A stretch of DNA of 63,876 bases, the filler included, from Craspedostauros australis (Eukaryota): the NCBI GenBank assembly GCA_030167865.1. It is 7 parts of 7 records of this genome, joined end to end, with 100 filler letters (N's around TTAATTAATTAA, not from the genome) between each part and the next. Parts side by side here need not be neighbours in the genome. Positions count along the whole stretch, not along the records: positions 27,882 to 46,348 come from JALAGF010001444.1; 6 more parts are not named here. One strand, 5' to 3'. The notes beneath the pieces are model-generated. The model made no database searches. It was given only the letters and a program-made list of their open reading frames with translations, and was not told the DNA's origin. The translations under genes and the position numbers were made by a program. This document shows, piece by piece, positions 1-63,876 of this stretch. Numbering within the stretch: position 1 is the first letter of the stretch; each line of letters starts with the position of its first letter.

Positions 1-28
1 ACCTGAGATCAACGAGGTTGGTTGCGAC

Positions 29-1198
29 ATGGCGGCATGGCGACACTCCTTCGTCAACGGCCAAGAAACTGCGACACCAACCACACTCCAATTCGTCGCT
101 TCTCCCAACAGTGATGGCACGGACAATTCAGACCTACACTCACGATCCGACAAGTCAAGCGAATTCGATATCCATGCCATCATCGGGAACATGATGACAT
201 CCATGGTCCAAGCCATGGCCAAGCAGCTGTTCCCACGAACCTTCCAACCTCCAACCCTGGAATCACTGGGAGCGTTGAGGTACTCCACCAAATCATGGAT
301 GGATGAGTACCTCGTTCCCCACCTCTTCGATCCATCGAAGATCACTCTGCCTGGATCCAGCAAGTCATGGCTTTCGACCAACAAGGCCGCTGCTGATCAG
401 GATGCGGCATCACTCGAAGCCGCTCTCTCCGCCGCTCTCTCCGCCGATCTCCCAGAAGACTTCCCATCAGGCACATGGTTCCGCAATGGTGCCGGTCGAT
501 TTTCCGCCGCTGATGGACAGCGTGTGGCCCATCCATTCGATGGTGATGGCATGATCATGGGTGTCACATTCGACAAAACCCAAACCAACAACGACAACAA
601 CAGCAACAGCAGCAACGGTGATGACACCAACGAGGAGCAGACACAGGCTGACCACCAACAGTCTCGCATCACATTCCGCAACAAGTTCGTCAAGACCCAG
701 AAGTTCAACCAAGATCAGCGCACTGGCACTGTCAGCATGCGCGGCCTCTTCGGAACTCAGAAGAGCGGCGGTTTCCTCGCCAACATCGGCAACATGGACA
801 TCGCCAACGTGGCCAACACCAACTGCGTCCTCGCACCCGGAACCAACACTCTCTACGCGTTGTGGGAAGGAGGCAAGCCATACGCTCTCGATCCTGTCAC
901 ACTCGACATGAAGCAAGAGGATGAGGTCGATATGGGTGGCATGTTGAACAAGGATGACAGCATCTCCGCTCACTACCGCTACGATCCCATCAAGAACACG
1001 TACGTCACATTCGGCACCACTCTGCCCGGCATGGGCAAGGATGAGAACAAGATTCATCTCTACGAGTACGATACCGACACCTACCAACCAAAGGCAGCAG
1101 ACGACAACGCCGCTGACGACAACGCCGCTGACGACAGCGACCCAAGAGTATGCATCACGCTGCCCGGAAGAGCGATGATGCATGACTTCATCTTGACC
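29..1198 (+). CDS. Carotenoid oxygenase / carotenoid cleavage dioxygenase family protein (RPE65 superfamily), partial
   Basis: Motifs GTWFRNGAG, HPFDGDGM, ANVANTN, LYALWEGGKPYALDPVTL, SAHYRYDP and MMHDF, which include the iron-ligand His motifs. The frame is open to the window start and is cut by the linker at 1199. Confidence 0.9.
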
Positions 1199-1298
1199 NN
1201 NNNNNNNNNNNNNNNNNNNNNNNNNNNNNNNNNNNNNNNNNNTTAATTAATTAANNNNNNNNNNNNNNNNNNNNNNNNNNNNNNNNNNNNNNNNNNNN
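1199..1298. other. Artificial contig linker (N44-TTAATTAATTAA-N44)
   Basis: The identical 100-bp spacer, with stops in all six frames, occurs six times in the window. Confidence 0.98.
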
Positions 1299-2081
1299 GA
1301 TTGCCCATGGACCAATTTCAAAGGTCGTACATGGGGGAGAATCCAATTGGCAGTGAGCTCTTGCCATGGTCACAAGGTCACAGCCATGTTGGCTGTGGAG
1401 GCTGGGACCCAGTTCGCTCAAATCCAGCCAACTTGGTGTTGCAAGCCGGTTCAAAGCCGTTTTGATTGGCACTCCTTCCTTGTGGTTGTTGGAATCACGA
1501 TGATATCACCAGTTGCAGGAGTATTATACCTTGTTTTGACATCTGGTGTCCTGAGCGTATATTGTGCATGGCCACTGGCCACTGCTGTAATAATGGTGGC
1601 AGGATGAGGAGGTGTGGCTGCAAGGAACCTTGCACAATGCCTCCTGCCTCCTCTTCTTGTTCCCGTTCCGCTGCTACTGGAGTTGGCACGCCCTCTGTTG
1701 CGGATCGAATTGGTACTGCTGATCCTGATGTAATCGAGGATCCTGGTGCAGCCAAAGATATCAGGATTAGTACCAACGAAGGCACACAGTTTATGCTGGA
1801 ACCTGTCTTCTGTTGACACCAATGGCGCAATAGCCAGCAACTCTCTCCAGTTTTGTACAGACTGCACAAAAGGGCGCATGGTTGATGTCTTGGCGTACTC
1901 TTCACAACAGGAGTAGATAAGATGATGCTGCTACTGCTGCTACTCAATCCTATTGGTTCTTCTCCAGCAACCTCCACTGTTCTGATGTCTGTGCATGTTC
2001 CAAGGATGTTGGTGGCTGGAGGCTTTGGATGCAGTCGTCATGATGGCCATGTTGTCTCTTGTGGCCACCTGCTTGCCTGCT

Positions 2082-2155
2082 GATGGTTGGATGGTTGGAT
2101 GGTTGGATGGTTGGATGGTTGGATGGTTGGATGGATGGATGGATGGATGGATGGA
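2082..2155. repeat. (GATGGTTG)n/(GATG)n microsatellite
   Basis: Directly visible tandem array. Confidence 0.9.
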
Positions 2156-3486
2156 CAATGCCATCTATTCGTGTATCGTGCAAGCTCACATGGGATGCTG
2201 TGAAAAGCATGGACCTGGCCTGGTAGAAGTATGATGGGTCTGTACATGTATGGGAGAGCAGAATTGATGTGAAGTGCGTCTGTGGATGGATCTTTTCCCA
2301 GAGTATACCACGCTCAGCACCAACATTGCAATACGTTGGCAGTGCATGCCAAGTTGAATACTTCCATGGGTGCATGAAAAAGTTGGTGGGTGGATAGGCC
2401 AGCCCATGTGAAAATGCTGGAATAGACTGTATTCCATGTCGAAGGCAAGGATGGCAACAGTCGAGAAAAACTGTCACTCCCACAGATCACCAGATGCAAA
2501 ACGTTGAACGGATCATCCGATGTGACCGCAGCAGCCAAAAAACTTGTCGCGGCTAGTAGCAGTCCGCCCTTGACTTGGCTTCCCCTGCAAAACCAGGTAC
2601 GAAACACTCTTTGGCTGATCTGCACCAACACTGGTTGTCCAATTCTCAGCAGAATGGTTTGACAGTAGAGCCCATTCTCGTGTTGTTTCTCTCTGCTCGA
2701 TCCCTCAAAATGACAAATTCAACGTCTGTCTCACCACCAGGATTGGAAGCACCAAAACGTGCTCTGACGCCAGATCATGCAAACGGAACCGTGGAATTGG
2801 AAAAAATGTGGTCATTTGGTGCATTCTTCCAGCCCAAATCGTGTTGCTATTAGCACAATGATGGCTGCCACCACAGGAAAGGTCAAAATCAACCGACAAC
2901 CACTGAAACACAACAAAGGAAACAACACTGCGGTCACCAGTCTCTTTCCGCGTCGTGCCATCAGCTCAGCAAGGGGAGAGATGCAGGTTGCACAGGACTT
3001 TGTATTGTCGAACTAAGCTTAACATTAAATAGTATTATACAATATTTTACATACCACAAAATAAGCCACTGTGATCCAATGCATTATATAATGCTGTGTT
3101 GTGTGGTATTCGCAAGTGTTGCTGTTGCTGTGAACATGGATGTGCAGGGACGCTGCCACCAACGCTGTGCTGTTTGACACAACACACACAAACGAGGAAG
3201 CACACAACAGAACCAAATCACCAACAACGCAAGGAATCAAGGCAACACCGAATCTGCGACAACGTCACCATCCGCACCGTCAATACCATTACCGTCTGAT
3301 ATCGACCGTCAAAGACGTCATCAATTTCGTCCGCGGTGAAGACAAGTCAGCCAGGTACTTGTGTCGTAAAAGCTAGCTAAATAAATCTAACCCTAATTGA
3401 CAACGCGGCGTATCGTTATCTAAATATATCACGTTTTACGATGTCAAATCCGCAAAAACGTACGATTCTATCCTGAATGGGGCCAT

Positions 3487-4134
3487 ATGGAGAGAAGCTC
3501 AAAGCCATTCGGTGATAGTCCCATGACCATGACTTTTTCGGGACGCCCTGTTAGATCTTTCGTCTTCATAGACGGAATCATCCAAGCGTGGAGACAAAGC
3601 GGCTATCCCATCCACATCATGAACTTCCACAGCAAACGGCACATCTCTGAGCAGCTGCTGTGCGACATCATGCCAGACACTCCCCAGTCATGCGAATACC
3701 TCGAGCAACGAGAGGAACCCACCAAGGCCAACTCCCGATCAAGGATTTGGTTCGCAATCAGCGACGTAATCTTTACTGCAGCACAACGCGGTTTGATCAG
3801 CCAAGCCACACAAGCCAACCGAACCAGGATGAACATGACAGACGAATTGGTGGAGTATCATAAACGTGTTCTGCACAAGACCTTCGCGGATCTCCCGCTG
3901 GATTGTCCGCCGGAGAATGAATTGCAAGAGCTCCTGAGCATGTCACTGGCGCTGGAGGAGAAGTGGATGCCGGAGTGGTATGCATCTCCTGACGGTGAAG
4001 CGGCACATCGCAAGGCATTCCACCGCACCGTCTACGAGAAGCGTGAATTCTGTCACGTGAATCTGGATCGTTTGTTCGAAGGCGTGTCAACTTGGGACGA
4101 TCTCTTGGACAGGCTGAATCGTACAATGACCTGA
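3487..4134 (+). CDS. Hypothetical protein, probably a C-terminal fragment of a diatom-type family
   Basis: Protein-like from about 3560 onward (LLCDIMP..C, DLPLDCP, FCHVN). The 5' part of the ORF runs into a repeat-like segment, so the true start is uncertain. Confidence 0.55.
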   Translation: MERSSKPFGDSPMTMTFSGRPVRSFVFIDGIIQAWRQSGYPIHIMNFHSKRHISEQLLCDIMPDTPQSCEYLEQREEPTKANSRSRIWFAISDVIFTAAQRGLISQATQANRTRMNMTDELVEYHKRVLHKTFADLPLDCPPENELQELLSMSLALEEKWMPEWYASPDGEAAHRKAFHRTVYEKREFCHVNLDRLFEGVSTWDDLLDRLNRTMT

Positions 4135-4599
4135 AGTCGCGGCAGGGTGAAGAGGAAAGTGGCTGAAGAGATGGGGTGGGTTGTGCACAGAAGCGAGAAA
4201 TGGATGAACCGACAGGATCAAGATTGGCTCGAAATCGATCACCCTACCAATAGAAAGTAATAATACTCTCGAGATAGTCGAAAATAATGCACCAAATACA
4301 ACTATGAAGCTACAGGCGCCGCAAGATTCAGAATGAAATTGATGAGACAAGGGGACACAAAAGAGCCGGTCAACTTGATAGGGGAAGTCCCTGAGAGGGA
4401 GACTTCTGCAAAGGATACTCCCTATTGGTGTAATGCGCATGGTCCTCCACTTCAAACACAATGCTATACTGCTATACTTTAATTTCTTTCATTATCCAAA
4501 GAAAATCAAAGCTGTATGAGTCTCCGAAGAAGTGCATGTCATCCAGCGCAGCAGACCAGCTCGTACGACAGAGTATAGTGGAGTGGGTGGGTATGAATA

Positions 4600-4649
4600 G
4601 TTCACGTACACGTTCAAGTACACGTTCAAGTACACGTTCAAGTACACGT
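4600..4649. repeat. 12-bp tandem repeat (GTTCAAGTACAC) x about 4
   Basis: Directly visible. Confidence 0.85.
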
Positions 4650-4754
4650 ATTCGTGGAGCGCCACGCAGAACATCATCTGCCATCGCTGTGGTCGTCTGC
4701 ACGCCCTGAGCCGAACTGAGCTGAGCTGAACCGCTCTGCGCTGCACGTTCACAT

Positions 4755-5180
4755 TTACATCTCTAACATGCTGGTGATCACCGTGCCATCTTCCACTGCC
4801 TGATCCAACTCGAAATTGAACAGCTCTCCGCCAGTCCCCTTGTAACCCACCCAACGCGCGGGGTCGATTGTTCCGTTGGCAAAGTCAAAGCGGCTAGTGA
4901 CCAACACCTCAAGGCCCACAGTCGTTTCCGAGATCTCCACCCAGAACGCATCGCCGTTGGCGGCGACGTATCCTTCGTCGATACGGAAGTTGCCGTCATT
5001 GTTGGATCCCTTGCCTGTCACTTTCCACAGCGTCGTGCCACTGCTGATGCTTTCAATGGCGTTCTGCTTCTCCATCTCGTCGCCGACGTTTGTGCTATCG
5101 AAATTGGCGTTCTTGATGATGGTCGGTTCGAAGGTTAGGTGCTCCTCAGATTGATGGGCATGGTCGTTCTCGTTGTACGT
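4755..5180 (-). CDS. Hypothetical protein or exon
   Basis: Protein-like composition and codon usage similar to neighbouring genes. The ORF ends at a possible GTAAAT donor. No family recognised. Confidence 0.4.
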   Translation of the reverse strand, partial: TYNENDHAHQSEEHLTFEPTIIKNANFDSTNVGDEMEKQNAIESISSGTTLWKVTGKGSNNDGNFRIDEGYVAANGDAFWVEISETTVGLEVLVTSRFDFANGTIDPARWVGYKGTGGELFNFELDQAVEDGTVITSMLEM

Positions 5181-5473
5181 GCATATAGGCACTAGTGTTA
5201 TCGTTAGGAATTGTTTGCGATCTGCAGGTAGAAGAAACTCGTATGCATGGCGCTCTATGTGCACGCGAGCTGCCCATGGAGATAACACAAGTACACACAA
5301 TCTCTCAGCAATCGGTCAATTCGTAACGATGCAACACCTCCGACGCATCGTGAGCTTCTCTCTCTCTCTCTCGCTCTCTGTGGAGACAAGTCTTCGTCCA
5401 AGGTTTCTTATTCGTTTGTTTGTTTGTTTGTTTGTTTGTTTGTTTGTTTGTTTGCTTGTTTGGAAACAAGGAC

Positions 5474-6775
5474 CTATGATGTGCTGCCATATTGGACACT
5501 TTGCATCGTCCGCGACGCTGCGTCTTCTTCATCGCCATCGTTTTCCCCGTTGTCGTCGCCATGAGCACCAACATCATCATCGAGCAACCCTTCCTGCTCA
5601 CTGCCTCCTTCCGTCACCCTCTGCTCTTGTTCATCTTGGAATTTCTGAAACGCAATGATGACTAATGAAACGAAGATGAAGGCCACGCCGACCCACGTCA
5701 CCAGACGCGGAGTCTGATTGAACACCGCGATTTGAAAGAGGTAGGCCCACATGATGTCGGAGCTGCACATGATGCTGCCCAACCCTGCCGGTGCCAACCG
5801 GCCGGCAAAGTTCATCAAGAAATGGGATCCCGTGCCCATGACACCCATAACGATGAGGTAGATCCACGTCTCGGGATGCTGGCGGATGGATGGAAGGTAC
5901 CAGATACCATCGATGCGCTGCACCCATTGCATGTGGCCGAACGCGAATGCGATGATGAAACTGAAGATGATGAAAGAGCAAAGCAAGTGCATTGTGTGGA
6001 CACCGAGCCTTCCAGCTTTGCGGACGAGGGTCAACGCAACGGCAGCGCTGCAGCTTCCGAGGATGGCCGTGATGTATCCAACCCAGTGATAGGGTGAGTC
6101 CGGCACAATAGTGTCTGTTTCGTCAACGCCAAATATGAAGGTCGGACGAGCGATGCAAGTTGCGCCAGCCAAACTGAAGACAATCGCCAATATGTGGGTG
6201 CAAAGGATCGATTCTCGTAGGAAGATGGCTGCCAGCAGAATAGTGACGACGGGACTGAGAGCCAGAAACGTCAGGGCGTCGCCCAGGGGCAGCAGCTTCA
6301 TGGTGGCGAAGTACATGATGAATCCCACGCCTCCGACCATGCCACGCACGATGACCAGTTTTTGAACCTCCCACGTTCCACCGAATGGTGTGAAGAGCAG
6401 CGGGCGTTGAGGCAGGGGAATGCGTTCGTCCGCCTTGAGAGATCTCGTCTCATCGTCCGTGTGCGTCCCGGTTTCCGCATGCGCTTGCGTTCTCAATCGA
6501 TCATTGTGGTCGACGACGTAGTCATAGTGGGCACCACCTTGGGCAACGGAGACTGGCCTCATGTACCACAGCAGGACCCCCACGAAGAAGCTTTGGATGA
6601 CCGCTCTGGCGAGCACCAGCTCCGTGGACGGGATGCCCCTGTTGGAACAGAGCTTGAGGAACAACCCCATCACCGCATACAGAAATGCATTAATGAGAAG
6701 GAGGAAGAGGCTGTACGACTCCACCGACATCCATGATGGTTGGAACAGGATGGTTGCTTCTTTTGAGGCGCTCAT
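5474..6775 (-). CDS. EamA/DMT-superfamily transporter (SLC35G-like), copy 1
   Basis: About 10 hydrophobic segments in two EamA-like halves, with motifs LLPLGDA..LSP, FLRE and IARPTFIFG. Confidence 0.9.
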   Translation of the reverse strand: MSASKEATILFQPSWMSVESYSLFLLLINAFLYAVMGLFLKLCSNRGIPSTELVLARAVIQSFFVGVLLWYMRPVSVAQGGAHYDYVVDHNDRLRTQAHAETGTHTDDETRSLKADERIPLPQRPLLFTPFGGTWEVQKLVIVRGMVGGVGFIMYFATMKLLPLGDALTFLALSPVVTILLAAIFLRESILCTHILAIVFSLAGATCIARPTFIFGVDETDTIVPDSPYHWVGYITAILGSCSAAVALTLVRKAGRLGVHTMHLLCSFIIFSFIIAFAFGHMQWVQRIDGIWYLPSIRQHPETWIYLIVMGVMGTGSHFLMNFAGRLAPAGLGSIMCSSDIMWAYLFQIAVFNQTPRLVTWVGVAFIFVSLVIIAFQKFQDEQEQRVTEGGSEQEGLLDDDVGAHGDDNGENDGDEEDAASRTMQSVQYGSTS

Positions 6776-7319
6776 TGGTGGGAAGGCGTCTCGTTGTGAT
6801 CGTGTCTATCGGTATGATGAAATAGCACGATGAAATAGTACGATGAATTGCAATGATGGCTGAGATTGTTCCTGTTGTTGTTTGTCGGTTGATCTGATCT
6901 GACCTGTTCTGATTTTTATACTCTGGTGTCATTGTTCCGAATGAGAAAGACGTGTTGGGGAACAGAAGAGGAAGTAAGTGCGTGCATAGTTGGGTGCGTA
7001 CGTGTGGTCCTCTTTCTTGTTGGTGTTTTGGCTGCCGATGGTGGCGAGAATTTTGTGGTTGTTTTGTGAGGAAGAAATGGCTAATTCTGACAACAAGCGA
7101 TTTCGTCGTCGTCACGTGCAGTCGATGTGATCGATCCATTGAATCACGAATGATGCAAACAATATTGAGTCTTGTATGACATACGTTGGTTGGCAAAACG
7201 CACGTCCCGAGAAGCGGAGATCGATGGCGGCAGATCGGATGGACCTGTACTCTACAAATACATGATACCAAGAATGGAAAGCAAGATCTGATAGAATGCT
7301 TGTCTATTCAACCAAAAAT

Positions 7320-8558
7320 CTATGAAGCTGTACCGTACTGAGCACCTTCCACCTTGAGCCACTCAGATTCTTGCTCGCTCTCAGCATCCGCATTGTCATC
7401 AAGCAGTGCTGATTGTTCGTTGGTGCCGCCCATCTTCTGCTGTTCATCCTGAACCTTCTGAAACGCGATGATGGACAACGACGTGACGACGCAGGCCACA
7501 CCGATCCACGTCGTGAACCGTGGCACTTCCTCGAAGATGATGATCTCGAAGATGTAGGCCCACACGATGTTGGAACTGCGCACGATGCTGCCGAGCCCCG
7601 CCGGTGCCAGCTGCACGGCAAAGTTCATCAAGAAATGGGCGCTCGTGCCGGTCATTCCCATGGCGAAGACGTAGAACCAGATGTCGGGCTGCGACGGCAC
7701 GTACCACAGACCGTCGAGGCGTTGCGCCACCTTGAGCTGTCCGAAGGCGATGGCACTGATCAGTCCGAAGAAGACGAAGGACGCCAGCAAATGCAGCGTG
7801 TGGGCGCCGATCTTGCCGGCTCCGCGGATCAGGGTCATGGCCGCCGCACCGCAGAAGCTACCGAGGATGGCGGTGAGGTATCCCACCCAGCCGTACTGTG
7901 ACGCGGAGGATTCTGCGTGAGATCCGTCGGAACCAAAGATGAAGGTCGGATGGGCGATGAAGACTGCGCCGGCGAAACTGAAGCACGTTGCCATGATGTG
8001 AGACAGCAGAATCGGTTCGCGCAGGAAGAATGCCGCGAGAAAGATGGTGAAGATGGGAGTGAACGAGAGGAGAGTCATGGCATCGCCCAGCGGCAGCAGC
8101 TTCATCGTGGCAAAGTACATGATGAATCCGACACCTCCGGCGATGCCTCGCACGATGACGAGCCTTTGCACGTCCCACGTTCCACCGAACGGCGTGAAGA
8201 GGAGCGGGCGCTGCGGCAGGAGCGCGAGCAAGTCTGTGCTCGTGCCCGCTTCATCGTCGTCCGCCTGCGCCTTCACTTGAGCATTGTGGGTGACGACGTG
8301 GTCGTAATGAGGACCGCCTTGGGCGACGGAGATTGGCTTCATCTGACACAGCAGGATCAAGACGAAGAATCCCTGGACCAGCGACCTCATGAGCACCAGC
8401 TCCGTCGATGGGATGCCGCTGTTGGAACACAGCTTGAGAAACATTCCCATCAGAGCGAAAAGAAGCCCGTTGAGGAGCAGCAGGAGGAGACCGTACGACT
8501 CCGCCGACATCCACGACGGTTGGAGAAACATGTCCTTTCTTGCGGCCATCATCGTCAT
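7320..8558 (-). CDS. EamA/DMT-superfamily transporter (SLC35G-like), copy 2
   Basis: Colinear paralog of 5474-6775, sharing QPSWMS.ESY, GIPSTELVL and RPLLFTPFGGTW. Confidence 0.9.
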   Translation of the reverse strand: MTMMAARKDMFLQPSWMSAESYGLLLLLLNGLLFALMGMFLKLCSNSGIPSTELVLMRSLVQGFFVLILLCQMKPISVAQGGPHYDHVVTHNAQVKAQADDDEAGTSTDLLALLPQRPLLFTPFGGTWDVQRLVIVRGIAGGVGFIMYFATMKLLPLGDAMTLLSFTPIFTIFLAAFFLREPILLSHIMATCFSFAGAVFIAHPTFIFGSDGSHAESSASQYGWVGYLTAILGSFCGAAAMTLIRGAGKIGAHTLHLLASFVFFGLISAIAFGQLKVAQRLDGLWYVPSQPDIWFYVFAMGMTGTSAHFLMNFAVQLAPAGLGSIVRSSNIVWAYIFEIIIFEEVPRFTTWIGVACVVTSLSIIAFQKVQDEQQKMGGTNEQSALLDDNADAESEQESEWLKVEGAQYGTAS

Positions 8559-9063
8559 TGTTCGTGTATGGTCTGGTATTGTGGTGTGCTGTATTGGTAG
8601 AATATGTGACTGAGTACTTGAGTTAGCAGTTGTGTGGGAAATCTGCGTCCGATTGAATGGTGCTCTGCATTCCTCTGCTCTTCTGCTTTTGGTTTCGCAG
8701 AACTTCTGTGGTCAGAATTGTGGTGGTTGTGTTTCAAACCGTCACGTGAACGGGATTGTCGTTTGCAAAGATTCTATCGTGGTTCTCCCTCATGGGAACA
8801 CGTCGCACCAAGAAGACGTCATCGTTTGGGCAGTCCATGTTGTCGACTAAGTCACGAGTACAAACTGTATTGAGTCCTGTGTGACGCAGAAAAGAAAAGA
8901 TTCGCAGACAACACAAGAAACAACACACTGACACTCATCGCAGAACACGACGAAAACAACACGGCACAAAAAACGTCGTCGAGTTGCGAGACCCTTCATT
9001 CATCATTCATCATTGATCAAAGAGTAGAATACGATCTCTAGTCCAGATCAGCAGACGAAGACA

Positions 9064-9882
9064 ATGATGATGACGACGACGACGACAATGCCGACTATGG
9101 CAAGGATACAGCAGATCCCATGCCTGCTATCGCTGTTGCTGGCGGTGGTGCTGCTGCTTGCACGTCCAAGCGCAACCAATGCATGGGTGCAACCGAATTC
9201 AGGACCTGCGCGGATCCTTGGAGCAGCGTCATGCCACAGTGATGCACAGAGAAGCCTGAGGAATCCAAGCACGACACTATGGTCTGCTCCAACGGACGAG
9301 GATACGGTCGGCAACAGCACGGCGACGACCATGCAGCCGGTCCTTGCGACGCAACAGCAGCAACAAACGGATGAACGCAACGATCTAGGTTGGTTCTTGC
9401 GAGGCATGCTGTGGAATGCACCATCGTCGTCGTCGTCGCTTTCATCAGGCGATGACGACAGAAATCAAAAGGGATCAGCATCAACTCCCTTCGCGGTCGG
9501 GTCCTTCGTCGTCGCCAAGGCGGATATCCCGTCGCTCGGAATCTGGACGGATCAGGCGTACGAATTGAGGGAAGTGTACATCCAATCCACCAACGAGGAT
9601 GGCACGGTGCAGCGAATGGCGTTGGATGGCATTGACGAGGCCTCGTCCAATCAAGGCAAGCAGTACATTCGGTTGTACTCGCCCATGTACCACAAGGAGA
9701 CGGGTCCCGTCATTGTCACGCCGGCAGAAGTTGGGTTGGTCTCGTTCCGGCAGGAAGTGCGCGACAGTATCCTTTTCGCGTTGCCCGTTTTGGCCTTTTG
9801 GCTTTCCGTGTCGTACACCTTTGCGACCAAGTACATGGAGCGGTCCGGTGGGTCTCTTATGGATGCCTTCCTTGGGAAGTGA
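9064..9882 (+). CDS. Hypothetical protein, probably plastid-targeted, with a C-terminal TM helix
   Basis: Hydrophobic signal peptide ending ATNA-W (ASAFAP-type +1 aromatic residue), followed by an S/R-rich transit-like stretch and a C-terminal hydrophobic helix. Confidence 0.7.
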   Translation: MMMTTTTTMPTMARIQQIPCLLSLLLAVVLLLARPSATNAWVQPNSGPARILGAASCHSDAQRSLRNPSTTLWSAPTDEDTVGNSTATTMQPVLATQQQQQTDERNDLGWFLRGMLWNAPSSSSSLSSGDDDRNQKGSASTPFAVGSFVVAKADIPSLGIWTDQAYELREVYIQSTNEDGTVQRMALDGIDEASSNQGKQYIRLYSPMYHKETGPVIVTPAEVGLVSFRQEVRDSILFALPVLAFWLSVSYTFATKYMERSGGSLMDAFLGK

Positions 9883-10510
9883 TCTTGGGACATCGGTCTT
9901 CATGAGGAAAAGATGCGTTGGCACACGCGCGCTCTTGTTGGCGTACTATATGATAGAATACATCCAATCTCCATCGGAGCGCACCGGATCCTTCTGCCAA
10001 ACAGTTGGCCAGCAGGCTTTGGTCGTCACATCAGACTCGATACCAGCGTATCCGTGGCTCGAATAAGCAATGCATATGATATGCTTGAATTAGTGGTCGA
10101 ACAGGATCACTCTATGAAAACCAGCAAAGGTTTGAGCACGCAACTCGACTCTACTGCACTCAACCTCGCCGTGCACGGGTCTTACCTACACACCAGTATT
10201 CGTCTCATTTGCTGGAGGTAGATTGAGTGCACCGAGCTACTCCATTGCACCATCTTGTGGTTGGCGAGGCTCGGGTCTCGTAGCTGACGTGTGTCATGAA
10301 CGCTTGCGTCCGGCTGCACTAAAGACCGACGGCCACCCAAGCACAATAATCCGTATGATATAATATAACAGTATTCTACTCTAATTATACTTTCTGCACA
10401 CCACTTCAATGTGTAATTGTGTTTCTTCCTCCTCTGCTCCTATCAGGAGCCATGCCCGCTGCTCTATTCTACTCCAACGCTCTCAAGCTCAAGTTGTACG
10501 TACCAAGATG

Positions 10511-11773
10511 TCACCGAATGATTCCCCAACGACGCAGCGCTTTGCGCATCCGACTGCTCTTTCCTTTGCCGCGTTTTTGCGGCTGCGATGGTGACGACGG
10601 CGAGAGTGATGACGGTGCTGACTTTTGATTGCATCCAATCTTGCGCTTCTTGGGGAACGGCATCCTTCGCTTCTTGCCGCTGTGCATGAATTGGGCGAAC
10701 CGTTCCTCCTGCTCCTGTTGCTCAACGCGGAATGAATCGATGAGCTCATCCAATTCGCGGGAGTATTGGTCGCAGCTGTCCACCGTCGCACTCGTCCTTT
10801 CGCTGTCACCCTTTCTGGAGTCTCGCTTGGTCTTCTTTGCATTGCGGTTGTTCACTCCATCGCCCCAAAATGTAAATGTGTGCTTGTGCGAAGAGTCGTT
10901 CGACTGGCCGCTGACAGCCACGGCATCGTTGCTACTGTCACTCTTGTCATCGTCATCATCTTCGCTGTCCCATGTCAGCGACATCGGCGACAAAGACAGC
11001 AAGTCCGCATCCATGGATGAATCCATCGTTGCGGAAGTGCGCGGCGACGACGTCGATGCGTTATCACAGCTGTCGTAGTTGCGGAAGGATCGGAGGGTTA
11101 TCTGCTGCTGCCGCAGCTGGGTGAGCTGGCGTTGCCGAGCCATGACGTTCCAGATGGTGTGCTCGAGCTCACGTTGGATCTTGTTGGCCTGGTACGGCAT
11201 GCACTGCAGGTCGTTGACGAAGTCGTACCCCGCCATGCTGCAAAGCTGCTCTCCGTCGATCTTGTGCTTTTGGAAGACGGGGACGAGCGTCGCCATGCCG
11301 ATCTGGGTCAACCAGAATGACACGTCCGGCACAGAAAACTGTTGCGGGGGCAGTAGCATCGTGGGCGCGTTGCGCGGCGGCTGCTTCATGATCCATTGAG
11401 GTGCTTGATTCTGGGAGCCAGGCCAGAGGTTGGCTGGTTGCGGTTCTCCTGTCAGTGAAGCCTTCGTCGCTGACGCGACCCTCATCAAAGCGGGAGGGGA
11501 CGAAACAGGCGAAGACAGTGGTGGGGGTGGTGAAGATGACTTCGAGCGTGGAGGAGGTGATGGTTCGTTTGCCATCTGTGCTGGTCTTTCATCACCGCAC
11601 GAGTAGTCGTGACGATCATCGTCGCCATCATGTCCGAGCATACTCATACTCGCACGCACATGTCTCTCAACAGCCCAACTATGGCTGCTGTTCGTGTTGC
11701 TGATCGACTCCATTTTGCAAGCTTTTCTCGAAGGGTATGTTCGCATTCGGCAAGGTTTGGAACTATGAGGCAT
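10511..11773 (-). CDS. SAM (sterile alpha motif) domain protein
   Basis: FSVPDVSFWLTQIGM...FQKHKIDGEQLCSM...DL...QANKIQREL fits the SAM consensus, within low-complexity flanks. Start codon uncertain. Confidence 0.75.
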   Translation of the reverse strand: MPHSSKPCRMRTYPSRKACKMESISNTNSSHSWAVERHVRASMSMLGHDGDDDRHDYSCGDERPAQMANEPSPPPRSKSSSPPPPLSSPVSSPPALMRVASATKASLTGEPQPANLWPGSQNQAPQWIMKQPPRNAPTMLLPPQQFSVPDVSFWLTQIGMATLVPVFQKHKIDGEQLCSMAGYDFVNDLQCMPYQANKIQRELEHTIWNVMARQRQLTQLRQQQITLRSFRNYDSCDNASTSSPRTSATMDSSMDADLLSLSPMSLTWDSEDDDDDKSDSSNDAVAVSGQSNDSSHKHTFTFWGDGVNNRNAKKTKRDSRKGDSERTSATVDSCDQYSRELDELIDSFRVEQQEQEERFAQFMHSGKKRRMPFPKKRKIGCNQKSAPSSLSPSSPSQPQKRGKGKSSRMRKALRRWGIIR

Positions 11774-13119
11774 TCCCGTTGGCGAGGACGGATAAGATCT
11801 TGCTTGGCACTCAACGACTACTCGTGTGGTGCTTCTGCTGCTTGCGTGTCTGTGTGTGTGTGTATAGATCTTTGTGTTTTCGATCTGCGATGCTGATGTC
11901 TGTTGCGAATACGAAGCGTGATACTCGCACAAGGAGTCGCTATCCGTTGGGAATCGTTCAATTGCCTACCACACAAGTATGAGCATGGGCATGGCCAGGC
12001 TGGGAGGTGCATGGAAGGGAGAAAATGCCACATGCATGCAGCTTATCCGTGGGGTTGGCTTGGACGATGATCGCATTTGCAAAGTGATGGTGCGTGCACC
12101 CTGCCATGATCATTCGCACATGAGGCACAAGGAGGACACATGATGTGGTTGTGTGATGCCCACAAAGTGCTGCTGTTCTTGATTCCATGTTGGAGTTGGA
12201 GCACTCAGCTGTCCTTGTTGACTCTTCATGTCCATCGACATTCTCGTTTGATCGGTTTGATTTTTCGTGTGCTTTGTTGATTCCCGTCTTCACCGGGCCG
12301 TGTTTGGCACATGAATGGAGGTGGTAAATGCTTGGGTGACTTGATGAATGCACAGCCGATACCTCACCCCGGTGATGTCCACCCTCTTGTGTCATCATCG
12401 CTCGTTGCCCCAACTTCGATCATGTCGCAGATCGTCTTGGTGCGTGTAATCGGAAGGCGACAAAATTGGGATGATTCCTGTTGCTCCTAATTTTCGCCGC
12501 CACCACACAACAAAGAGAGAAGGAAAACAGAACTGTTTTGTGTGGACTCAATCGTGGAGAATGCCGGCTGGCGTGATAAATCCGACGTGACTCGACAGAT
12601 GTGCCGGCGTTCTGACCACATGAAGAATGGATCCGAAACCACATGAATTGATGACATGGACAGACTGAAAATATGTTATCTATATTGGGTGTTGTGGCAG
12701 TCGTCCTGGTCATGCAAGCGCATTCTCGAAAAAAGGAGAACAGACTTCGCCTTGCGACAAGCACGCAACAACAACCGCAACAATTGCGACAACTGTGACA
12801 AACGCATCATCCGGCCACAGAGCAACAGACGAGAGAAGGAAGGCAAAGCAACCCACAAGAACAAGGAAGAAGGTGACAAGTGCGACGACCATGCCAGATC
12901 GTATGATGTAGGAAGACGGGAGATTGTCGATCGGCCTACATACTCTACTTCGCCAAGAAAGCGACCGAGCCAAGCAAGCGAACGGAGGAAAGCCGTACAA
13001 ACGTTCGTCCGGCTGCATGATCGGCGGCCTCCTCCGCAAGTTGTGATTTGGCTTCCACCTGTCGCAACACTCTGGAGTGCTCTCCACTCTATTGCATCGA
13101 GCTCAGATCCAGAAAAGCG

Positions 13120-14937
13120 ATGGACGAACGATCACGGAAATCCGAGCTGCAGAAGAGCGGCGCAACACCATCGTCTCCTGCAAATCGCAATGGATTCAAA
13201 CTGTGGAGAAGGCATGCGCGTTGGCTGGTGCCAGCCGTGTGGATTGGGATGGTCTACGGTTTCCACCAGGGAACTTTTCAGACCATCACCCAATCACGCG
13301 ACGAACTACAAGGCGAAGACATGGACGCGCCCTTCTCTCCTCAGTCGTCATGGCACGTCCATTTGCACGAGGATGATGGTGCATCCGATGATGGTGGTGA
13401 CGATACCGGCCATGCCGACCTACTCCGGAAACCATCGTCGTCGATGATGTCGTCGTCGTCGTCGTCGCTCACAGGATCATCTAAGCAGATATCGCAGCAA
13501 CAAATATCCCTGCCATCCTGCAACAGGCGATGCGAAGATCATCCGCACAAGATTTACTACCTGTACCACCCCACACAAGGAGCAGGACTGAGAGATCGCG
13601 GGACCAAGTTCCATCGTCTGCTGAACATCGCCGGTTTCCTGTGTGCGACGGTGCATGCAGTAAAGCCGCACCTGCTGTTATCCGCGGAGCACAACCAGAA
13701 CCAATCCATATCGCCGCGGCTCAGTTGGGATGACTTCTGGAATTTCACATTCGTGGGGACCGACGGTGAGAAGTCCTTTTTCGATGTCAATGCGTTGCCC
13801 TCCTCCGATCAACTCCGCAATACATCCAAGAGCATGCGCCATTCGTTGGCAGCGACATCGATGGCGATATCGAGTGAATCTGCTCCACGGTTGTTGGATT
13901 ACAAGAGATGGTACGAGCATGACGATGCACGAACGGGGCGTTGGAATACCACGTTCCTCGTCACCTCGGATGCGAAGAAGGTGATCGAATCGTTCAATGC
14001 TGCAGAAAGGATCTCGTTTCAATCCGACAAGCACGAACATGAGCATCAGCAACCGAGGCACCGCTTCGTTTGGTTCATCACGGCCAACTACTACCACATG
14101 CGACACAAGCTGCAGAAGAGCTTTCAGAAGCGCGTGTCAAATCCCGACCACCCATTCTACGACCCGTACTACAAGCAGGGTGCGCTAGACTTGCCCTTGG
14201 ACGATGTGCATTGCCCGTATTACAACGACGGCCGCACAAAGATTCCGAACCTCATGCAGGAAGTGATCGATTCCATTCAAAATGACATCTGGTCCGGTGG
14301 CCGTGCTGAGAATCGAGCCGCGGATGGCACCAACGACCTCGGCGACGTTTCACGCGAGTATGAGGGCGACCAGCACAATAGTCGCACCGAGCGGCATGAA
14401 CGGCAATCTCAGCACAAATACGATACAAAACCAAAGTTGATCTTCTTCCACATCCGACGTGCGGATACGCAAGATCAATGTAACACGACCTTGCCACGAG
14501 TTCACTCCTTCCTGAACTGCACGTTTGGGATTGAGGTGAAGAATGATGGCACAGCACATGTACCCTCTGCGAAACGAGTCATCGCTCCTGTCAGCAACCA
14601 CCCACCAGTGGTCGTGCTTTTCGCGAGCGATGAACGTGACGAAACGTATCGTGAAGCGGTGCTACGCATGCTAAACGAGAATCCGCATGTGCGATCGGCA
14701 TATGACGTGGATGCGTTGGTGTGGGCACACATGAGGGAAGTCCTCCTGCGCCATCATGATGCAAAGGAGCATCTCATGAACAACATGTACCGTTTCGGGA
14801 TTCTGCTCAACTTGCAAATTGCAACAGCGGATGGATCGATCCAACTGCGGCGCACTTACTGCGAGGACTGCGTCCCCAACTTTCTGGAGGACTTGTACGG
14901 GCACGAAGATGGCAGGTACAGACTTGTACATCCATGA
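13120..14937 (+). CDS. Type II membrane protein, glycosyltransferase-like (fucosyltransferase-like GT-B fold)
   Basis: Single N-terminal TM (WLVPAVWIGMVYGF) and a stem region, then GAGLRDR, FFHIRRAD (HxRRxD-like) and VLFASDE motifs. Confidence 0.65.
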   Translation: MDERSRKSELQKSGATPSSPANRNGFKLWRRHARWLVPAVWIGMVYGFHQGTFQTITQSRDELQGEDMDAPFSPQSSWHVHLHEDDGASDDGGDDTGHADLLRKPSSSMMSSSSSSLTGSSKQISQQQISLPSCNRRCEDHPHKIYYLYHPTQGAGLRDRGTKFHRLLNIAGFLCATVHAVKPHLLLSAEHNQNQSISPRLSWDDFWNFTFVGTDGEKSFFDVNALPSSDQLRNTSKSMRHSLAATSMAISSESAPRLLDYKRWYEHDDARTGRWNTTFLVTSDAKKVIESFNAAERISFQSDKHEHEHQQPRHRFVWFITANYYHMRHKLQKSFQKRVSNPDHPFYDPYYKQGALDLPLDDVHCPYYNDGRTKIPNLMQEVIDSIQNDIWSGGRAENRAADGTNDLGDVSREYEGDQHNSRTERHERQSQHKYDTKPKLIFFHIRRADTQDQCNTTLPRVHSFLNCTFGIEVKNDGTAHVPSAKRVIAPVSNHPPVVVLFASDERDETYREAVLRMLNENPHVRSAYDVDALVWAHMREVLLRHHDAKEHLMNNMYRFGILLNLQIATADGSIQLRRTYCEDCVPNFLEDLYGHEDGRYRLVHP

Positions 14938-17297
14938 GCAAGAGCAAACTGTCACGGGAGGTGGCGGAAGTGGTGTATGTTGGTGGAATGCTTCTTTCCG
15001 CATAAAGAGAAGACTATGAAGCACAGCGAAATGAGTGCTCAACGAGTATTGGTCCGAGTCTGAGTGCAATGCTCCGAACAAGTCAGTTGTCAGCACGTTG
15101 TATATTCGTAGCCGTACTATCATGTGCCGGAAGTGTGGAGGTATACCAGCAGAGCACTCGTAGGTGCTATTCTACTCTACACACGAGTACGCTGTTCAGG
15201 ATTCGATACGGGCGTTGACGTAAAGTGTGCACTGTGAGTACTCGTATTTGGGTGTCACAACTAATTGACGCAACGGTTCGAGATATGACACCGGCTCCTC
15301 CGCGAGTGTGATGTCATGGCTGTCCGCAACGATAGGTGCATGGAGACAGTCTCTGATCCGTCATCATCGAAAAGCAGTGATCATCCCAGTCCACGTCGAC
15401 CAACGAGCAAGGAGAAGCTATGTGGTCTTACGAACTGCAGTTCGCTCCACCTCGCCTCCGTCTTTGTGTCGCGTGGTACGTACATACTTCTGTGGTGGTA
15501 CAGATCTCCATTTGCTCCTCGCAATGACGTCTTTGGATGCTCTGCTGTGCAACGTGGTGTGTACTCGTGGTCCTGAGCTGTCGTCGGGATGTCGAGTGGT
15601 GAGGTCGGGAAAGTGAGCGGCAACGGAGTGGAAGAGGATAACAAGAAGAGCAGCGATACAAATGCGCGTCGACTTAGTAGTAGCGGTTTGGACTGGCTGA
15701 CTTTCACACAAGAAGCATCTTTGGGATACATGTGATACTTGTACGAATAATGCCCTGAGTTGGTGGTATCCGCGTTTCATCTATCGATGAACAACTATGC
15801 GCTGCACCTCAACGTCGACTCCTGATCGTGAGCATCGAGATCCATCGCGGTATCACAGAGAAATAGAGCACTCGCTGTTGAACCACGAATTGTGAACGTG
15901 GCGCGACAGCCTACGAGTTTGTTGTATCGCAAGTTTCGTCTTTCGCGTGCACGCTGCATGAGGCGTCTTCTTTCGTTCACCGCATCGACCCTTGTACTTG
16001 TACGGAGAATCCAACAAAAGGGCACAAACAAAACACGATGTGAGTGTTCTACCTGGCCTCCGAAACGAGGCGGTGTGGTATCAGTCCATCGCAGCGGCTC
16101 GCTTTTGTTGCGATGTGAAGCATTTGGATGCTTCATGTTTCATTGTGCCATCAATGTTCAAGCTGCGAGCTACGAGCTGGGATCAACAAGCTGATTGGCG
16201 CAGTTCGCACTTGGTCGTACACACCCCAGAAACCTATGCAGACGTGGTCGCAGCGGCTGTTGATGGTACTTTCGCTCCGCTGTTCCGCTCGTCATGTCCA
16301 ATGGTCCGATGTCATGTGGCTGTGGGAGACACAGTACGAGCACTCACGAGCTATCCTGGTGGCGACAAGAGTGCATCACTGTCCCATTTCCCGCATGTCA
16401 CGCAAGCACAATATTGCGCACTCCTTCTCTCAATAAAGTTCCAGCCTCCACATTCAAACCATACCGCTCGAAGAGCTGAAATCTTGTTGATCGGTGTAGT
16501 ACGAGTGCTCTGTGCACGGGTAGGACTGAGACGGTTCACAATGACGAGCGTGAAGTTGTCGCTGCGGATGGAACTGTCTAAATGGTTCGATCCTGTTCCA
16601 CTGTTGTCGCTGTTGGCAACGAACAACGAGATCAGTGGTGGCAGCCGAAACGACAGGTGAAGAATATGACGTGTCTCCATCGCCACTTACGGTGCTGCGA
16701 AAGGGGTATTCAAGGGCGTTCCTCTCGAAATTATTCGCTGGTACTGGCGACAAACCTACACATAGTCAAGGGAACAACAGCCAAGATTCTCCGGTTTCTG
16801 TGTATGTGCCGTCTCAGTACCTTGTGCACTTGTGTCCTTGTGGGAGTACCGAGTTGCTAATTGACGTGTCCAGGAAGTGGGTTCGCGCCCGGTATCTGCT
16901 CTTCTGTCTTGACACCCTCGGATGAAGGGAACGTCTGAACATGAACATTTCCCTTATGTGGAGAGACGAGCGACGCTTTCAACTCACATGCCGAGACATA
17001 TCAGGGACCTCATGAATACGCACACACAGGCACACGCAAGAATGAACGCATACATCCATGACAAGCGCGGAAGTCCATGATCGAACAATCAAGCAAGCGA
17101 TCCATCAACCACAGACACCATCCCACTCATAAAAACTGGCCAAGCCACACTCCAGCAACATCCAACTCCAAGCAGACGCACTCCAAAACCATCACAATCC
17201 AAAGCGGCAAGCAAAGCAGAGACAAAGACGGCACGTCCAAAACCAACGTAACGCAAGGTCAACGCCCCGCAAACAAACGCACACGCACACATACACC

Positions 17298-17489
17298 ATG
17301 AAGATGAACCACGCGACCGACGAATACACCCATTGCGACACGCTCACAAGCTCCACCGACTACCTGTCGCTGCAATCATCTCTCGCACAGCCTGCGACGA
17401 GGCAACTGCAGCCGCTCTCCACGCAGCAGCTGAATGAGCTGGACCTGTTCGATATTCTGAACGAGGTGCTATCCATCGTACAGGAGTGA
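17298..17489 (+). CDS. Putative small protein (63 aa)
   Basis: ACC-ATG after a CA-rich leader like those of neighbouring real genes, and an amphipathic C-terminal helix (LDLFDILNEVLSIV). Confidence 0.4.
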   Translation: MKMNHATDEYTHCDTLTSSTDYLSLQSSLAQPATRQLQPLSTQQLNELDLFDILNEVLSIVQE

Positions 17490-18264
17490 AGAGAACGACT
17501 GCATTGAGCCCCAAAGCCAGCACGCCAGATGGTAGAGCACCATTGGATGATTGGCTTCATCAAGGGGAGAGCCTCAGCGCAAGCAAATGGACATAGAGTC
17601 GTGAGACTGTAAATACACGGTATTATAGACCACATTGCATGAAGCACACAACTCTACTCTGCCATACGTTGCAATATCAATAATTCATAGCGTAGATCAT
17701 GTTGCTTGGTTTGCTCCAGAGGAAAGCAGGCTGGGCTGTTTCGCAGCACCCACAGGCAACGGCAGGGTTGGATGCCTTTCTTCTGTGAGCGTCGCATCGC
17801 CAGGATCCGCTTCATCTATCTTCAAGGATGTCGTCATGGTGTCATTTGCGACATTCCAGGGTACGTGGTAATATATGAAATTGTCCAAATATAGAAACAT
17901 CATTTCACACTTTTCAGCATCGCGGCCCTTCTATCTTCGAGGCGAGTAGGCGAGAGTGCCTTTCTCTCTCTCTGCTAGAGGAGCAAGGAGCGCACGAATC
18001 TATCGCTGCTTGTGTTCATGCCTTGCCGCCTACACTTCCACTCTTTGCTGAACGTGCTCGTGGAGCATGACACCTCCAGTGCGAGCAAGAGGATATCGCG
18101 AAGTGAGATGCCCCCGTGCATCAGGCACCTCTCACATATGCATTCCAAGACAAGACAACCAACACTAAAACAGAACTTGCACCATACCACACCATACTAT
18201 TCTACATGCTCTACGCCGCACGTGCAATACAGCAGCGTGTCTATCGTAGTGTGAAGTTCTATCA

Positions 18265-20046
18265 TTATTGCGCGGGTGGCGCGTAGAGCGGCGTGGGGGC
18301 GCCTTGCCAGGTCGATTTCTTCTTTGGTTTCGCGGACGAAACATGTTCCGTGTACTCCACCTGCTGCCACTTGTCGGAAGGGTTCTGCGGTGTGTTGTTG
18401 TTGGCGTTGAGATGGATCGACGAGGTCTGCTTCGTTGGCGAGGTGTGATGCAGCGGGGCCGGCATGTGGCTCATGGAGTGACCGCGGGCTCTTCGGCGGC
18501 CGGATGGCTGTTGCGCGTCGGCGTTGCCCTTCGAGTCCTTGTGGAAGAGGGAACGCAAGGAACGGCGCACGCTGTTGGAGCGCTTGGCATTGGACAAACG
18601 CGTTGGCGTCTTGCTGCGAGATCTGCGTTGCGCAGTGTTATCCGGAGACTTCTGCTGTTGTTGCTGCTGCGCGTGGTCCTCCGTCGACTGAGAGACCATG
18701 TCTGCAGAAGCACGGCGATTGCGTCGTTCCGGAGAGAAGAGCTTGAGAACGCGGCGGGTGGACGAGGGCGATTTTGGCATGGGCGCGATGGGGGGATGTT
18801 CCTTCGTCTTCTTTTTCTTCGGCTTGGCGTTCCCGTACGGTTGGGAACGCATGTGGCTGCTGTTGCCATTGCCTGCGGGGTGGTGATGGTGGCCTGGGCT
18901 GTCGTCAAAGGTGGGACTCTCTCCGGTGACTTCGGAGGAGGTGGTCCTCGTGTTGTTGGAGAGCGATTTGGACGAGACGCGGATGTTGCTGGTGGGGCTG
19001 GGAACGCTCTTGTTGGAGATGACCTGCTTGGACGCGGACGGCGACATGGGGACTTGTTGGTTGTTGCTGTTGTTCTGCTGCTGCTGATTCATGGCATCCT
19101 GCTCCAATGGAACGTCCCCGTTCTGGTTCGGCTCGCCGTTCTCCGACAAGAAGTGCTTGACATCCTCCGGAACGTCGTCGACCTGGTACCCGAACAGCGT
19201 GGGATTATTCGGACCCTGCGACGGCTTGCGCTTGAGCCATTCGAGGGCGGGATCCTCTAGCCCCAGCGCGGAGATCTGCCTCATGAGCGATCGCTGGTGC
19301 GGCGTGGGGGAGATGACGGTGTTGGAGAAGTCGGGGGTTTTCTTGGCGGCCGGTTGCTGGCGCTTGTTGGCGGTGGGGTTGCCGCGCCTGGCGGACTGCT
19401 GCATGAGCTGCAGCTGGGAGACCTTCTTGTCGCTGTCTGCGGAGGCGCTGATGTTGGAGGTGCCGCTGACGTTGTTGCTGGGCACGCGGCGCTCCGATCG
19501 CTGTCCATTGAGCATGCTGGGCGGCTGGAAGGCCGTGGCGCTGTCCGAGATGGTTCTGGGAGGCGTCACGCGGCGCTTGCTGCTGCTGCTGCCGGCCATG
19601 GCGCTCTCGAGCGGGTTGTTCCATGACTGGCACTGTCGCACGGTGTTGGCCTTGAGGACCTTGTTGCGCTTCTTGGTGCCATCGGCGTTGGTGGTGGTGG
19701 CAGTGCTGGAAGCGAGCATGCCCGTGGGTCCCAATCCAGAAGGCATGAAGCCGTGCTCCATCCTGGCGCCAAATTTCTTGGTGGGGTTGGCGAAGCAGCT
19801 CTCCGCAGGCGCCGTCACGTGTCTGCTGCTGGTGCCTCCGGAGATGGGGCCAAGTCCAACACCAACACTGCAGCCGTCCTGCCGCTGTTGCTGCTGCTTG
19901 GTGGGAAGGCGGCTCCTGCTCTTCACGCTGGTGTTGCGGATGGCCGGTGGTCCCGCCTTGCCCGTCATCTTCCTCGGTCGCATCCTCGTCGTCTTGGTGG
20001 CGACATCGTCCTGCGCTTCTGTTGGGTGGCCCGCCATTGTGGACAT
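18265..20046 (-). CDS. Hypothetical low-complexity / disordered protein
   Basis: 593-aa ORF with strong third-position GC bias, S/Q/P/R-rich, and one structured-looking motif (RSLMRQISALGLEDP). Confidence 0.7.
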   Translation of the reverse strand: MSTMAGHPTEAQDDVATKTTRMRPRKMTGKAGPPAIRNTSVKSRSRLPTKQQQQRQDGCSVGVGLGPISGGTSSRHVTAPAESCFANPTKKFGARMEHGFMPSGLGPTGMLASSTATTTNADGTKKRNKVLKANTVRQCQSWNNPLESAMAGSSSSKRRVTPPRTISDSATAFQPPSMLNGQRSERRVPSNNVSGTSNISASADSDKKVSQLQLMQQSARRGNPTANKRQQPAAKKTPDFSNTVISPTPHQRSLMRQISALGLEDPALEWLKRKPSQGPNNPTLFGYQVDDVPEDVKHFLSENGEPNQNGDVPLEQDAMNQQQQNNSNNQQVPMSPSASKQVISNKSVPSPTSNIRVSSKSLSNNTRTTSSEVTGESPTFDDSPGHHHHPAGNGNSSHMRSQPYGNAKPKKKKTKEHPPIAPMPKSPSSTRRVLKLFSPERRNRRASADMVSQSTEDHAQQQQQQKSPDNTAQRRSRSKTPTRLSNAKRSNSVRRSLRSLFHKDSKGNADAQQPSGRRRARGHSMSHMPAPLHHTSPTKQTSSIHLNANNNTPQNPSDKWQQVEYTEHVSSAKPKKKSTWQGAPTPLYAPPAQ

Positions 20047-23000
20047 GTGTACAGTGCTCGTATTGGTAATGCTATCGATATGGGTGGAGCACGTCTATGG
20101 TACTACCAATAGTATGGGACTTGTATGATGCTCCGTTGATTGCCTGCTGTACCTTCGCCTTGCGTCGGATTATACTCTGGATGCAGATGACGGCGCTTGT
20201 GCGAAAGTGGAGAAACTCGAGCTGGTGGTCTGTCTGCTCTTTGGCTGTGCGGAGCGGCTGCAGTTGATCGATTCCCTGTTTGTTCTGCGCGATCTGTCTG
20301 TGCTGTTCCGCGAAAATGGACTGATTGTCTCCTGGGTGTGGACCAACCGGCACTACCACAACACGCGAGCTCAAACACACACGAAAATGGGGCGCTTTCT
20401 TCCTTGTCGCTCCTTCCCTGATCGTAGAACGGCTGATCACGATTACAATGGCAAAATTTGTTTGCCCTCTTGCTTTTGTCGCGACGATGATACAATGAAA
20501 GGAGCTTGGTGCCTCGATGGTGTTGTCGATGGTGTTGTCGATGTTGGAGTGAGTATAGTTGTAGTTGTGGTTGTGTGTCTCTGTCTCTCTTTGTCTGCTG
20601 CTGTCTATTCTTCTTGTCGGTGCGGTTCCTTTGCAACTTGTATGCTCGACATGTGCTGCCAATTCATCCACTCTCTCTGCGAATGTGCTGTTCGATGATG
20701 GCAACCGAGTGTGTTGCGACGCGATGTGATGGCGATTGTGTGGAAATGGTGCAAAATACGGGGCAAGACTGCATGGATTGTGCTGTTGTGTGTGGAACCA
20801 CAACCGCAGCCGGTGTGCTTCCCCTGATTCCAGCGCCTTCCCCACCGTTACTTTTGGTCTTGCTCCCAAGGCGTCGCCTTCCCTCCTTGGCGCAGTCTTT
20901 ACATGGGTCTTGCCTCCTCGTTGTCGCCCGCTTCAACCCACACAAAAAGCAAATCAAGGGACGCCAACAAGGGCAACAAGCAGGCATTTTGGCAACTACG
21001 CGGTTCGGTGCCTTGCGCCAAAAATGCCTGTCCAGAAACCGAGGAAACACCACCGGGCCGCGTATAAATGTGATCTTGCCTTGTCCGCTAAAATGAGCGA
21101 TCTCCTGCAACCAAACTGTCATTGTGACTTGCGAGCAAGACCAGCCATTCACGAGCAATAATACCACAGTCATCCGGCTAAGTGTCCTTCAATCGTGTGC
21201 GGAAATGCGTTGTACCATGATGCCAGTGGTACAAGCATGTGGAAGCAGCTTGCTGTTCATTCGCACCAAAGATACGGTCTCATTGGACTGCATCGATGTT
21301 TGGAAATTGACATGACATTCTTGGATCCACAGAAAAGTCGAGCCTGCGCAAGGATTGAGAAGGGAGAAATCAAATCAAATCGAATCAAGCACATCCATGG
21401 CCACAGACACAGACACAGAGGCAACCGGGTTCTGCGATGACAGAAAGGGACAGACACAGAACCTTGCCCGAGCACAACGCGGCCATCAACATCACGTTGC
21501 GAACTCGCTGCAACAACATCACAATCATGTCACGTGCTGGCGGAGGCGCCCCAAGAGAGCAACCAACCAACCAACACAACACAACGCACACGTGAAGAGA
21601 GGAGACCCACATCCACGACAAGGCATCAGCGTGAACGCACACAGGGGTGCATGCGATGTCCATCTGTGTTTATCAAGGGAGGCGGTGCTTGCTCGAACAC
21701 GGCTTTGGCTGCTCGGCATTGGTTGTACCTGGACACTTCGATGGACTTCACTCAGAAGTACGCAGGCACTCGTGCTCCACTCCCGCACGCCCTGTGCATT
21801 CTTGATGGCCCAGGTGTTCACGGTCCTTTCATCTCTTTCTCCCTCTGTCGGTCCCGATGCCGTTGCTGTTGACGTTGTTGTGGTCATAATTCTGGGGGAT
21901 AGATGCGTGCTGTTCTTGTGTTATCGTTGTTGCCGTTGCTGTTGTTTCTGCTGTTGCTCCTCTCCTTGTTGTTGTCGCTGCTGTTGTGGTTGCGGATCAG
22001 TTGCCATCTCTCTGTGGTGAACGGCCTATCTCGGAGGTTCTTCCATCCACGGTCGCAAGCAGCACAAAGAGAAGAGCTGATCGTAACATCGATGGATGAG
22101 AACATGCATGTGAAGCAGTTGATGGGGCCTTCGCCTTCTGTTTCTGTTGGGGGCGCGATGTGCCATCACTGTCGCTGACGCGGGCGACTTTCAGTTCGTG
22201 CTCAACGGGGTCTAAACACAGCACACTGGTTTGTCCACAATGGTCGTCCGAACTCTGTTCGTTTCTTTCGAACAATATTCGTCCGCGATTTTCTAAAGAA
22301 CATCACAGGCATCACTTAGTCGTGATTCACTGCATGCCGTCATCTAGTCTTCGTTTGTCAGTCTAACTTCCGTTTCATTTTCATCAAACTCTTCGTTCAA
22401 AAGGGATACTCTGATCAGATCTGTTCCACTGGAAAGTACTCTTAACTCACTTTCCGCTGTCACGGCTGACGTGGCGCCAACAGCCTACGCGAAGCGGCTA
22501 TGACCTCTGTCGTTATGTGTGTTTGGATGCGTTTCTGCTCTTGTTTCCATCACGCCACAAACACAAGAGAACCTTGCTCATTGGTTCGCAAAAGAGCCAT
22601 CTGTCTCGTAAACACAAACGCATGATCCTTCCTCATCTTTTGTTCTTTGCCCACGAATCGCATCGTTGCGTTGGGTGGGGAGGCAATCAAGATCTCCCCC
22701 ATTCAGGATTCAGATCATTACGGGTTGTCATCGGTGCTCCTGTGGTTCCATCTCAATTGGTCTTGCCTCCAACCTCTCGCGGTCTCGATTTGGCATGTTC
22801 CGCTTTGCCGTCAGCGACAACTATCCCCTCTATCTTGTGTTGCTGTCGCTTGCATTCACCCGTCTCTTGGTGTAACTTGTCCGGCCATGAGATTGATTCT
22901 CCTCTCGCATGATTCTGCTAACATGTTGGTGCAGTCGTCATGGTCGCTGGCAGTGTGCGACCTACATGATACGGCGTCATGGAGAAAGAGAAAGGGAGAG

Positions 23001-25738
23001 AGCGAGAACGAGATGACAACAACAACGGCGACGGTGACGACGATGGTCTGATGTGCGACAATACGAGTAGTGCTCGTATGTCCTCGATGGAACTGCCCTC
23101 GTCTGACAAACAGGAAAGGCAGACCATCGGTGTCGCGATCTCTCCCACATAGGGTGCAGTCATGAACCATCCATCCCTGCCATGCGTGCTTCCGTGTCTA
23201 CGTGCGTATGTGGGCATACGGATGGACAGATTGGTGAACAGATGGCAGAGCCGTTTTGCATCTCATGAACCGAGGCCACCTGCATCGAATGTCGTACAAG
23301 AACAACAGCGAAAGCAAAAGAGCAGAGTACCAATAGCAGGGAGGCCAGATGAAATCGGATCTGGTGCAGGGAGTGACGGAAGAATGGATAGAACATGAGT
23401 ACTCGTAGCCAGTAGAGCGCCACGATTATGTACGAGTACGAGCTATGCCGGAGCCGGGTGGGGTGTGTGTTCTATGCCACGTCTGCGGATGTCCGGCGGC
23501 TTCAGGCCATCCTTCTCGGATCAGTCTCGGTGAGGACAATGTCCTCTATCATTCATGTTACTCCATCCAGGTGTCGCCCAACCATCCGATCAGATAGCCA
23601 CTCCAAGCAGCGAATTCTCCAAACACCCAGAGACCACCGTATCCAATCTAATCTAATCTATTCCAACAGATGCAGCTCAACGCAGCTGGATCTGACTCAA
23701 TCCAACCCAAGAGACACACCGCTACTTCCATTCCAAAGTATGGTAGGGTCCAAACACATGTCTGAGGTGGTCATGGGTCTTCGTCTCTGTGACCACCGAC
23801 ACTTATCATCCCAATCGCTACCATCAGCGCGAATGCCTGTGTTGTTGCCGCCACCATTGGTAGCTGATTGTCAATCCGATCTTCGCTCGGGTGCCTGGCA
23901 GAGCAACATTCATTTGTCACCTTCGCTCTGTTCTCACTCGTGATAGTCGTCCTCGCCACACCCGAATGTTGTATCCAGAACCCCCCGACGCTCCCGAAGC
24001 CCTCTCGGAAACGAAAACGTCACAAAACGAAACATCAACAGTGATGGCAACGGCGGTGAGAGGGCAACGCTTCTTCCTTTCTTCGCGTCTTCACTTCTTC
24101 ACTTCTTCACTTCTTTCACTTCTTCCCTTCTGCTCCTCGTCACTCACTCATCAGAACCAAACAACAATGAACATCGTCACAACGCAGACATCTGGACAAC
24201 CGGAAACGAAACATCGGCAAGCGTGATGCAAGACGCCAGATGGCAGGTCTTGGGCAGAGCATGTTCACCGGCTCTCAGCATCTCATGTGCTATCAATGTT
24301 GCAGGCTTTCCGCCATCGGATAGTGTTGAACGTCGGCAGATGGCAACGGAAGCAGCATCTTCGAACAATGAACATCTGCGCCACATCAGAGCAGCAGATC
24401 ATCAAACCATCTCGGTCTCCGATCGTTTCACGAATGCATTCAGTTTCCATTGTGTTTGATGCCACAGAACTCAGTACATTACGAAAGGCCACGATGTGCT
24501 GATCCCCCGTGTGATTGAATTGGATTGATGTGTGTTGTGTAGTGTAGTATGTTGCTGTCTCTCAAGAGATTTGGAGCTCGATGAGCTACTTTGCTTGGCT
24601 GTACTGGTACCATCCTGCTAATTGCAGCATAGTAGTGTGCCTCTACTCTACTCTACTTTGCTCTCCTTGTACCATGTTGTGTTGTGTTGAACTGCATTGC
24701 ATGACATTGCATTGTGTCGTGTCACCCTACATCGTATTCGTAATGTGTGTGGCGCCGCGTCATGTGGTGTCACATTTGTCGAATAGAATCAGGCTTCGGA
24801 TCGCTTGTTTCGCCTTTGTGGTGTGTGTTGTTACTGTAGTCGATGACGCGTTTGCATGTTCTCTACTGCAACAGGAACAGCTGGAAGATGTCGCATCTGC
24901 ATCAGAAGTTCAAGTAGCCAGCAACAACGCTTAACAATCCATCATTGGACTGCGTGTCTGTTACCCGAGGTTTGTTCGACGTTGTAGGGTTTTGTCTGTT
25001 TTCTGGTTTGGATGTTGTGTTGGTTGTGTTTTCATTGTGTGTTTGTGGTTGCGGTTACGGATCAAGTGACAGGCGTGTCCGCGGGATGGCGAGGGCGATA
25101 ACATCTGTGCTGTCCGAGTATTTATGCGCGTTTCTGGTTGTTGTCGCCGATTGCATCCGCGGAGAGTACATCTGTGCGTGGCATTTGTTCCTCTCCCATC
25201 TTCCTTCCTTCCTTCCTTCCTTTCCGTAGGTCTGGTCTGGTTTGGTTGGCGCTGTTGCCTTGTTTTGCTCGTCAGTTTGCTGCCTGTTGTGCCTCGGTTT
25301 GTCTCCTCCCTTGCATGATGAGATTGTGGAGCACAATTGCGCAGTCTGCAGCGGTTCGACTATTTGGGAGAGTACTTGCTACTACGTGTACTTCTGTACT
25401 ACGATGCTCACACTCCACGCTGCGGAAAGAAGCGGAAGAAAAAAATGCACACAAGCAACACGCACTCGCACACACGAAAAGGCGAGAGAGTCCGCGTCAG
25501 CAACCTCAATGGTCACAAACAAACGACGACGAACATCCGAAAGTGAAAAACTCACAAACGACAACGACAGCAAGCAATCAATCAAAGAAGAACAAGCAAT
25601 CAAACAACTGCAGCCAGACCAACAACCTGGCAAGCAAGAGATCAAGGAGACCAACAATACGCAAGCAAGCAAGCAAACACACACACAAACACGAGGGCAG
25701 CAAGGTAAGCAGCAACACCACCATGGCGCCATGATCGC

Positions 25739-26083
25739 ATGAGATTCGAAGAGGAGGCGCTAACGACAGAACGGAAAGAAGAGAAGGCACAGAACACAAA
25801 GCAACAACCAAGCAGAGAGGCAAACCAAACCAAGATGACGAAAACACTGGCACAGATGAGAAGACCAACACTGCTATCGCGCCAATCGAGTGCATTCAGC
25901 AACGAGACGAAAACCAACGAGAGGCGCAACATCATCGAAATGACGGCGCGGAGTCAATGGAGAGAAACTGCGTATTGCAACCACGATCTTCACGAGTTGG
26001 GCAGTCGCCAAAGACCACAACGACAGAGCCAAAGAAGCAAAGGGATAAAGCGACAAATTCAACGACGCGCAATCTGTTTCTGA
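25739..26083 (+). CDS. Possible small basic protein (114 aa)
   Basis: ATG follows a CA-rich leader. No family recognised. Confidence 0.3.
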   Translation: MRFEEEALTTERKEEKAQNTKQQPSREANQTKMTKTLAQMRRPTLLSRQSSAFSNETKTNERRNIIEMTARSQWRETAYCNHDLHELGSRQRPQRQSQRSKGIKRQIQRRAICF

Positions 26084-26138
26084 CATTTTGGACGGTACCG
26101 AAACATCGCCATCTGCGACAGCAACGACAACAACACAA

Positions 26139-26238
26139 NNNNNNNNNNNNNNNNNNNNNNNNNNNNNNNNNNNNNNNNNNNNTTAATTAATTAANNNNNN
26201 NNNNNNNNNNNNNNNNNNNNNNNNNNNNNNNNNNNNNN
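26139..26238. other. Artificial contig linker
   Basis: N44-TTAATTAATTAA-N44. Confidence 0.98.
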
Positions 26239-27780
26239 GGTTTGGATGACCATAGGTGTCCTCTCGTCGTTTTGGAGGACGGCCTTGATCTGAGCTGTGG
26301 GGTCGGGAGGCATCTGGAAGATTGATGGTTGCATCATTGTTGGTCCTCGGTCGCTGGACATGATGTATCCGGATCGAAGGCGTCGGGGTGACGGGTATGC
26401 TATCGCTGGTCGGGCATTCGTTCGGGCTCTCTTGTTAGCATTGCTGATCTCCGGAGTGTCGGGGGTCGATGGTAGGGGATGCTTCGAGGCACGGAGTTGG
26501 CGGGTATTGGCGTTCGTGTACTCATTGTAGTTCACGGGTGCCGGGTACGCGGTTGCTACTGGCACGTCATCATCGGTTGGTTCCTCTGGTGGTGTAGGGA
26601 CCTCTGGTTGCTCATCCTGGGTTGTGGGAGGCACTGGTTCTGCCGTCTCGGTAGGTTCTTCCATGGTCGTGGTGGGGGCACTTTCCGTGTTGATGGTCCC
26701 GCTTGTGGATTTCTTGGCGGATCTGACCTGTTTGATCATCTTGATTCCCGACGTTCCCGAGGAAATGGTGGAGTCCTCGGATTCGTCGAAGAGCCCCTCT
26801 CTTTTGGGACGGTTGTTTTGCTTGCTGCTGGTTCCAGAGCTGGGTCGTCGCGACGCTTGGCTTCGTTTGGTCGACTTGCCTTCTGGTCGGTAGATGGACC
26901 CAGAATCGTCGCTGTCGCCGGGCTCTGGGATGGATGTGCTGTCCACGGAATGGTCGGCTGGGATCATGGGCTTTGGGCGTACCTTGTCGGTATACCCTTG
27001 TCCATCTCGCGTGGCTGTCAGGATTTTGGACGCCGGTGATGGTCGTGAGGATCGCCTGACGGGAGGTCTGGGGTGGCTGATTACCGCTCCACTTGCGATC
27101 TCTGCNTCNACGTCGATCACNCTTCCTGGGTCNTGCGATTCTTGGTCNNCNTCGCGNTNNGCCTCTGATTCAGATTCCAGATGGCTGGNTTCTTCTGCGG
27201 ACATCTTTTCGTCGAAGTATCCGTCAGGGATCTCGTCCAGGAACCTTCCTTCTGGTGTCTCTCCCTCTTCGAGACTGGGACGGCTGTCTTCGAGGGATGG
27301 TATTCCATTGACCATCTCATCATTGTCGGTGGGAGGAAGGGGCTCGTTTGCGAGTGCTTTCTTCTCTCGTGCGAGGTTGGTGGCGAGGGTGTCGCTTTGT
27401 TTTCGGACCATTCGTGCCTTCCTTGCGCGTGCGAGGATGATCGGGATCCGGTTCTTCCTCACTTTGAAAAAGTGGCATATGGATGGCTTCCGCATGGTTG
27501 CGCGGTACTCGTCGGGTGGTTCGCCCCATGCGCCGTCCTCCTTGGGGTAGAAGCACTGACCATCGGCTATGGCGATGCTGAGGACCTCGGTGGTTTGGAG
27601 GTCGTTATCCAGGTACTCGGAGAGGGTGAGAGGGTAGATGGATTGCTTCTCTACGTGGGAAACACGGCCGGCTGGTGTATTATCGTTTCCCTTCGTACAG
27701 AAGATTCGGACTCTGCGGCCACTGTATCCGACGACGATTCCTTGGAAGGGTCCCTTCTTTCCTGCGGGATATAGTACCCT
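26239..27780 (-). CDS. Internal fragment of a long ORF, possibly repeat- or transposon-derived
   Basis: One frame is open across the whole 1.5-kb contig (RVLYPAGKKGPFQGIVVGYSGRRVRIF... then disordered sequence). Scattered single Ns suggest a collapsed multi-copy or heterozygous consensus. Confidence 0.5.
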
Positions 27781-27781
27781 G

Positions 27782-27881
27782 NNNNNNNNNNNNNNNNNNN
27801 NNNNNNNNNNNNNNNNNNNNNNNNNTTAATTAATTAANNNNNNNNNNNNNNNNNNNNNNNNNNNNNNNNNNNNNNNNNNNN
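27782..27881. other. Artificial contig linker
   Basis: N44-TTAATTAATTAA-N44. Confidence 0.98.
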
Positions 27882-27906
27882 TGGATCACGAGTGACAAAA
27901 TGTATC

Positions 27907-28081
27907 GATTTATTTAGACGTCATTAGATATATTTAGACGTCATTTGATTTATTTAGACGTCATTCGAATTAAATAGTCGTCATTAGATTTATTTAGACG
28001 TCATTAGATATATTTAGACGTTATTTGATTTATTTAGACGTCATTCGAAATAAATAGTCGTCATTCGACTTATTTAGATTT
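27907..28081. repeat. 20-bp minisatellite (GATTTATTTAGACGTCATTN) x about 9 with an 80-bp higher-order period
   Basis: Four variant units repeated twice. No spacers. Confidence 0.92.
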
Positions 28082-28575
28082 AGGCGCTGATTGTCATCGG
28101 TATTGACGGGACTCGGTCATTTGGGCCANCGGCATCGATGCCTCGTTGTATTTGTCCGAAGTAGGACCAACATGATGTCTCACTAAGTTCTTCGAAAGGA
28201 GGTTCGTTCTTCGCCAATCGCGGAATGTCAATTGAGGCTTTCTTGTGTCTGGTGACAAAATCGTTTTTCAATGTCGAATTAGTCGTACTAGTCGAGTTTC
28301 CGTCTCCGCTGCTTTTTGCCGGGTGTCCCTGTCAAAAAGGTGAGCGAAAACACGACCACCTCCAATACAACAAAGCAAACAAAAGGAAGCAGAACAAAAA
28401 GTCATCAAAGGTGATCGGCAGGCGCGGCAGAGAGAGGAAAGAGGCATTCGTTGTTGGAACTTGTTCACACGAAGCACAACAACAAACAAGCACCCCCTGT
28501 CATGGATCGTATGCATGACACTCTACAAAGCAGACCAATTCACAAGCAGAGCAGTACAGAACAGAAAGCAGAGGT

Positions 28576-30165
28576 ATGAGCCGTTCCGAGCCTCTTCTTC
28601 CAACCTCAGATCATACCAGCGACAACAACGTCGACAACAACGACGATCACAACGACGATCACAACAACGGTAACAACGTCGATAACAACGTCGATAACAA
28701 CGACGGCAACGACAGCGACGATACGACCATGAGAGAATCAATGTTGGCAGGGCCATTCAATGCGAGCGTATTCTTCGGCTCCGTCGCAAACCTATGCTCC
28801 GCAACGTTGGGAGCCGGCATCCTGGCATTGCCATTCGCCTTCTACCAGGCCGGTCTGGTGTGCGGCCTCCTGCTGCTGTTCCTCAGCGGATGGGCCACGT
28901 GCGCCTCCATCCGACTGCTGGTGCACGTATGCCACGTGCATTCCATCGCCACGTACGAGCAGGTCGTCGAGCACGTGCTGGGAAAGCGGGGGCGCAAGCT
29001 CGTGGAGTACTCGATCATCATCTTTTGCATCGGCTGCGCGGTCGGGTACATCATCGCCGTCGGTGACATCGTGCAGCAGGTGCTGTCCTTCCCCATGTCC
29101 AAATCCACCAAGAGCATCTTCACAACGTGCGTGTGGGCCTGCGCCATGCTGCCTCTGTCGTCGTTGCGCAGGATGAAGTCGTTGGAATGCGCCAGCACCG
29201 TCGGCATCACGAGCATCGGCATTCTCCTGCTGGCAGCGACCGTCCATTTGTTGGAGAATGATTACCGTTCCGAGAGAGGCTCCATCACCCCCAATCTCTT
29301 GGACGCTGGTTCCAACAGCACCACCATCCACCGCGGCACGCTTCAATCGTTGGAACACTACATCTGGCCGGCCAATTCCAGCTGGCAATCCGTGCTCAGA
29401 GCATGCCCCATCGTATTCTTCGCCTTTTCCTGCCAAGTCAACGTGTGTCAGATCTACGACGAGATGCCGCAATCGACCAACGACGCCGCGCGCAAGAACA
29501 TGATGAACATGGTCGCTCTGGCATCCGTGTCGATGTGCAGTTTCCTCTACTCCAGCATCTCGCTCGTGACGCTGATCGATTTCGGCAGCGGCATCCTGCC
29601 CAACATCCTCAGTTGCTACTCGACCAAAACAGCCAACATGCTGCTGCACGTCGCGTTCGGCGCGATGGCGATCGCCGTCGTCATGGCCTATCCCTTGAAT
29701 ATCTTCCCTGCCCGCGTCAGTATCTCGCATATGATCCACAAATCGAGGCAAGAGGCGCCGGAAATCGACGATGAACGCAGGACGCTGATAGCCGATGACG
29801 TCGAATTGGATGCAGAGAACATCGAAGATAGTGACGAGAACGTCGACGAGATCAGCGCAGACGAGGAGGAGGCTATGTCCGATTGGGAACATTACGGTCT
29901 CACGTTTGTCATATCGGCAGGCACGTTGCTGTTGGCATTGATCCTGCCCAATATCTCCGTCGTATTCGGTCTGCTGGGCGGCACCACCAGCTCGCTGCTC
30001 GGCTTTGTCCTGCCTGGATTGCTGGGAATCTACGGCGATACCAACAACGAACTTGCCTGGAACGATCGGCTGTCGGCGTGGATACTGGTCGTGGCAGGCA
30101 CTGTCGTCGGTATTCTGACGACCGGTGTGACTGTCTACAGCACGATACAAGAACTTGTGGAGTGA
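28576..30165 (+). CDS. Amino acid/auxin permease (AAAP, SLC38-like) transporter
   Basis: Motifs NLCSATLGAGILALPFAF, FFAFSCQVNV and GLLGGTTSSLLGFVLP, with about 11 TM segments. Confidence 0.93.
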   Translation: MSRSEPLLPTSDHTSDNNVDNNDDHNDDHNNGNNVDNNVDNNDGNDSDDTTMRESMLAGPFNASVFFGSVANLCSATLGAGILALPFAFYQAGLVCGLLLLFLSGWATCASIRLLVHVCHVHSIATYEQVVEHVLGKRGRKLVEYSIIIFCIGCAVGYIIAVGDIVQQVLSFPMSKSTKSIFTTCVWACAMLPLSSLRRMKSLECASTVGITSIGILLLAATVHLLENDYRSERGSITPNLLDAGSNSTTIHRGTLQSLEHYIWPANSSWQSVLRACPIVFFAFSCQVNVCQIYDEMPQSTNDAARKNMMNMVALASVSMCSFLYSSISLVTLIDFGSGILPNILSCYSTKTANMLLHVAFGAMAIAVVMAYPLNIFPARVSISHMIHKSRQEAPEIDDERRTLIADDVELDAENIEDSDENVDEISADEEEAMSDWEHYGLTFVISAGTLLLALILPNISVVFGLLGGTTSSLLGFVLPGLLGIYGDTNNELAWNDRLSAWILVVAGTVVGILTTGVTVYSTIQELVE

Positions 30166-30561
30166 TCGTCGCATGCATATCATAATGATTTCTGTCTGCT
30201 GTAGAGTATTGTACTCTAACGTACTTGCAGGTGCAATATATGCAACTCTGAGCAGCTGTGACCTTGTGCTATTCTTCGTCGTGCTGGTTTGCTGTGAAGG
30301 GTGCTGTTGACGATACCAAGGGCATTCAATTGAGCATGAAGTCTCTCTAGCTTCCAAGCACGTAGTGCGCGGTTCTCACCTGTTTTCATCCGAGTCGCAG
30401 ATCTTCCCCAACACAACACACAACCCCAAGAAACAGACTGGTGACCTCAACCTTGACTCGACATCGAGGCCCGCATCGACAACATCACCCACTCCTTCAC
30501 ACAAGCCACACCTCATCTCACGCCAACATTCATAAACACGCAAAGACGCAAAGACGCGGCA

Positions 30562-31290
30562 ATGAAGATCAACAAACCACCCGCTCCCTCTGCAGCGACC
30601 GCGACGGCGCAGGATTACATCCGCTTCCACGGCATGCTGTGCAGCCCCTCCACCGCCAAACGATGCATCGAATCTTTCGGTCATGGCAGGACGCTCTTTG
30701 CCTCGCAAAGCATTTACGATCGCCTCGGCAAGCCGCAGCAAGACAACCACCAACTCCTTACGACCTTCGATTGGAGCGTCAACAACAAGGAAAACGGCGT
30801 GACGTCATTGTCGGTCGTCTCCTACTACCTCCTCGTGCTGGCGTCTTTCACGGGTCTGTGCAGCTTGTTGCGACGCACGAAGCTGCTGCATCACAAGCAG
30901 TGCGATATAGCGATCCATCGCGACCATGACTGCGTTCGATCCACCCAGTTTCCGAGCCTGTCGATTCCCAACGCCGTCATTCGGTACTTGTTCGATGTGG
31001 CCCAACAGCAACCAGAGCAACCGACGGAACAGACCCAGTTGATAAAGACGACGACTGCAAATACCGAGCCATCTCTGAGGCTCGTGCAACGATTCGAATT
31101 TTCCTTCGGTTCGTTCCTGTCGGTGATGATGCTACATTTCGTCAGCGATCACAATGGCCGAAAGGGGCGGCATTTGGTGGAGACCTACGAAATTCATTCC
31201 CCACTCCTGAATCGATTCAATTCCTTCTGCAACCGATGGTTGAATGGGAGAAGAGAGAGGGTGGACAACAAGAACCGTGGCGGAGATTGA
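30562..31290 (+). CDS. Hypothetical protein
   Basis: 242-aa ORF with a CA-rich leader and typical codon usage. No family recognised. Confidence 0.6.
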   Translation: MKINKPPAPSAATATAQDYIRFHGMLCSPSTAKRCIESFGHGRTLFASQSIYDRLGKPQQDNHQLLTTFDWSVNNKENGVTSLSVVSYYLLVLASFTGLCSLLRRTKLLHHKQCDIAIHRDHDCVRSTQFPSLSIPNAVIRYLFDVAQQQPEQPTEQTQLIKTTTANTEPSLRLVQRFEFSFGSFLSVMMLHFVSDHNGRKGRHLVETYEIHSPLLNRFNSFCNRWLNGRRERVDNKNRGGD

Positions 31291-31936
31291 ACTGGAGGAG
31301 AAAGATGAGAGGGTAACACGAAAACAGCGTTCCGATGCGTCAAGATCATCTGCGGCGTGCATTCTCATAAGCATCGCCGGCCATGCTTCATGCCTGGAAC
31401 ACGATGGCATGCCCAGGCAACGCCGTGGGAATACAAGGAGTCAAGTGGAGCGGTGAGCTTCCACATTTTTGGGAGTGGACAGTACAATCATTCGTTTGTT
31501 CTGTCGTTGTACTATTTGCATAGTAACCAATGGGTACAGGATAGAGTTTACTTCAACACTCAACTTTTCAGCTTCACGGCAGTACGACGCACATCGTTTA
31601 TCGCAAAGGCAAGGGAGGCCTTGCTATTCTCCAATCGTAGACTTCCCTGTGGCTGTTGCTCACTCGTGTTTGTCGTTTCGAAGAATTGTTCGCTGTTCGC
31701 AGAGAGGCGAAAAACGTCCAACCTCACAGAACATCAACAACTCGACAAGCAGGCCAAGAAAAAGGGCGAACAAATGCCACCAGCAAGCAACGCGGAGAGG
31801 CAGCGTCTCCCATCTGCAGTTCCCGACAGCCACTCCTCGGACTTCCATCATAGTAGAATAGTATTGTCGCTGCAGAGTCAAGAGAGGCACAACGAGACGA
31901 TCGAGTACGACCTATCTGACAACTGTTGCTGTTGGG

Positions 31937-31945
31937 TATATATAT
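31937..31945 (+). promoter_or_regulatory. TATA-like box about 25 nt upstream of the tRNA-like element
   Basis: TATATATAT in an otherwise mixed-composition context. Confidence 0.35.
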
Positions 31946-31961
31946 CTCACTTGTACCGAAC

Positions 31962-32047
31962 GTGTCAGGAGCGCTGGGACGCGTGAAGTACTGGATTTAC
32001 TTTTGTCCTCCTCGGGAGGGTGCGGGTTCGATTCCCGCCCTGGCACG
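31962..32047 (+). ncRNA. Non-canonical tRNA-like cloverleaf (8-bp acceptor, 5-bp T stem, long variable arm, GGA in anticodon position)
   Basis: Acceptor GTGTCAGG/CCTGGCAC plus G. D-like arm GCGC-TGGGAC-GCGT. Anticodon arm GAAGTA-CTGGATT-TACTTT. Variable arm TCCTCC-TCG-GGAGGG. T arm GCGGG-TTCGATT-CCCGC. Confidence 0.65.
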
Positions 32048-32130
32048 AACAAGTGACGATTTGACACTATCCACCCCTCGATCCAATGATAGTCCTAATA
32101 CCGAACAGCATTCAACCTTTCCTCCACAGC

Positions 32131-33252
32131 ATGAGGAAGGGCGGGTGGGTGGGCACAATGATCCTGATTCTGGCATGCATCATGATGGCGGTCATGGCCG
32201 TCACGAGAACTGTCGCTCCGGACATGGTGGAAACGGGCAGGACAATCCAAGTTTCCACCGAGGATCGTATCCGTGGCGCTGTGTTTGGAGCGCTGGTGGC
32301 AGACGCGATGACGTTGGGTTCTCACTTCGAGTACGATGCCTCAAGGATTCGTCGCGCCTACAACGATCACCTCATCCCTCACTACATGGCGCCTGGCGAC
32401 CGTCTCGACATGCAGAGGGACGATGGCGAGTGGGCAGCTCGACGATACCATCCGGGAACAGTCGCTGGCGATCAGACAGACAATGGCCAGTACAACCTCC
32501 TCGTCTTGGAGTACCTGGCGGAGATCAACGACAGCGACACCACATTCCAAGACAACGCCAAATTCCTCATGCATTGGGAAGACCGCGTCTTCCGCGACGA
32601 TTGGAAGCAATGGCGATGCGCCATGACGAACATGACGCGGCGTTTCATCCACATGGGACGCAGCAAGAAACAGCTGGGCGGACATGCCGATGTCTTGGTC
32701 ATCCGATCGACTCCATTCCTGGGATTCTCCGACGACGAGGACACTGTCGTCGAGTACGCGCAAAAGGCGATCTTCACGCACCGCGGCAGGTTGACGCGCT
32801 TGGGCAACGCGTTCTTCACACGCGTGAGTTTTCGGTTGATCCATGACGATGCGACACCGCGCGCTGTCATCGAGCAGGTCGCGGACGATATGGAAGATCA
32901 TTGGATATCTCAGCGCGTGAAGGAAGCCCTGACGACGCGGCAGGAGTTTGCGGATGATGCGGCGCTGACGCAGAAGGGGAGTTCAACGCAGGAGGTGTTG
33001 CAGGGTGCCATCTACTTCATCGTGAAGTACGCGGACGACATGGAGATGGCGTTTCAGGCCAACACGATGGTGGGCGGCGACAGCGCAAGTCGTGCCATCG
33101 CCATCGGGATGGTGCTGGGGGCGTATCATGGTGTGGATGCGATCAGTTCGCCGTGGAGAGAAGACTTGAACAGTTGGTATCAAACCGAGGAGTGGTTGGC
33201 AAACATGCCGCTGTTGCGTGGAACACATGCCCGAATTGCGACTGAGCTGTAG
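32131..33252 (+). CDS. ADP-ribosylglycohydrolase family protein (J1-crystallin-like subgroup) with predicted signal peptide
   Basis: Motifs DRIRGAVFGALVADA, GDQTD and NTMVGGDSASRAIAIGMVLGAYHG. Hydrophobic N-terminus MILILACIMMAVMAV. Start could be 32086, 32131 or 32158. Confidence 0.85.
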   Translation: MRKGGWVGTMILILACIMMAVMAVTRTVAPDMVETGRTIQVSTEDRIRGAVFGALVADAMTLGSHFEYDASRIRRAYNDHLIPHYMAPGDRLDMQRDDGEWAARRYHPGTVAGDQTDNGQYNLLVLEYLAEINDSDTTFQDNAKFLMHWEDRVFRDDWKQWRCAMTNMTRRFIHMGRSKKQLGGHADVLVIRSTPFLGFSDDEDTVVEYAQKAIFTHRGRLTRLGNAFFTRVSFRLIHDDATPRAVIEQVADDMEDHWISQRVKEALTTRQEFADDAALTQKGSSTQEVLQGAIYFIVKYADDMEMAFQANTMVGGDSASRAIAIGMVLGAYHGVDAISSPWREDLNSWYQTEEWLANMPLLRGTHARIATEL

Positions 33253-33384
33253 GTTAGCGTGGAATTTAATGAGCGACTCAACAAGAACGGCCATTGTTGC
33301 GAGAGAGGGAGGGACATACTGCACACAGGGAAAGCTCGCTCATGTAACTCATAACTCTCTGCGAGTACATAGTACTTGGCGTAT

Positions 33385-34332
33385 CTACTTCCGAACCACA
33401 CCAAGCTTCTCCTTGAGGGTGTTGATCGCCAACGTCCACATCGCCTTGAGCGGCGAACCTTCGACCTCCTGAAGAATGACGATGTTGAGAGCGAACACCA
33501 AGTTGGCCTCATCCACAATCTCCTCCTTTTGCGCTTCAGTCAGATCCAACGCATTCAAGCGAGCATACCAGTCCGTGATGAAGTTCTTGGTGGACGGGAT
33601 ATCATCGAACGTGTAAAATGCAACGCCTTTGCCAGCTTCCAAATTCAACGACCGCGTCGCCATGCCGCCCATCATCTGCCCGCCGAACAGATCGCCGAGA
33701 TAGCGCGTGTACTGATGCGCGATGAGGAGGTACGGCTTCGTCTCGGCAATCTCGCGAATGCGATTGACGTAGGCCTGCGTTCCGGCTGTGGGCTCGATGA
33801 CGGACTTCCATTCTTGACCGTAAAAGTAGTCCATGTCGCGTCGCAGCGCGTCCAATCGCCGCAGCGGGACGTCGTCCAGCTGCTGCACGTCGGTGTTCGT
33901 GGTCGTGTCAAAGACGTGCTCCATGGCTTCGTAGACGAAGTAGAGCGACGTGATGAGATTGCGGTACGATTCCTTAGTGCTGAGACCCTTGAAGAAGCCC
34001 GTGACGAAGGCCGAGTTTTCTGCCATGGAGTGGCTCTTGCGCGTGCCATCGTCGAGCTGGAGGGCCAATCCCTGCTTACGTGGATTGATGTCTTCTTCTG
34101 GTGCAGTTGTTACTGTTGCTACTGCTGTCGTTGCTACTGTTGCGGTTTCAGTGTCTTCATCTTGAGCTGCGGAAGCCAGCGCGCTGTGCTTCTGCACGAA
34201 TGACGCGGCATTGATGTTGACATTGTTGACGCCGTTGGAGACGACAAATGCCGATGCGCTGGGTGACAACATCAGCAAGCATGGTACGGCTGCCACTGCA
34301 ACAGCTGCCACTGATGAGACGTAGGTCTTCAT
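33385..34332 (-). CDS. HO1: Plastid-targeted heme oxygenase
   Basis: GTRKSHSMAEN (proximal His) and LLIAHQYTRYLGDLFGGQ, plus a bipartite presequence with ASA-FVV. Confidence 0.93.
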   Translation of the reverse strand: MKTYVSSVAAVAVAAVPCLLMLSPSASAFVVSNGVNNVNINAASFVQKHSALASAAQDEDTETATVATTAVATVTTAPEEDINPRKQGLALQLDDGTRKSHSMAENSAFVTGFFKGLSTKESYRNLITSLYFVYEAMEHVFDTTTNTDVQQLDDVPLRRLDALRRDMDYFYGQEWKSVIEPTAGTQAYVNRIREIAETKPYLLIAHQYTRYLGDLFGGQMMGGMATRSLNLEAGKGVAFYTFDDIPSTKNFITDWYARLNALDLTEAQKEEIVDEANLVFALNIVILQEVEGSPLKAMWTLAINTLKEKLGVVRK

Positions 34333-34619
34333 GATGCTACTCTATTACTCTATTGTATTGTATGGAATACGTGTGATCGACTTCTTGGTTGCAGTTGCTG
34401 CTCTTGTTTCGGATTGTGATGAGAGCGCCGATGATCCTCATCCAACACAACGCTCCGCAGCGTTGAGTTGGAATCGGCACAAATTCGCGTTTTGCGTGAA
34501 CGTCACACAACGAACGCAAATTCTGAGTCAACAGTATCCGACGAACATCGCAGTCTATCAGAAAGGGTCTAGATGATCTACTGGCAACATTTTCTATTGC
34601 AGTTAATCCCTCTCTACCT

Positions 34620-35984
34620 CTAATCATACTGACTATCATCAAAGACGAAGTCCTCGTTGCTGATGTGCGAGTCCTGATCTGAGTCTGGCTGAGTGATTGG
34701 GTAGTCAGCTTCATTCTGCGTACTCATCAAGTTCATTTGGAATCCCTGTCCAATTCCCGCGTTGTCTCCAGAATCAGAGGCGTGCACCAGCCCATAGTCG
34801 GCGTCGCTGTTGCAGCCCGGTTCCTCCACGACGTCATACAGTGTTGACACGTTAATTCCAGTCACTTCATGTTCTGACAGTGGCTCCTCCGCTTCCTGAT
34901 CAGGCTCCTGCCCTTCTTGCTGATGGCGATCATACTGTTCGTCTGCATTGCCAAGGTGCGGAAGCGCAAGCGGCGGTGGAACGGACATGGACAAGTCAGT
35001 CCTGGTGCTCTTGATGCATTGCAACACGTCGCATGGTTGGGTTGCCATCGCGGACTGGCTCTGTGTTTGTGATCGGTAATCGAATTCGATTGCTTCCTCA
35101 TTGCTCGTCTCGTTGGAATTGAGCTTAGCTGACATGTCAGCCTTCTTCGTATCATGCACGTCCGTCGCCACATCCACATCCATCACGATCGATTTGCTTT
35201 CCTTCTGTGGAAGCTGTTTGGCAATTTTGTCACCATTATGGACGCTGTTGGCATCGTCAACATCCAAAGCAGTTTCATTTGACTCTTCGTTCATGGATGC
35301 GTCCATCTGAGTGCTAGTGCTTGGCTCGACCGCCTCGATCGTGAAGGTTGGTAACCGGTCATCATATTCGGCGGACCACAGCTGCAATGCTTGCAGGTCA
35401 TCCTTATCCAGTTTGGGCTCGCGTCGCGCAGATCGCGGTGACTGAGACCGAGGTTTCGTGGCCTGTCCGAGAGATCTGATATCTTCCAACCCACGGATGT
35501 AGAACCGAACACCAGAAAGACCAGCGAAGAAGTTGTGGCCTTCCACCAAGTCCTGGGTCTCGCTGCGATGGATTTTCGGCATGTTGTATCAAATTCCCTG
35601 CTTAATAAAACCAGCCTTTGCCAGGAGTGCCTCTGCATCATCATCGGTCAGTGGAGCGTACGCCGATCGAGGCAGATCGCTGCGCTTCACATGCGCGAAA
35701 CAGATCCACCATTGGAGCTTGTCCCAATCCAATGTACTCAGTTTGTACACATTCTCCTCCATTAACGGTATTCCCTTCATGTTGAGGAATCGCCGCAGGT
35801 GGTCCAGTCTGTCAAAGTGACCATTGGCACCATTCTGCATCTGCACAGTCTTTGGCAATCTGTACCAGCCACCTTTGTATACAAATTCACATTGTGCCAG
35901 CAAAGCCCATGCCTCAAGGTCAGTCAGAGGATAATAGAGCCTAAATGTAATGGCTGTGGTCTTGTTGGCTGTATTTGGCTGTGA
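34620..35984 (-). pseudogene. Disrupted coding segment, probably exon 2 of the 41917-38657 gene
   Basis: One frame from 35984 to 34620 with a single in-frame TGA at 35591-35589 (KQGI*YNMP, compare KGGWYRLP in the preceding repeat). It carries the same repeat type as the 1102-aa ORF (PLT..EAW.LL...GF). Confidence 0.65.
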
Positions 35985-36333
35985 CTAGAGCCTTGATTGG
36001 CAAGCTGTCCAAATGTGTGGTCTTCTGATCACAAGTAGTCAATTGAGAATACTGATGATGGGTGAAGAAACATGCGGATTATGAGAGTTAATGCTATGCT
36101 TCTTGTTTTGGGGGGGGGGATCTCCTGTGATTACCCTCAAGAAGGGTGTGGGTTTGCATAGTCCCAGTACTATGGGAGGTTCCCTTCATCGAGTCGGGAG
36201 TGAGGCAAAGGTTTTCGGTGTGCGTTCCTGCGTGGTACCGATCCTTTGATCTGGTAGTCTTGTACCGGCATCAAGTTTTCGGGGGGGGGGGGGGGGGTTC
36301 CGATGACCTGGTCATTGGAATCCTTTTTCCACG

Positions 36334-36355
36334 TGTCCTGGGTTTCAAAGATCTC
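36334..36355. repeat. Target-site duplication copy 1 (TGTCCTGGGTTTCAAAGATCTC)
   Basis: Identical to 38494-38515 and adjacent to the T7 tract (the poly-A tail on the minus strand). Confidence 0.92.
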
Positions 36356-38493
36356 TTTTTTTCACCAGGGAATGGAAAGGCCAAAAAACCATCGACCGGT
36401 CAGCTGTGAACCTGAGACCCTCGGCCGCGAAGCGGCTGGGCCTCGAACCACTGGAGAGCAGATCAGCTGAGGGGCTCCATGCCAAGGCTTGTAATGGCCA
36501 AGGCAGGATGCACCCCCGCACGTCATACGCATCCCCGATTTGCCTGGGTAGGTACCTGTCACCTGCCACTGGGGGCAGCAGGCGCTGGGTTATGTAGGAC
36601 TCGAACCCACTAAAAAGGCCGCAACTGCACATAGGAGATATCAAAGCCACGCCAGGGTACTAGGCCGTTGACAGTGCAATGCCCCCACACACACCCGGTT
36701 TCGCCAGTACGCAGCGCCCCTTACCCATTCGGGCCTTGAGCCACAGGTACATGAGCGGCTCCTTCTGCTACTGGAGGTGGAGGAGGGAGTGCCCAAGCGG
36801 CGTCCAGCAGACGCACGCATCGACAAAGGAACGCAGCGACTTGATACCCATGCTCCCCCATGTCGGGCAGGGGACCAAGGGCGTTAGCTACCGGGGAGGG
36901 GACATTCATACCTGCTGGCAGTTGGCCAGTGATGATCAGGGCTACAGAGTCCTGAGAGACATCGCTGACAGAGGTGTCTGTTGTCATGGAGCCGGAGGGC
37001 TCTGCGTGAATGCTGGGGAGCTCAGAATCTTCATCGTCAGGGGTGTTGCTACCCACTGACTCGTCATCATTGACGTTCTCAGGAGCCCGGAGGCCCCACT
37101 CATCGTTTGGAAATCGGTCTCCAAGCTGCCCACCCAAGGCGAGCTGGAGCCAAAGTCCTTTGTGAAAGCGCTTGTGGCGGTAGACCGTCACAAGTGACTG
37201 CAGGAGCTCCTCTTGTGCTGTGGCCATTGCCGGGCAGTTGAAGAGCAGGTGGATCCCAAAGCGGTGGCCGGTCTGAACCGGCGCATTGCAGCATGGGCAG
37301 TGGGAGCCTTGTCTGGCAGAGAGGATCCCAATGCGCCACCACATGATAGTGTGGAAACCTGTTGCGGTCCCAGGGGGGAGACCAGCATGCTTCGTCACCA
37401 GGGAGTGGTGCTGAAGCTGGCGTTTCATGTACTGGATGCTCTCGGGTCGGCTTCTGTAACCTGTGTGCCAGATATCCTTCTCTCGCTTCGCGAGCGCGTT
37501 TTGGACCTGCTCCCGGATGATGGTGGCGTTGGAGGCGGAAGGGTCAGCAGGGACAGACCAATGCTTGGTGAAGGCATCATCGAACTTGGGCATGTTGGAC
37601 CAAATCCAAGTGAGCGTGCCAAAGCCCCAGGTGCGCTTGTGACATCGCATGGGGAGGCGGAGGAGGTCGCCGAGGTGGCAGTCAATGGCATGGGCCTTGA
37701 CAAAGGCGCAGGCCTTGCGGCCAGCGGCCACAACATAGATCGGCGGTAGGCAGGTCTCCTCCCAAACAGCGAGCGACAACATGTCAAGGGTCCCGAAGGG
37801 GATGCCTAGTATGAGCTTGATGCACTTGCCGACTGCGCGCTCGAGGTGGTCCGTGATGGCCTGGCACATGCCGAACAGCTCAGAGCCGTAGAGCAAGCGC
37901 GGGAGGACCACGGCCCCGATGACGTAGATTTTGGCATTGAGCGGAATGACGGGACACTTGAGGAAGGGCTTGAGGGCATACATCGTTGTCCTGGCCAGGT
38001 TCGACTTGATGGCAGCCAGAGACTGCGCTGTGGGCGTGGATGTGAAGGTGAGGCCCAGGTAGGTGTGCTCCTCAACAAGGGGGACAGGGCCGCCACTGAT
38101 GGTGAGATCGTGGAGGTGCTGAACAGCCTCCAGTCGCTCCGCGGGCAGGACCCCGGTCTCGAAGAAGGGCAGGATGCCGCACTTCGCAGCGTTGGTGCGC
38201 ATCTCGTTGGCCTCAGCCCAGGCGGTGACATGGTGGCAAGCTAGGGCGACGTTGTCGGCGGTGGCCGCCAGGGTGGCGGCATCGTCGGTGAAGAGGAGCC
38301 CCCCAATGGGGATGGTGGGATAGACCCCGTCGTGCGAAGAGCCGTAAGGGACATTGACGCCTCTGAGCCCGTCCCAAATATCGTCAATGAAGATATTGAA
38401 GAGGACACAGGACAAGGGTCATCCTTGACGCACCCCGCGGTTGAGGGTGACCACGTCGGAGTAGACTGGCGTGCCGCCATCGAACAACCTCAC
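36356..38493 (-). mobile_element. 5'-truncated, inactivated non-LTR retrotransposon (LINE)
   Basis: RT motifs RGVRQG*PLS (stop at 38421-38419), LFNIFIDD, GLLFTDD and TYLG. Zn knuckle CPCC...HLLFNC. A7 tail. Perfect 22-bp direct repeats at 36334-36355 and 38494-38515. Confidence 0.93.
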
Positions 38494-38515
38494 TGTCCTG
38501 GGTTTCAAAGATCTC
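38494..38515. repeat. Target-site duplication copy 2
   Basis: Identical to 36334-36355 and adjacent to the truncated 5' end of the RT. Confidence 0.92.
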
Positions 38516-38608
38516 CTTGAATCACTTGTGCCTGCTCCAAACGTGGTTCAGGCCAATTCGTGAAAAAACGAGTCATGTGTGTCAGGAAATCCTTCCTTAG
38601 CCTAACTG

Positions 38609-41600
38609 CTAGTTTAGATCTATTAGAGGATGATCGAAGTTGACCTGTGTTGGTACCTGTGTTTGCGGGGCACGATCGCTTCCGCCATCACTGTCTGGTA
38701 GGTTTGATTGTTCCGGTTTTGCGTTCGATCCATCGACAGCGACCTCCTCAACGTCGAAAACGCATGACGATGCGGTGTCTGTCACGTGTTGAGATTGTTC
38801 TGTGCTTTCAGAATCTTCATTCACGGCGTCATCATCGTCTGCGTCGACCGCACCAGACTCCGATTGACCTCGCACCAGCAACGGCGCACTCGATGTTGCA
38901 CACCACAACTTGAGCGCCAGGAGCTCATCGTCCGACACAACGCGATTCTTGGAGGAGGCACTTCGTGATCGGCGACCCGCGGATGACGCACTGGCCGATG
39001 GGCAGATGATGTCAAAGTTTGCGACACCCCTCAGCTCCCGACGAAGCTGTTGGAGGTTTCCAAACTGCGTGCAAGCCAGCTTCGAATTTGGTGGTGCATG
39101 AATGCTTCCATCCTGCTGTCGTTGAAATCCATACCGCTGAAGCAGATCCCAAGCCTCCGTGGAGGACAACAACGGCGCTTGCTGCCTCTGAGCCAGATTC
39201 GTTCCGTCCGGGAGATTGCTGTGGCGCACAAGCAGATCCAGGATGTACCTATCATCAGCACTCAGGTGTTCTGTGTTCGGCATACCATTGTGCAGGAAGT
39301 GTTGAAAGACTTCCGTCGGGCTCGAGAATCGCTTCGTGTACTGGAGGCGACTTTCCCCGTCGCAGTAGTACCACCCATTGGAGTATTGAACCCCAGTGCC
39401 AGGGCTGCAAGCGAGTTCGTGCTTCGGAGCATAATGAAGATCGAGCATGTATTCTGCCCACGGTGCGTCCTTGCGCTTCTTTGTGGACGTGGTAGCTCGC
39501 TTCTGCGGTCGCGAGTTACTCGTCTCGGACGTGCGCATGCCATCGCTCTCCAGCTCCGTGTCACCATCGTTTGGGTTAGACTCATGGTACTCGTGGTGCT
39601 TGCGTTTCTTCGTTCGATTGTGCCGCTCTGATTGCGTAGGGTCATCTTGCTTCGCAGGTACCTTTGCTTCCTCATCCTTCGCAGCTTTCGCCTTGGTAAA
39701 GCGACGCTGCAGGTCTGCATCCTGGGCATCCTGCTTCTGGAGGAAATCCACCAGTTCATCGACTGTAGCGAAATAATCCTTGTTGCGTTCCAGCTTCATT
39801 TTCTGCATGCTGGACGCACCGAGATGCGCGTGTTGCGGTGGGATGTACCACCAATTATCCAAGGCGCTCAAACCCTTCATCACCTTCCAACCATTCTTCT
39901 CGATGCGGTTTCGAACGTTGCAGGGGAGGTAGTACGCGCCCTCGGATTCGATGGACGTGACGGTTCCCGATGACGATGCTGGGCTCATGACGAGTGCGGA
40001 CTCGTTCTGCGATTCGTCATGGTCGAAATCACTGCCATCGGATGTCGTTTCGTCTGGCGAGCTGTGGTGTGCAGCTCGCGGCGGTGTAGATGGTGGCGTT
40101 TCCAACTTCTTCTTCTTGTTCTTTTTCTTCTTCGGGACCGTTCGCTTGGATTCTGTCGCCTGCAAGGTCGCGAATTCCTCACGGATGGCTGATCCGTACA
40201 CGCCGAAGTAATCGCGAGCCTTGCAATAGTTCATGACGTCCTCTGCTTGGATGAAGAAATCGACCCCATGCACCATTTTCAACTTGATCGTTTTGTCCTG
40301 TGCAGCTTGGCCCAACGCAGCGATGGTTTCCGGTCGTCCATAGACGTAGTTGTGAAATTCGAGCTGCGTCTTCGTCATGGCGCAGCGCACGTGCCGCCTG
40401 AGGGAGCCGCTTGAGATGAACGCCCAGCCAAGCACTGGTTTAAGGATCTGGTGCCACAGATGAGAGAGGCGATAGAATTCATGCTCGATATCGGTCTCCG
40501 TTTTTTGCTTTGGTCGACGTTTGATCCCGGTGCTGTGACGGTAGCCGAGCTTCCTTGGCGACTTGATGTGCCGGGAAGACTGGCGGGATCCCTGCGTTGC
40601 CGCTGATGCAACAGATTGGCTATCGGCTGGTGAAGATGGGATGAGTGTGCGTTTGGCCTTTGGCGCTCTAGTGGATTTTGGCGAAGTGACGTGATGCGCA
40701 CGTTCGTCTTCGTCTTCGTCGGCGGATGAAGGCTCATCGCTCACTTGGTTCTCATCGTCAAGTTCATCTTCATGATTGGCGCCATCATTCTGCCCGACGC
40801 TCATGTCCGCGTCCTCCCTTGTTTCATGGATCTGGGTGTCGTTCTCGCTGTCGCTGGAACTTGCGCTCTCCGATTCCTGCGACAGATCGGCCGGCGCAGA
40901 TCGCCTTGCCGCGACGGTATTGAAGAGCGGTCCATTCCATTGCAGCTGTTTGCGACAGAACTGCTGCAGTTGCTCTCCGTTCATGGGATCGAAAGGCTTG
41001 GCGGTTGCCGATGGCAGGACGTACATGAATTCTGTGGTGGCGGCATCCTGCGTGCGAACCTGATGCGACGTCATGCCCGCAAAGGTGAGCTTGCGCAGGA
41101 CAGCGCCAAAATCCTCGCTGTCGCGCAACGGCGTTGTCAACTGCGGCAGAACGGTTTGCGGCGATCTGGGCGGAGTCGACGTCGCGGGTGCGCTGTTGCG
41201 ATCGGCGGTGACTTCTCCATCCGCGCTGCCAGCCGATTCGCCACTGACGGAAACGGCCACGCCGCTGGTAGGATCCTGCGGTTCGGTTTGTGTGGGCTGG
41301 ACGGTGTTGGAAGGATTTGCGGTGGCAGTTAGCTGCGCGTTGGCGCGAGAGTGATTTCCCAAGAAGATAAGGCAGATCCTCTCGAAGTGTCCCGGCCGCC
41401 TCATGTGAGATGCGGAAACGGTGACCTCATGTGCATCGCGACGGGCCGTTTTTGCCTGCATGAAGGCGTAGGCCTCATCCAGAGCGCGGTGAAAACAGAT
41501 GAAGTCATCTTCGGAGGCGAAGAGTTCGCGTCGATGACGCTGCTTCGGGATGAACCGAGTTGTGCCAGCGTAGTAGTTGACGTAGTCATGATCGTCCTTC

Positions 41601-41917
41601 ACCATCGCCAGCTCGGTCTGGAATCCCAGCAGCCGCGCCACCTGCGGGGTTTGTTCCGGCGATGACATGGAGAGATTGGGGAGGTCCGTCTTAATGGTGA
41701 ATTCCATGGCAGCCATCGACAATTCATGCTCCACCGCTTCCGCGTCCTGCGATGGGATGGATTGCTGAATATCCTTGAGGCAGGTATCCAATTCCGGATA
41801 GAGCAGAGCGGGCCAGTGGAGCTTGTCCGCTGATGCGGAGTCCGCCTTGCAGTGCTTGCCGAGTCGGTTGTCACTTTCGAAAGGAACCCATACGAGGATC
41901 CGGGATTTCGCATCCAT
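38609..41917 (-). CDS. Large protein with an N-terminal PWWP/Tudor-like segment and internal aromatic-rich repeats (probably exon 1)
   Basis: LVWVPF...HWPALLY at the N-terminus. Repeated modules (W..L...GW...Y..P...DYF...L..F) separated by acidic and basic linkers. NLS-like KKKKNKKKK. Confidence 0.75.
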   Translation of the reverse strand: MDAKSRILVWVPFESDNRLGKHCKADSASADKLHWPALLYPELDTCLKDIQQSIPSQDAEAVEHELSMAAMEFTIKTDLPNLSMSSPEQTPQVARLLGFQTELAMVKDDHDYVNYYAGTTRFIPKQRHRRELFASEDDFICFHRALDEAYAFMQAKTARRDAHEVTVSASHMRRPGHFERICLIFLGNHSRANAQLTATANPSNTVQPTQTEPQDPTSGVAVSVSGESAGSADGEVTADRNSAPATSTPPRSPQTVLPQLTTPLRDSEDFGAVLRKLTFAGMTSHQVRTQDAATTEFMYVLPSATAKPFDPMNGEQLQQFCRKQLQWNGPLFNTVAARRSAPADLSQESESASSSDSENDTQIHETREDADMSVGQNDGANHEDELDDENQVSDEPSSADEDEDERAHHVTSPKSTRAPKAKRTLIPSSPADSQSVASAATQGSRQSSRHIKSPRKLGYRHSTGIKRRPKQKTETDIEHEFYRLSHLWHQILKPVLGWAFISSGSLRRHVRCAMTKTQLEFHNYVYGRPETIAALGQAAQDKTIKLKMVHGVDFFIQAEDVMNYCKARDYFGVYGSAIREEFATLQATESKRTVPKKKKNKKKKLETPPSTPPRAAHHSSPDETTSDGSDFDHDESQNESALVMSPASSSGTVTSIESEGAYYLPCNVRNRIEKNGWKVMKGLSALDNWWYIPPQHAHLGASSMQKMKLERNKDYFATVDELVDFLQKQDAQDADLQRRFTKAKAAKDEEAKVPAKQDDPTQSERHNRTKKRKHHEYHESNPNDGDTELESDGMRTSETSNSRPQKRATTSTKKRKDAPWAEYMLDLHYAPKHELACSPGTGVQYSNGWYYCDGESRLQYTKRFSSPTEVFQHFLHNGMPNTEHLSADDRYILDLLVRHSNLPDGTNLAQRQQAPLLSSTEAWDLLQRYGFQRQQDGSIHAPPNSKLACTQFGNLQQLRRELRGVANFDIICPSASASSAGRRSRSASSKNRVVSDDELLALKLWCATSSAPLLVRGQSESGAVDADDDDAVNEDSESTEQSQHVTDTASSCVFDVEEVAVDGSNAKPEQSNLPDSDGGSDRAPQTQVPTQVNFDHPLIDLN

Positions 41918-43114
41918 GGCTGCTGGATGAATGCTGGGTTGGTCGCTCTTGTGGTTGTTGATGGAAGCGTCGGCCGTGGAAGAACAAAGCTGCTGATTCC
42001 ACCTGTATGATCAGTATTGTATTAGTCAATGCAACCCTCAGTGGCACGCTGCCAACACCTTGGTTTGGATTACGGCTGCTGCCGTTTGCCTTTTGTTTGT
42101 GTTTGTGCTCTTGGCTAAGTTGTGTTTGCGTCCAAACGATGTTCGAAGTCAGCGTGTCGAAGCCGATACGGAGGGCAATGCGCAATGCAATGCTCCCCAG
42201 TCGATGTGGTTTGATGAGAACAGATTGGAGGAATGGGATCACCAAGTCTTCCGCGCTGGTCGGCCTTGATGGGTTGATGGAGAGGAAGGAGCCAACAACG
42301 ATGTCGATTGGGGGTTTGTTCCTGTTTGCGCAAGTGGAGGGAGATTTGTGCGAAGCGTCATTTTTGTGTTGTTCCTTCCTTGGTACTTTCTCCTGTACAA
42401 TTTACATACGAAATTTTGTACGCATAGTTCCTACTGGTTTTTATGGCGCGAAGTGAAAACGTGATTTGTGGTGGTTCAGTCGTGGATATTATCACGAATG
42501 GACTCGGGACCTGATGCCAAAGATTCTTGGATTTGGATGTCGAACACGAGAAAAGAACTGACGCACAAAAGCTTCGCTCGGAATCCACTTCCGACAAAGC
42601 CAGAATTCATGTTTGCGGGCGACAATCTGTCTCATTTCTGTTTGGATCATCAACCAGTGAGCAGGGAGCCTCCCTCCTTGGGATTTATGATGCAGACATC
42701 ACCATCTATTACCACACTTCATACAGGAGAAACAACGATAGATCTCACTTCAAGCCGGGCTCAACACAACTGCGTTCGATGGGATTATCCTTTGTCTCGT
42801 CCTTTCCCCGTGCTCGTTGGGGCTCGATTTGTTAGCATTGGAAGATGCTGTTTCCTTCGCTCCAGTCGGTTTCAGCGCGCGCTTCCATCTCCTCTCCTAA
42901 ACGACCGAGCGGACGGGCCACGAGGGATCTGAGTTCTTGGAGAGGGTTGATGCTTGTGGGGTCTGGCTTTCGCGATGGATTGCCGAAGATGCTCTCTCCC
43001 GACAACCCACCCTCAGGCCCACACACACCCCATCAATCGTCCATATTCTCCACATGATCTCACAAAACGAGCAACAGGAACAGGAAGATCCTCACCATCA
43101 CGACAACAACGACG

Positions 43115-44575
43115 ATGACGATGACGGACTTCGATTTTGCGACGGCATTGCGAGACAACATCGCAGCCGTGATTCTCCTGCCACTGGGGCTTGCCATCGG
43201 ATGGTTGGTCGTCGCCTTGAACAGACCACCCGCCAAGGATGCTCCTGCGAAGAGTCCCGCTGGGATCATGGAGTCTGTCAAGATGTTTGCGTCGTCCGAG
43301 GTACCTTGGTGGCATCTCCAACTTCGGGAGTCCTTGGGATCGTCCATCTTCCAACACAACATCCCCGCCCCTGGTGGTATGTATGTCCTCTGCTCCGCGA
43401 AGCATCAACGTGAGGTTATGCTCGACAAGACTACGAACAAGCCGCTGGGCATGTACGCAGGCTTCGACAGTATGATTGGACACAAACAAATGGCCACGCG
43501 CTCCACAACCGACCCAAGCTTCAAACAGATGAAGAAAGCCGTCGCACACTCATTTTCCTCTGCGGAAGTCAATCGAATGAATTCCATCTGCATGAAGTAC
43601 GCCAAGCAATGGGAAACAGACTTCCTCGAGAAGCTGGCAGACACCGACGCCACGTTCGATCCGTCCATCGAATTGCCGAAGACCGTCTTCAAGTCCATCA
43701 TGGGCGCAGCCTTCGAGTACGAATCGACTCCTGAAGACTTCGATTTGTTCACATCCAACTTCGAAGTGGCTGCACGTGAATTTGCCTTCCGTCAGGCCGC
43801 CAATCCTTTGCGGGCTGCATTCAGCTTCATGATCCCAGAAGTGTGGGCGGCGCGTAAATGCGGCGATGCTTTGCAGGACTTTGGGAAGAAGATTTTGACA
43901 GCCTATCGCGAGAATCCCAACAAGTCGGAGCACAACACGTTGATCAAGGTGATCGAGTCCAACCCGTACGATATGTCCGAAGAAGCGAAGGTGGCAGAAC
44001 TGCTTATGTTGCTCATTGCAGGCTTCGATACAACGGGATACACCCTTGCCAGCACCGTCGTGTTGTTGGCCAAGCATCCCAACGAGATGAGAGACCTGCG
44101 GCAATCGTTGTTGCAGGATGATCCAGCGAAATCCAAGGATCATCTCAAGCGTGTGATCACCGAATCTCAACGCATGGTCCCTGTTGCTTCGATGGGCTCC
44201 GCTCGTCTCGCCAATCGCGACTTCATCTTTGTGGATGAGCCCTCCAAACGCATGGTCAAGGTGCCGAAAGGTGCCACCCTCTTTCTTCCACAGATCACGG
44301 CTCACCGAGACGAGGCGGTGTTCGAAGATGCTACTCAGTTCAAGCCTGATCGATGGGAGAATCCGACCAAGGAAATGGTACAGAACTTTATTCCATTCGC
44401 CGTGGGCAATCGCAACTGCCCTGGCCAATCGTTGGCGATTGCTGAACTCTACACGGTGTTGTCAAATATCCTGTCCAAGTACGAGTTCGAATTGGTGACG
44501 GAAGGCAAGCTGGATTTCTTCTTCACTTTGAAGTATGCCAATACCAAGCTCCGAGTGAAGAGGGCGGAGGTTTGA
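43115..44575 (+). CDS. Cytochrome P450, copy 1
   Basis: N-terminal TM anchor, I-helix AGFDTT, ExxR (ESQR), FKPDRW, and heme motif FAVGNRNCPG. Confidence 0.96.
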   Translation: MTMTDFDFATALRDNIAAVILLPLGLAIGWLVVALNRPPAKDAPAKSPAGIMESVKMFASSEVPWWHLQLRESLGSSIFQHNIPAPGGMYVLCSAKHQREVMLDKTTNKPLGMYAGFDSMIGHKQMATRSTTDPSFKQMKKAVAHSFSSAEVNRMNSICMKYAKQWETDFLEKLADTDATFDPSIELPKTVFKSIMGAAFEYESTPEDFDLFTSNFEVAAREFAFRQAANPLRAAFSFMIPEVWAARKCGDALQDFGKKILTAYRENPNKSEHNTLIKVIESNPYDMSEEAKVAELLMLLIAGFDTTGYTLASTVVLLAKHPNEMRDLRQSLLQDDPAKSKDHLKRVITESQRMVPVASMGSARLANRDFIFVDEPSKRMVKVPKGATLFLPQITAHRDEAVFEDATQFKPDRWENPTKEMVQNFIPFAVGNRNCPGQSLAIAELYTVLSNILSKYEFELVTEGKLDFFFTLKYANTKLRVKRAEV

Positions 44576-45211
44576 GGAGGAACCCGAAATAAGTGTTTCA
44601 AAGTTGCGGCAATCGTTGCATTCATCGGTACATTCCAGAATCACAAGCAACGAGGTCTCGGATAACATTAACACGCGATATCATCTTTCTATTGGTTCCT
44701 TGTTCGCGCCACTGCTGACACAATGACCCATAAATCTTACTCGAACTCAGAGAGGACACGGCTGCGCTCGGCAAGATTGGGCTCGGCAAGATTGGGCTCG
44801 GTCTTGTCCTTTCATGGTCGAATCGCTCACGCCCGGCGGAGCTTTTGTATTCACCCCGGTCGTTCTCAGTACGCGCGCTTCTGTCTCCTCTCTCTGTGTC
44901 TCTCTGACCAACGAAAGATCCTGCTTCTTGCGAGGAGGTCGATGCATTTGAGGCCCGAGTTGCCTCCGTTGATGATGGGAGGGAAGACCAGGACATGTGG
45001 AAAGAAAGAGAAAATGAACTATCATGTCTTGTGGTGCTCTGATTTCTGTGATGGATTGCGACAGATGCTTCCTCCAACAATTCTCTCCCTGGCCAACACA
45101 CCCCATCAATCATCCATAATCTCCACATCATCTGACAGATCAAGAAACAGGAGCAACAGGTGCAACGATAAGCTCACTATCACCATCGCGATCACGACAA
45201 CAGCCGCCACG

Positions 45212-46348
45212 ATGGACTTCGATATTGCAACGGCATTGCGAGACAACATCGCATCGGTGCTCCTTCTCCCGCTCGCACTTGCCATCGGATGGTTGGTTGT
45301 CGCCTTGAGTAGACCACCCGCCAAGGATGCCCCTGTGAGGGTCCCTGGTGGGATCATGGAGTCCATCAACGTGTTGCCATCCTCCGAAGCACCATGGTGG
45401 CATCTCCAACTTCGAGAATCCTTGGGATCGTCCATCTTCCAGCACAGCATCCCCATCCCTGGTGGTATGTACGCTGTCTGCGCCGCAAAGCATCAACGCG
45501 AGATTCTGCTCGACAAGACGGCCGACAAACCAATACAACTATACACAAGTTTCAACAGCGTTCTAGGACACAAGCAGATGTCCACACGCTCAACGCATGA
45601 CCCCCTCTTCAAGACAATGAGGAAAGCCGTTGTGCACTCATTCTCCTCCACAGAAGTCAAACGGATGAATTACATCTGCACGAAGTACGTCAAGCAGTGG
45701 GAAACAGAGTTCCTCGAGAAGCTGGCCGACACCGACATGACCTTCGACCCATCCATCGAGTTGCCGAAGATCGTATTCAAGTCCATCATGGAAGCAGCCT
45801 TCGAATACGAATCGACTCCCGAAGACTTCCACTTCTTCGCGTCCAACTTCGAAGTGGCTGCACGTGAATTCATCCTTCGCCAAGCCATCAATCCTTTGCG
45901 GAAAGCACTCAGCTTCATGATCCCAGAAGTCTGGGTGGCGCGCAAATCCTGTTCCGCTTTACAGGACTTTGTGAAGAAGATTTTGAAAGCCTATCGCGAG
46001 AATCCCAACAAATCGGAACACAACACGCTGATTAAGATGGTCGAGTCCAATCCGTACAGTATGTCCGAGAAGGAGAAGATTGCGGAGCTCCTTTCCTTGG
46101 CTATCGGCGGTTTTGATACAACGGGATACACACTTGCCAACACTCTCACGTTACTCGCAAAGCACCCCAAGGAGATGAAGGAGCTGCAGCAATCGTTGTT
46201 GCAGGGCGATCCGGAACAATCCAACGGTCATCTCAAGCGTGTGATCACCGAATCCAAACGCTTGATCCCTGTTGGTGCATTGAGTTCCGTTCGCGTCGCC
46301 AGTCGAGACTTCATCTTTGTGGATGAACCTTCCAGTCGCAAGGTCAAG
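45212..46348 (+). CDS. Cytochrome P450, copy 2 (3'-partial at linker)
   Basis: Colinear close paralog (MDFDIATALRDN, GGFDTT, ESKR), cut before the heme Cys motif. Confidence 0.93.
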
Positions 46349-46448
46349 NNNNNNNNNNNNNNNNNNNNNNNNNNNNNNNNNNNNNNNNNNNNTTAATTAA
46401 TTAANNNNNNNNNNNNNNNNNNNNNNNNNNNNNNNNNNNNNNNNNNNN
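46349..46448. other. Artificial contig linker
   Basis: N44-TTAATTAATTAA-N44. Confidence 0.98.
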
Positions 46449-46683
46449 CCATCATCGATGATGATACCTGATGCAGTGTGTACTCTGGTATGGCCAGGCT
46501 TATACCATACATTCGTGCTTGAACATTGTACATTCGTATTCGCGCTTGTACTTGTACTGACATCGACACTCACACCGACACCATTCGCACCGAATTACAT
46601 ACTCCACTATTGTGCATCGATGCGTCGATACATCATGGCACTTCGCGTCACTCCACGTCACTTCACATCACCAAATCTTGCAG

Positions 46684-47867
46684 AAACGACGACGCTTGTG
46701 GCTGTCCTGAACTCCTTGCATATTCGTCAGTACAACAAGTACTACGAGGAAGTAAAGCGCATTGCAGCCATGCAGACTGGAAACCGCCAAGCAGCGTTGA
46801 CGGTGGCCCGCAAGGCAAAACCCAGGCTACTGGTATGCGCTCCATCCAATGCCGCTGTTGATAACATCATCCTCAAGATCATGGAGGATGGATTCGTGGA
46901 CGGGAGCGGGAAACGGTACAACCCAAGCATGATTCGGGTGGGAGTTGGGAAATCACCAGCCGTCAAGGATGTTGCCCTGGAAACCAAGGTGGACTCCATC
47001 CTTTCCGAACACATGGACGCGGGCCGGTTGGACTCCACGATCGCTGGCCTCCGCATGGAGCTGCAGCGTATATCTGGCGACATTGCCAAATACAGACGCC
47101 GGATCCATGCGATCTCGCAGGCGTCACCCTGGCCACTTGCCAAGGACTGGGAAATCAGGATCGACGAGAAGACCTTCGATGAGACTGGCATGGTGTACTT
47201 CGTCAATCACAAGACGCAGATGACGACGTACGAATGCCCGCCGCCGCCGGAACCTGGCGAGAGGCAATTCCCAGCAAGGGCCATGCCCGAGTACAAGTCG
47301 TACGTTGCCCGTATCGTCAAGTCCGTTGAGGGATACTTCAGCATTAAATCCAACCTGGAGCGCACTACAATCGTGAAGGGCACTTTGGACAGCGGCGCAA
47401 ATCGCATTGCTGTCCGGCAGTCGCTAGAAAGCCATGTTCTCAACTCCGTTCACATGGTGATGACGACGCTCGGCACTGCGGGAAATCGGGTGCTTGAGGG
47501 CGTTGACAAGTTTGAGGTGGTGGTTGTGGACGAGGCGGCACAGAGCGTGGAGCCGGCAACGCTATCTGCATTGCAGTTGGGATCCCGGCATGCGGTACTC
47601 GTGGGAGATCCGCAGCAGCTGCCTGCCACAATCTTCAACGTCTCCGGACGAGGCTCGAAGTTTGACAGGAGTTTATTCCAGAGGATGGAAGAGGCTGGGC
47701 AGGACGTGTTCATGCTGAATGAGCAGTACCGAATGCATCCGCAGATATCTCACTTTCCCCGTCACATCTTCTACGGTGGCACGCTGAAGGACGGCCCCAA
47801 CGTCACCAAATCGACTTATGGGAATCCGTTGGTCAAGTCTGTATGCTCCCGCGTCCCAGCATTCAAT
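46684..47867 (+). CDS. SEN1: Sen1/senataxin-like SF1B (Upf1-like) helicase, internal exon containing a WW domain
   Basis: Acceptor TTGCAG at 46683, after which the Walker A tail (K)TTTL resumes. Motifs LVCAPSNAAVD, VVVDEAAQ, LVGDPQQLP, SLFQR and QYRMHP. Donor GTGAGT at 47868. Confidence 0.88.
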
Positions 47868-48188
47868 GTGAGTTGCTGATGGTTACTGATGGTTACTGAT
47901 GGTTACGATGTTTACTGATCACGGCTCATTCGATCAATGATGAGCTGTTGCCGTTCCGTCCGATCTTGCCTGTGCCCAGTGTCGTGGCGACTCCGTCGAT
48001 TATGCCGGCGATGCTCAAAGTTACGAATAGGACTCAGGAATGACCCAAATCCGACCAGAATCGAGAAGGTCTGAATGGAAGCAACCCACAGTATGCTGCA
48101 ACCCAGTGCAATGCGATGCTCTACGTATGATGTATCATATCACTCACATGCTGAGATGCTGTACTATACTCTGCCACTTCTTTTGCAG

Positions 48189-50225
48189 CCGTTCACCGTC
48201 CTTGATCTGGATTCCCGTGAGGAACGAGGCGGGACAAGTTTGGCAAATTCAACCGAGGCTCATCTAGCGGTCCATCTGTACACGTCTTTACGCGACATCA
48301 CCAATGGCCTGTCTGCCAAGTCGCGCGTGGCCGTCATTACACCATACAGTCAGCAAGCGGGCTTGTTGAGGCGTGTCTTTCGCGATGCGTTGGGGAACCA
48401 GTGCGATCGATTGGTGGAGGTTAACACTGTCGATGCATTCCAAGGCAGAGAGGCCAACATTGTGATCTTCTCCGCCGTCCGAGCAGCAGGCAGCCATGGC
48501 ATTGGCTTCCTCAGCGATGTGCGGCGCATGAACGTGGCTCTAACCCGTGCGAAGCACTTTCTCTTCGTCATTGCGAGGTGCCAATCGATCGTTGTCAATC
48601 CATACTGGAGAGATCTGGTGGGGCATGCCAGAGAAACCAACGCAGTTGTCCGTGTTCCGATGAAGAACGGATCAAAGTTCAGCAAGGTCGATTTTGGTGC
48701 CATCACGCAATGGCAGGGAGAGAATCCGAAGCGAGTGGATCCTTTGGAACGCATCCAGTCGGTTCAACCATCTCGGGAGCGTGCAGTAGATCCACGGCGC
48801 CGAAAGGCAACCCAAGCGGCATCATCAGGTGTTGCGAGTGGAGGAAGTGTCAGCATCGAAATCCCACCGCAGCAACAACAACAGTTGCCACCAAGTCGAA
48901 CGTCGTCACAATCAGTCTCATCCTCTTCAGTTTTACAGCAACCACAGCCACGGCCACAGCCCCAACTACAGCCCCACGTACAGCAGCACACACAGGTGAA
49001 AATGCAACCACAGCTCCAGCCGCAAACGCAAATCCAACACCAACACCAAACGCAGCCAATGTTGGATACAAGGTCGCAACTGCCATTAATGTCGTTGCCA
49101 CCGTCTATGCCACAAGCCACGGAACATATGAATCTGCAAGTTCAACCACAGCAACAACTGCAACCACAATCGCAACCGCAACCGACACAAAACGAAATTC
49201 ATCTCCAGGCACAAATGCAGCAGCAACAGCAGCAGCAACCGTTCCAATCGCAAGTACAATCGTCAACGCACCAGCAACCAATGGTGCAGCAGCAGCAGCC
49301 GTTTCAGCCACATCCTCAGGCGCAGGCGCAGGTGCAGGTTCTGATGGGACAGCAGCAGCTTCAGACACAAATGCAACAACCACAGATTCAACAACAATTC
49401 CAAGAGCAACCGCACTCGCAGATGCATCAACTTCAGGCACAGCAGCAGCCACAACAACACCAACAGCAGCAGCATTTTCAACCGCAGATGCAACCACAGG
49501 TGCAAGTGCAGATACAACAACCACAGATGCAGTTGCAACAACAATTCCAACCACAAATGCAGATGCAGCTGCAAATGCAGCAACCTCAGATGCAACAAGT
49601 GCAACCGCCGCAAGGGCAGATGCAACAACAAAGCATTCGCTCACAAGCGGCAGTGCCGATGAATGCAATGCCAATCGCTGGCGCAGTTGCAGTATTGCCC
49701 CCGCCACCCTCTGCAGCGACACACAGACAGCAGCAACTTCCGCCTCCTCCTCCGCCACCACCACCCTCCGCCGCCCAATATCCACAGCACCATATGCCAT
49801 CACAACTCGGGCAACACACGTATCCAGGAGCAGCACATGGCACGCAGCACCCACCGGCAATGTACCCAAACCAAGACTACAATCAGAACCCGAGTGAAGA
49901 CCAATATCAGCATCAAACTCCGCACCACGTCCGCCGTGAACATGGTGTGTCACCACCCCCGCCACCTCCTCCTCCGCCACCACAGATGCAGCAGCAGCAA
50001 CATCAGGCGAATGCATATTCACAGCCCCATCATGGTTTTCAGCCTCCTCCCCCACCTCCACCGCCACCGCCCCATCCGAGTACTTACAATCCCCACTCTG
50101 CCAATGCACAAAAGACAAGACCCAAATCGAAATGGAAAGGGAAACAGAAGCACAAAACCAAGAACAAACAGAAGCAACGACAGAGTCAGAAGCAGAAACA
50201 ACACATCCCTGGTCCATTTGGTTGA
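48189..50225 (+). CDS. SEN1: Sen1-like helicase, last exon with Q/P-rich tail
   Basis: Acceptor TTTTGCAG, phase 0 and in frame. Motifs VITPYSQQ, TVDAFQGRE and GFLSDVRRMNVALTRAK, then poly-Q and poly-P. Confidence 0.88.
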   Translation, partial: PFTVLDLDSREERGGTSLANSTEAHLAVHLYTSLRDITNGLSAKSRVAVITPYSQQAGLLRRVFRDALGNQCDRLVEVNTVDAFQGREANIVIFSAVRAAGSHGIGFLSDVRRMNVALTRAKHFLFVIARCQSIVVNPYWRDLVGHARETNAVVRVPMKNGSKFSKVDFGAITQWQGENPKRVDPLERIQSVQPSRERAVDPRRRKATQAASSGVASGGSVSIEIPPQQQQQLPPSRTSSQSVSSSSVLQQPQPRPQPQLQPHVQQHTQVKMQPQLQPQTQIQHQHQTQPMLDTRSQLPLMSLPPSMPQATEHMNLQVQPQQQLQPQSQPQPTQNEIHLQAQMQQQQQQQPFQSQVQSSTHQQPMVQQQQPFQPHPQAQAQVQVLMGQQQLQTQMQQPQIQQQFQEQPHSQMHQLQAQQQPQQHQQQQHFQPQMQPQVQVQIQQPQMQLQQQFQPQMQMQLQMQQPQMQQVQPPQGQMQQQSIRSQAAVPMNAMPIAGAVAVLPPPPSAATHRQQQLPPPPPPPPPSAAQYPQHHMPSQLGQHTYPGAAHGTQHPPAMYPNQDYNQNPSEDQYQHQTPHHVRREHGVSPPPPPPPPPPQMQQQQHQANAYSQPHHGFQPPPPPPPPPPHPSTYNPHSANAQKTRPKSKWKGKQKHKTKNKQKQRQSQKQKQHIPGPFG

Positions 50226-50234
50226 TTGGAGCGG

Positions 50235-50334
50235 NNNNNNNNNNNNNNNNNNNNNNNNNNNNNNNNNNNNNNNNNNNNTTAATTAATTAANNNNNNNNNN
50301 NNNNNNNNNNNNNNNNNNNNNNNNNNNNNNNNNN
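50235..50334. other. Artificial contig linker
   Basis: N44-TTAATTAATTAA-N44. Confidence 0.98.
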
Positions 50335-50964
50335 CGAGAGCCTCGGAAGGACGGACCAACTGGCCAAAAAATGTCTCCCCCCGCGACTCGTTGGTTTGTG
50401 ACTGAATGGGCTCTTAAGTACGTTTTCAATTCCGACTCGGTTGACCACTGCCCTTCGATGAAATTAATCCAAGAAGTTCGTGGAACTCGAAAGAAACCAA
50501 AAGAGTGTCGAAGGATTCATATGGTCAACAGGTGGCAACAACAACTATCACCGATACGCTCCGTGCTTGTTGTGTGCATCCTTGTTGGTGTCAACGGCAG
50601 ATGGCCCACATGAGGCATGTAGAGGCGCGAAGCTGCCAACGCACTCTCAGGAAAACAGGGAGCCGAGAAAGGACATCCGTGCTCCATTCCATCCAACTGC
50701 CCGCGGAACGCATCAGAACATACATACTTGTACTTGGAACCTCGGACAAGCAATCGCACTACTATACACATTGCCCTTGTAAGGGCAATGTATACTCTGT
50801 GGATGAGAGGAGGCGGACGAGGAATAACGTGTAGAGGAGAGTACGAGAACAACAAGCGAGCCGCGTGGTCCACACCACATCACCTCACATCACCTCACAT
50901 CACCTCACACCACATCACCTCACACCACACCATATCATAGAATACAATATCATCCCATAAAACA

Positions 50965-52104
50965 ATGATCTTCTACTTACAATCATCACTCAGCTTCCTC
51001 ACCATCGCACTGGCAAGCTCCGCCAACGGTATCAACAACAGCAACAACAGCGACGGCAACAGCCGCAGCAACAAACAGTACCATCCATCCGCAATGACGA
51101 CCATGAAGCGCGTCGATCTGATCAAGCAGGGAGGATTCGCCCCCAACAAGAACCTCGCCACTGTGGACGTCGACGTCCCGAAGCCATCCGACATGGAGGT
51201 GCTCATCGACATCAAGGCGTCCGCCATCAACCCAGTGGATTGGAAGATAGCATCGTTCGGCTTCATGCTGCCGCCACAACTCCCTGCCACCCTGGGATGC
51301 GACGTCGCGGGCATCGTCGAAGACGGGCCCGACACCATGAAGGGCAAGCGCGTCGTTACCTACCTCGGAGCTGACAAAACCAACACCAAAACCACGCGCG
51401 GCGCATTCGTCGACAAGGTGCTGGCAGACAAGGACATCGTCTTTGAGATCCCGGACTCGATGTCGTTCGCGGAGGCAGCGAGCCAACCTGTGGGCGGGCT
51501 GGCGGCCGTGCTCCTTCTCGACAGCCTCGTTGGGGTCAAACCAGGCGACTGGGTTCTGGTTTGGGGAGGATCCTCGTCGGTCGGATTCCACGCTGTGCAG
51601 CTTGCCAAGGCCAGAGGTTACAAGGTCATCGCCGTCACCAGCGCCAAGCACGAGCAGAGCATGAAGGATCTAGGCGCCGACGGCTTCGCCGATTACCGCA
51701 AGGGAGATGTGGAAGCCCAGGTCGATGAGATCATGAAGGGGCAGGCAACTGGCTTGAATGGTGCCGCTGATTGCATCGGCAATGCCAACGGGAATGGTGC
51801 AGCCGCCAGACTCGTCAAGAAATACGGCAAGACAGATGCCTCCTTGGTCATCAGCACCGTCGACTTTGGAATGCCTGCACCACCGGACGGTGTCGAAGCA
51901 AAGATGATCAATTTGGGAGCCGTCCTCGGAGATCCAGAATCCCGAAAGGACGTCGTTGCAGCCTACCCCTCCATTCTCGAGCTCAAACCGCAGGCCATCC
52001 GCTTGGTCAAAGGCAAGATGAGCGCCGACACTGTTGCGAAGGCGTTGCAAATCAACAAGGATGGAGTGTCCGGCGAGAAGGTCATCATCGAGTGGGAAAA
52101 GTGA
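50965..52104 (+). CDS. Medium-chain dehydrogenase/reductase (quinone or enoyl reductase-like)
   Basis: Motifs ASAINPVDWK, GCDVAGIV and Rossmann VLVWGGSSSVG. Alternative start at 51094. Confidence 0.9.
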   Translation: MIFYLQSSLSFLTIALASSANGINNSNNSDGNSRSNKQYHPSAMTTMKRVDLIKQGGFAPNKNLATVDVDVPKPSDMEVLIDIKASAINPVDWKIASFGFMLPPQLPATLGCDVAGIVEDGPDTMKGKRVVTYLGADKTNTKTTRGAFVDKVLADKDIVFEIPDSMSFAEAASQPVGGLAAVLLLDSLVGVKPGDWVLVWGGSSSVGFHAVQLAKARGYKVIAVTSAKHEQSMKDLGADGFADYRKGDVEAQVDEIMKGQATGLNGAADCIGNANGNGAAARLVKKYGKTDASLVISTVDFGMPAPPDGVEAKMINLGAVLGDPESRKDVVAAYPSILELKPQAIRLVKGKMSADTVAKALQINKDGVSGEKVIIEWEK

Positions 52105-52842
52105 GGCGATTCGATGCCTGCCGATGGAACCACTTCCGTGCGTTTGGCAGAAACCACAAGCCGCGAAGCAGCAAGTCAGAAATAGATGTAGTTGAATATC
52201 TTAGGTACTCCACAGAGTGTCATGGATTTTATCGTGTGTTGCGACTGCTCCGAGGTTACTGAGGATGCCGCGGCGGCATTGGCATGCACAAGGTTGATTC
52301 ATTGCGGAAGAAGCGGGCGTTGAATGATGTATTATATGTACAATACGAGTATGGAATCTAACGTGCTGTTCTGCTCAACTCCAGTCGTATTCGTGGCATT
52401 ATTCGTGGCATTATTCGTGGCATTATTCGTGCCGATAGAGTGTTGTGGCATTGGTTGAAGGGAATGCCTCAACGTCAGTGGCTCTGCACAAATGCAGATC
52501 TGCATACTAATAGTGACCATACCATCTACTCCTGCCCTCTTCCGGTTCTGACAACTCGTGGTGTAGTGTCGACGCGAGTGGTTGTTTGCAAGCGTCGGTG
52601 TCGACAGGTCACACATACCATACGAATACGTGATGAAATGACCGCACTTATGTTGCACATATTCAGTCTGACCTTCCACTCAAATGTGTACGAATCCGCA
52701 TGTCTCACACTCATGGTACTACTTCGAGTCGATCGACCAAAACATAAAAGGGGGGAATAGATTCGGAATTCCGACAAACCAAACCAAAAGAAAATAAAAA
52801 CTAATTAATCCCCTAACACAACACAAACAACAGCAAAGCAAA

Positions 52843-55456
52843 ATGACTTCGAACACCGACCCCAACACGACCAACCGCGAGGTGAAGGAGCACGACAATG
52901 GCCCAACATTGGAGCCTCCCACCAAGGAGCCCGATAAACCAGAGGCCAAGCGAGACACCGACACAAGTAGCCACCACCGCGCCAGACGCCAGGCAAGAAG
53001 AGCCATTCCATATAATGGAGGAACCGATGAGCAAGACCCCGACGAAGTGTCCATCTCCTACAAGCCTCGATCCAACACGTTCAAAACGGCGGCAAACAAG
53101 ACAAGCATGGACATCACACCGTTCGACAAAGCAACAGGCGATGGATCCATCGACAGAGCAGCCAAGACAGCATGGAGAGCACGCGCGATCTGGTACAACC
53201 GAGATGAGGCCACCGCGGACCGTGAGAACCCAACCATCAAACAGTGGGAACACTTCTTTCGGGACCTCGCTGATGGCAGAGTCACCGCGTTCGGACCAGT
53301 CACCCTACTGAACAAGGACCCCACCAGGATGAGACTGCTACAGTTCGTAATCAATGTGGCATCCACTGATCCCCATGAAGTGTTCAAACCGCACCTCAAC
53401 GAGAACGGAACAGTGAAATGCGCTCGTGCCACCAAAGTGTGGAAGGCAGCCAACCGCGTACTCGGGTCCAATTACGACCTTGGCGTGACACCATCAGTCA
53501 GCTCAGACATCAGCAACGACAAAATGGAAGGCCTCACCTTACAGACAACGACAGCAACAACGACAGGTGCACCAACACCTCACCCACGAACATCAGTTGC
53601 TCGAATGCCAGCACATGCGAGCTCAGACTCTATCAGCACCGACAGTGAATCCCACGGCAGCTGCCACCCAGTCAAATGAACCCGGTTCAAATCGCCCAGG
53701 AGCACAACCAATTCGTACCACATCAGCCAAAACAGCACAAGCAGCTCACAATCTACCGGGTCAGCACGCAGCAGCGATGCATCCACGGACTCAGAAGTCA
53801 CGCAGAACAGAGACAGAGCAAGCCGAGCAGCACGACGCCAACGCCGTGATGATGAGGACTCAGTCAGCTCTGACGACGAGTCAAACACTTCCCAAGCAAA
53901 GATCGCGCCCCCCAAACACGACCACACAACCAGGTTCACCATCAAGCTCAATGTGGACAGGACGGAAGAAGATACCACAGCAGCCGTGCGCGACCGCATC
54001 AAGCGATGGTTCAGGCAGGTCCGAAGAATCGACCCGTCAGCCACGATCCTCCCATGGAAAGAGACCAGCAACACAGGTCCACACATAGCCCACACAGGCC
54101 AAATCCCAGAGAGAATGGACGGACTTCGAACATTCTTCCAAGGCCTGCGAGCCCCATCCGGAGCCACCGGTATCACCTACGCGAAGGTTCGGATCACCAC
54201 AAGAGACAATCCGTTCGACATCACAGCCGACCGAAACTCTGAGCTGAACCCGTACTACTACAACGAATACGAGGGACTCTACATGGCACAACTCCAAGAC
54301 GCCGAAGAAGTGAAGGAGATTGGATTCCTGCTATACTCAGGAGGGTTCACCGACGTAGACGGCACCGTGGAGATCATCAACAGAAGCCTACGACGTGCCC
54401 ACAGCGACATCAGGGTTGGAGGGAAAATCAAGAACATCCTGCAAGTCAGCAACGAAACCAGAGACAAGTACAAGGATGGGAAAAGGCACTGGACAGTGCA
54501 ACCATGGAGGGCAGTGAAACTGGAAGTAGAGCGATCCCAAGCATTCGCCGATTGTCGAAGTGGTGGCCAACCTCTTCAACACTCGCGAGGAAAGACCGGG
54601 CGCCACCAACTTCCGATTCCTCCCAGACAAGAAGTACAAACAAATGTCGCGCAAGAAGTTGGAGTTCCGCGATGGGCTGGTGGCGAAGCACCAAGCAATA
54701 CTATCGGTCATCGAATACTCAGATTCCGATGGAGTGCTGCACCTGGACAAAAAGGTCAAGGGACACGACAGCAAGTCCATCACGCTGCGCAAGCTCATAC
54801 TCCGCGAGACCAATGGGAAAGGCAAGAAAGTCTTCCACAGTGTGGACCGGGCACGGGGCACAGAGGACCAAATCGTGGCACACTCGTTCCCTGAATACCT
54901 CGAGGACGCGAAGCACTACATGAGCCTCCTGCCAGCCATTGCCAGGCACAAAGTGGGCCCCAAAGCTGAGAAGTGGTTCAGCACTGACGTCTGGGTCGCA
55001 AGCCTTAACATCGTGTACGACCCAAGCACTGACGACTACGTGTCCCCAGACACACACAACCTGGAGGACATCGCGGACGAAGAATTCCCTGCGAGTGTTG
55101 TCATCACCAACATTCCGGATATGATGCCCACCAACCACCGGCCGGCCGCACTAGACAATCGCAGCCTCTTCAACCCCAACTCCACCCTTGGCACATCCAA
55201 CCGATCCATAGACTCCGCATACACAACGATGGCCCCGAACGTCGCAGGAACCGATGCCCCCACAGAAACCCCGGCAACAGGACCAACTCCTCCTGTCACT
55301 AGTCCTGAAGGGATCTTGCGCACCGGCCAAGACACGCGGTACGGCCAACCCCAATCAAGAGAAGCACAGCTCCTGGCCCAGGTCCAAGCACTCCGACGGG
55401 AACTAGGCAAACCTGACGGCGACCCTCCGCAGCCCAACGGAGGCCAGCCAAAATGA
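52843..55456 (+). pseudogene. Retrotransposon ORF1 (about 870 aa), disrupted
   Basis: ORFs 52843-53679 and 53953-54894 share a frame separated by one TGA (53677). A +1 frameshift near 54550 joins ORF 54560-55456. Confidence 0.75.
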
Positions 55457-58400
55457 CAATCAGCCACAGACGGGCACAGTCCAGCCCGAACACCAACGGA
55501 CCCAACGCACCAGGGCATCCGAGATCGGATGAATCGCATGCCCAAACAACCCATCTCGGCCAACACACCGACAACAAACCAAAACACCAAATCAGAATAG
55601 CGGCCCTCAACGTCGGCAGCCTACCCTTGGATGTCACAGAGCCCAAAAACGACGATCTGTGGCAAACCATCCGCCAGCACTCAATCGATGTCATGATGAT
55701 GACCGAAGTCGGCATCAACTGGAACCAGACCCCGGCAGATGCATCACTCCGAAGAAGAGCAGAGCGCCATCTACGGATGACAAAGGTATCGACAGCGCAC
55801 TGCCACACCGAGTCCAGCAACCCAAGACAATGGGGTGGCGCGGCAGTCCTGGCCCACGGCAACATTGCCGGCCGAACTCTGTCCAACAGCAGCGACCCTG
55901 AGAAATGTGGGAGATGGACCAGCATGCTCCTGCAAGGACGACAAGGCGTCAAGGTCAGGATTGCTTCCGTGTACGTCCCCACCAAGTCTACCCAAACAGC
56001 CGGCACGGTATACAACCAACAAGCTGTCAAAGCTGCCCAGCGACAGTCGACTCTAACGCCCATCGACCTACTCATCAAGGACTTTCAGACACAAATCACC
56101 ATGTGGAAACAAGCAGGAGAAACCATCATCATTGGAGGCGACATGAACATGGACATCCGACGGTCCAAAATGACCAACATGCTGACCGCCCAAGGCCTTC
56201 GAGAGCACCACACCCACAAAATCACACAGCCATATGCCACCATGGTCAGAAACCGGAGTCACATCCCCATTGACGGCATGTGGACGACAGCCGACGTACA
56301 ACCAAGCCAGCTTGGCCTCACGGCATACCACGGCTGGGACCACCGCATGGTGTGGATGGATGTGCCGTCCGGCCAACTCTTCGGGCCAACGAAGCAACCC
56401 ACGACCCCATTCAGAGGACGACGACTACAACTCAGCCAACCTGCCACAGTACGAAAGTACACACAAGCATACGAGTCAGCAGCAACGACGATGCAGCTCC
56501 TCCAAAGGGCCCAGGCGCTCAACGACGAGATCGGCAAAGGACCACTCCTGCCAGCACAATCACGGGCCCTTGAGTCCTTGGACAACGACCGTGTCAAAGC
56601 CATGCTCCAAGCCGAGGCCAAATGCCGCAAGATCCGAGCGGGCGAAGTACCTTTCTCACCGAAGGTGTCCAAGCTCAGGTGGGAGCATCAGTTTTGGACC
56701 CTCAGCATCCGCCAAAGGCAGGGGCATCATACAAAAGGGAGGACCATCGACAAGGCCAGGAAGAAAGCAGGCATCCAAGTACGCACTCGGCCAATGACGG
56801 TCGCTGAAATGCACCAACGCAGAAATGCCTCATGGAAGGCATACAAGAAGGAGAAACAAGACGCCAGCAATCATTGCAGGTCCTTCCTGGCGGATGATGA
56901 AGCCGAGGTGTCCAGAGCTGGCCAAGATACGGCAAAGTACAGAGCGCAACTTCTCCAGCGAGAAGAGACCAAAGCCACCTACCGCAGAATACAGTGGACG
57001 CTGCGATCGGACGGAGCCGACGCACAGGTGACCATGGTGATCAACGACGGGCCTGGAGGAGACGGCCAACTTCTGACGACGGGAGAAGAGGTCGCTCGCG
57101 CGTGCTGTGCCAACAACATCGACAAGTACAGCCAGGCATGGCAAGCGGAGATATGCCAGAAACCCATGAGGCGGCAGCTTGGGCAATTCGGCATCGGAAC
57201 AGTGGCGGCATCCATACTTCAAGGCATCGTCCCAACCCAAATCAAGGCCAGCACGAAGGAGGTCCTCAGAGCCCTGCGACGGCCCCAAGCGGCCACGGAA
57301 TGGACCGACGACCAGCTGCAAATCTCACCAACCGATCACTCGCAAGGGTGGTCACGCATCAAAGAGAGCACCTCTTCCGGTCCATCAGGCGTGCACTTCG
57401 GGTGCTGGAAAGCCAACGCAAGAGTACCAGATCTCGCCGCCATCGACGCCATCATGCGAGAGATACCCTATCGCACAGGGTACAGCCTCCAGCGATGGCA
57501 GCAATGCGTCGACATTCAGCTACGAAAGAAGCCTGGCAACCTCTCCGTCACGAAGACGAGGACGATTGGTCTCATGGAAGGAGATTTCAACATGAACAAT
57601 CGGCTCCTCGGCAAGCAAGCTCGATCGCACGCCGAACAGAACGGCACCCTAGCATCTGAGCAGTACGGCAGCAGAAAAGCACACACCGCCCAGGAGGTGC
57701 TGATCAACACAGTTCTCATCGATGACATCGCCAGAATCACAGGCCGCCACTACGCCGTCTGCTCCAATGATGCGAAGGGATGCTACGACCGCATCGTCCA
57801 CCCAATCTTCAGCCTCGCTCTCCAAAGGCAAGGAGTCCCCCTGGGGCCCATCACTAGCACACTGCGCACGCTCCAAACAATGACCCACCGCATTCGAACG
57901 TCTGCAGGCACATCAATCTCATCCTACCATGGCAAACAAAGACACAATCACCTTCAGGGACTGGTCCAAGGCCTGGGGTCGGCACCCACAGGGTGGTTGC
58001 TAATAAGCTCGGCGATCATCGACAGCATGCGGGCGCAAGGATTCGGACTCAGCCTCCCCGACCCTGTCACGCAAGCCAGCCACGACATCGTCGGAACGGC
58101 ATATGTGGACGATACCAATATCATGCAGAGTCTCACGACGTCCCACCCCAACGAACAAGCCAGAGTCTTTCAACTGGCAGTAGACCACTGGGACGGGCTG
58201 CTGACCGCAACCGGAGGAGCATTGGAGCCGACAAAAAGCTTCTGGCAGCTGATGCGGTTCAAGTGGCAGCGCACAAAATGGGTCTATGATCTCACGCCCC
58301 CAACCATTGGAGTATACATGAACTCTCCCACAGGAGAGAGAGTGCAACTAGCCACTGCAAGCCCCCGGAAAGCAGCGAAGTACCTGGGTATGATGTCCCG

Positions 58401-60714
58401 TCGCGACGGCCGGCAAGCAGAGCACATGCAGTACCTTCTCGAGAAGGCACACACGTGGGCCGAGCGCATCCGCACGTCGCGCATCAGCCGACAAGACACC
58501 GAGGTGGCCACCAAAGCTGTGCTATGGCCCTCCCTCGCATACTCCTCTCCGGCGACAACGATGTCAGCAGACCAGTGGCGCAAGATCATGAGCTCCGCCC
58601 TCGGCGCTGCCCTGCCGGCCATGGGGATCGCCCGCACTGTCGCACGGGAGTATGTGTTCGGCCACCCGGACTTCATGGGCATAGGCGTGCAACACCTCCA
58701 CACAGTGCAGGTGGCTGCCCACTTGGCTGTGGTGATGCAGCACTTCGAACAGCCCACAGAGACGGGCAAACTGCTCCAGACCTCACTACGACACCTTGAG
58801 TTGTGGACTGGACTCCCGGGCCAGCTGCAGGAACACGAACAAGCATGGAAGGCATGGACCAGCCCAAGCTGGTGGCAGAACACGATCCAGTCTGCCAGCC
58901 AACTAGGCATAGTGATGACGAACCTGTCACGGCCTTCCTATCCACCGAGAATCGGCGACCAAACCATCATGCACTTGGCCATCGCCTCCGGCATCGGCCG
59001 AGGAGTGCTGGCACTGGCCAACGTGGCCCGACTTTACCTCAGAGCGATGTGGATCTCAGATATCGCCAACGCAGAAGGCAGCAAGATACAGACTGGCATA
59101 CTCCAGCGCCAACGCCTGCCAGCGGGCACCACCGACTGGCCCCAAGTAGGCAATGTCAGCAGGACCGCATGGGACGCGTGGGACGCGGTGATGGCGGCCT
59201 TGGTCGCACCAGACAGACCTGGCTGGCACGTGAAGACATGTCTTGGCCCATGGAACAGGCCGCCGCCGCGCCGAGCTACCCGATCCCGGGAAGGCCGCAT
59301 CTACCCGGTCAATTCGGGAGCAACGCGCAGACAGGCGAGCGATCCCCCAGCCGACGTCGTCGACCGCCTTGAACGCAGGTCAGGCATGAACGTGGTCTCC
59401 AGCGGCCCCATCCACCCACCAAACCAGCCCACCACTGTGCGAGAATGGCTCCAACGCAAAGGAGCGGCAGCAGCAGCGATGGCGGAAGCCATTCACATCC
59501 AGGGCGACCTCCACGCCATCGTGCATGCCATCGAGTCCGGCGACTGTGCAGCTTGCAGCGACGCATCGGCCAAAGACAGCCGAGGCACCGCGGCGGCAAT
59601 TGTCCAGTGCAACGCCGACGACGATCGCCACCAAGTCATTGCCACAGCCCACGTCCCCCAAGGATCCCACCCCACCGACTCCAACCGGGCCGAGCTATAC
59701 GGCGTCATGATGTCGGTCTGGGTGGTCACGTCCATTGCAGAGTGGGCAGGGATCAGTGGAAGTGCCACCATTGCGTGCGACAACAACCGCGCGCTCCGGG
59801 CTGCAAGCGCCGACAAATGGCCGGACCCGCGAAAGAAAGACTTCGACGTCTGGTCGGAGGTGGTCCGCGGCATGCGCCAGTCTCCGGTGCACTTCAGGCA
59901 GCAGGAGGTCCAAGGCCATGCTGACGACTCCGGCTCGCCCCTCACAGGATGGGAGACCATGAACGTCCTCGCCGACGCCCATGCTGGACAGCTCTGGAGC
60001 GCCACCGCCGGCAGTGCACAAGCCGACGGCACCACCGCAGTATCGACCAGCGGCTGGGCGCTGAGCACTGGAGCTGGCCCCATCACAGATCTGGGATACT
60101 GGACGGTGGCAGCTAAGGTTCGTCGCACCGACATCCAGCACAAGTGGTGCCGCCGATGGGGTGACGCTGACCCTGCCAAAGTGGACTGGGGCCCCATGCA
60201 GACTGTCTCCCGCCGCTGGAAAGGAGGAAAGCGCCGCGCCCTGCTCAAGCTCATGACGGGCACAGGCGCCAGCGGCAAGAATATGGTGAGGCGACAGCAG
60301 GAGCAGTCAGCACGGTGCCCCCGGTGCGGATTGCCCGAGGACAACAGCCACGTGCTTATGTGCCCCAGCCCCTCCAGCCAGGCCATCTGGGCAACCACAA
60401 TGCAAAAGGTGCGGTCAATCGTGCGACCGCCTACCACTCCCCCTCCAGTCGCCCAGCTCATCTGCACGTCCATCCAACGCGTCGTCACAGGCGGGCTGCC
60501 CCCATCCGGAATACGTGCGTCACCCACCAGGGACATCCAATTGCAGCAGGCACGAGTGGGCTGGACAGCACTGATTTGGGGAGGATGGGCCAAGACGTGG
60601 AGTCAGCATGCTCCACCTGTGGCACCACACAGGCGCCGGAGAAAGCCCAAGCTGCTCCGGGACTGGCAGGCCAGCGTCACCAACTCCCTATGGCACGCAG
60701 TGCTCGCCCAGTGA
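55453..60714 (+). CDS. Retrotransposon ORF2 polyprotein: APE endonuclease, reverse transcriptase, RNase H, CCHC knuckle
   Basis: APE: ALNV, TEVGINW, GGDMN, PIDG, DHR. RT: NDAKGCYDRI, QGLGSAP, AYVDDT, YLG. RNase H: SDAS, RAELYG, CDN, GHAD, NVLAD. Knuckle: CPRC..HVLMC. The frame continues past the TGA at 60712. Confidence 0.93.
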   Translation: MTISHRRAQSSPNTNGPNAPGHPRSDESHAQTTHLGQHTDNKPKHQIRIAALNVGSLPLDVTEPKNDDLWQTIRQHSIDVMMMTEVGINWNQTPADASLRRRAERHLRMTKVSTAHCHTESSNPRQWGGAAVLAHGNIAGRTLSNSSDPEKCGRWTSMLLQGRQGVKVRIASVYVPTKSTQTAGTVYNQQAVKAAQRQSTLTPIDLLIKDFQTQITMWKQAGETIIIGGDMNMDIRRSKMTNMLTAQGLREHHTHKITQPYATMVRNRSHIPIDGMWTTADVQPSQLGLTAYHGWDHRMVWMDVPSGQLFGPTKQPTTPFRGRRLQLSQPATVRKYTQAYESAATTMQLLQRAQALNDEIGKGPLLPAQSRALESLDNDRVKAMLQAEAKCRKIRAGEVPFSPKVSKLRWEHQFWTLSIRQRQGHHTKGRTIDKARKKAGIQVRTRPMTVAEMHQRRNASWKAYKKEKQDASNHCRSFLADDEAEVSRAGQDTAKYRAQLLQREETKATYRRIQWTLRSDGADAQVTMVINDGPGGDGQLLTTGEEVARACCANNIDKYSQAWQAEICQKPMRRQLGQFGIGTVAASILQGIVPTQIKASTKEVLRALRRPQAATEWTDDQLQISPTDHSQGWSRIKESTSSGPSGVHFGCWKANARVPDLAAIDAIMREIPYRTGYSLQRWQQCVDIQLRKKPGNLSVTKTRTIGLMEGDFNMNNRLLGKQARSHAEQNGTLASEQYGSRKAHTAQEVLINTVLIDDIARITGRHYAVCSNDAKGCYDRIVHPIFSLALQRQGVPLGPITSTLRTLQTMTHRIRTSAGTSISSYHGKQRHNHLQGLVQGLGSAPTGWLLISSAIIDSMRAQGFGLSLPDPVTQASHDIVGTAYVDDTNIMQSLTTSHPNEQARVFQLAVDHWDGLLTATGGALEPTKSFWQLMRFKWQRTKWVYDLTPPTIGVYMNSPTGERVQLATASPRKAAKYLGMMSRRDGRQAEHMQYLLEKAHTWAERIRTSRISRQDTEVATKAVLWPSLAYSSPATTMSADQWRKIMSSALGAALPAMGIARTVAREYVFGHPDFMGIGVQHLHTVQVAAHLAVVMQHFEQPTETGKLLQTSLRHLELWTGLPGQLQEHEQAWKAWTSPSWWQNTIQSASQLGIVMTNLSRPSYPPRIGDQTIMHLAIASGIGRGVLALANVARLYLRAMWISDIANAEGSKIQTGILQRQRLPAGTTDWPQVGNVSRTAWDAWDAVMAALVAPDRPGWHVKTCLGPWNRPPPRRATRSREGRIYPVNSGATRRQASDPPADVVDRLERRSGMNVVSSGPIHPPNQPTTVREWLQRKGAAAAAMAEAIHIQGDLHAIVHAIESGDCAACSDASAKDSRGTAAAIVQCNADDDRHQVIATAHVPQGSHPTDSNRAELYGVMMSVWVVTSIAEWAGISGSATIACDNNRALRAASADKWPDPRKKDFDVWSEVVRGMRQSPVHFRQQEVQGHADDSGSPLTGWETMNVLADAHAGQLWSATAGSAQADGTTAVSTSGWALSTGAGPITDLGYWTVAAKVRRTDIQHKWCRRWGDADPAKVDWGPMQTVSRRWKGGKRRALLKLMTGTGASGKNMVRRQQEQSARCPRCGLPEDNSHVLMCPSPSSQAIWATTMQKVRSIVRPPTTPPPVAQLICTSIQRVVTGGLPPSGIRASPTRDIQLQQARVGWTALIWGGWAKTWSQHAPPVAPHRRRRKPKLLRDWQASVTNSLWHAVLAQ

Positions 60715-61067
60715 CAGGACCGTAACAAGGCCAAGGCGTCGCAAACCTCCACCGGAATGACAGAGATGCTTCACCAGCAGGCCCGCCAGTTGAAGGCTGT
60801 GCCACCGGCGTGCATCCCAGCAGTTTTTCGTCCCCTATGGAGCTGCCCGCCCGAGTCCGACCATGCGGCCGCCCTGATCCCATGGGTGCAGGCCATGCAA
60901 CAAGGACTAGGACCCTCGGCTCCACCTGCCCCGCTGACCCTGCGAAATTGGATGAAGAACCAGCGTCGCCCCGCCCTGCCACAGACAAGGACCACGTCCC
61001 CGAGCTCCGCGGCCAACGAACCGCCCGCGTCCGCGCCAGCCGATGGCCCCACAACAGTATCCCTTAA

Positions 61068-61490
61068 CGACCCGGGTCCAACGCGTTCATTATATCCTTT
61101 TTTTCGGCCCGTGTTAAATTTTGAACGAGGTTTCCCTACCAGGAGCTACGACAGAAAGCTTTCTTTTTTAATCTAGTTCGGAACCATTCTTCTTATTCAC
61201 ACGGTTTTACTAGTAAAAAAATTTCGTCAGCCCTGATCCTGACCATGGTATGTAGCCCAGTGTTGCTTGCAGATGTAGACATCACAGATGTTGCACATCC
61301 TTCTCACTCTTTTCGGTTTCACCCCTGCCTTTCCGTCTTTCTTTGCTTTCGCCTTCAAGAACGCACAGTATGTGCAGGTCCGCTGGCACCCTTCTCTCAC
61401 GATGAACTCCTTGTGGTCGCGATACTCTCCTGTCAGTCTCTTCAAACTCAGCCTTGGTGACTTTCTGCTCATTCTCGATGCTGTTCGGAT
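61068..61490 (-). mobile_element. piggyBac-like DNA transposon, 3' end
   Basis: C-terminal Cys-rich domain CTYC...CNICDVYIC..HW..YH (stop at 61227). An AT-rich tail ends at TTAA (61064-61067), exactly where LINE-like composition stops. Confidence 0.72.
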
Positions 61491-61590
61491 NNNNNNNNNN
61501 NNNNNNNNNNNNNNNNNNNNNNNNNNNNNNNNNNTTAATTAATTAANNNNNNNNNNNNNNNNNNNNNNNNNNNNNNNNNNNNNNNNNNNN
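61491..61590. other. Artificial contig linker
   Basis: N44-TTAATTAATTAA-N44. Confidence 0.98.
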
Positions 61591-62269
61591 CTCCAGAGAG
61601 ATCCGCGCCAACAGTAGGGAAAAGCAGCATCAATAGCATATCAGCTCACCTACGCAGATGCAACAGATCTGTGCAAGAAGACAGACAACGACACGAAAAT
61701 CAAACGGATTATGAACGCGAAAGACAAACAACGAAAATGTGATCATAACGTGAATACATGCGAAAGGCATCCCACGAAAATGAAATTAACACGTGGATAC
61801 ACGCGAAAGGCAGATAAACGAAATGCTCTCGACTCAGATCGTGAGAATTATAAACTTGAGAAAAACAAAGAAAACAACTTCTACATTTTGTGCACGCAAA
61901 GTTACTATAGAGCATCTCAGGAACAGGAACAGATTTTGACCAAGTTGGTACAATCCATCACATCATCGCAAAGAACGGGATCATCATGGATGAGATCCAG
62001 TACCACAGAACTCTCTCCTCATCCATGAGAACAAGGTTGTAAGACTCGGCACACCAAACCGAAAAGCAAACAATGAAATCACAAGCATGCTCCAAAGCAA
62101 TACCATGACAAGACAAAAAGATGACATTCCAATGGTATGAATGGGTATTACTTGCATGAGCGAAGGCCATTTAGTTGGTTACAGCTATGATACTACTCAT
62201 CCGTACCTCCTTCAAAGCGATGGCAGATGAGGCTGATTGAAGATGTCATGTCATGTGAGTCGATGTCAA

Positions 62270-63155
62270 TGTGACGTGATGATGGATGCGGATGTGATCT
62301 GCTGTGGATGTGGATTGAGGTGGAAGTGAGTGGATGCGGATGTGGATCGATGTGGATGTGTTCTGTTGTGGAGGCGAGTGGACGTTGATGTGATCTGTTG
62401 TGGAGGTGAGTGAATGTGGATGTGGATGCGGACGTGGATCGATGTGGAGGTGGGTCGATGTGGAGGTGATCTGTTGTGGAGGCGAGTGGATGTGAATGTG
62501 ATCTGTTGTGGAGGTGAGTGGATGCAGATGTGGATCGGTGCGGATGTGATCTGTTGTGGAGGTGGTCTGTTGTGGAGGTGAGTGGATGTGGATGCGGACG
62601 TGGATCGACGTGGAGGTGATCTGTTGTGGAGGTGAGTGGATGTGGATCGAGGTGGAAGTGAGTGGACGTTGATGTTATCTGTTGTGGAGGTGAGTGGATG
62701 CGGATGTGGATCGATGTGGAGGTGATCTGTTGTGGAGGTGAGTGGATGCGGATCGATGCGGATGTGTTCTGTTGTGGAGGTGAGTGGATGCAGATGTGGA
62801 TCGGTGCGGATGTGATCTGTTGTGGAGGTGATCTGTTGTGGAGGTGAGTGGATGTGGATTGAGGTGGATGTAAGTGGATGCGGATGTGGATCGAGGTGGA
62901 AGTGAGTGGATGTTGATGTTATCTGTTGTGGAGGTGAGTGGATGTGGACCGATGCGGATGTGATCTGTTGTGGAGGTGAGTGGATGCAGATGCGGATCAA
63001 TGTGGACGTGGATCGAGGTGGAAGTGAGTGGATGCGGATGTGATCTGTTGTGGAAGCGAGTGGATACGGATGTGGATCGATGTGGATGTGGATCGATGCG
63101 GATGTGATCTGTTGTGGAGGCGAGTGGACATGGATGTGGATCGATGCGGATGTGA
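62270..63155. repeat. Complex modular minisatellite (GATCTGTTGTGGAGGTGAGTG cores plus variable GATGTG/GATGCG/GATC hexamers)
   Basis: More than a dozen copies of the TCTGTTGTGGA core separated by variable hexamer runs. Confidence 0.9.
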
Positions 63156-63876
63156 GGTGGCATTGGTGTTTTCAAGTTTGGTGTTGTCGTCTGCGTTCTC
63201 TTGGTGGATGTTGCTGTTGCTGTCGCTGTTGCTGTTGCTGTTGCTTCTGTTGTTGCTGGCGGCGTCGCTGCGCGGTTGGCGTTTCCGTCTGGCATCCATC
63301 CCACCTTCTGCCAAGAGAAATGGACACGCAGAATGATGCTGGTCACACCGAAACAAACCAATTTTCCTTGTTCGGAACACCCCAAAACGATCACATTCTT
63401 TGGCGCAGACACCCAACACAACTGTCCAACACAGAAGCTGAATACCACGAACGGTCGCTGTACGCATTAAAATGACGTTTTGGAAATATTGAAACGGTAC
63501 CGAAGCTGTTCCCAACGCCTCCTTCAAAATGTTTGAAATTGAATGTAACGTGTCAATAACGTCTCAAACACCGTGAACACGATCAAAACACGACCCAGAT
63601 CATCGTTGATTGCGAACAGAGGAGAGGAATCGGAACCATCTACTCTACACGTGGAGGACGGACGTCCTCCCGCTTGTGTCAGTCTGAACGTCAACTTGCA
63701 TTTAGACGTAGCAATGGAACAATGACACCCACTGTACTAGAGGAACACAACAAAGATATAAGAATGAATACTGCCATGATCGGTCCTCCACATGCATAGG
63801 AGAAGTATGGATCAGCTATAGTGGAAGTAGAGACATTGGATTAGATGGAGGAGGTGCACATGGAGAGTGCGTGTGC

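Follow-up and report, generated by a model that had tools for sequence, protein, structure and literature searches.

A tRNA-shaped element upstream of an ADP-ribosylglycohydrolase gene of Craspedostauros australis is probably a solo LTR of a tRNA-carrying TRIM

Just upstream of an ADP-ribosylglycohydrolase (ARH) gene of Craspedostauros australis, within the 63,876-nucleotide stretch of DNA analyzed here (hereafter, the window), lies a tRNA-shaped sequence of 86 nt (31962-32047, + strand), the reality of which at these coordinates we confirmed. It forms the core of a 150-bp dispersed repeat unit (31917-32066, + strand; TGACAAC...TTTGACA), which is bordered by a short direct repeat and recurs in unrelated sequence contexts. 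The element is probably a solo LTR of a tRNA-carrying TRIM in a new host lineage. The assignment that we favor, with moderate confidence, is to the Helenus-type TRIMs (TRIMp3), with a tRNA-derived module located within the LTR. Most likely, the element is what remains of a mobile element and has no special regulatory role for the neighboring gene, and a new class of regulatory tRNA mimic is not currently supported.

The preliminary description of this locus had drawn a cloverleaf with an 8-bp acceptor stem, a G discriminator, a short D arm, 6-bp anticodon and variable stems and a T arm, and all of these parts were recovered where it had placed them. The acceptor stem pairs GTGTCAGG (31962-31969) with CCTGGCAC (32039-32046) and is directly followed, on its 3' strand, by the discriminator G at 32047. 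A single A links the acceptor to the D arm, which has a stem of 3-4 bp and a loop of 6 nt, as judged from the sequence, RNAfold and ARAGORN. The anticodon stem contains 6 bp or, alternatively, 5 bp and a G.U pair of the 26:44 type; its loop, CTGGATT (CUGGAUU in RNA), carries GGA at the anticodon place (31993-31995, + strand) in both the sequence and the ARAGORN drawing. The variable arm is long (6 bp), and the T arm (5 bp) includes a perfect T-loop or B-box-type motif, GGTTCGATTCC (32025-32035), which is the sole + strand match in the window. There are 0 mismatches in the five helices. Both the minimum free energy (MFE) and the centroid structures computed with RNAfold correspond exactly to this cloverleaf (-36.6 kcal/mol, z -2.08), with 8 of 200 shuffled sequences folding as well. 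The combination of an 8-bp acceptor with a 5-bp T stem was drawn alike by RNAfold, ARAGORN and Infernal. With its G+C content of 61.6%, the element is unlikely to be of organellar origin, which we infer from its composition.

Several conserved tRNA positions, namely U8, A14 and the purine at position 37, are altered in the element. Position 37 is T (U in RNA), U8 is absent with a paired G8 in its stead, U occupies the place of A14, and the linker is reduced to the single nucleotide mentioned above. An internal run of four T residues (32001-32004, + strand) is possibly a weak Pol III stop, and no T-run of 4 or more follows the cloverleaf downstream. The T at position 37, the lack of U8, the internal T4 and the lack of a clear terminator had all been reported correctly from the sequence.

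When ARAGORN was run on the window, as had been proposed, it called a tRNA-Ser(gga) at 31962-32047 and drew the same 8-bp acceptor. The call goes beyond chance, because 60 dinucleotide shuffles of the window yielded only 1 call. By contrast with this call, the Rfam scan of the window at gathering level returned 0 matches. The top match in a permissive local scan with Infernal, the other proposed check, was tRNA-Sec (RF01852), with 27.8 bits (E 0.0012) against an Rfam cut-off of 47 bits; the analogy to tRNA-Sec is weak. A canonical cytosolic tRNA-Ser was rejected on the grounds that there is no gathering match, the fold is not 7/5, and U8, A14 and purine-37 are absent; cytosolic serine decoding in eukaryotes relies on A34/I34. 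A eukaryotic tRNA-Sec was rejected as well, given the GGA triplet, the 8/5 fold, the D stem of 3-4 bp with a 6-nt loop and the score of 27.8 bits, below 47. The tRNA-Sec features that are present in the element are G73 and the long variable arm. Thus, of the tRNA-Sec-like architecture proposed at the outset, G73, the long variable arm and the long acceptor hold, and the 8/5 rather than 9/4 fold, the short D stem and GGA speak against it. The suspicion that this is not a translating tRNA agrees with the missing gathering match, the tRNA-Sec score of 27.8 versus 47 bits, U37 and the absence of U8.

The unit extends beyond the tRNA-like part by 45 nt upstream and 19 nt downstream, and it holds a TA run, a flank helix and the cloverleaf. 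The TA run that had been noted upstream is present: TATATATAT (31937-31945, + strand) is TATA-like and is located inside the unit, 16-24 nt before the tRNA-like part begins. The flank helix, formed by TCACTTGT (31947-31954, + strand) and ACAAGTGA (32049-32056, + strand), was likewise found and enters the MFE fold of 31917-32066. Its rarity is only mild: an 8-bp helix was reached in 118 of 5000 shuffled flanks and at 84 of 4848 random places in the window, so that the helix is unusual at a level of about 2% and was not counted as support.

The evidence for copies comes from contigs of a public sequencing run (X1) aligned on positions 28000-36000 of the window. These data represent one run of one study, possibly of the sample from which the window itself was assembled, and the kind of run is not stated ('RNA?' being a guess). 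Three X1 contigs match the window to exactly 32066 and then become unlike the window and unlike each other; beyond this point, the three sequences agree at 0.62, close to our own estimate of about 0.56 for three unrelated sequences. One of the contigs, 277 nt in length, matches 31982-32066 and then runs on for 193 nt without fitting the window. At the other end, a contig of 213 nt matches 31917-32011 only, its first 120 nt having no fit to the window. The 3' boundary (32066) is accordingly set by three contigs and the 5' boundary (31917) by one. The unit is therefore an interspersed multicopy sequence, with at least 3 contigs carrying unrelated downstream flanks and 1 carrying an unrelated upstream flank, and the divergence of the X1 contigs at its ends implies that it occurs in several genomic or transcript contexts. 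Dispersed copies of this kind, which the preliminary description had named beforehand as an observation against its own functional interpretation, were found in the X1 contigs in other sequence contexts.

The copies differ from the unit in the window at few places. A C>T change at 32013 falls into the loop of the variable arm and a C>T change at 32036 puts G.U in the place of a G-C pair in the T stem, both leaving the cloverleaf structure intact; in addition, the TA run is 2 nt shorter in a copy (place 31937). The summed X1 contig depth at the element amounts to 171.5, versus 8-23 in neighboring contigs, a figure that is not a copy number. By our own arithmetic on depth bins, X1 leaves about 30207-30476, 31564-31916 and 34253-36000 without cover. 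The idea of reading X1 as a transcriptome from these gaps was discarded, and missing cover was not counted as evidence. Among the runs searched, X1 was the only one to contain the region, and no run listed as RNA did; two further runs matched only in pieces of 18-21 nt, elsewhere than at the element.

No second unit was detected in the 63.9-kb window and, for lack of a second copy there, we regard the unit as solo. Compared with the rest of the window, including the 3' regions of the LINE, the unit shows no similarity longer than 12 nt. The 49-residue translation of the unit gave no candidate among proteins of 26-86 residues. Scans with a T-arm/acceptor pattern recovered one metagenomic and one viral locus, both unrelated to the element; they look like 3' ends of bacterial or phage tRNA- or tmRNA-like sequences, contain no ARAGORN gene and were set aside. 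With the anticodon-arm stretch as the pattern, a viral scan gave no match.

The unit carries the marks of an insertion. It starts with TG and ends with CA, at the boundaries given by the X1 contigs, and a CTATC pentanucleotide abuts it on either side, as a 5-bp direct repeat or putative target-site duplication (TSD): the left copy (31912-31916) adjoins the 5' boundary, and the right copy (32067-32071) adjoins the 3' boundary set by the three contigs. TG...CA termini in combination with a duplication of 4-6 bp are characteristic of LTR elements inserted by an integrase. Among the 61749 frames of 150 nt in the window, a 5-bp abutting repeat is present at 84, TG..CA ends are present in 378, and the two coincide in 2. 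The unit boundaries were fixed by the contigs, independently of the window, and were not picked to fit the TSD. The weight of the TSD argument depends on these exact boundaries, because with a slack of 2 nt per end and a TSD of 4-6 bp, a repeat is seen at 22018 of 193608 random places.

Helenus elements are miniature LTR retrotransposons with tRNA-derived sequence in their LTRs and, together with Cassandra, constitute TRIMp3; in the available portion of their description, the TSDs are 5 bp in fungi and plants (Selaginella) and 4 bp in animals, many solo LTRs have 5-bp TSDs, LTR lengths go down to 120 bp, and the tRNA predictions are mostly judged nonfunctional (Kojima 2024, PMC10886601). The unit has the features of a Helenus-type LTR in its tRNA-derived content, TG...CA ends, 5-bp TSD and interspersed copies. 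When box A was compared by eye with that of Helenus, YGG was matched and TRGCY was not. In the 63.9-kb window, we saw no full-length element, primer-binding site (PBS) or polypurine tract (PPT) with the unit, and no protein domains of LTR retrotransposons, copia included, were recognized with Pfam; the sole Pfam-recognizable retroelement in the window is the LINE.

What this analysis establishes is the cloverleaf, together with the limits of the unit, its TSD and TG/CA ends and the existence of copies in other contexts; we infer the LTR identity, the mobilizing enzyme and any transcription of the unit. According to the scenario that we propose, a Ty1/copia-like integrase would have inserted a two-LTR element, creating the 5-bp CTATC duplication, and recombination between both LTRs would then have left a single one. 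The cloverleaf would go back to a tRNA or SINE sequence that the element captured. The B box of the cloverleaf may, together with the TA run ahead of it, have acted as a portable promoter in the life cycle of the element, rather than as part of a decoder, and the polymerase would probably be RNA polymerase III, by analogy with Cassandra. Although the sequence is far removed from canonical tRNAs, with U37, a D loop of reduced size and one pair more where the acceptor and T stems meet, its helices are all intact; this may reflect selection on the RNA fold, and such selection may have been for stability, processing or packaging.

Other explanations of the unit have to be weighed against this scenario. 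The GGA triplet, the discriminator G and the long variable arm agree with one another as features of the serine type, all helices are intact, the copy variants keep the structure, the T arm is perfect, and the common downstream flank stops just past a TTT. These properties could be expected of a dispersed family of functional noncanonical tRNA-Ser(GGA)-like genes or tRNA mimics, in which the 45-nt and 19-nt flanks would be promoter and terminator, and such a family would be compatible with spread by a mobile element. We nevertheless consider it unlikely, since an exact TSD and TG/CA ends are unexpected for a plain gene family, a T4 lies inside the RNA, no Rfam gathering match exists, U37, the missing U8 and A14 and the one-nucleotide linker depart from tRNAs, and GGA is at odds with the use of A34/I34 in eukaryotic cytosolic serine decoding. 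Furthermore, a 13-bp acceptor/T domain is associated with about 100-fold weaker EF-Tu binding in the case of bacterial tRNA-Sec, according to the available part of the source (PMC7609411). A combined version, in which a mobile serine-type tRNA-like gene with an 8/5 fold and its own upstream TATA gives rise to an RNA that is made, processed and perhaps serylated, while also seeding promoters or 5' leaders near genes such as ARH, has in our estimation only a slim chance, and the functional-RNA reading of the element is altogether doubtful. The sub-threshold scores with the curated models would also fit a lone tRNA pseudogene in decay or a cloverleaf that arose by chance; this is barely credible in view of the helices without a mismatch, the copies in several contexts and the 1 false ARAGORN call in 60 shuffled windows; the pseudogene alternative raised in the preliminary description is disfavored by the same intact helices, copies and shuffle test.

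A different mobile element, either a tRNA-derived SINE mobilized by one of the LINEs of this genome or a MITE mobilized by a DDE transposase, would also explain a tRNA-derived core with a B box and dispersed copies with TSDs, and a LINE with APE and RT domains is encoded in the same window. The structure of the unit makes this an improbable, minor candidate. It begins 45 nt before the tRNA-like 5' end, with the TA run included, it has no SINE body and no A-rich or repeat tail, the copies part 19 nt past the tRNA-like end, and it has no stretch of more than 12 nt in common with other parts of the window, the LINE 3' regions among them. The unit is hence not a classical SINE head, and the upstream 45 nt favor an LTR, because an RNA copy starting at the tRNA-like 5' end, as in the SINE route, would omit them. 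For a MITE, the terminal inverted repeat is merely TGNCAA and the internal 8-bp inverted repeat lacks an adjacent duplication; TCACTTGT and ACAAGTGA were tried as MITE terminal repeats and rejected, given that the common unit reaches beyond them and no duplication abuts them. The mundane alternative offered at first, a repeat or SINE head, thus survives in its repeat origin, with copies found, and not in its classical SINE form.

The remaining explanation concerns the neighboring gene. The ARH gene (32131-33252, + strand, with an alternative ATG at 32086; Pfam PF03747, E 3.6e-31) is located outside the element and, as had been described, directly downstream of it: ATGs 32086 and 32131 are 39 and 84 nt downstream of the cloverleaf, and 20 and 65 nt, respectively, beyond the end of the unit. 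The common strand, the distance of 39-84 nt to the ATGs and the TA run upstream of the cloverleaf start could suggest that the structure is dedicated to the ARH mRNA, as a 5' leader or as a signal for its processing. Yet at least 3 other copies continue into unrelated sequence before any ARH sequence, and the TSD points to insertion into a pre-existing upstream region, so that we regard a dedicated leader as highly improbable. The original proposal of a stand-alone tRNA mimic or a dedicated ARH 5' leader is not supported, in view of the copies in other contexts, the TG...CA ends and the 5-bp TSD. Because the other copies diverge at 32066, 19 nt past the tRNA-like end and before both ARH ATGs, the adjacency to ARH looks incidental. 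The unit could now supply ARH with a promoter, in the form of the TA run, or with 5' leader sequence.

The genes around the element were examined as well. An amino-acid transporter gene (28576-30165, + strand) lies upstream of the element, itself preceded by a 20-nt AT-rich unit repeated eight times in tandem (27887-28106). The top homolog of the ARH protein is 45% identical and is assigned by its UniRef name to the diatom Odontella aurita; bacterial homologs are up to 42% identical, for example in records named Methylophagaceae and Sulfurovum, and by sequence comparison the algal ARH gene family could be of old bacterial origin. ARH is followed by a heme oxygenase gene (33385-34332, - strand), the N-terminal extension of which contains ASAF behind a hydrophobic stretch, which we take to resemble the motif by which proteins are targeted to plastids in diatoms and other heterokont algae.

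Farther away, the window contains a 1765-codon open frame (55417-60714, + strand) with an RT domain and an APE-type endonuclease match below the Pfam cut-off, that is, a LINE-type retrotransposon. Two long open frames of 565 and 1133 codons without a Pfam match occupy 36721-42010 (- strand), a region that may be an uncharacterized repeat or retroelement. Just downstream of these frames are the B-box-like motifs GGTTCGAGTCC at 36597 and GGTTCGAGGCC at 36439 (- strand), which were dismissed as tRNAs since ARAGORN made no call there. Two duplicated gene pairs, the tandem cytochrome P450 genes at 43058-46396 (+ strand) and the EamA-family transporters at 5474-8711 (- strand), both show about 76-81% DNA identity. 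A dense tandem array with 16/32-nt periodicity and 36 overlapping register copies, assigned to two repeat families (62258-63200), overlaps a 301-codon open frame (- strand). Paired 44-nt N runs with 12 bases between them (1199-1298, 26139-26238, 27782-27881, 46349-46448, 50235-50334 and 61491-61590) are probably masking or scaffolding marks, which break some open frames; single Ns are scattered at 27106-27189.

If confirmed, the assignment would extend the tRNA-carrying miniature LTR retrotransposons (TRIMp3) to stramenopile algae. As far as the literature was searched, this would be the first TRIMp3 with a tRNA outside fungi, animals and plants: the available portion of the Helenus article contains no mention of stramenopile, diatom or protist (Kojima 2024, PMC10886601), and our search of later literature on these elements found none on algae. 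At the locus itself, the finding is a candidate solo LTR placed right at a gene promoter or 5' leader. In practice, unusual predictions of tRNAs or tRNA-Sec-like RNAs in diatom genomes call for caution, because they may lie within LTRs. Eleven non-identical tRNA-Sec predictions, unexplained, have been listed for Fragilariopsis cylindrus (Secmarker, PMC5330540), and to relate them to LTR-borne elements is speculation; the accessible portion of the Secmarker supplements does not mention the diatom genera looked for.

Eukaryotic tRNA-Sec, as described in the available part of the source (PMC7609411), has a 9/4 fold, a 6-bp D stem with a 4-nt loop and the anticodon UCA. The element, for which tRNA-Sec is the best Rfam match, resembles it in G73, in its long variable arm and in having more than 7 bp in the acceptor, but it has GGA instead of UCA, 8/5 instead of the eukaryotic 9/4 and a D stem of 3-4 rather than 6 bp. 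The same three likenesses, acceptor length, variable arm and G73, connect it to the bacterial allo-tRNAs, as far as these are covered by the available text (Mukai et al., PMC5389517). The identity misfits, however, because allo-tRNAs are bacterial and have 8/4 or 9/3 folds (12 bp in total), whereas the element is 8/5.

Among mobile elements, the tRNA-derived SINEs (SINE2) resemble the unit in that they are dispersed, are flanked by TSDs and have a tRNA-derived head containing a B box; the unit differs in its 45 nt upstream, its TG...CA ends, its fixed short TSD and the lack of a body or tail. The Ty1/copia-like CoDi elements of diatoms, in the available part of their description, have LTRs of 153-844 bp and TG/CA ends in 23 of 26 families (Maumus et al. 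2009, PMC2806351). They are thus similar to the unit in their termini and in LTR lengths starting from 153 bp, and are different in being autonomous and several kb long, with no tRNA-like LTR content reported in that part of the article; CoDi elements are plausible mobilizing partners of the unit. Cassandra TRIMs likewise have LTRs that contain the module of a small-RNA gene, Pol III promoter included, but according to the available text this module is derived from 5S rRNA and not from tRNA, the hosts are land plants and transcription from the 5S promoter has been demonstrated (PMC10886601). The closest counterpart is Helenus, which, by its main-text description, shares with the unit a tRNA-like sequence with a GGTTC box B in a short, LTR-sized unit and the 5-bp TSD (PMC10886601). 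In contrast to Helenus as described there, the cloverleaf of the unit has all of its helices paired, its fold is 8/5, its variable arm is long and TRGCY is unmatched; the unit was seen as a solo unit without PBS or PPT, and it resides in a diatom-like stramenopile.
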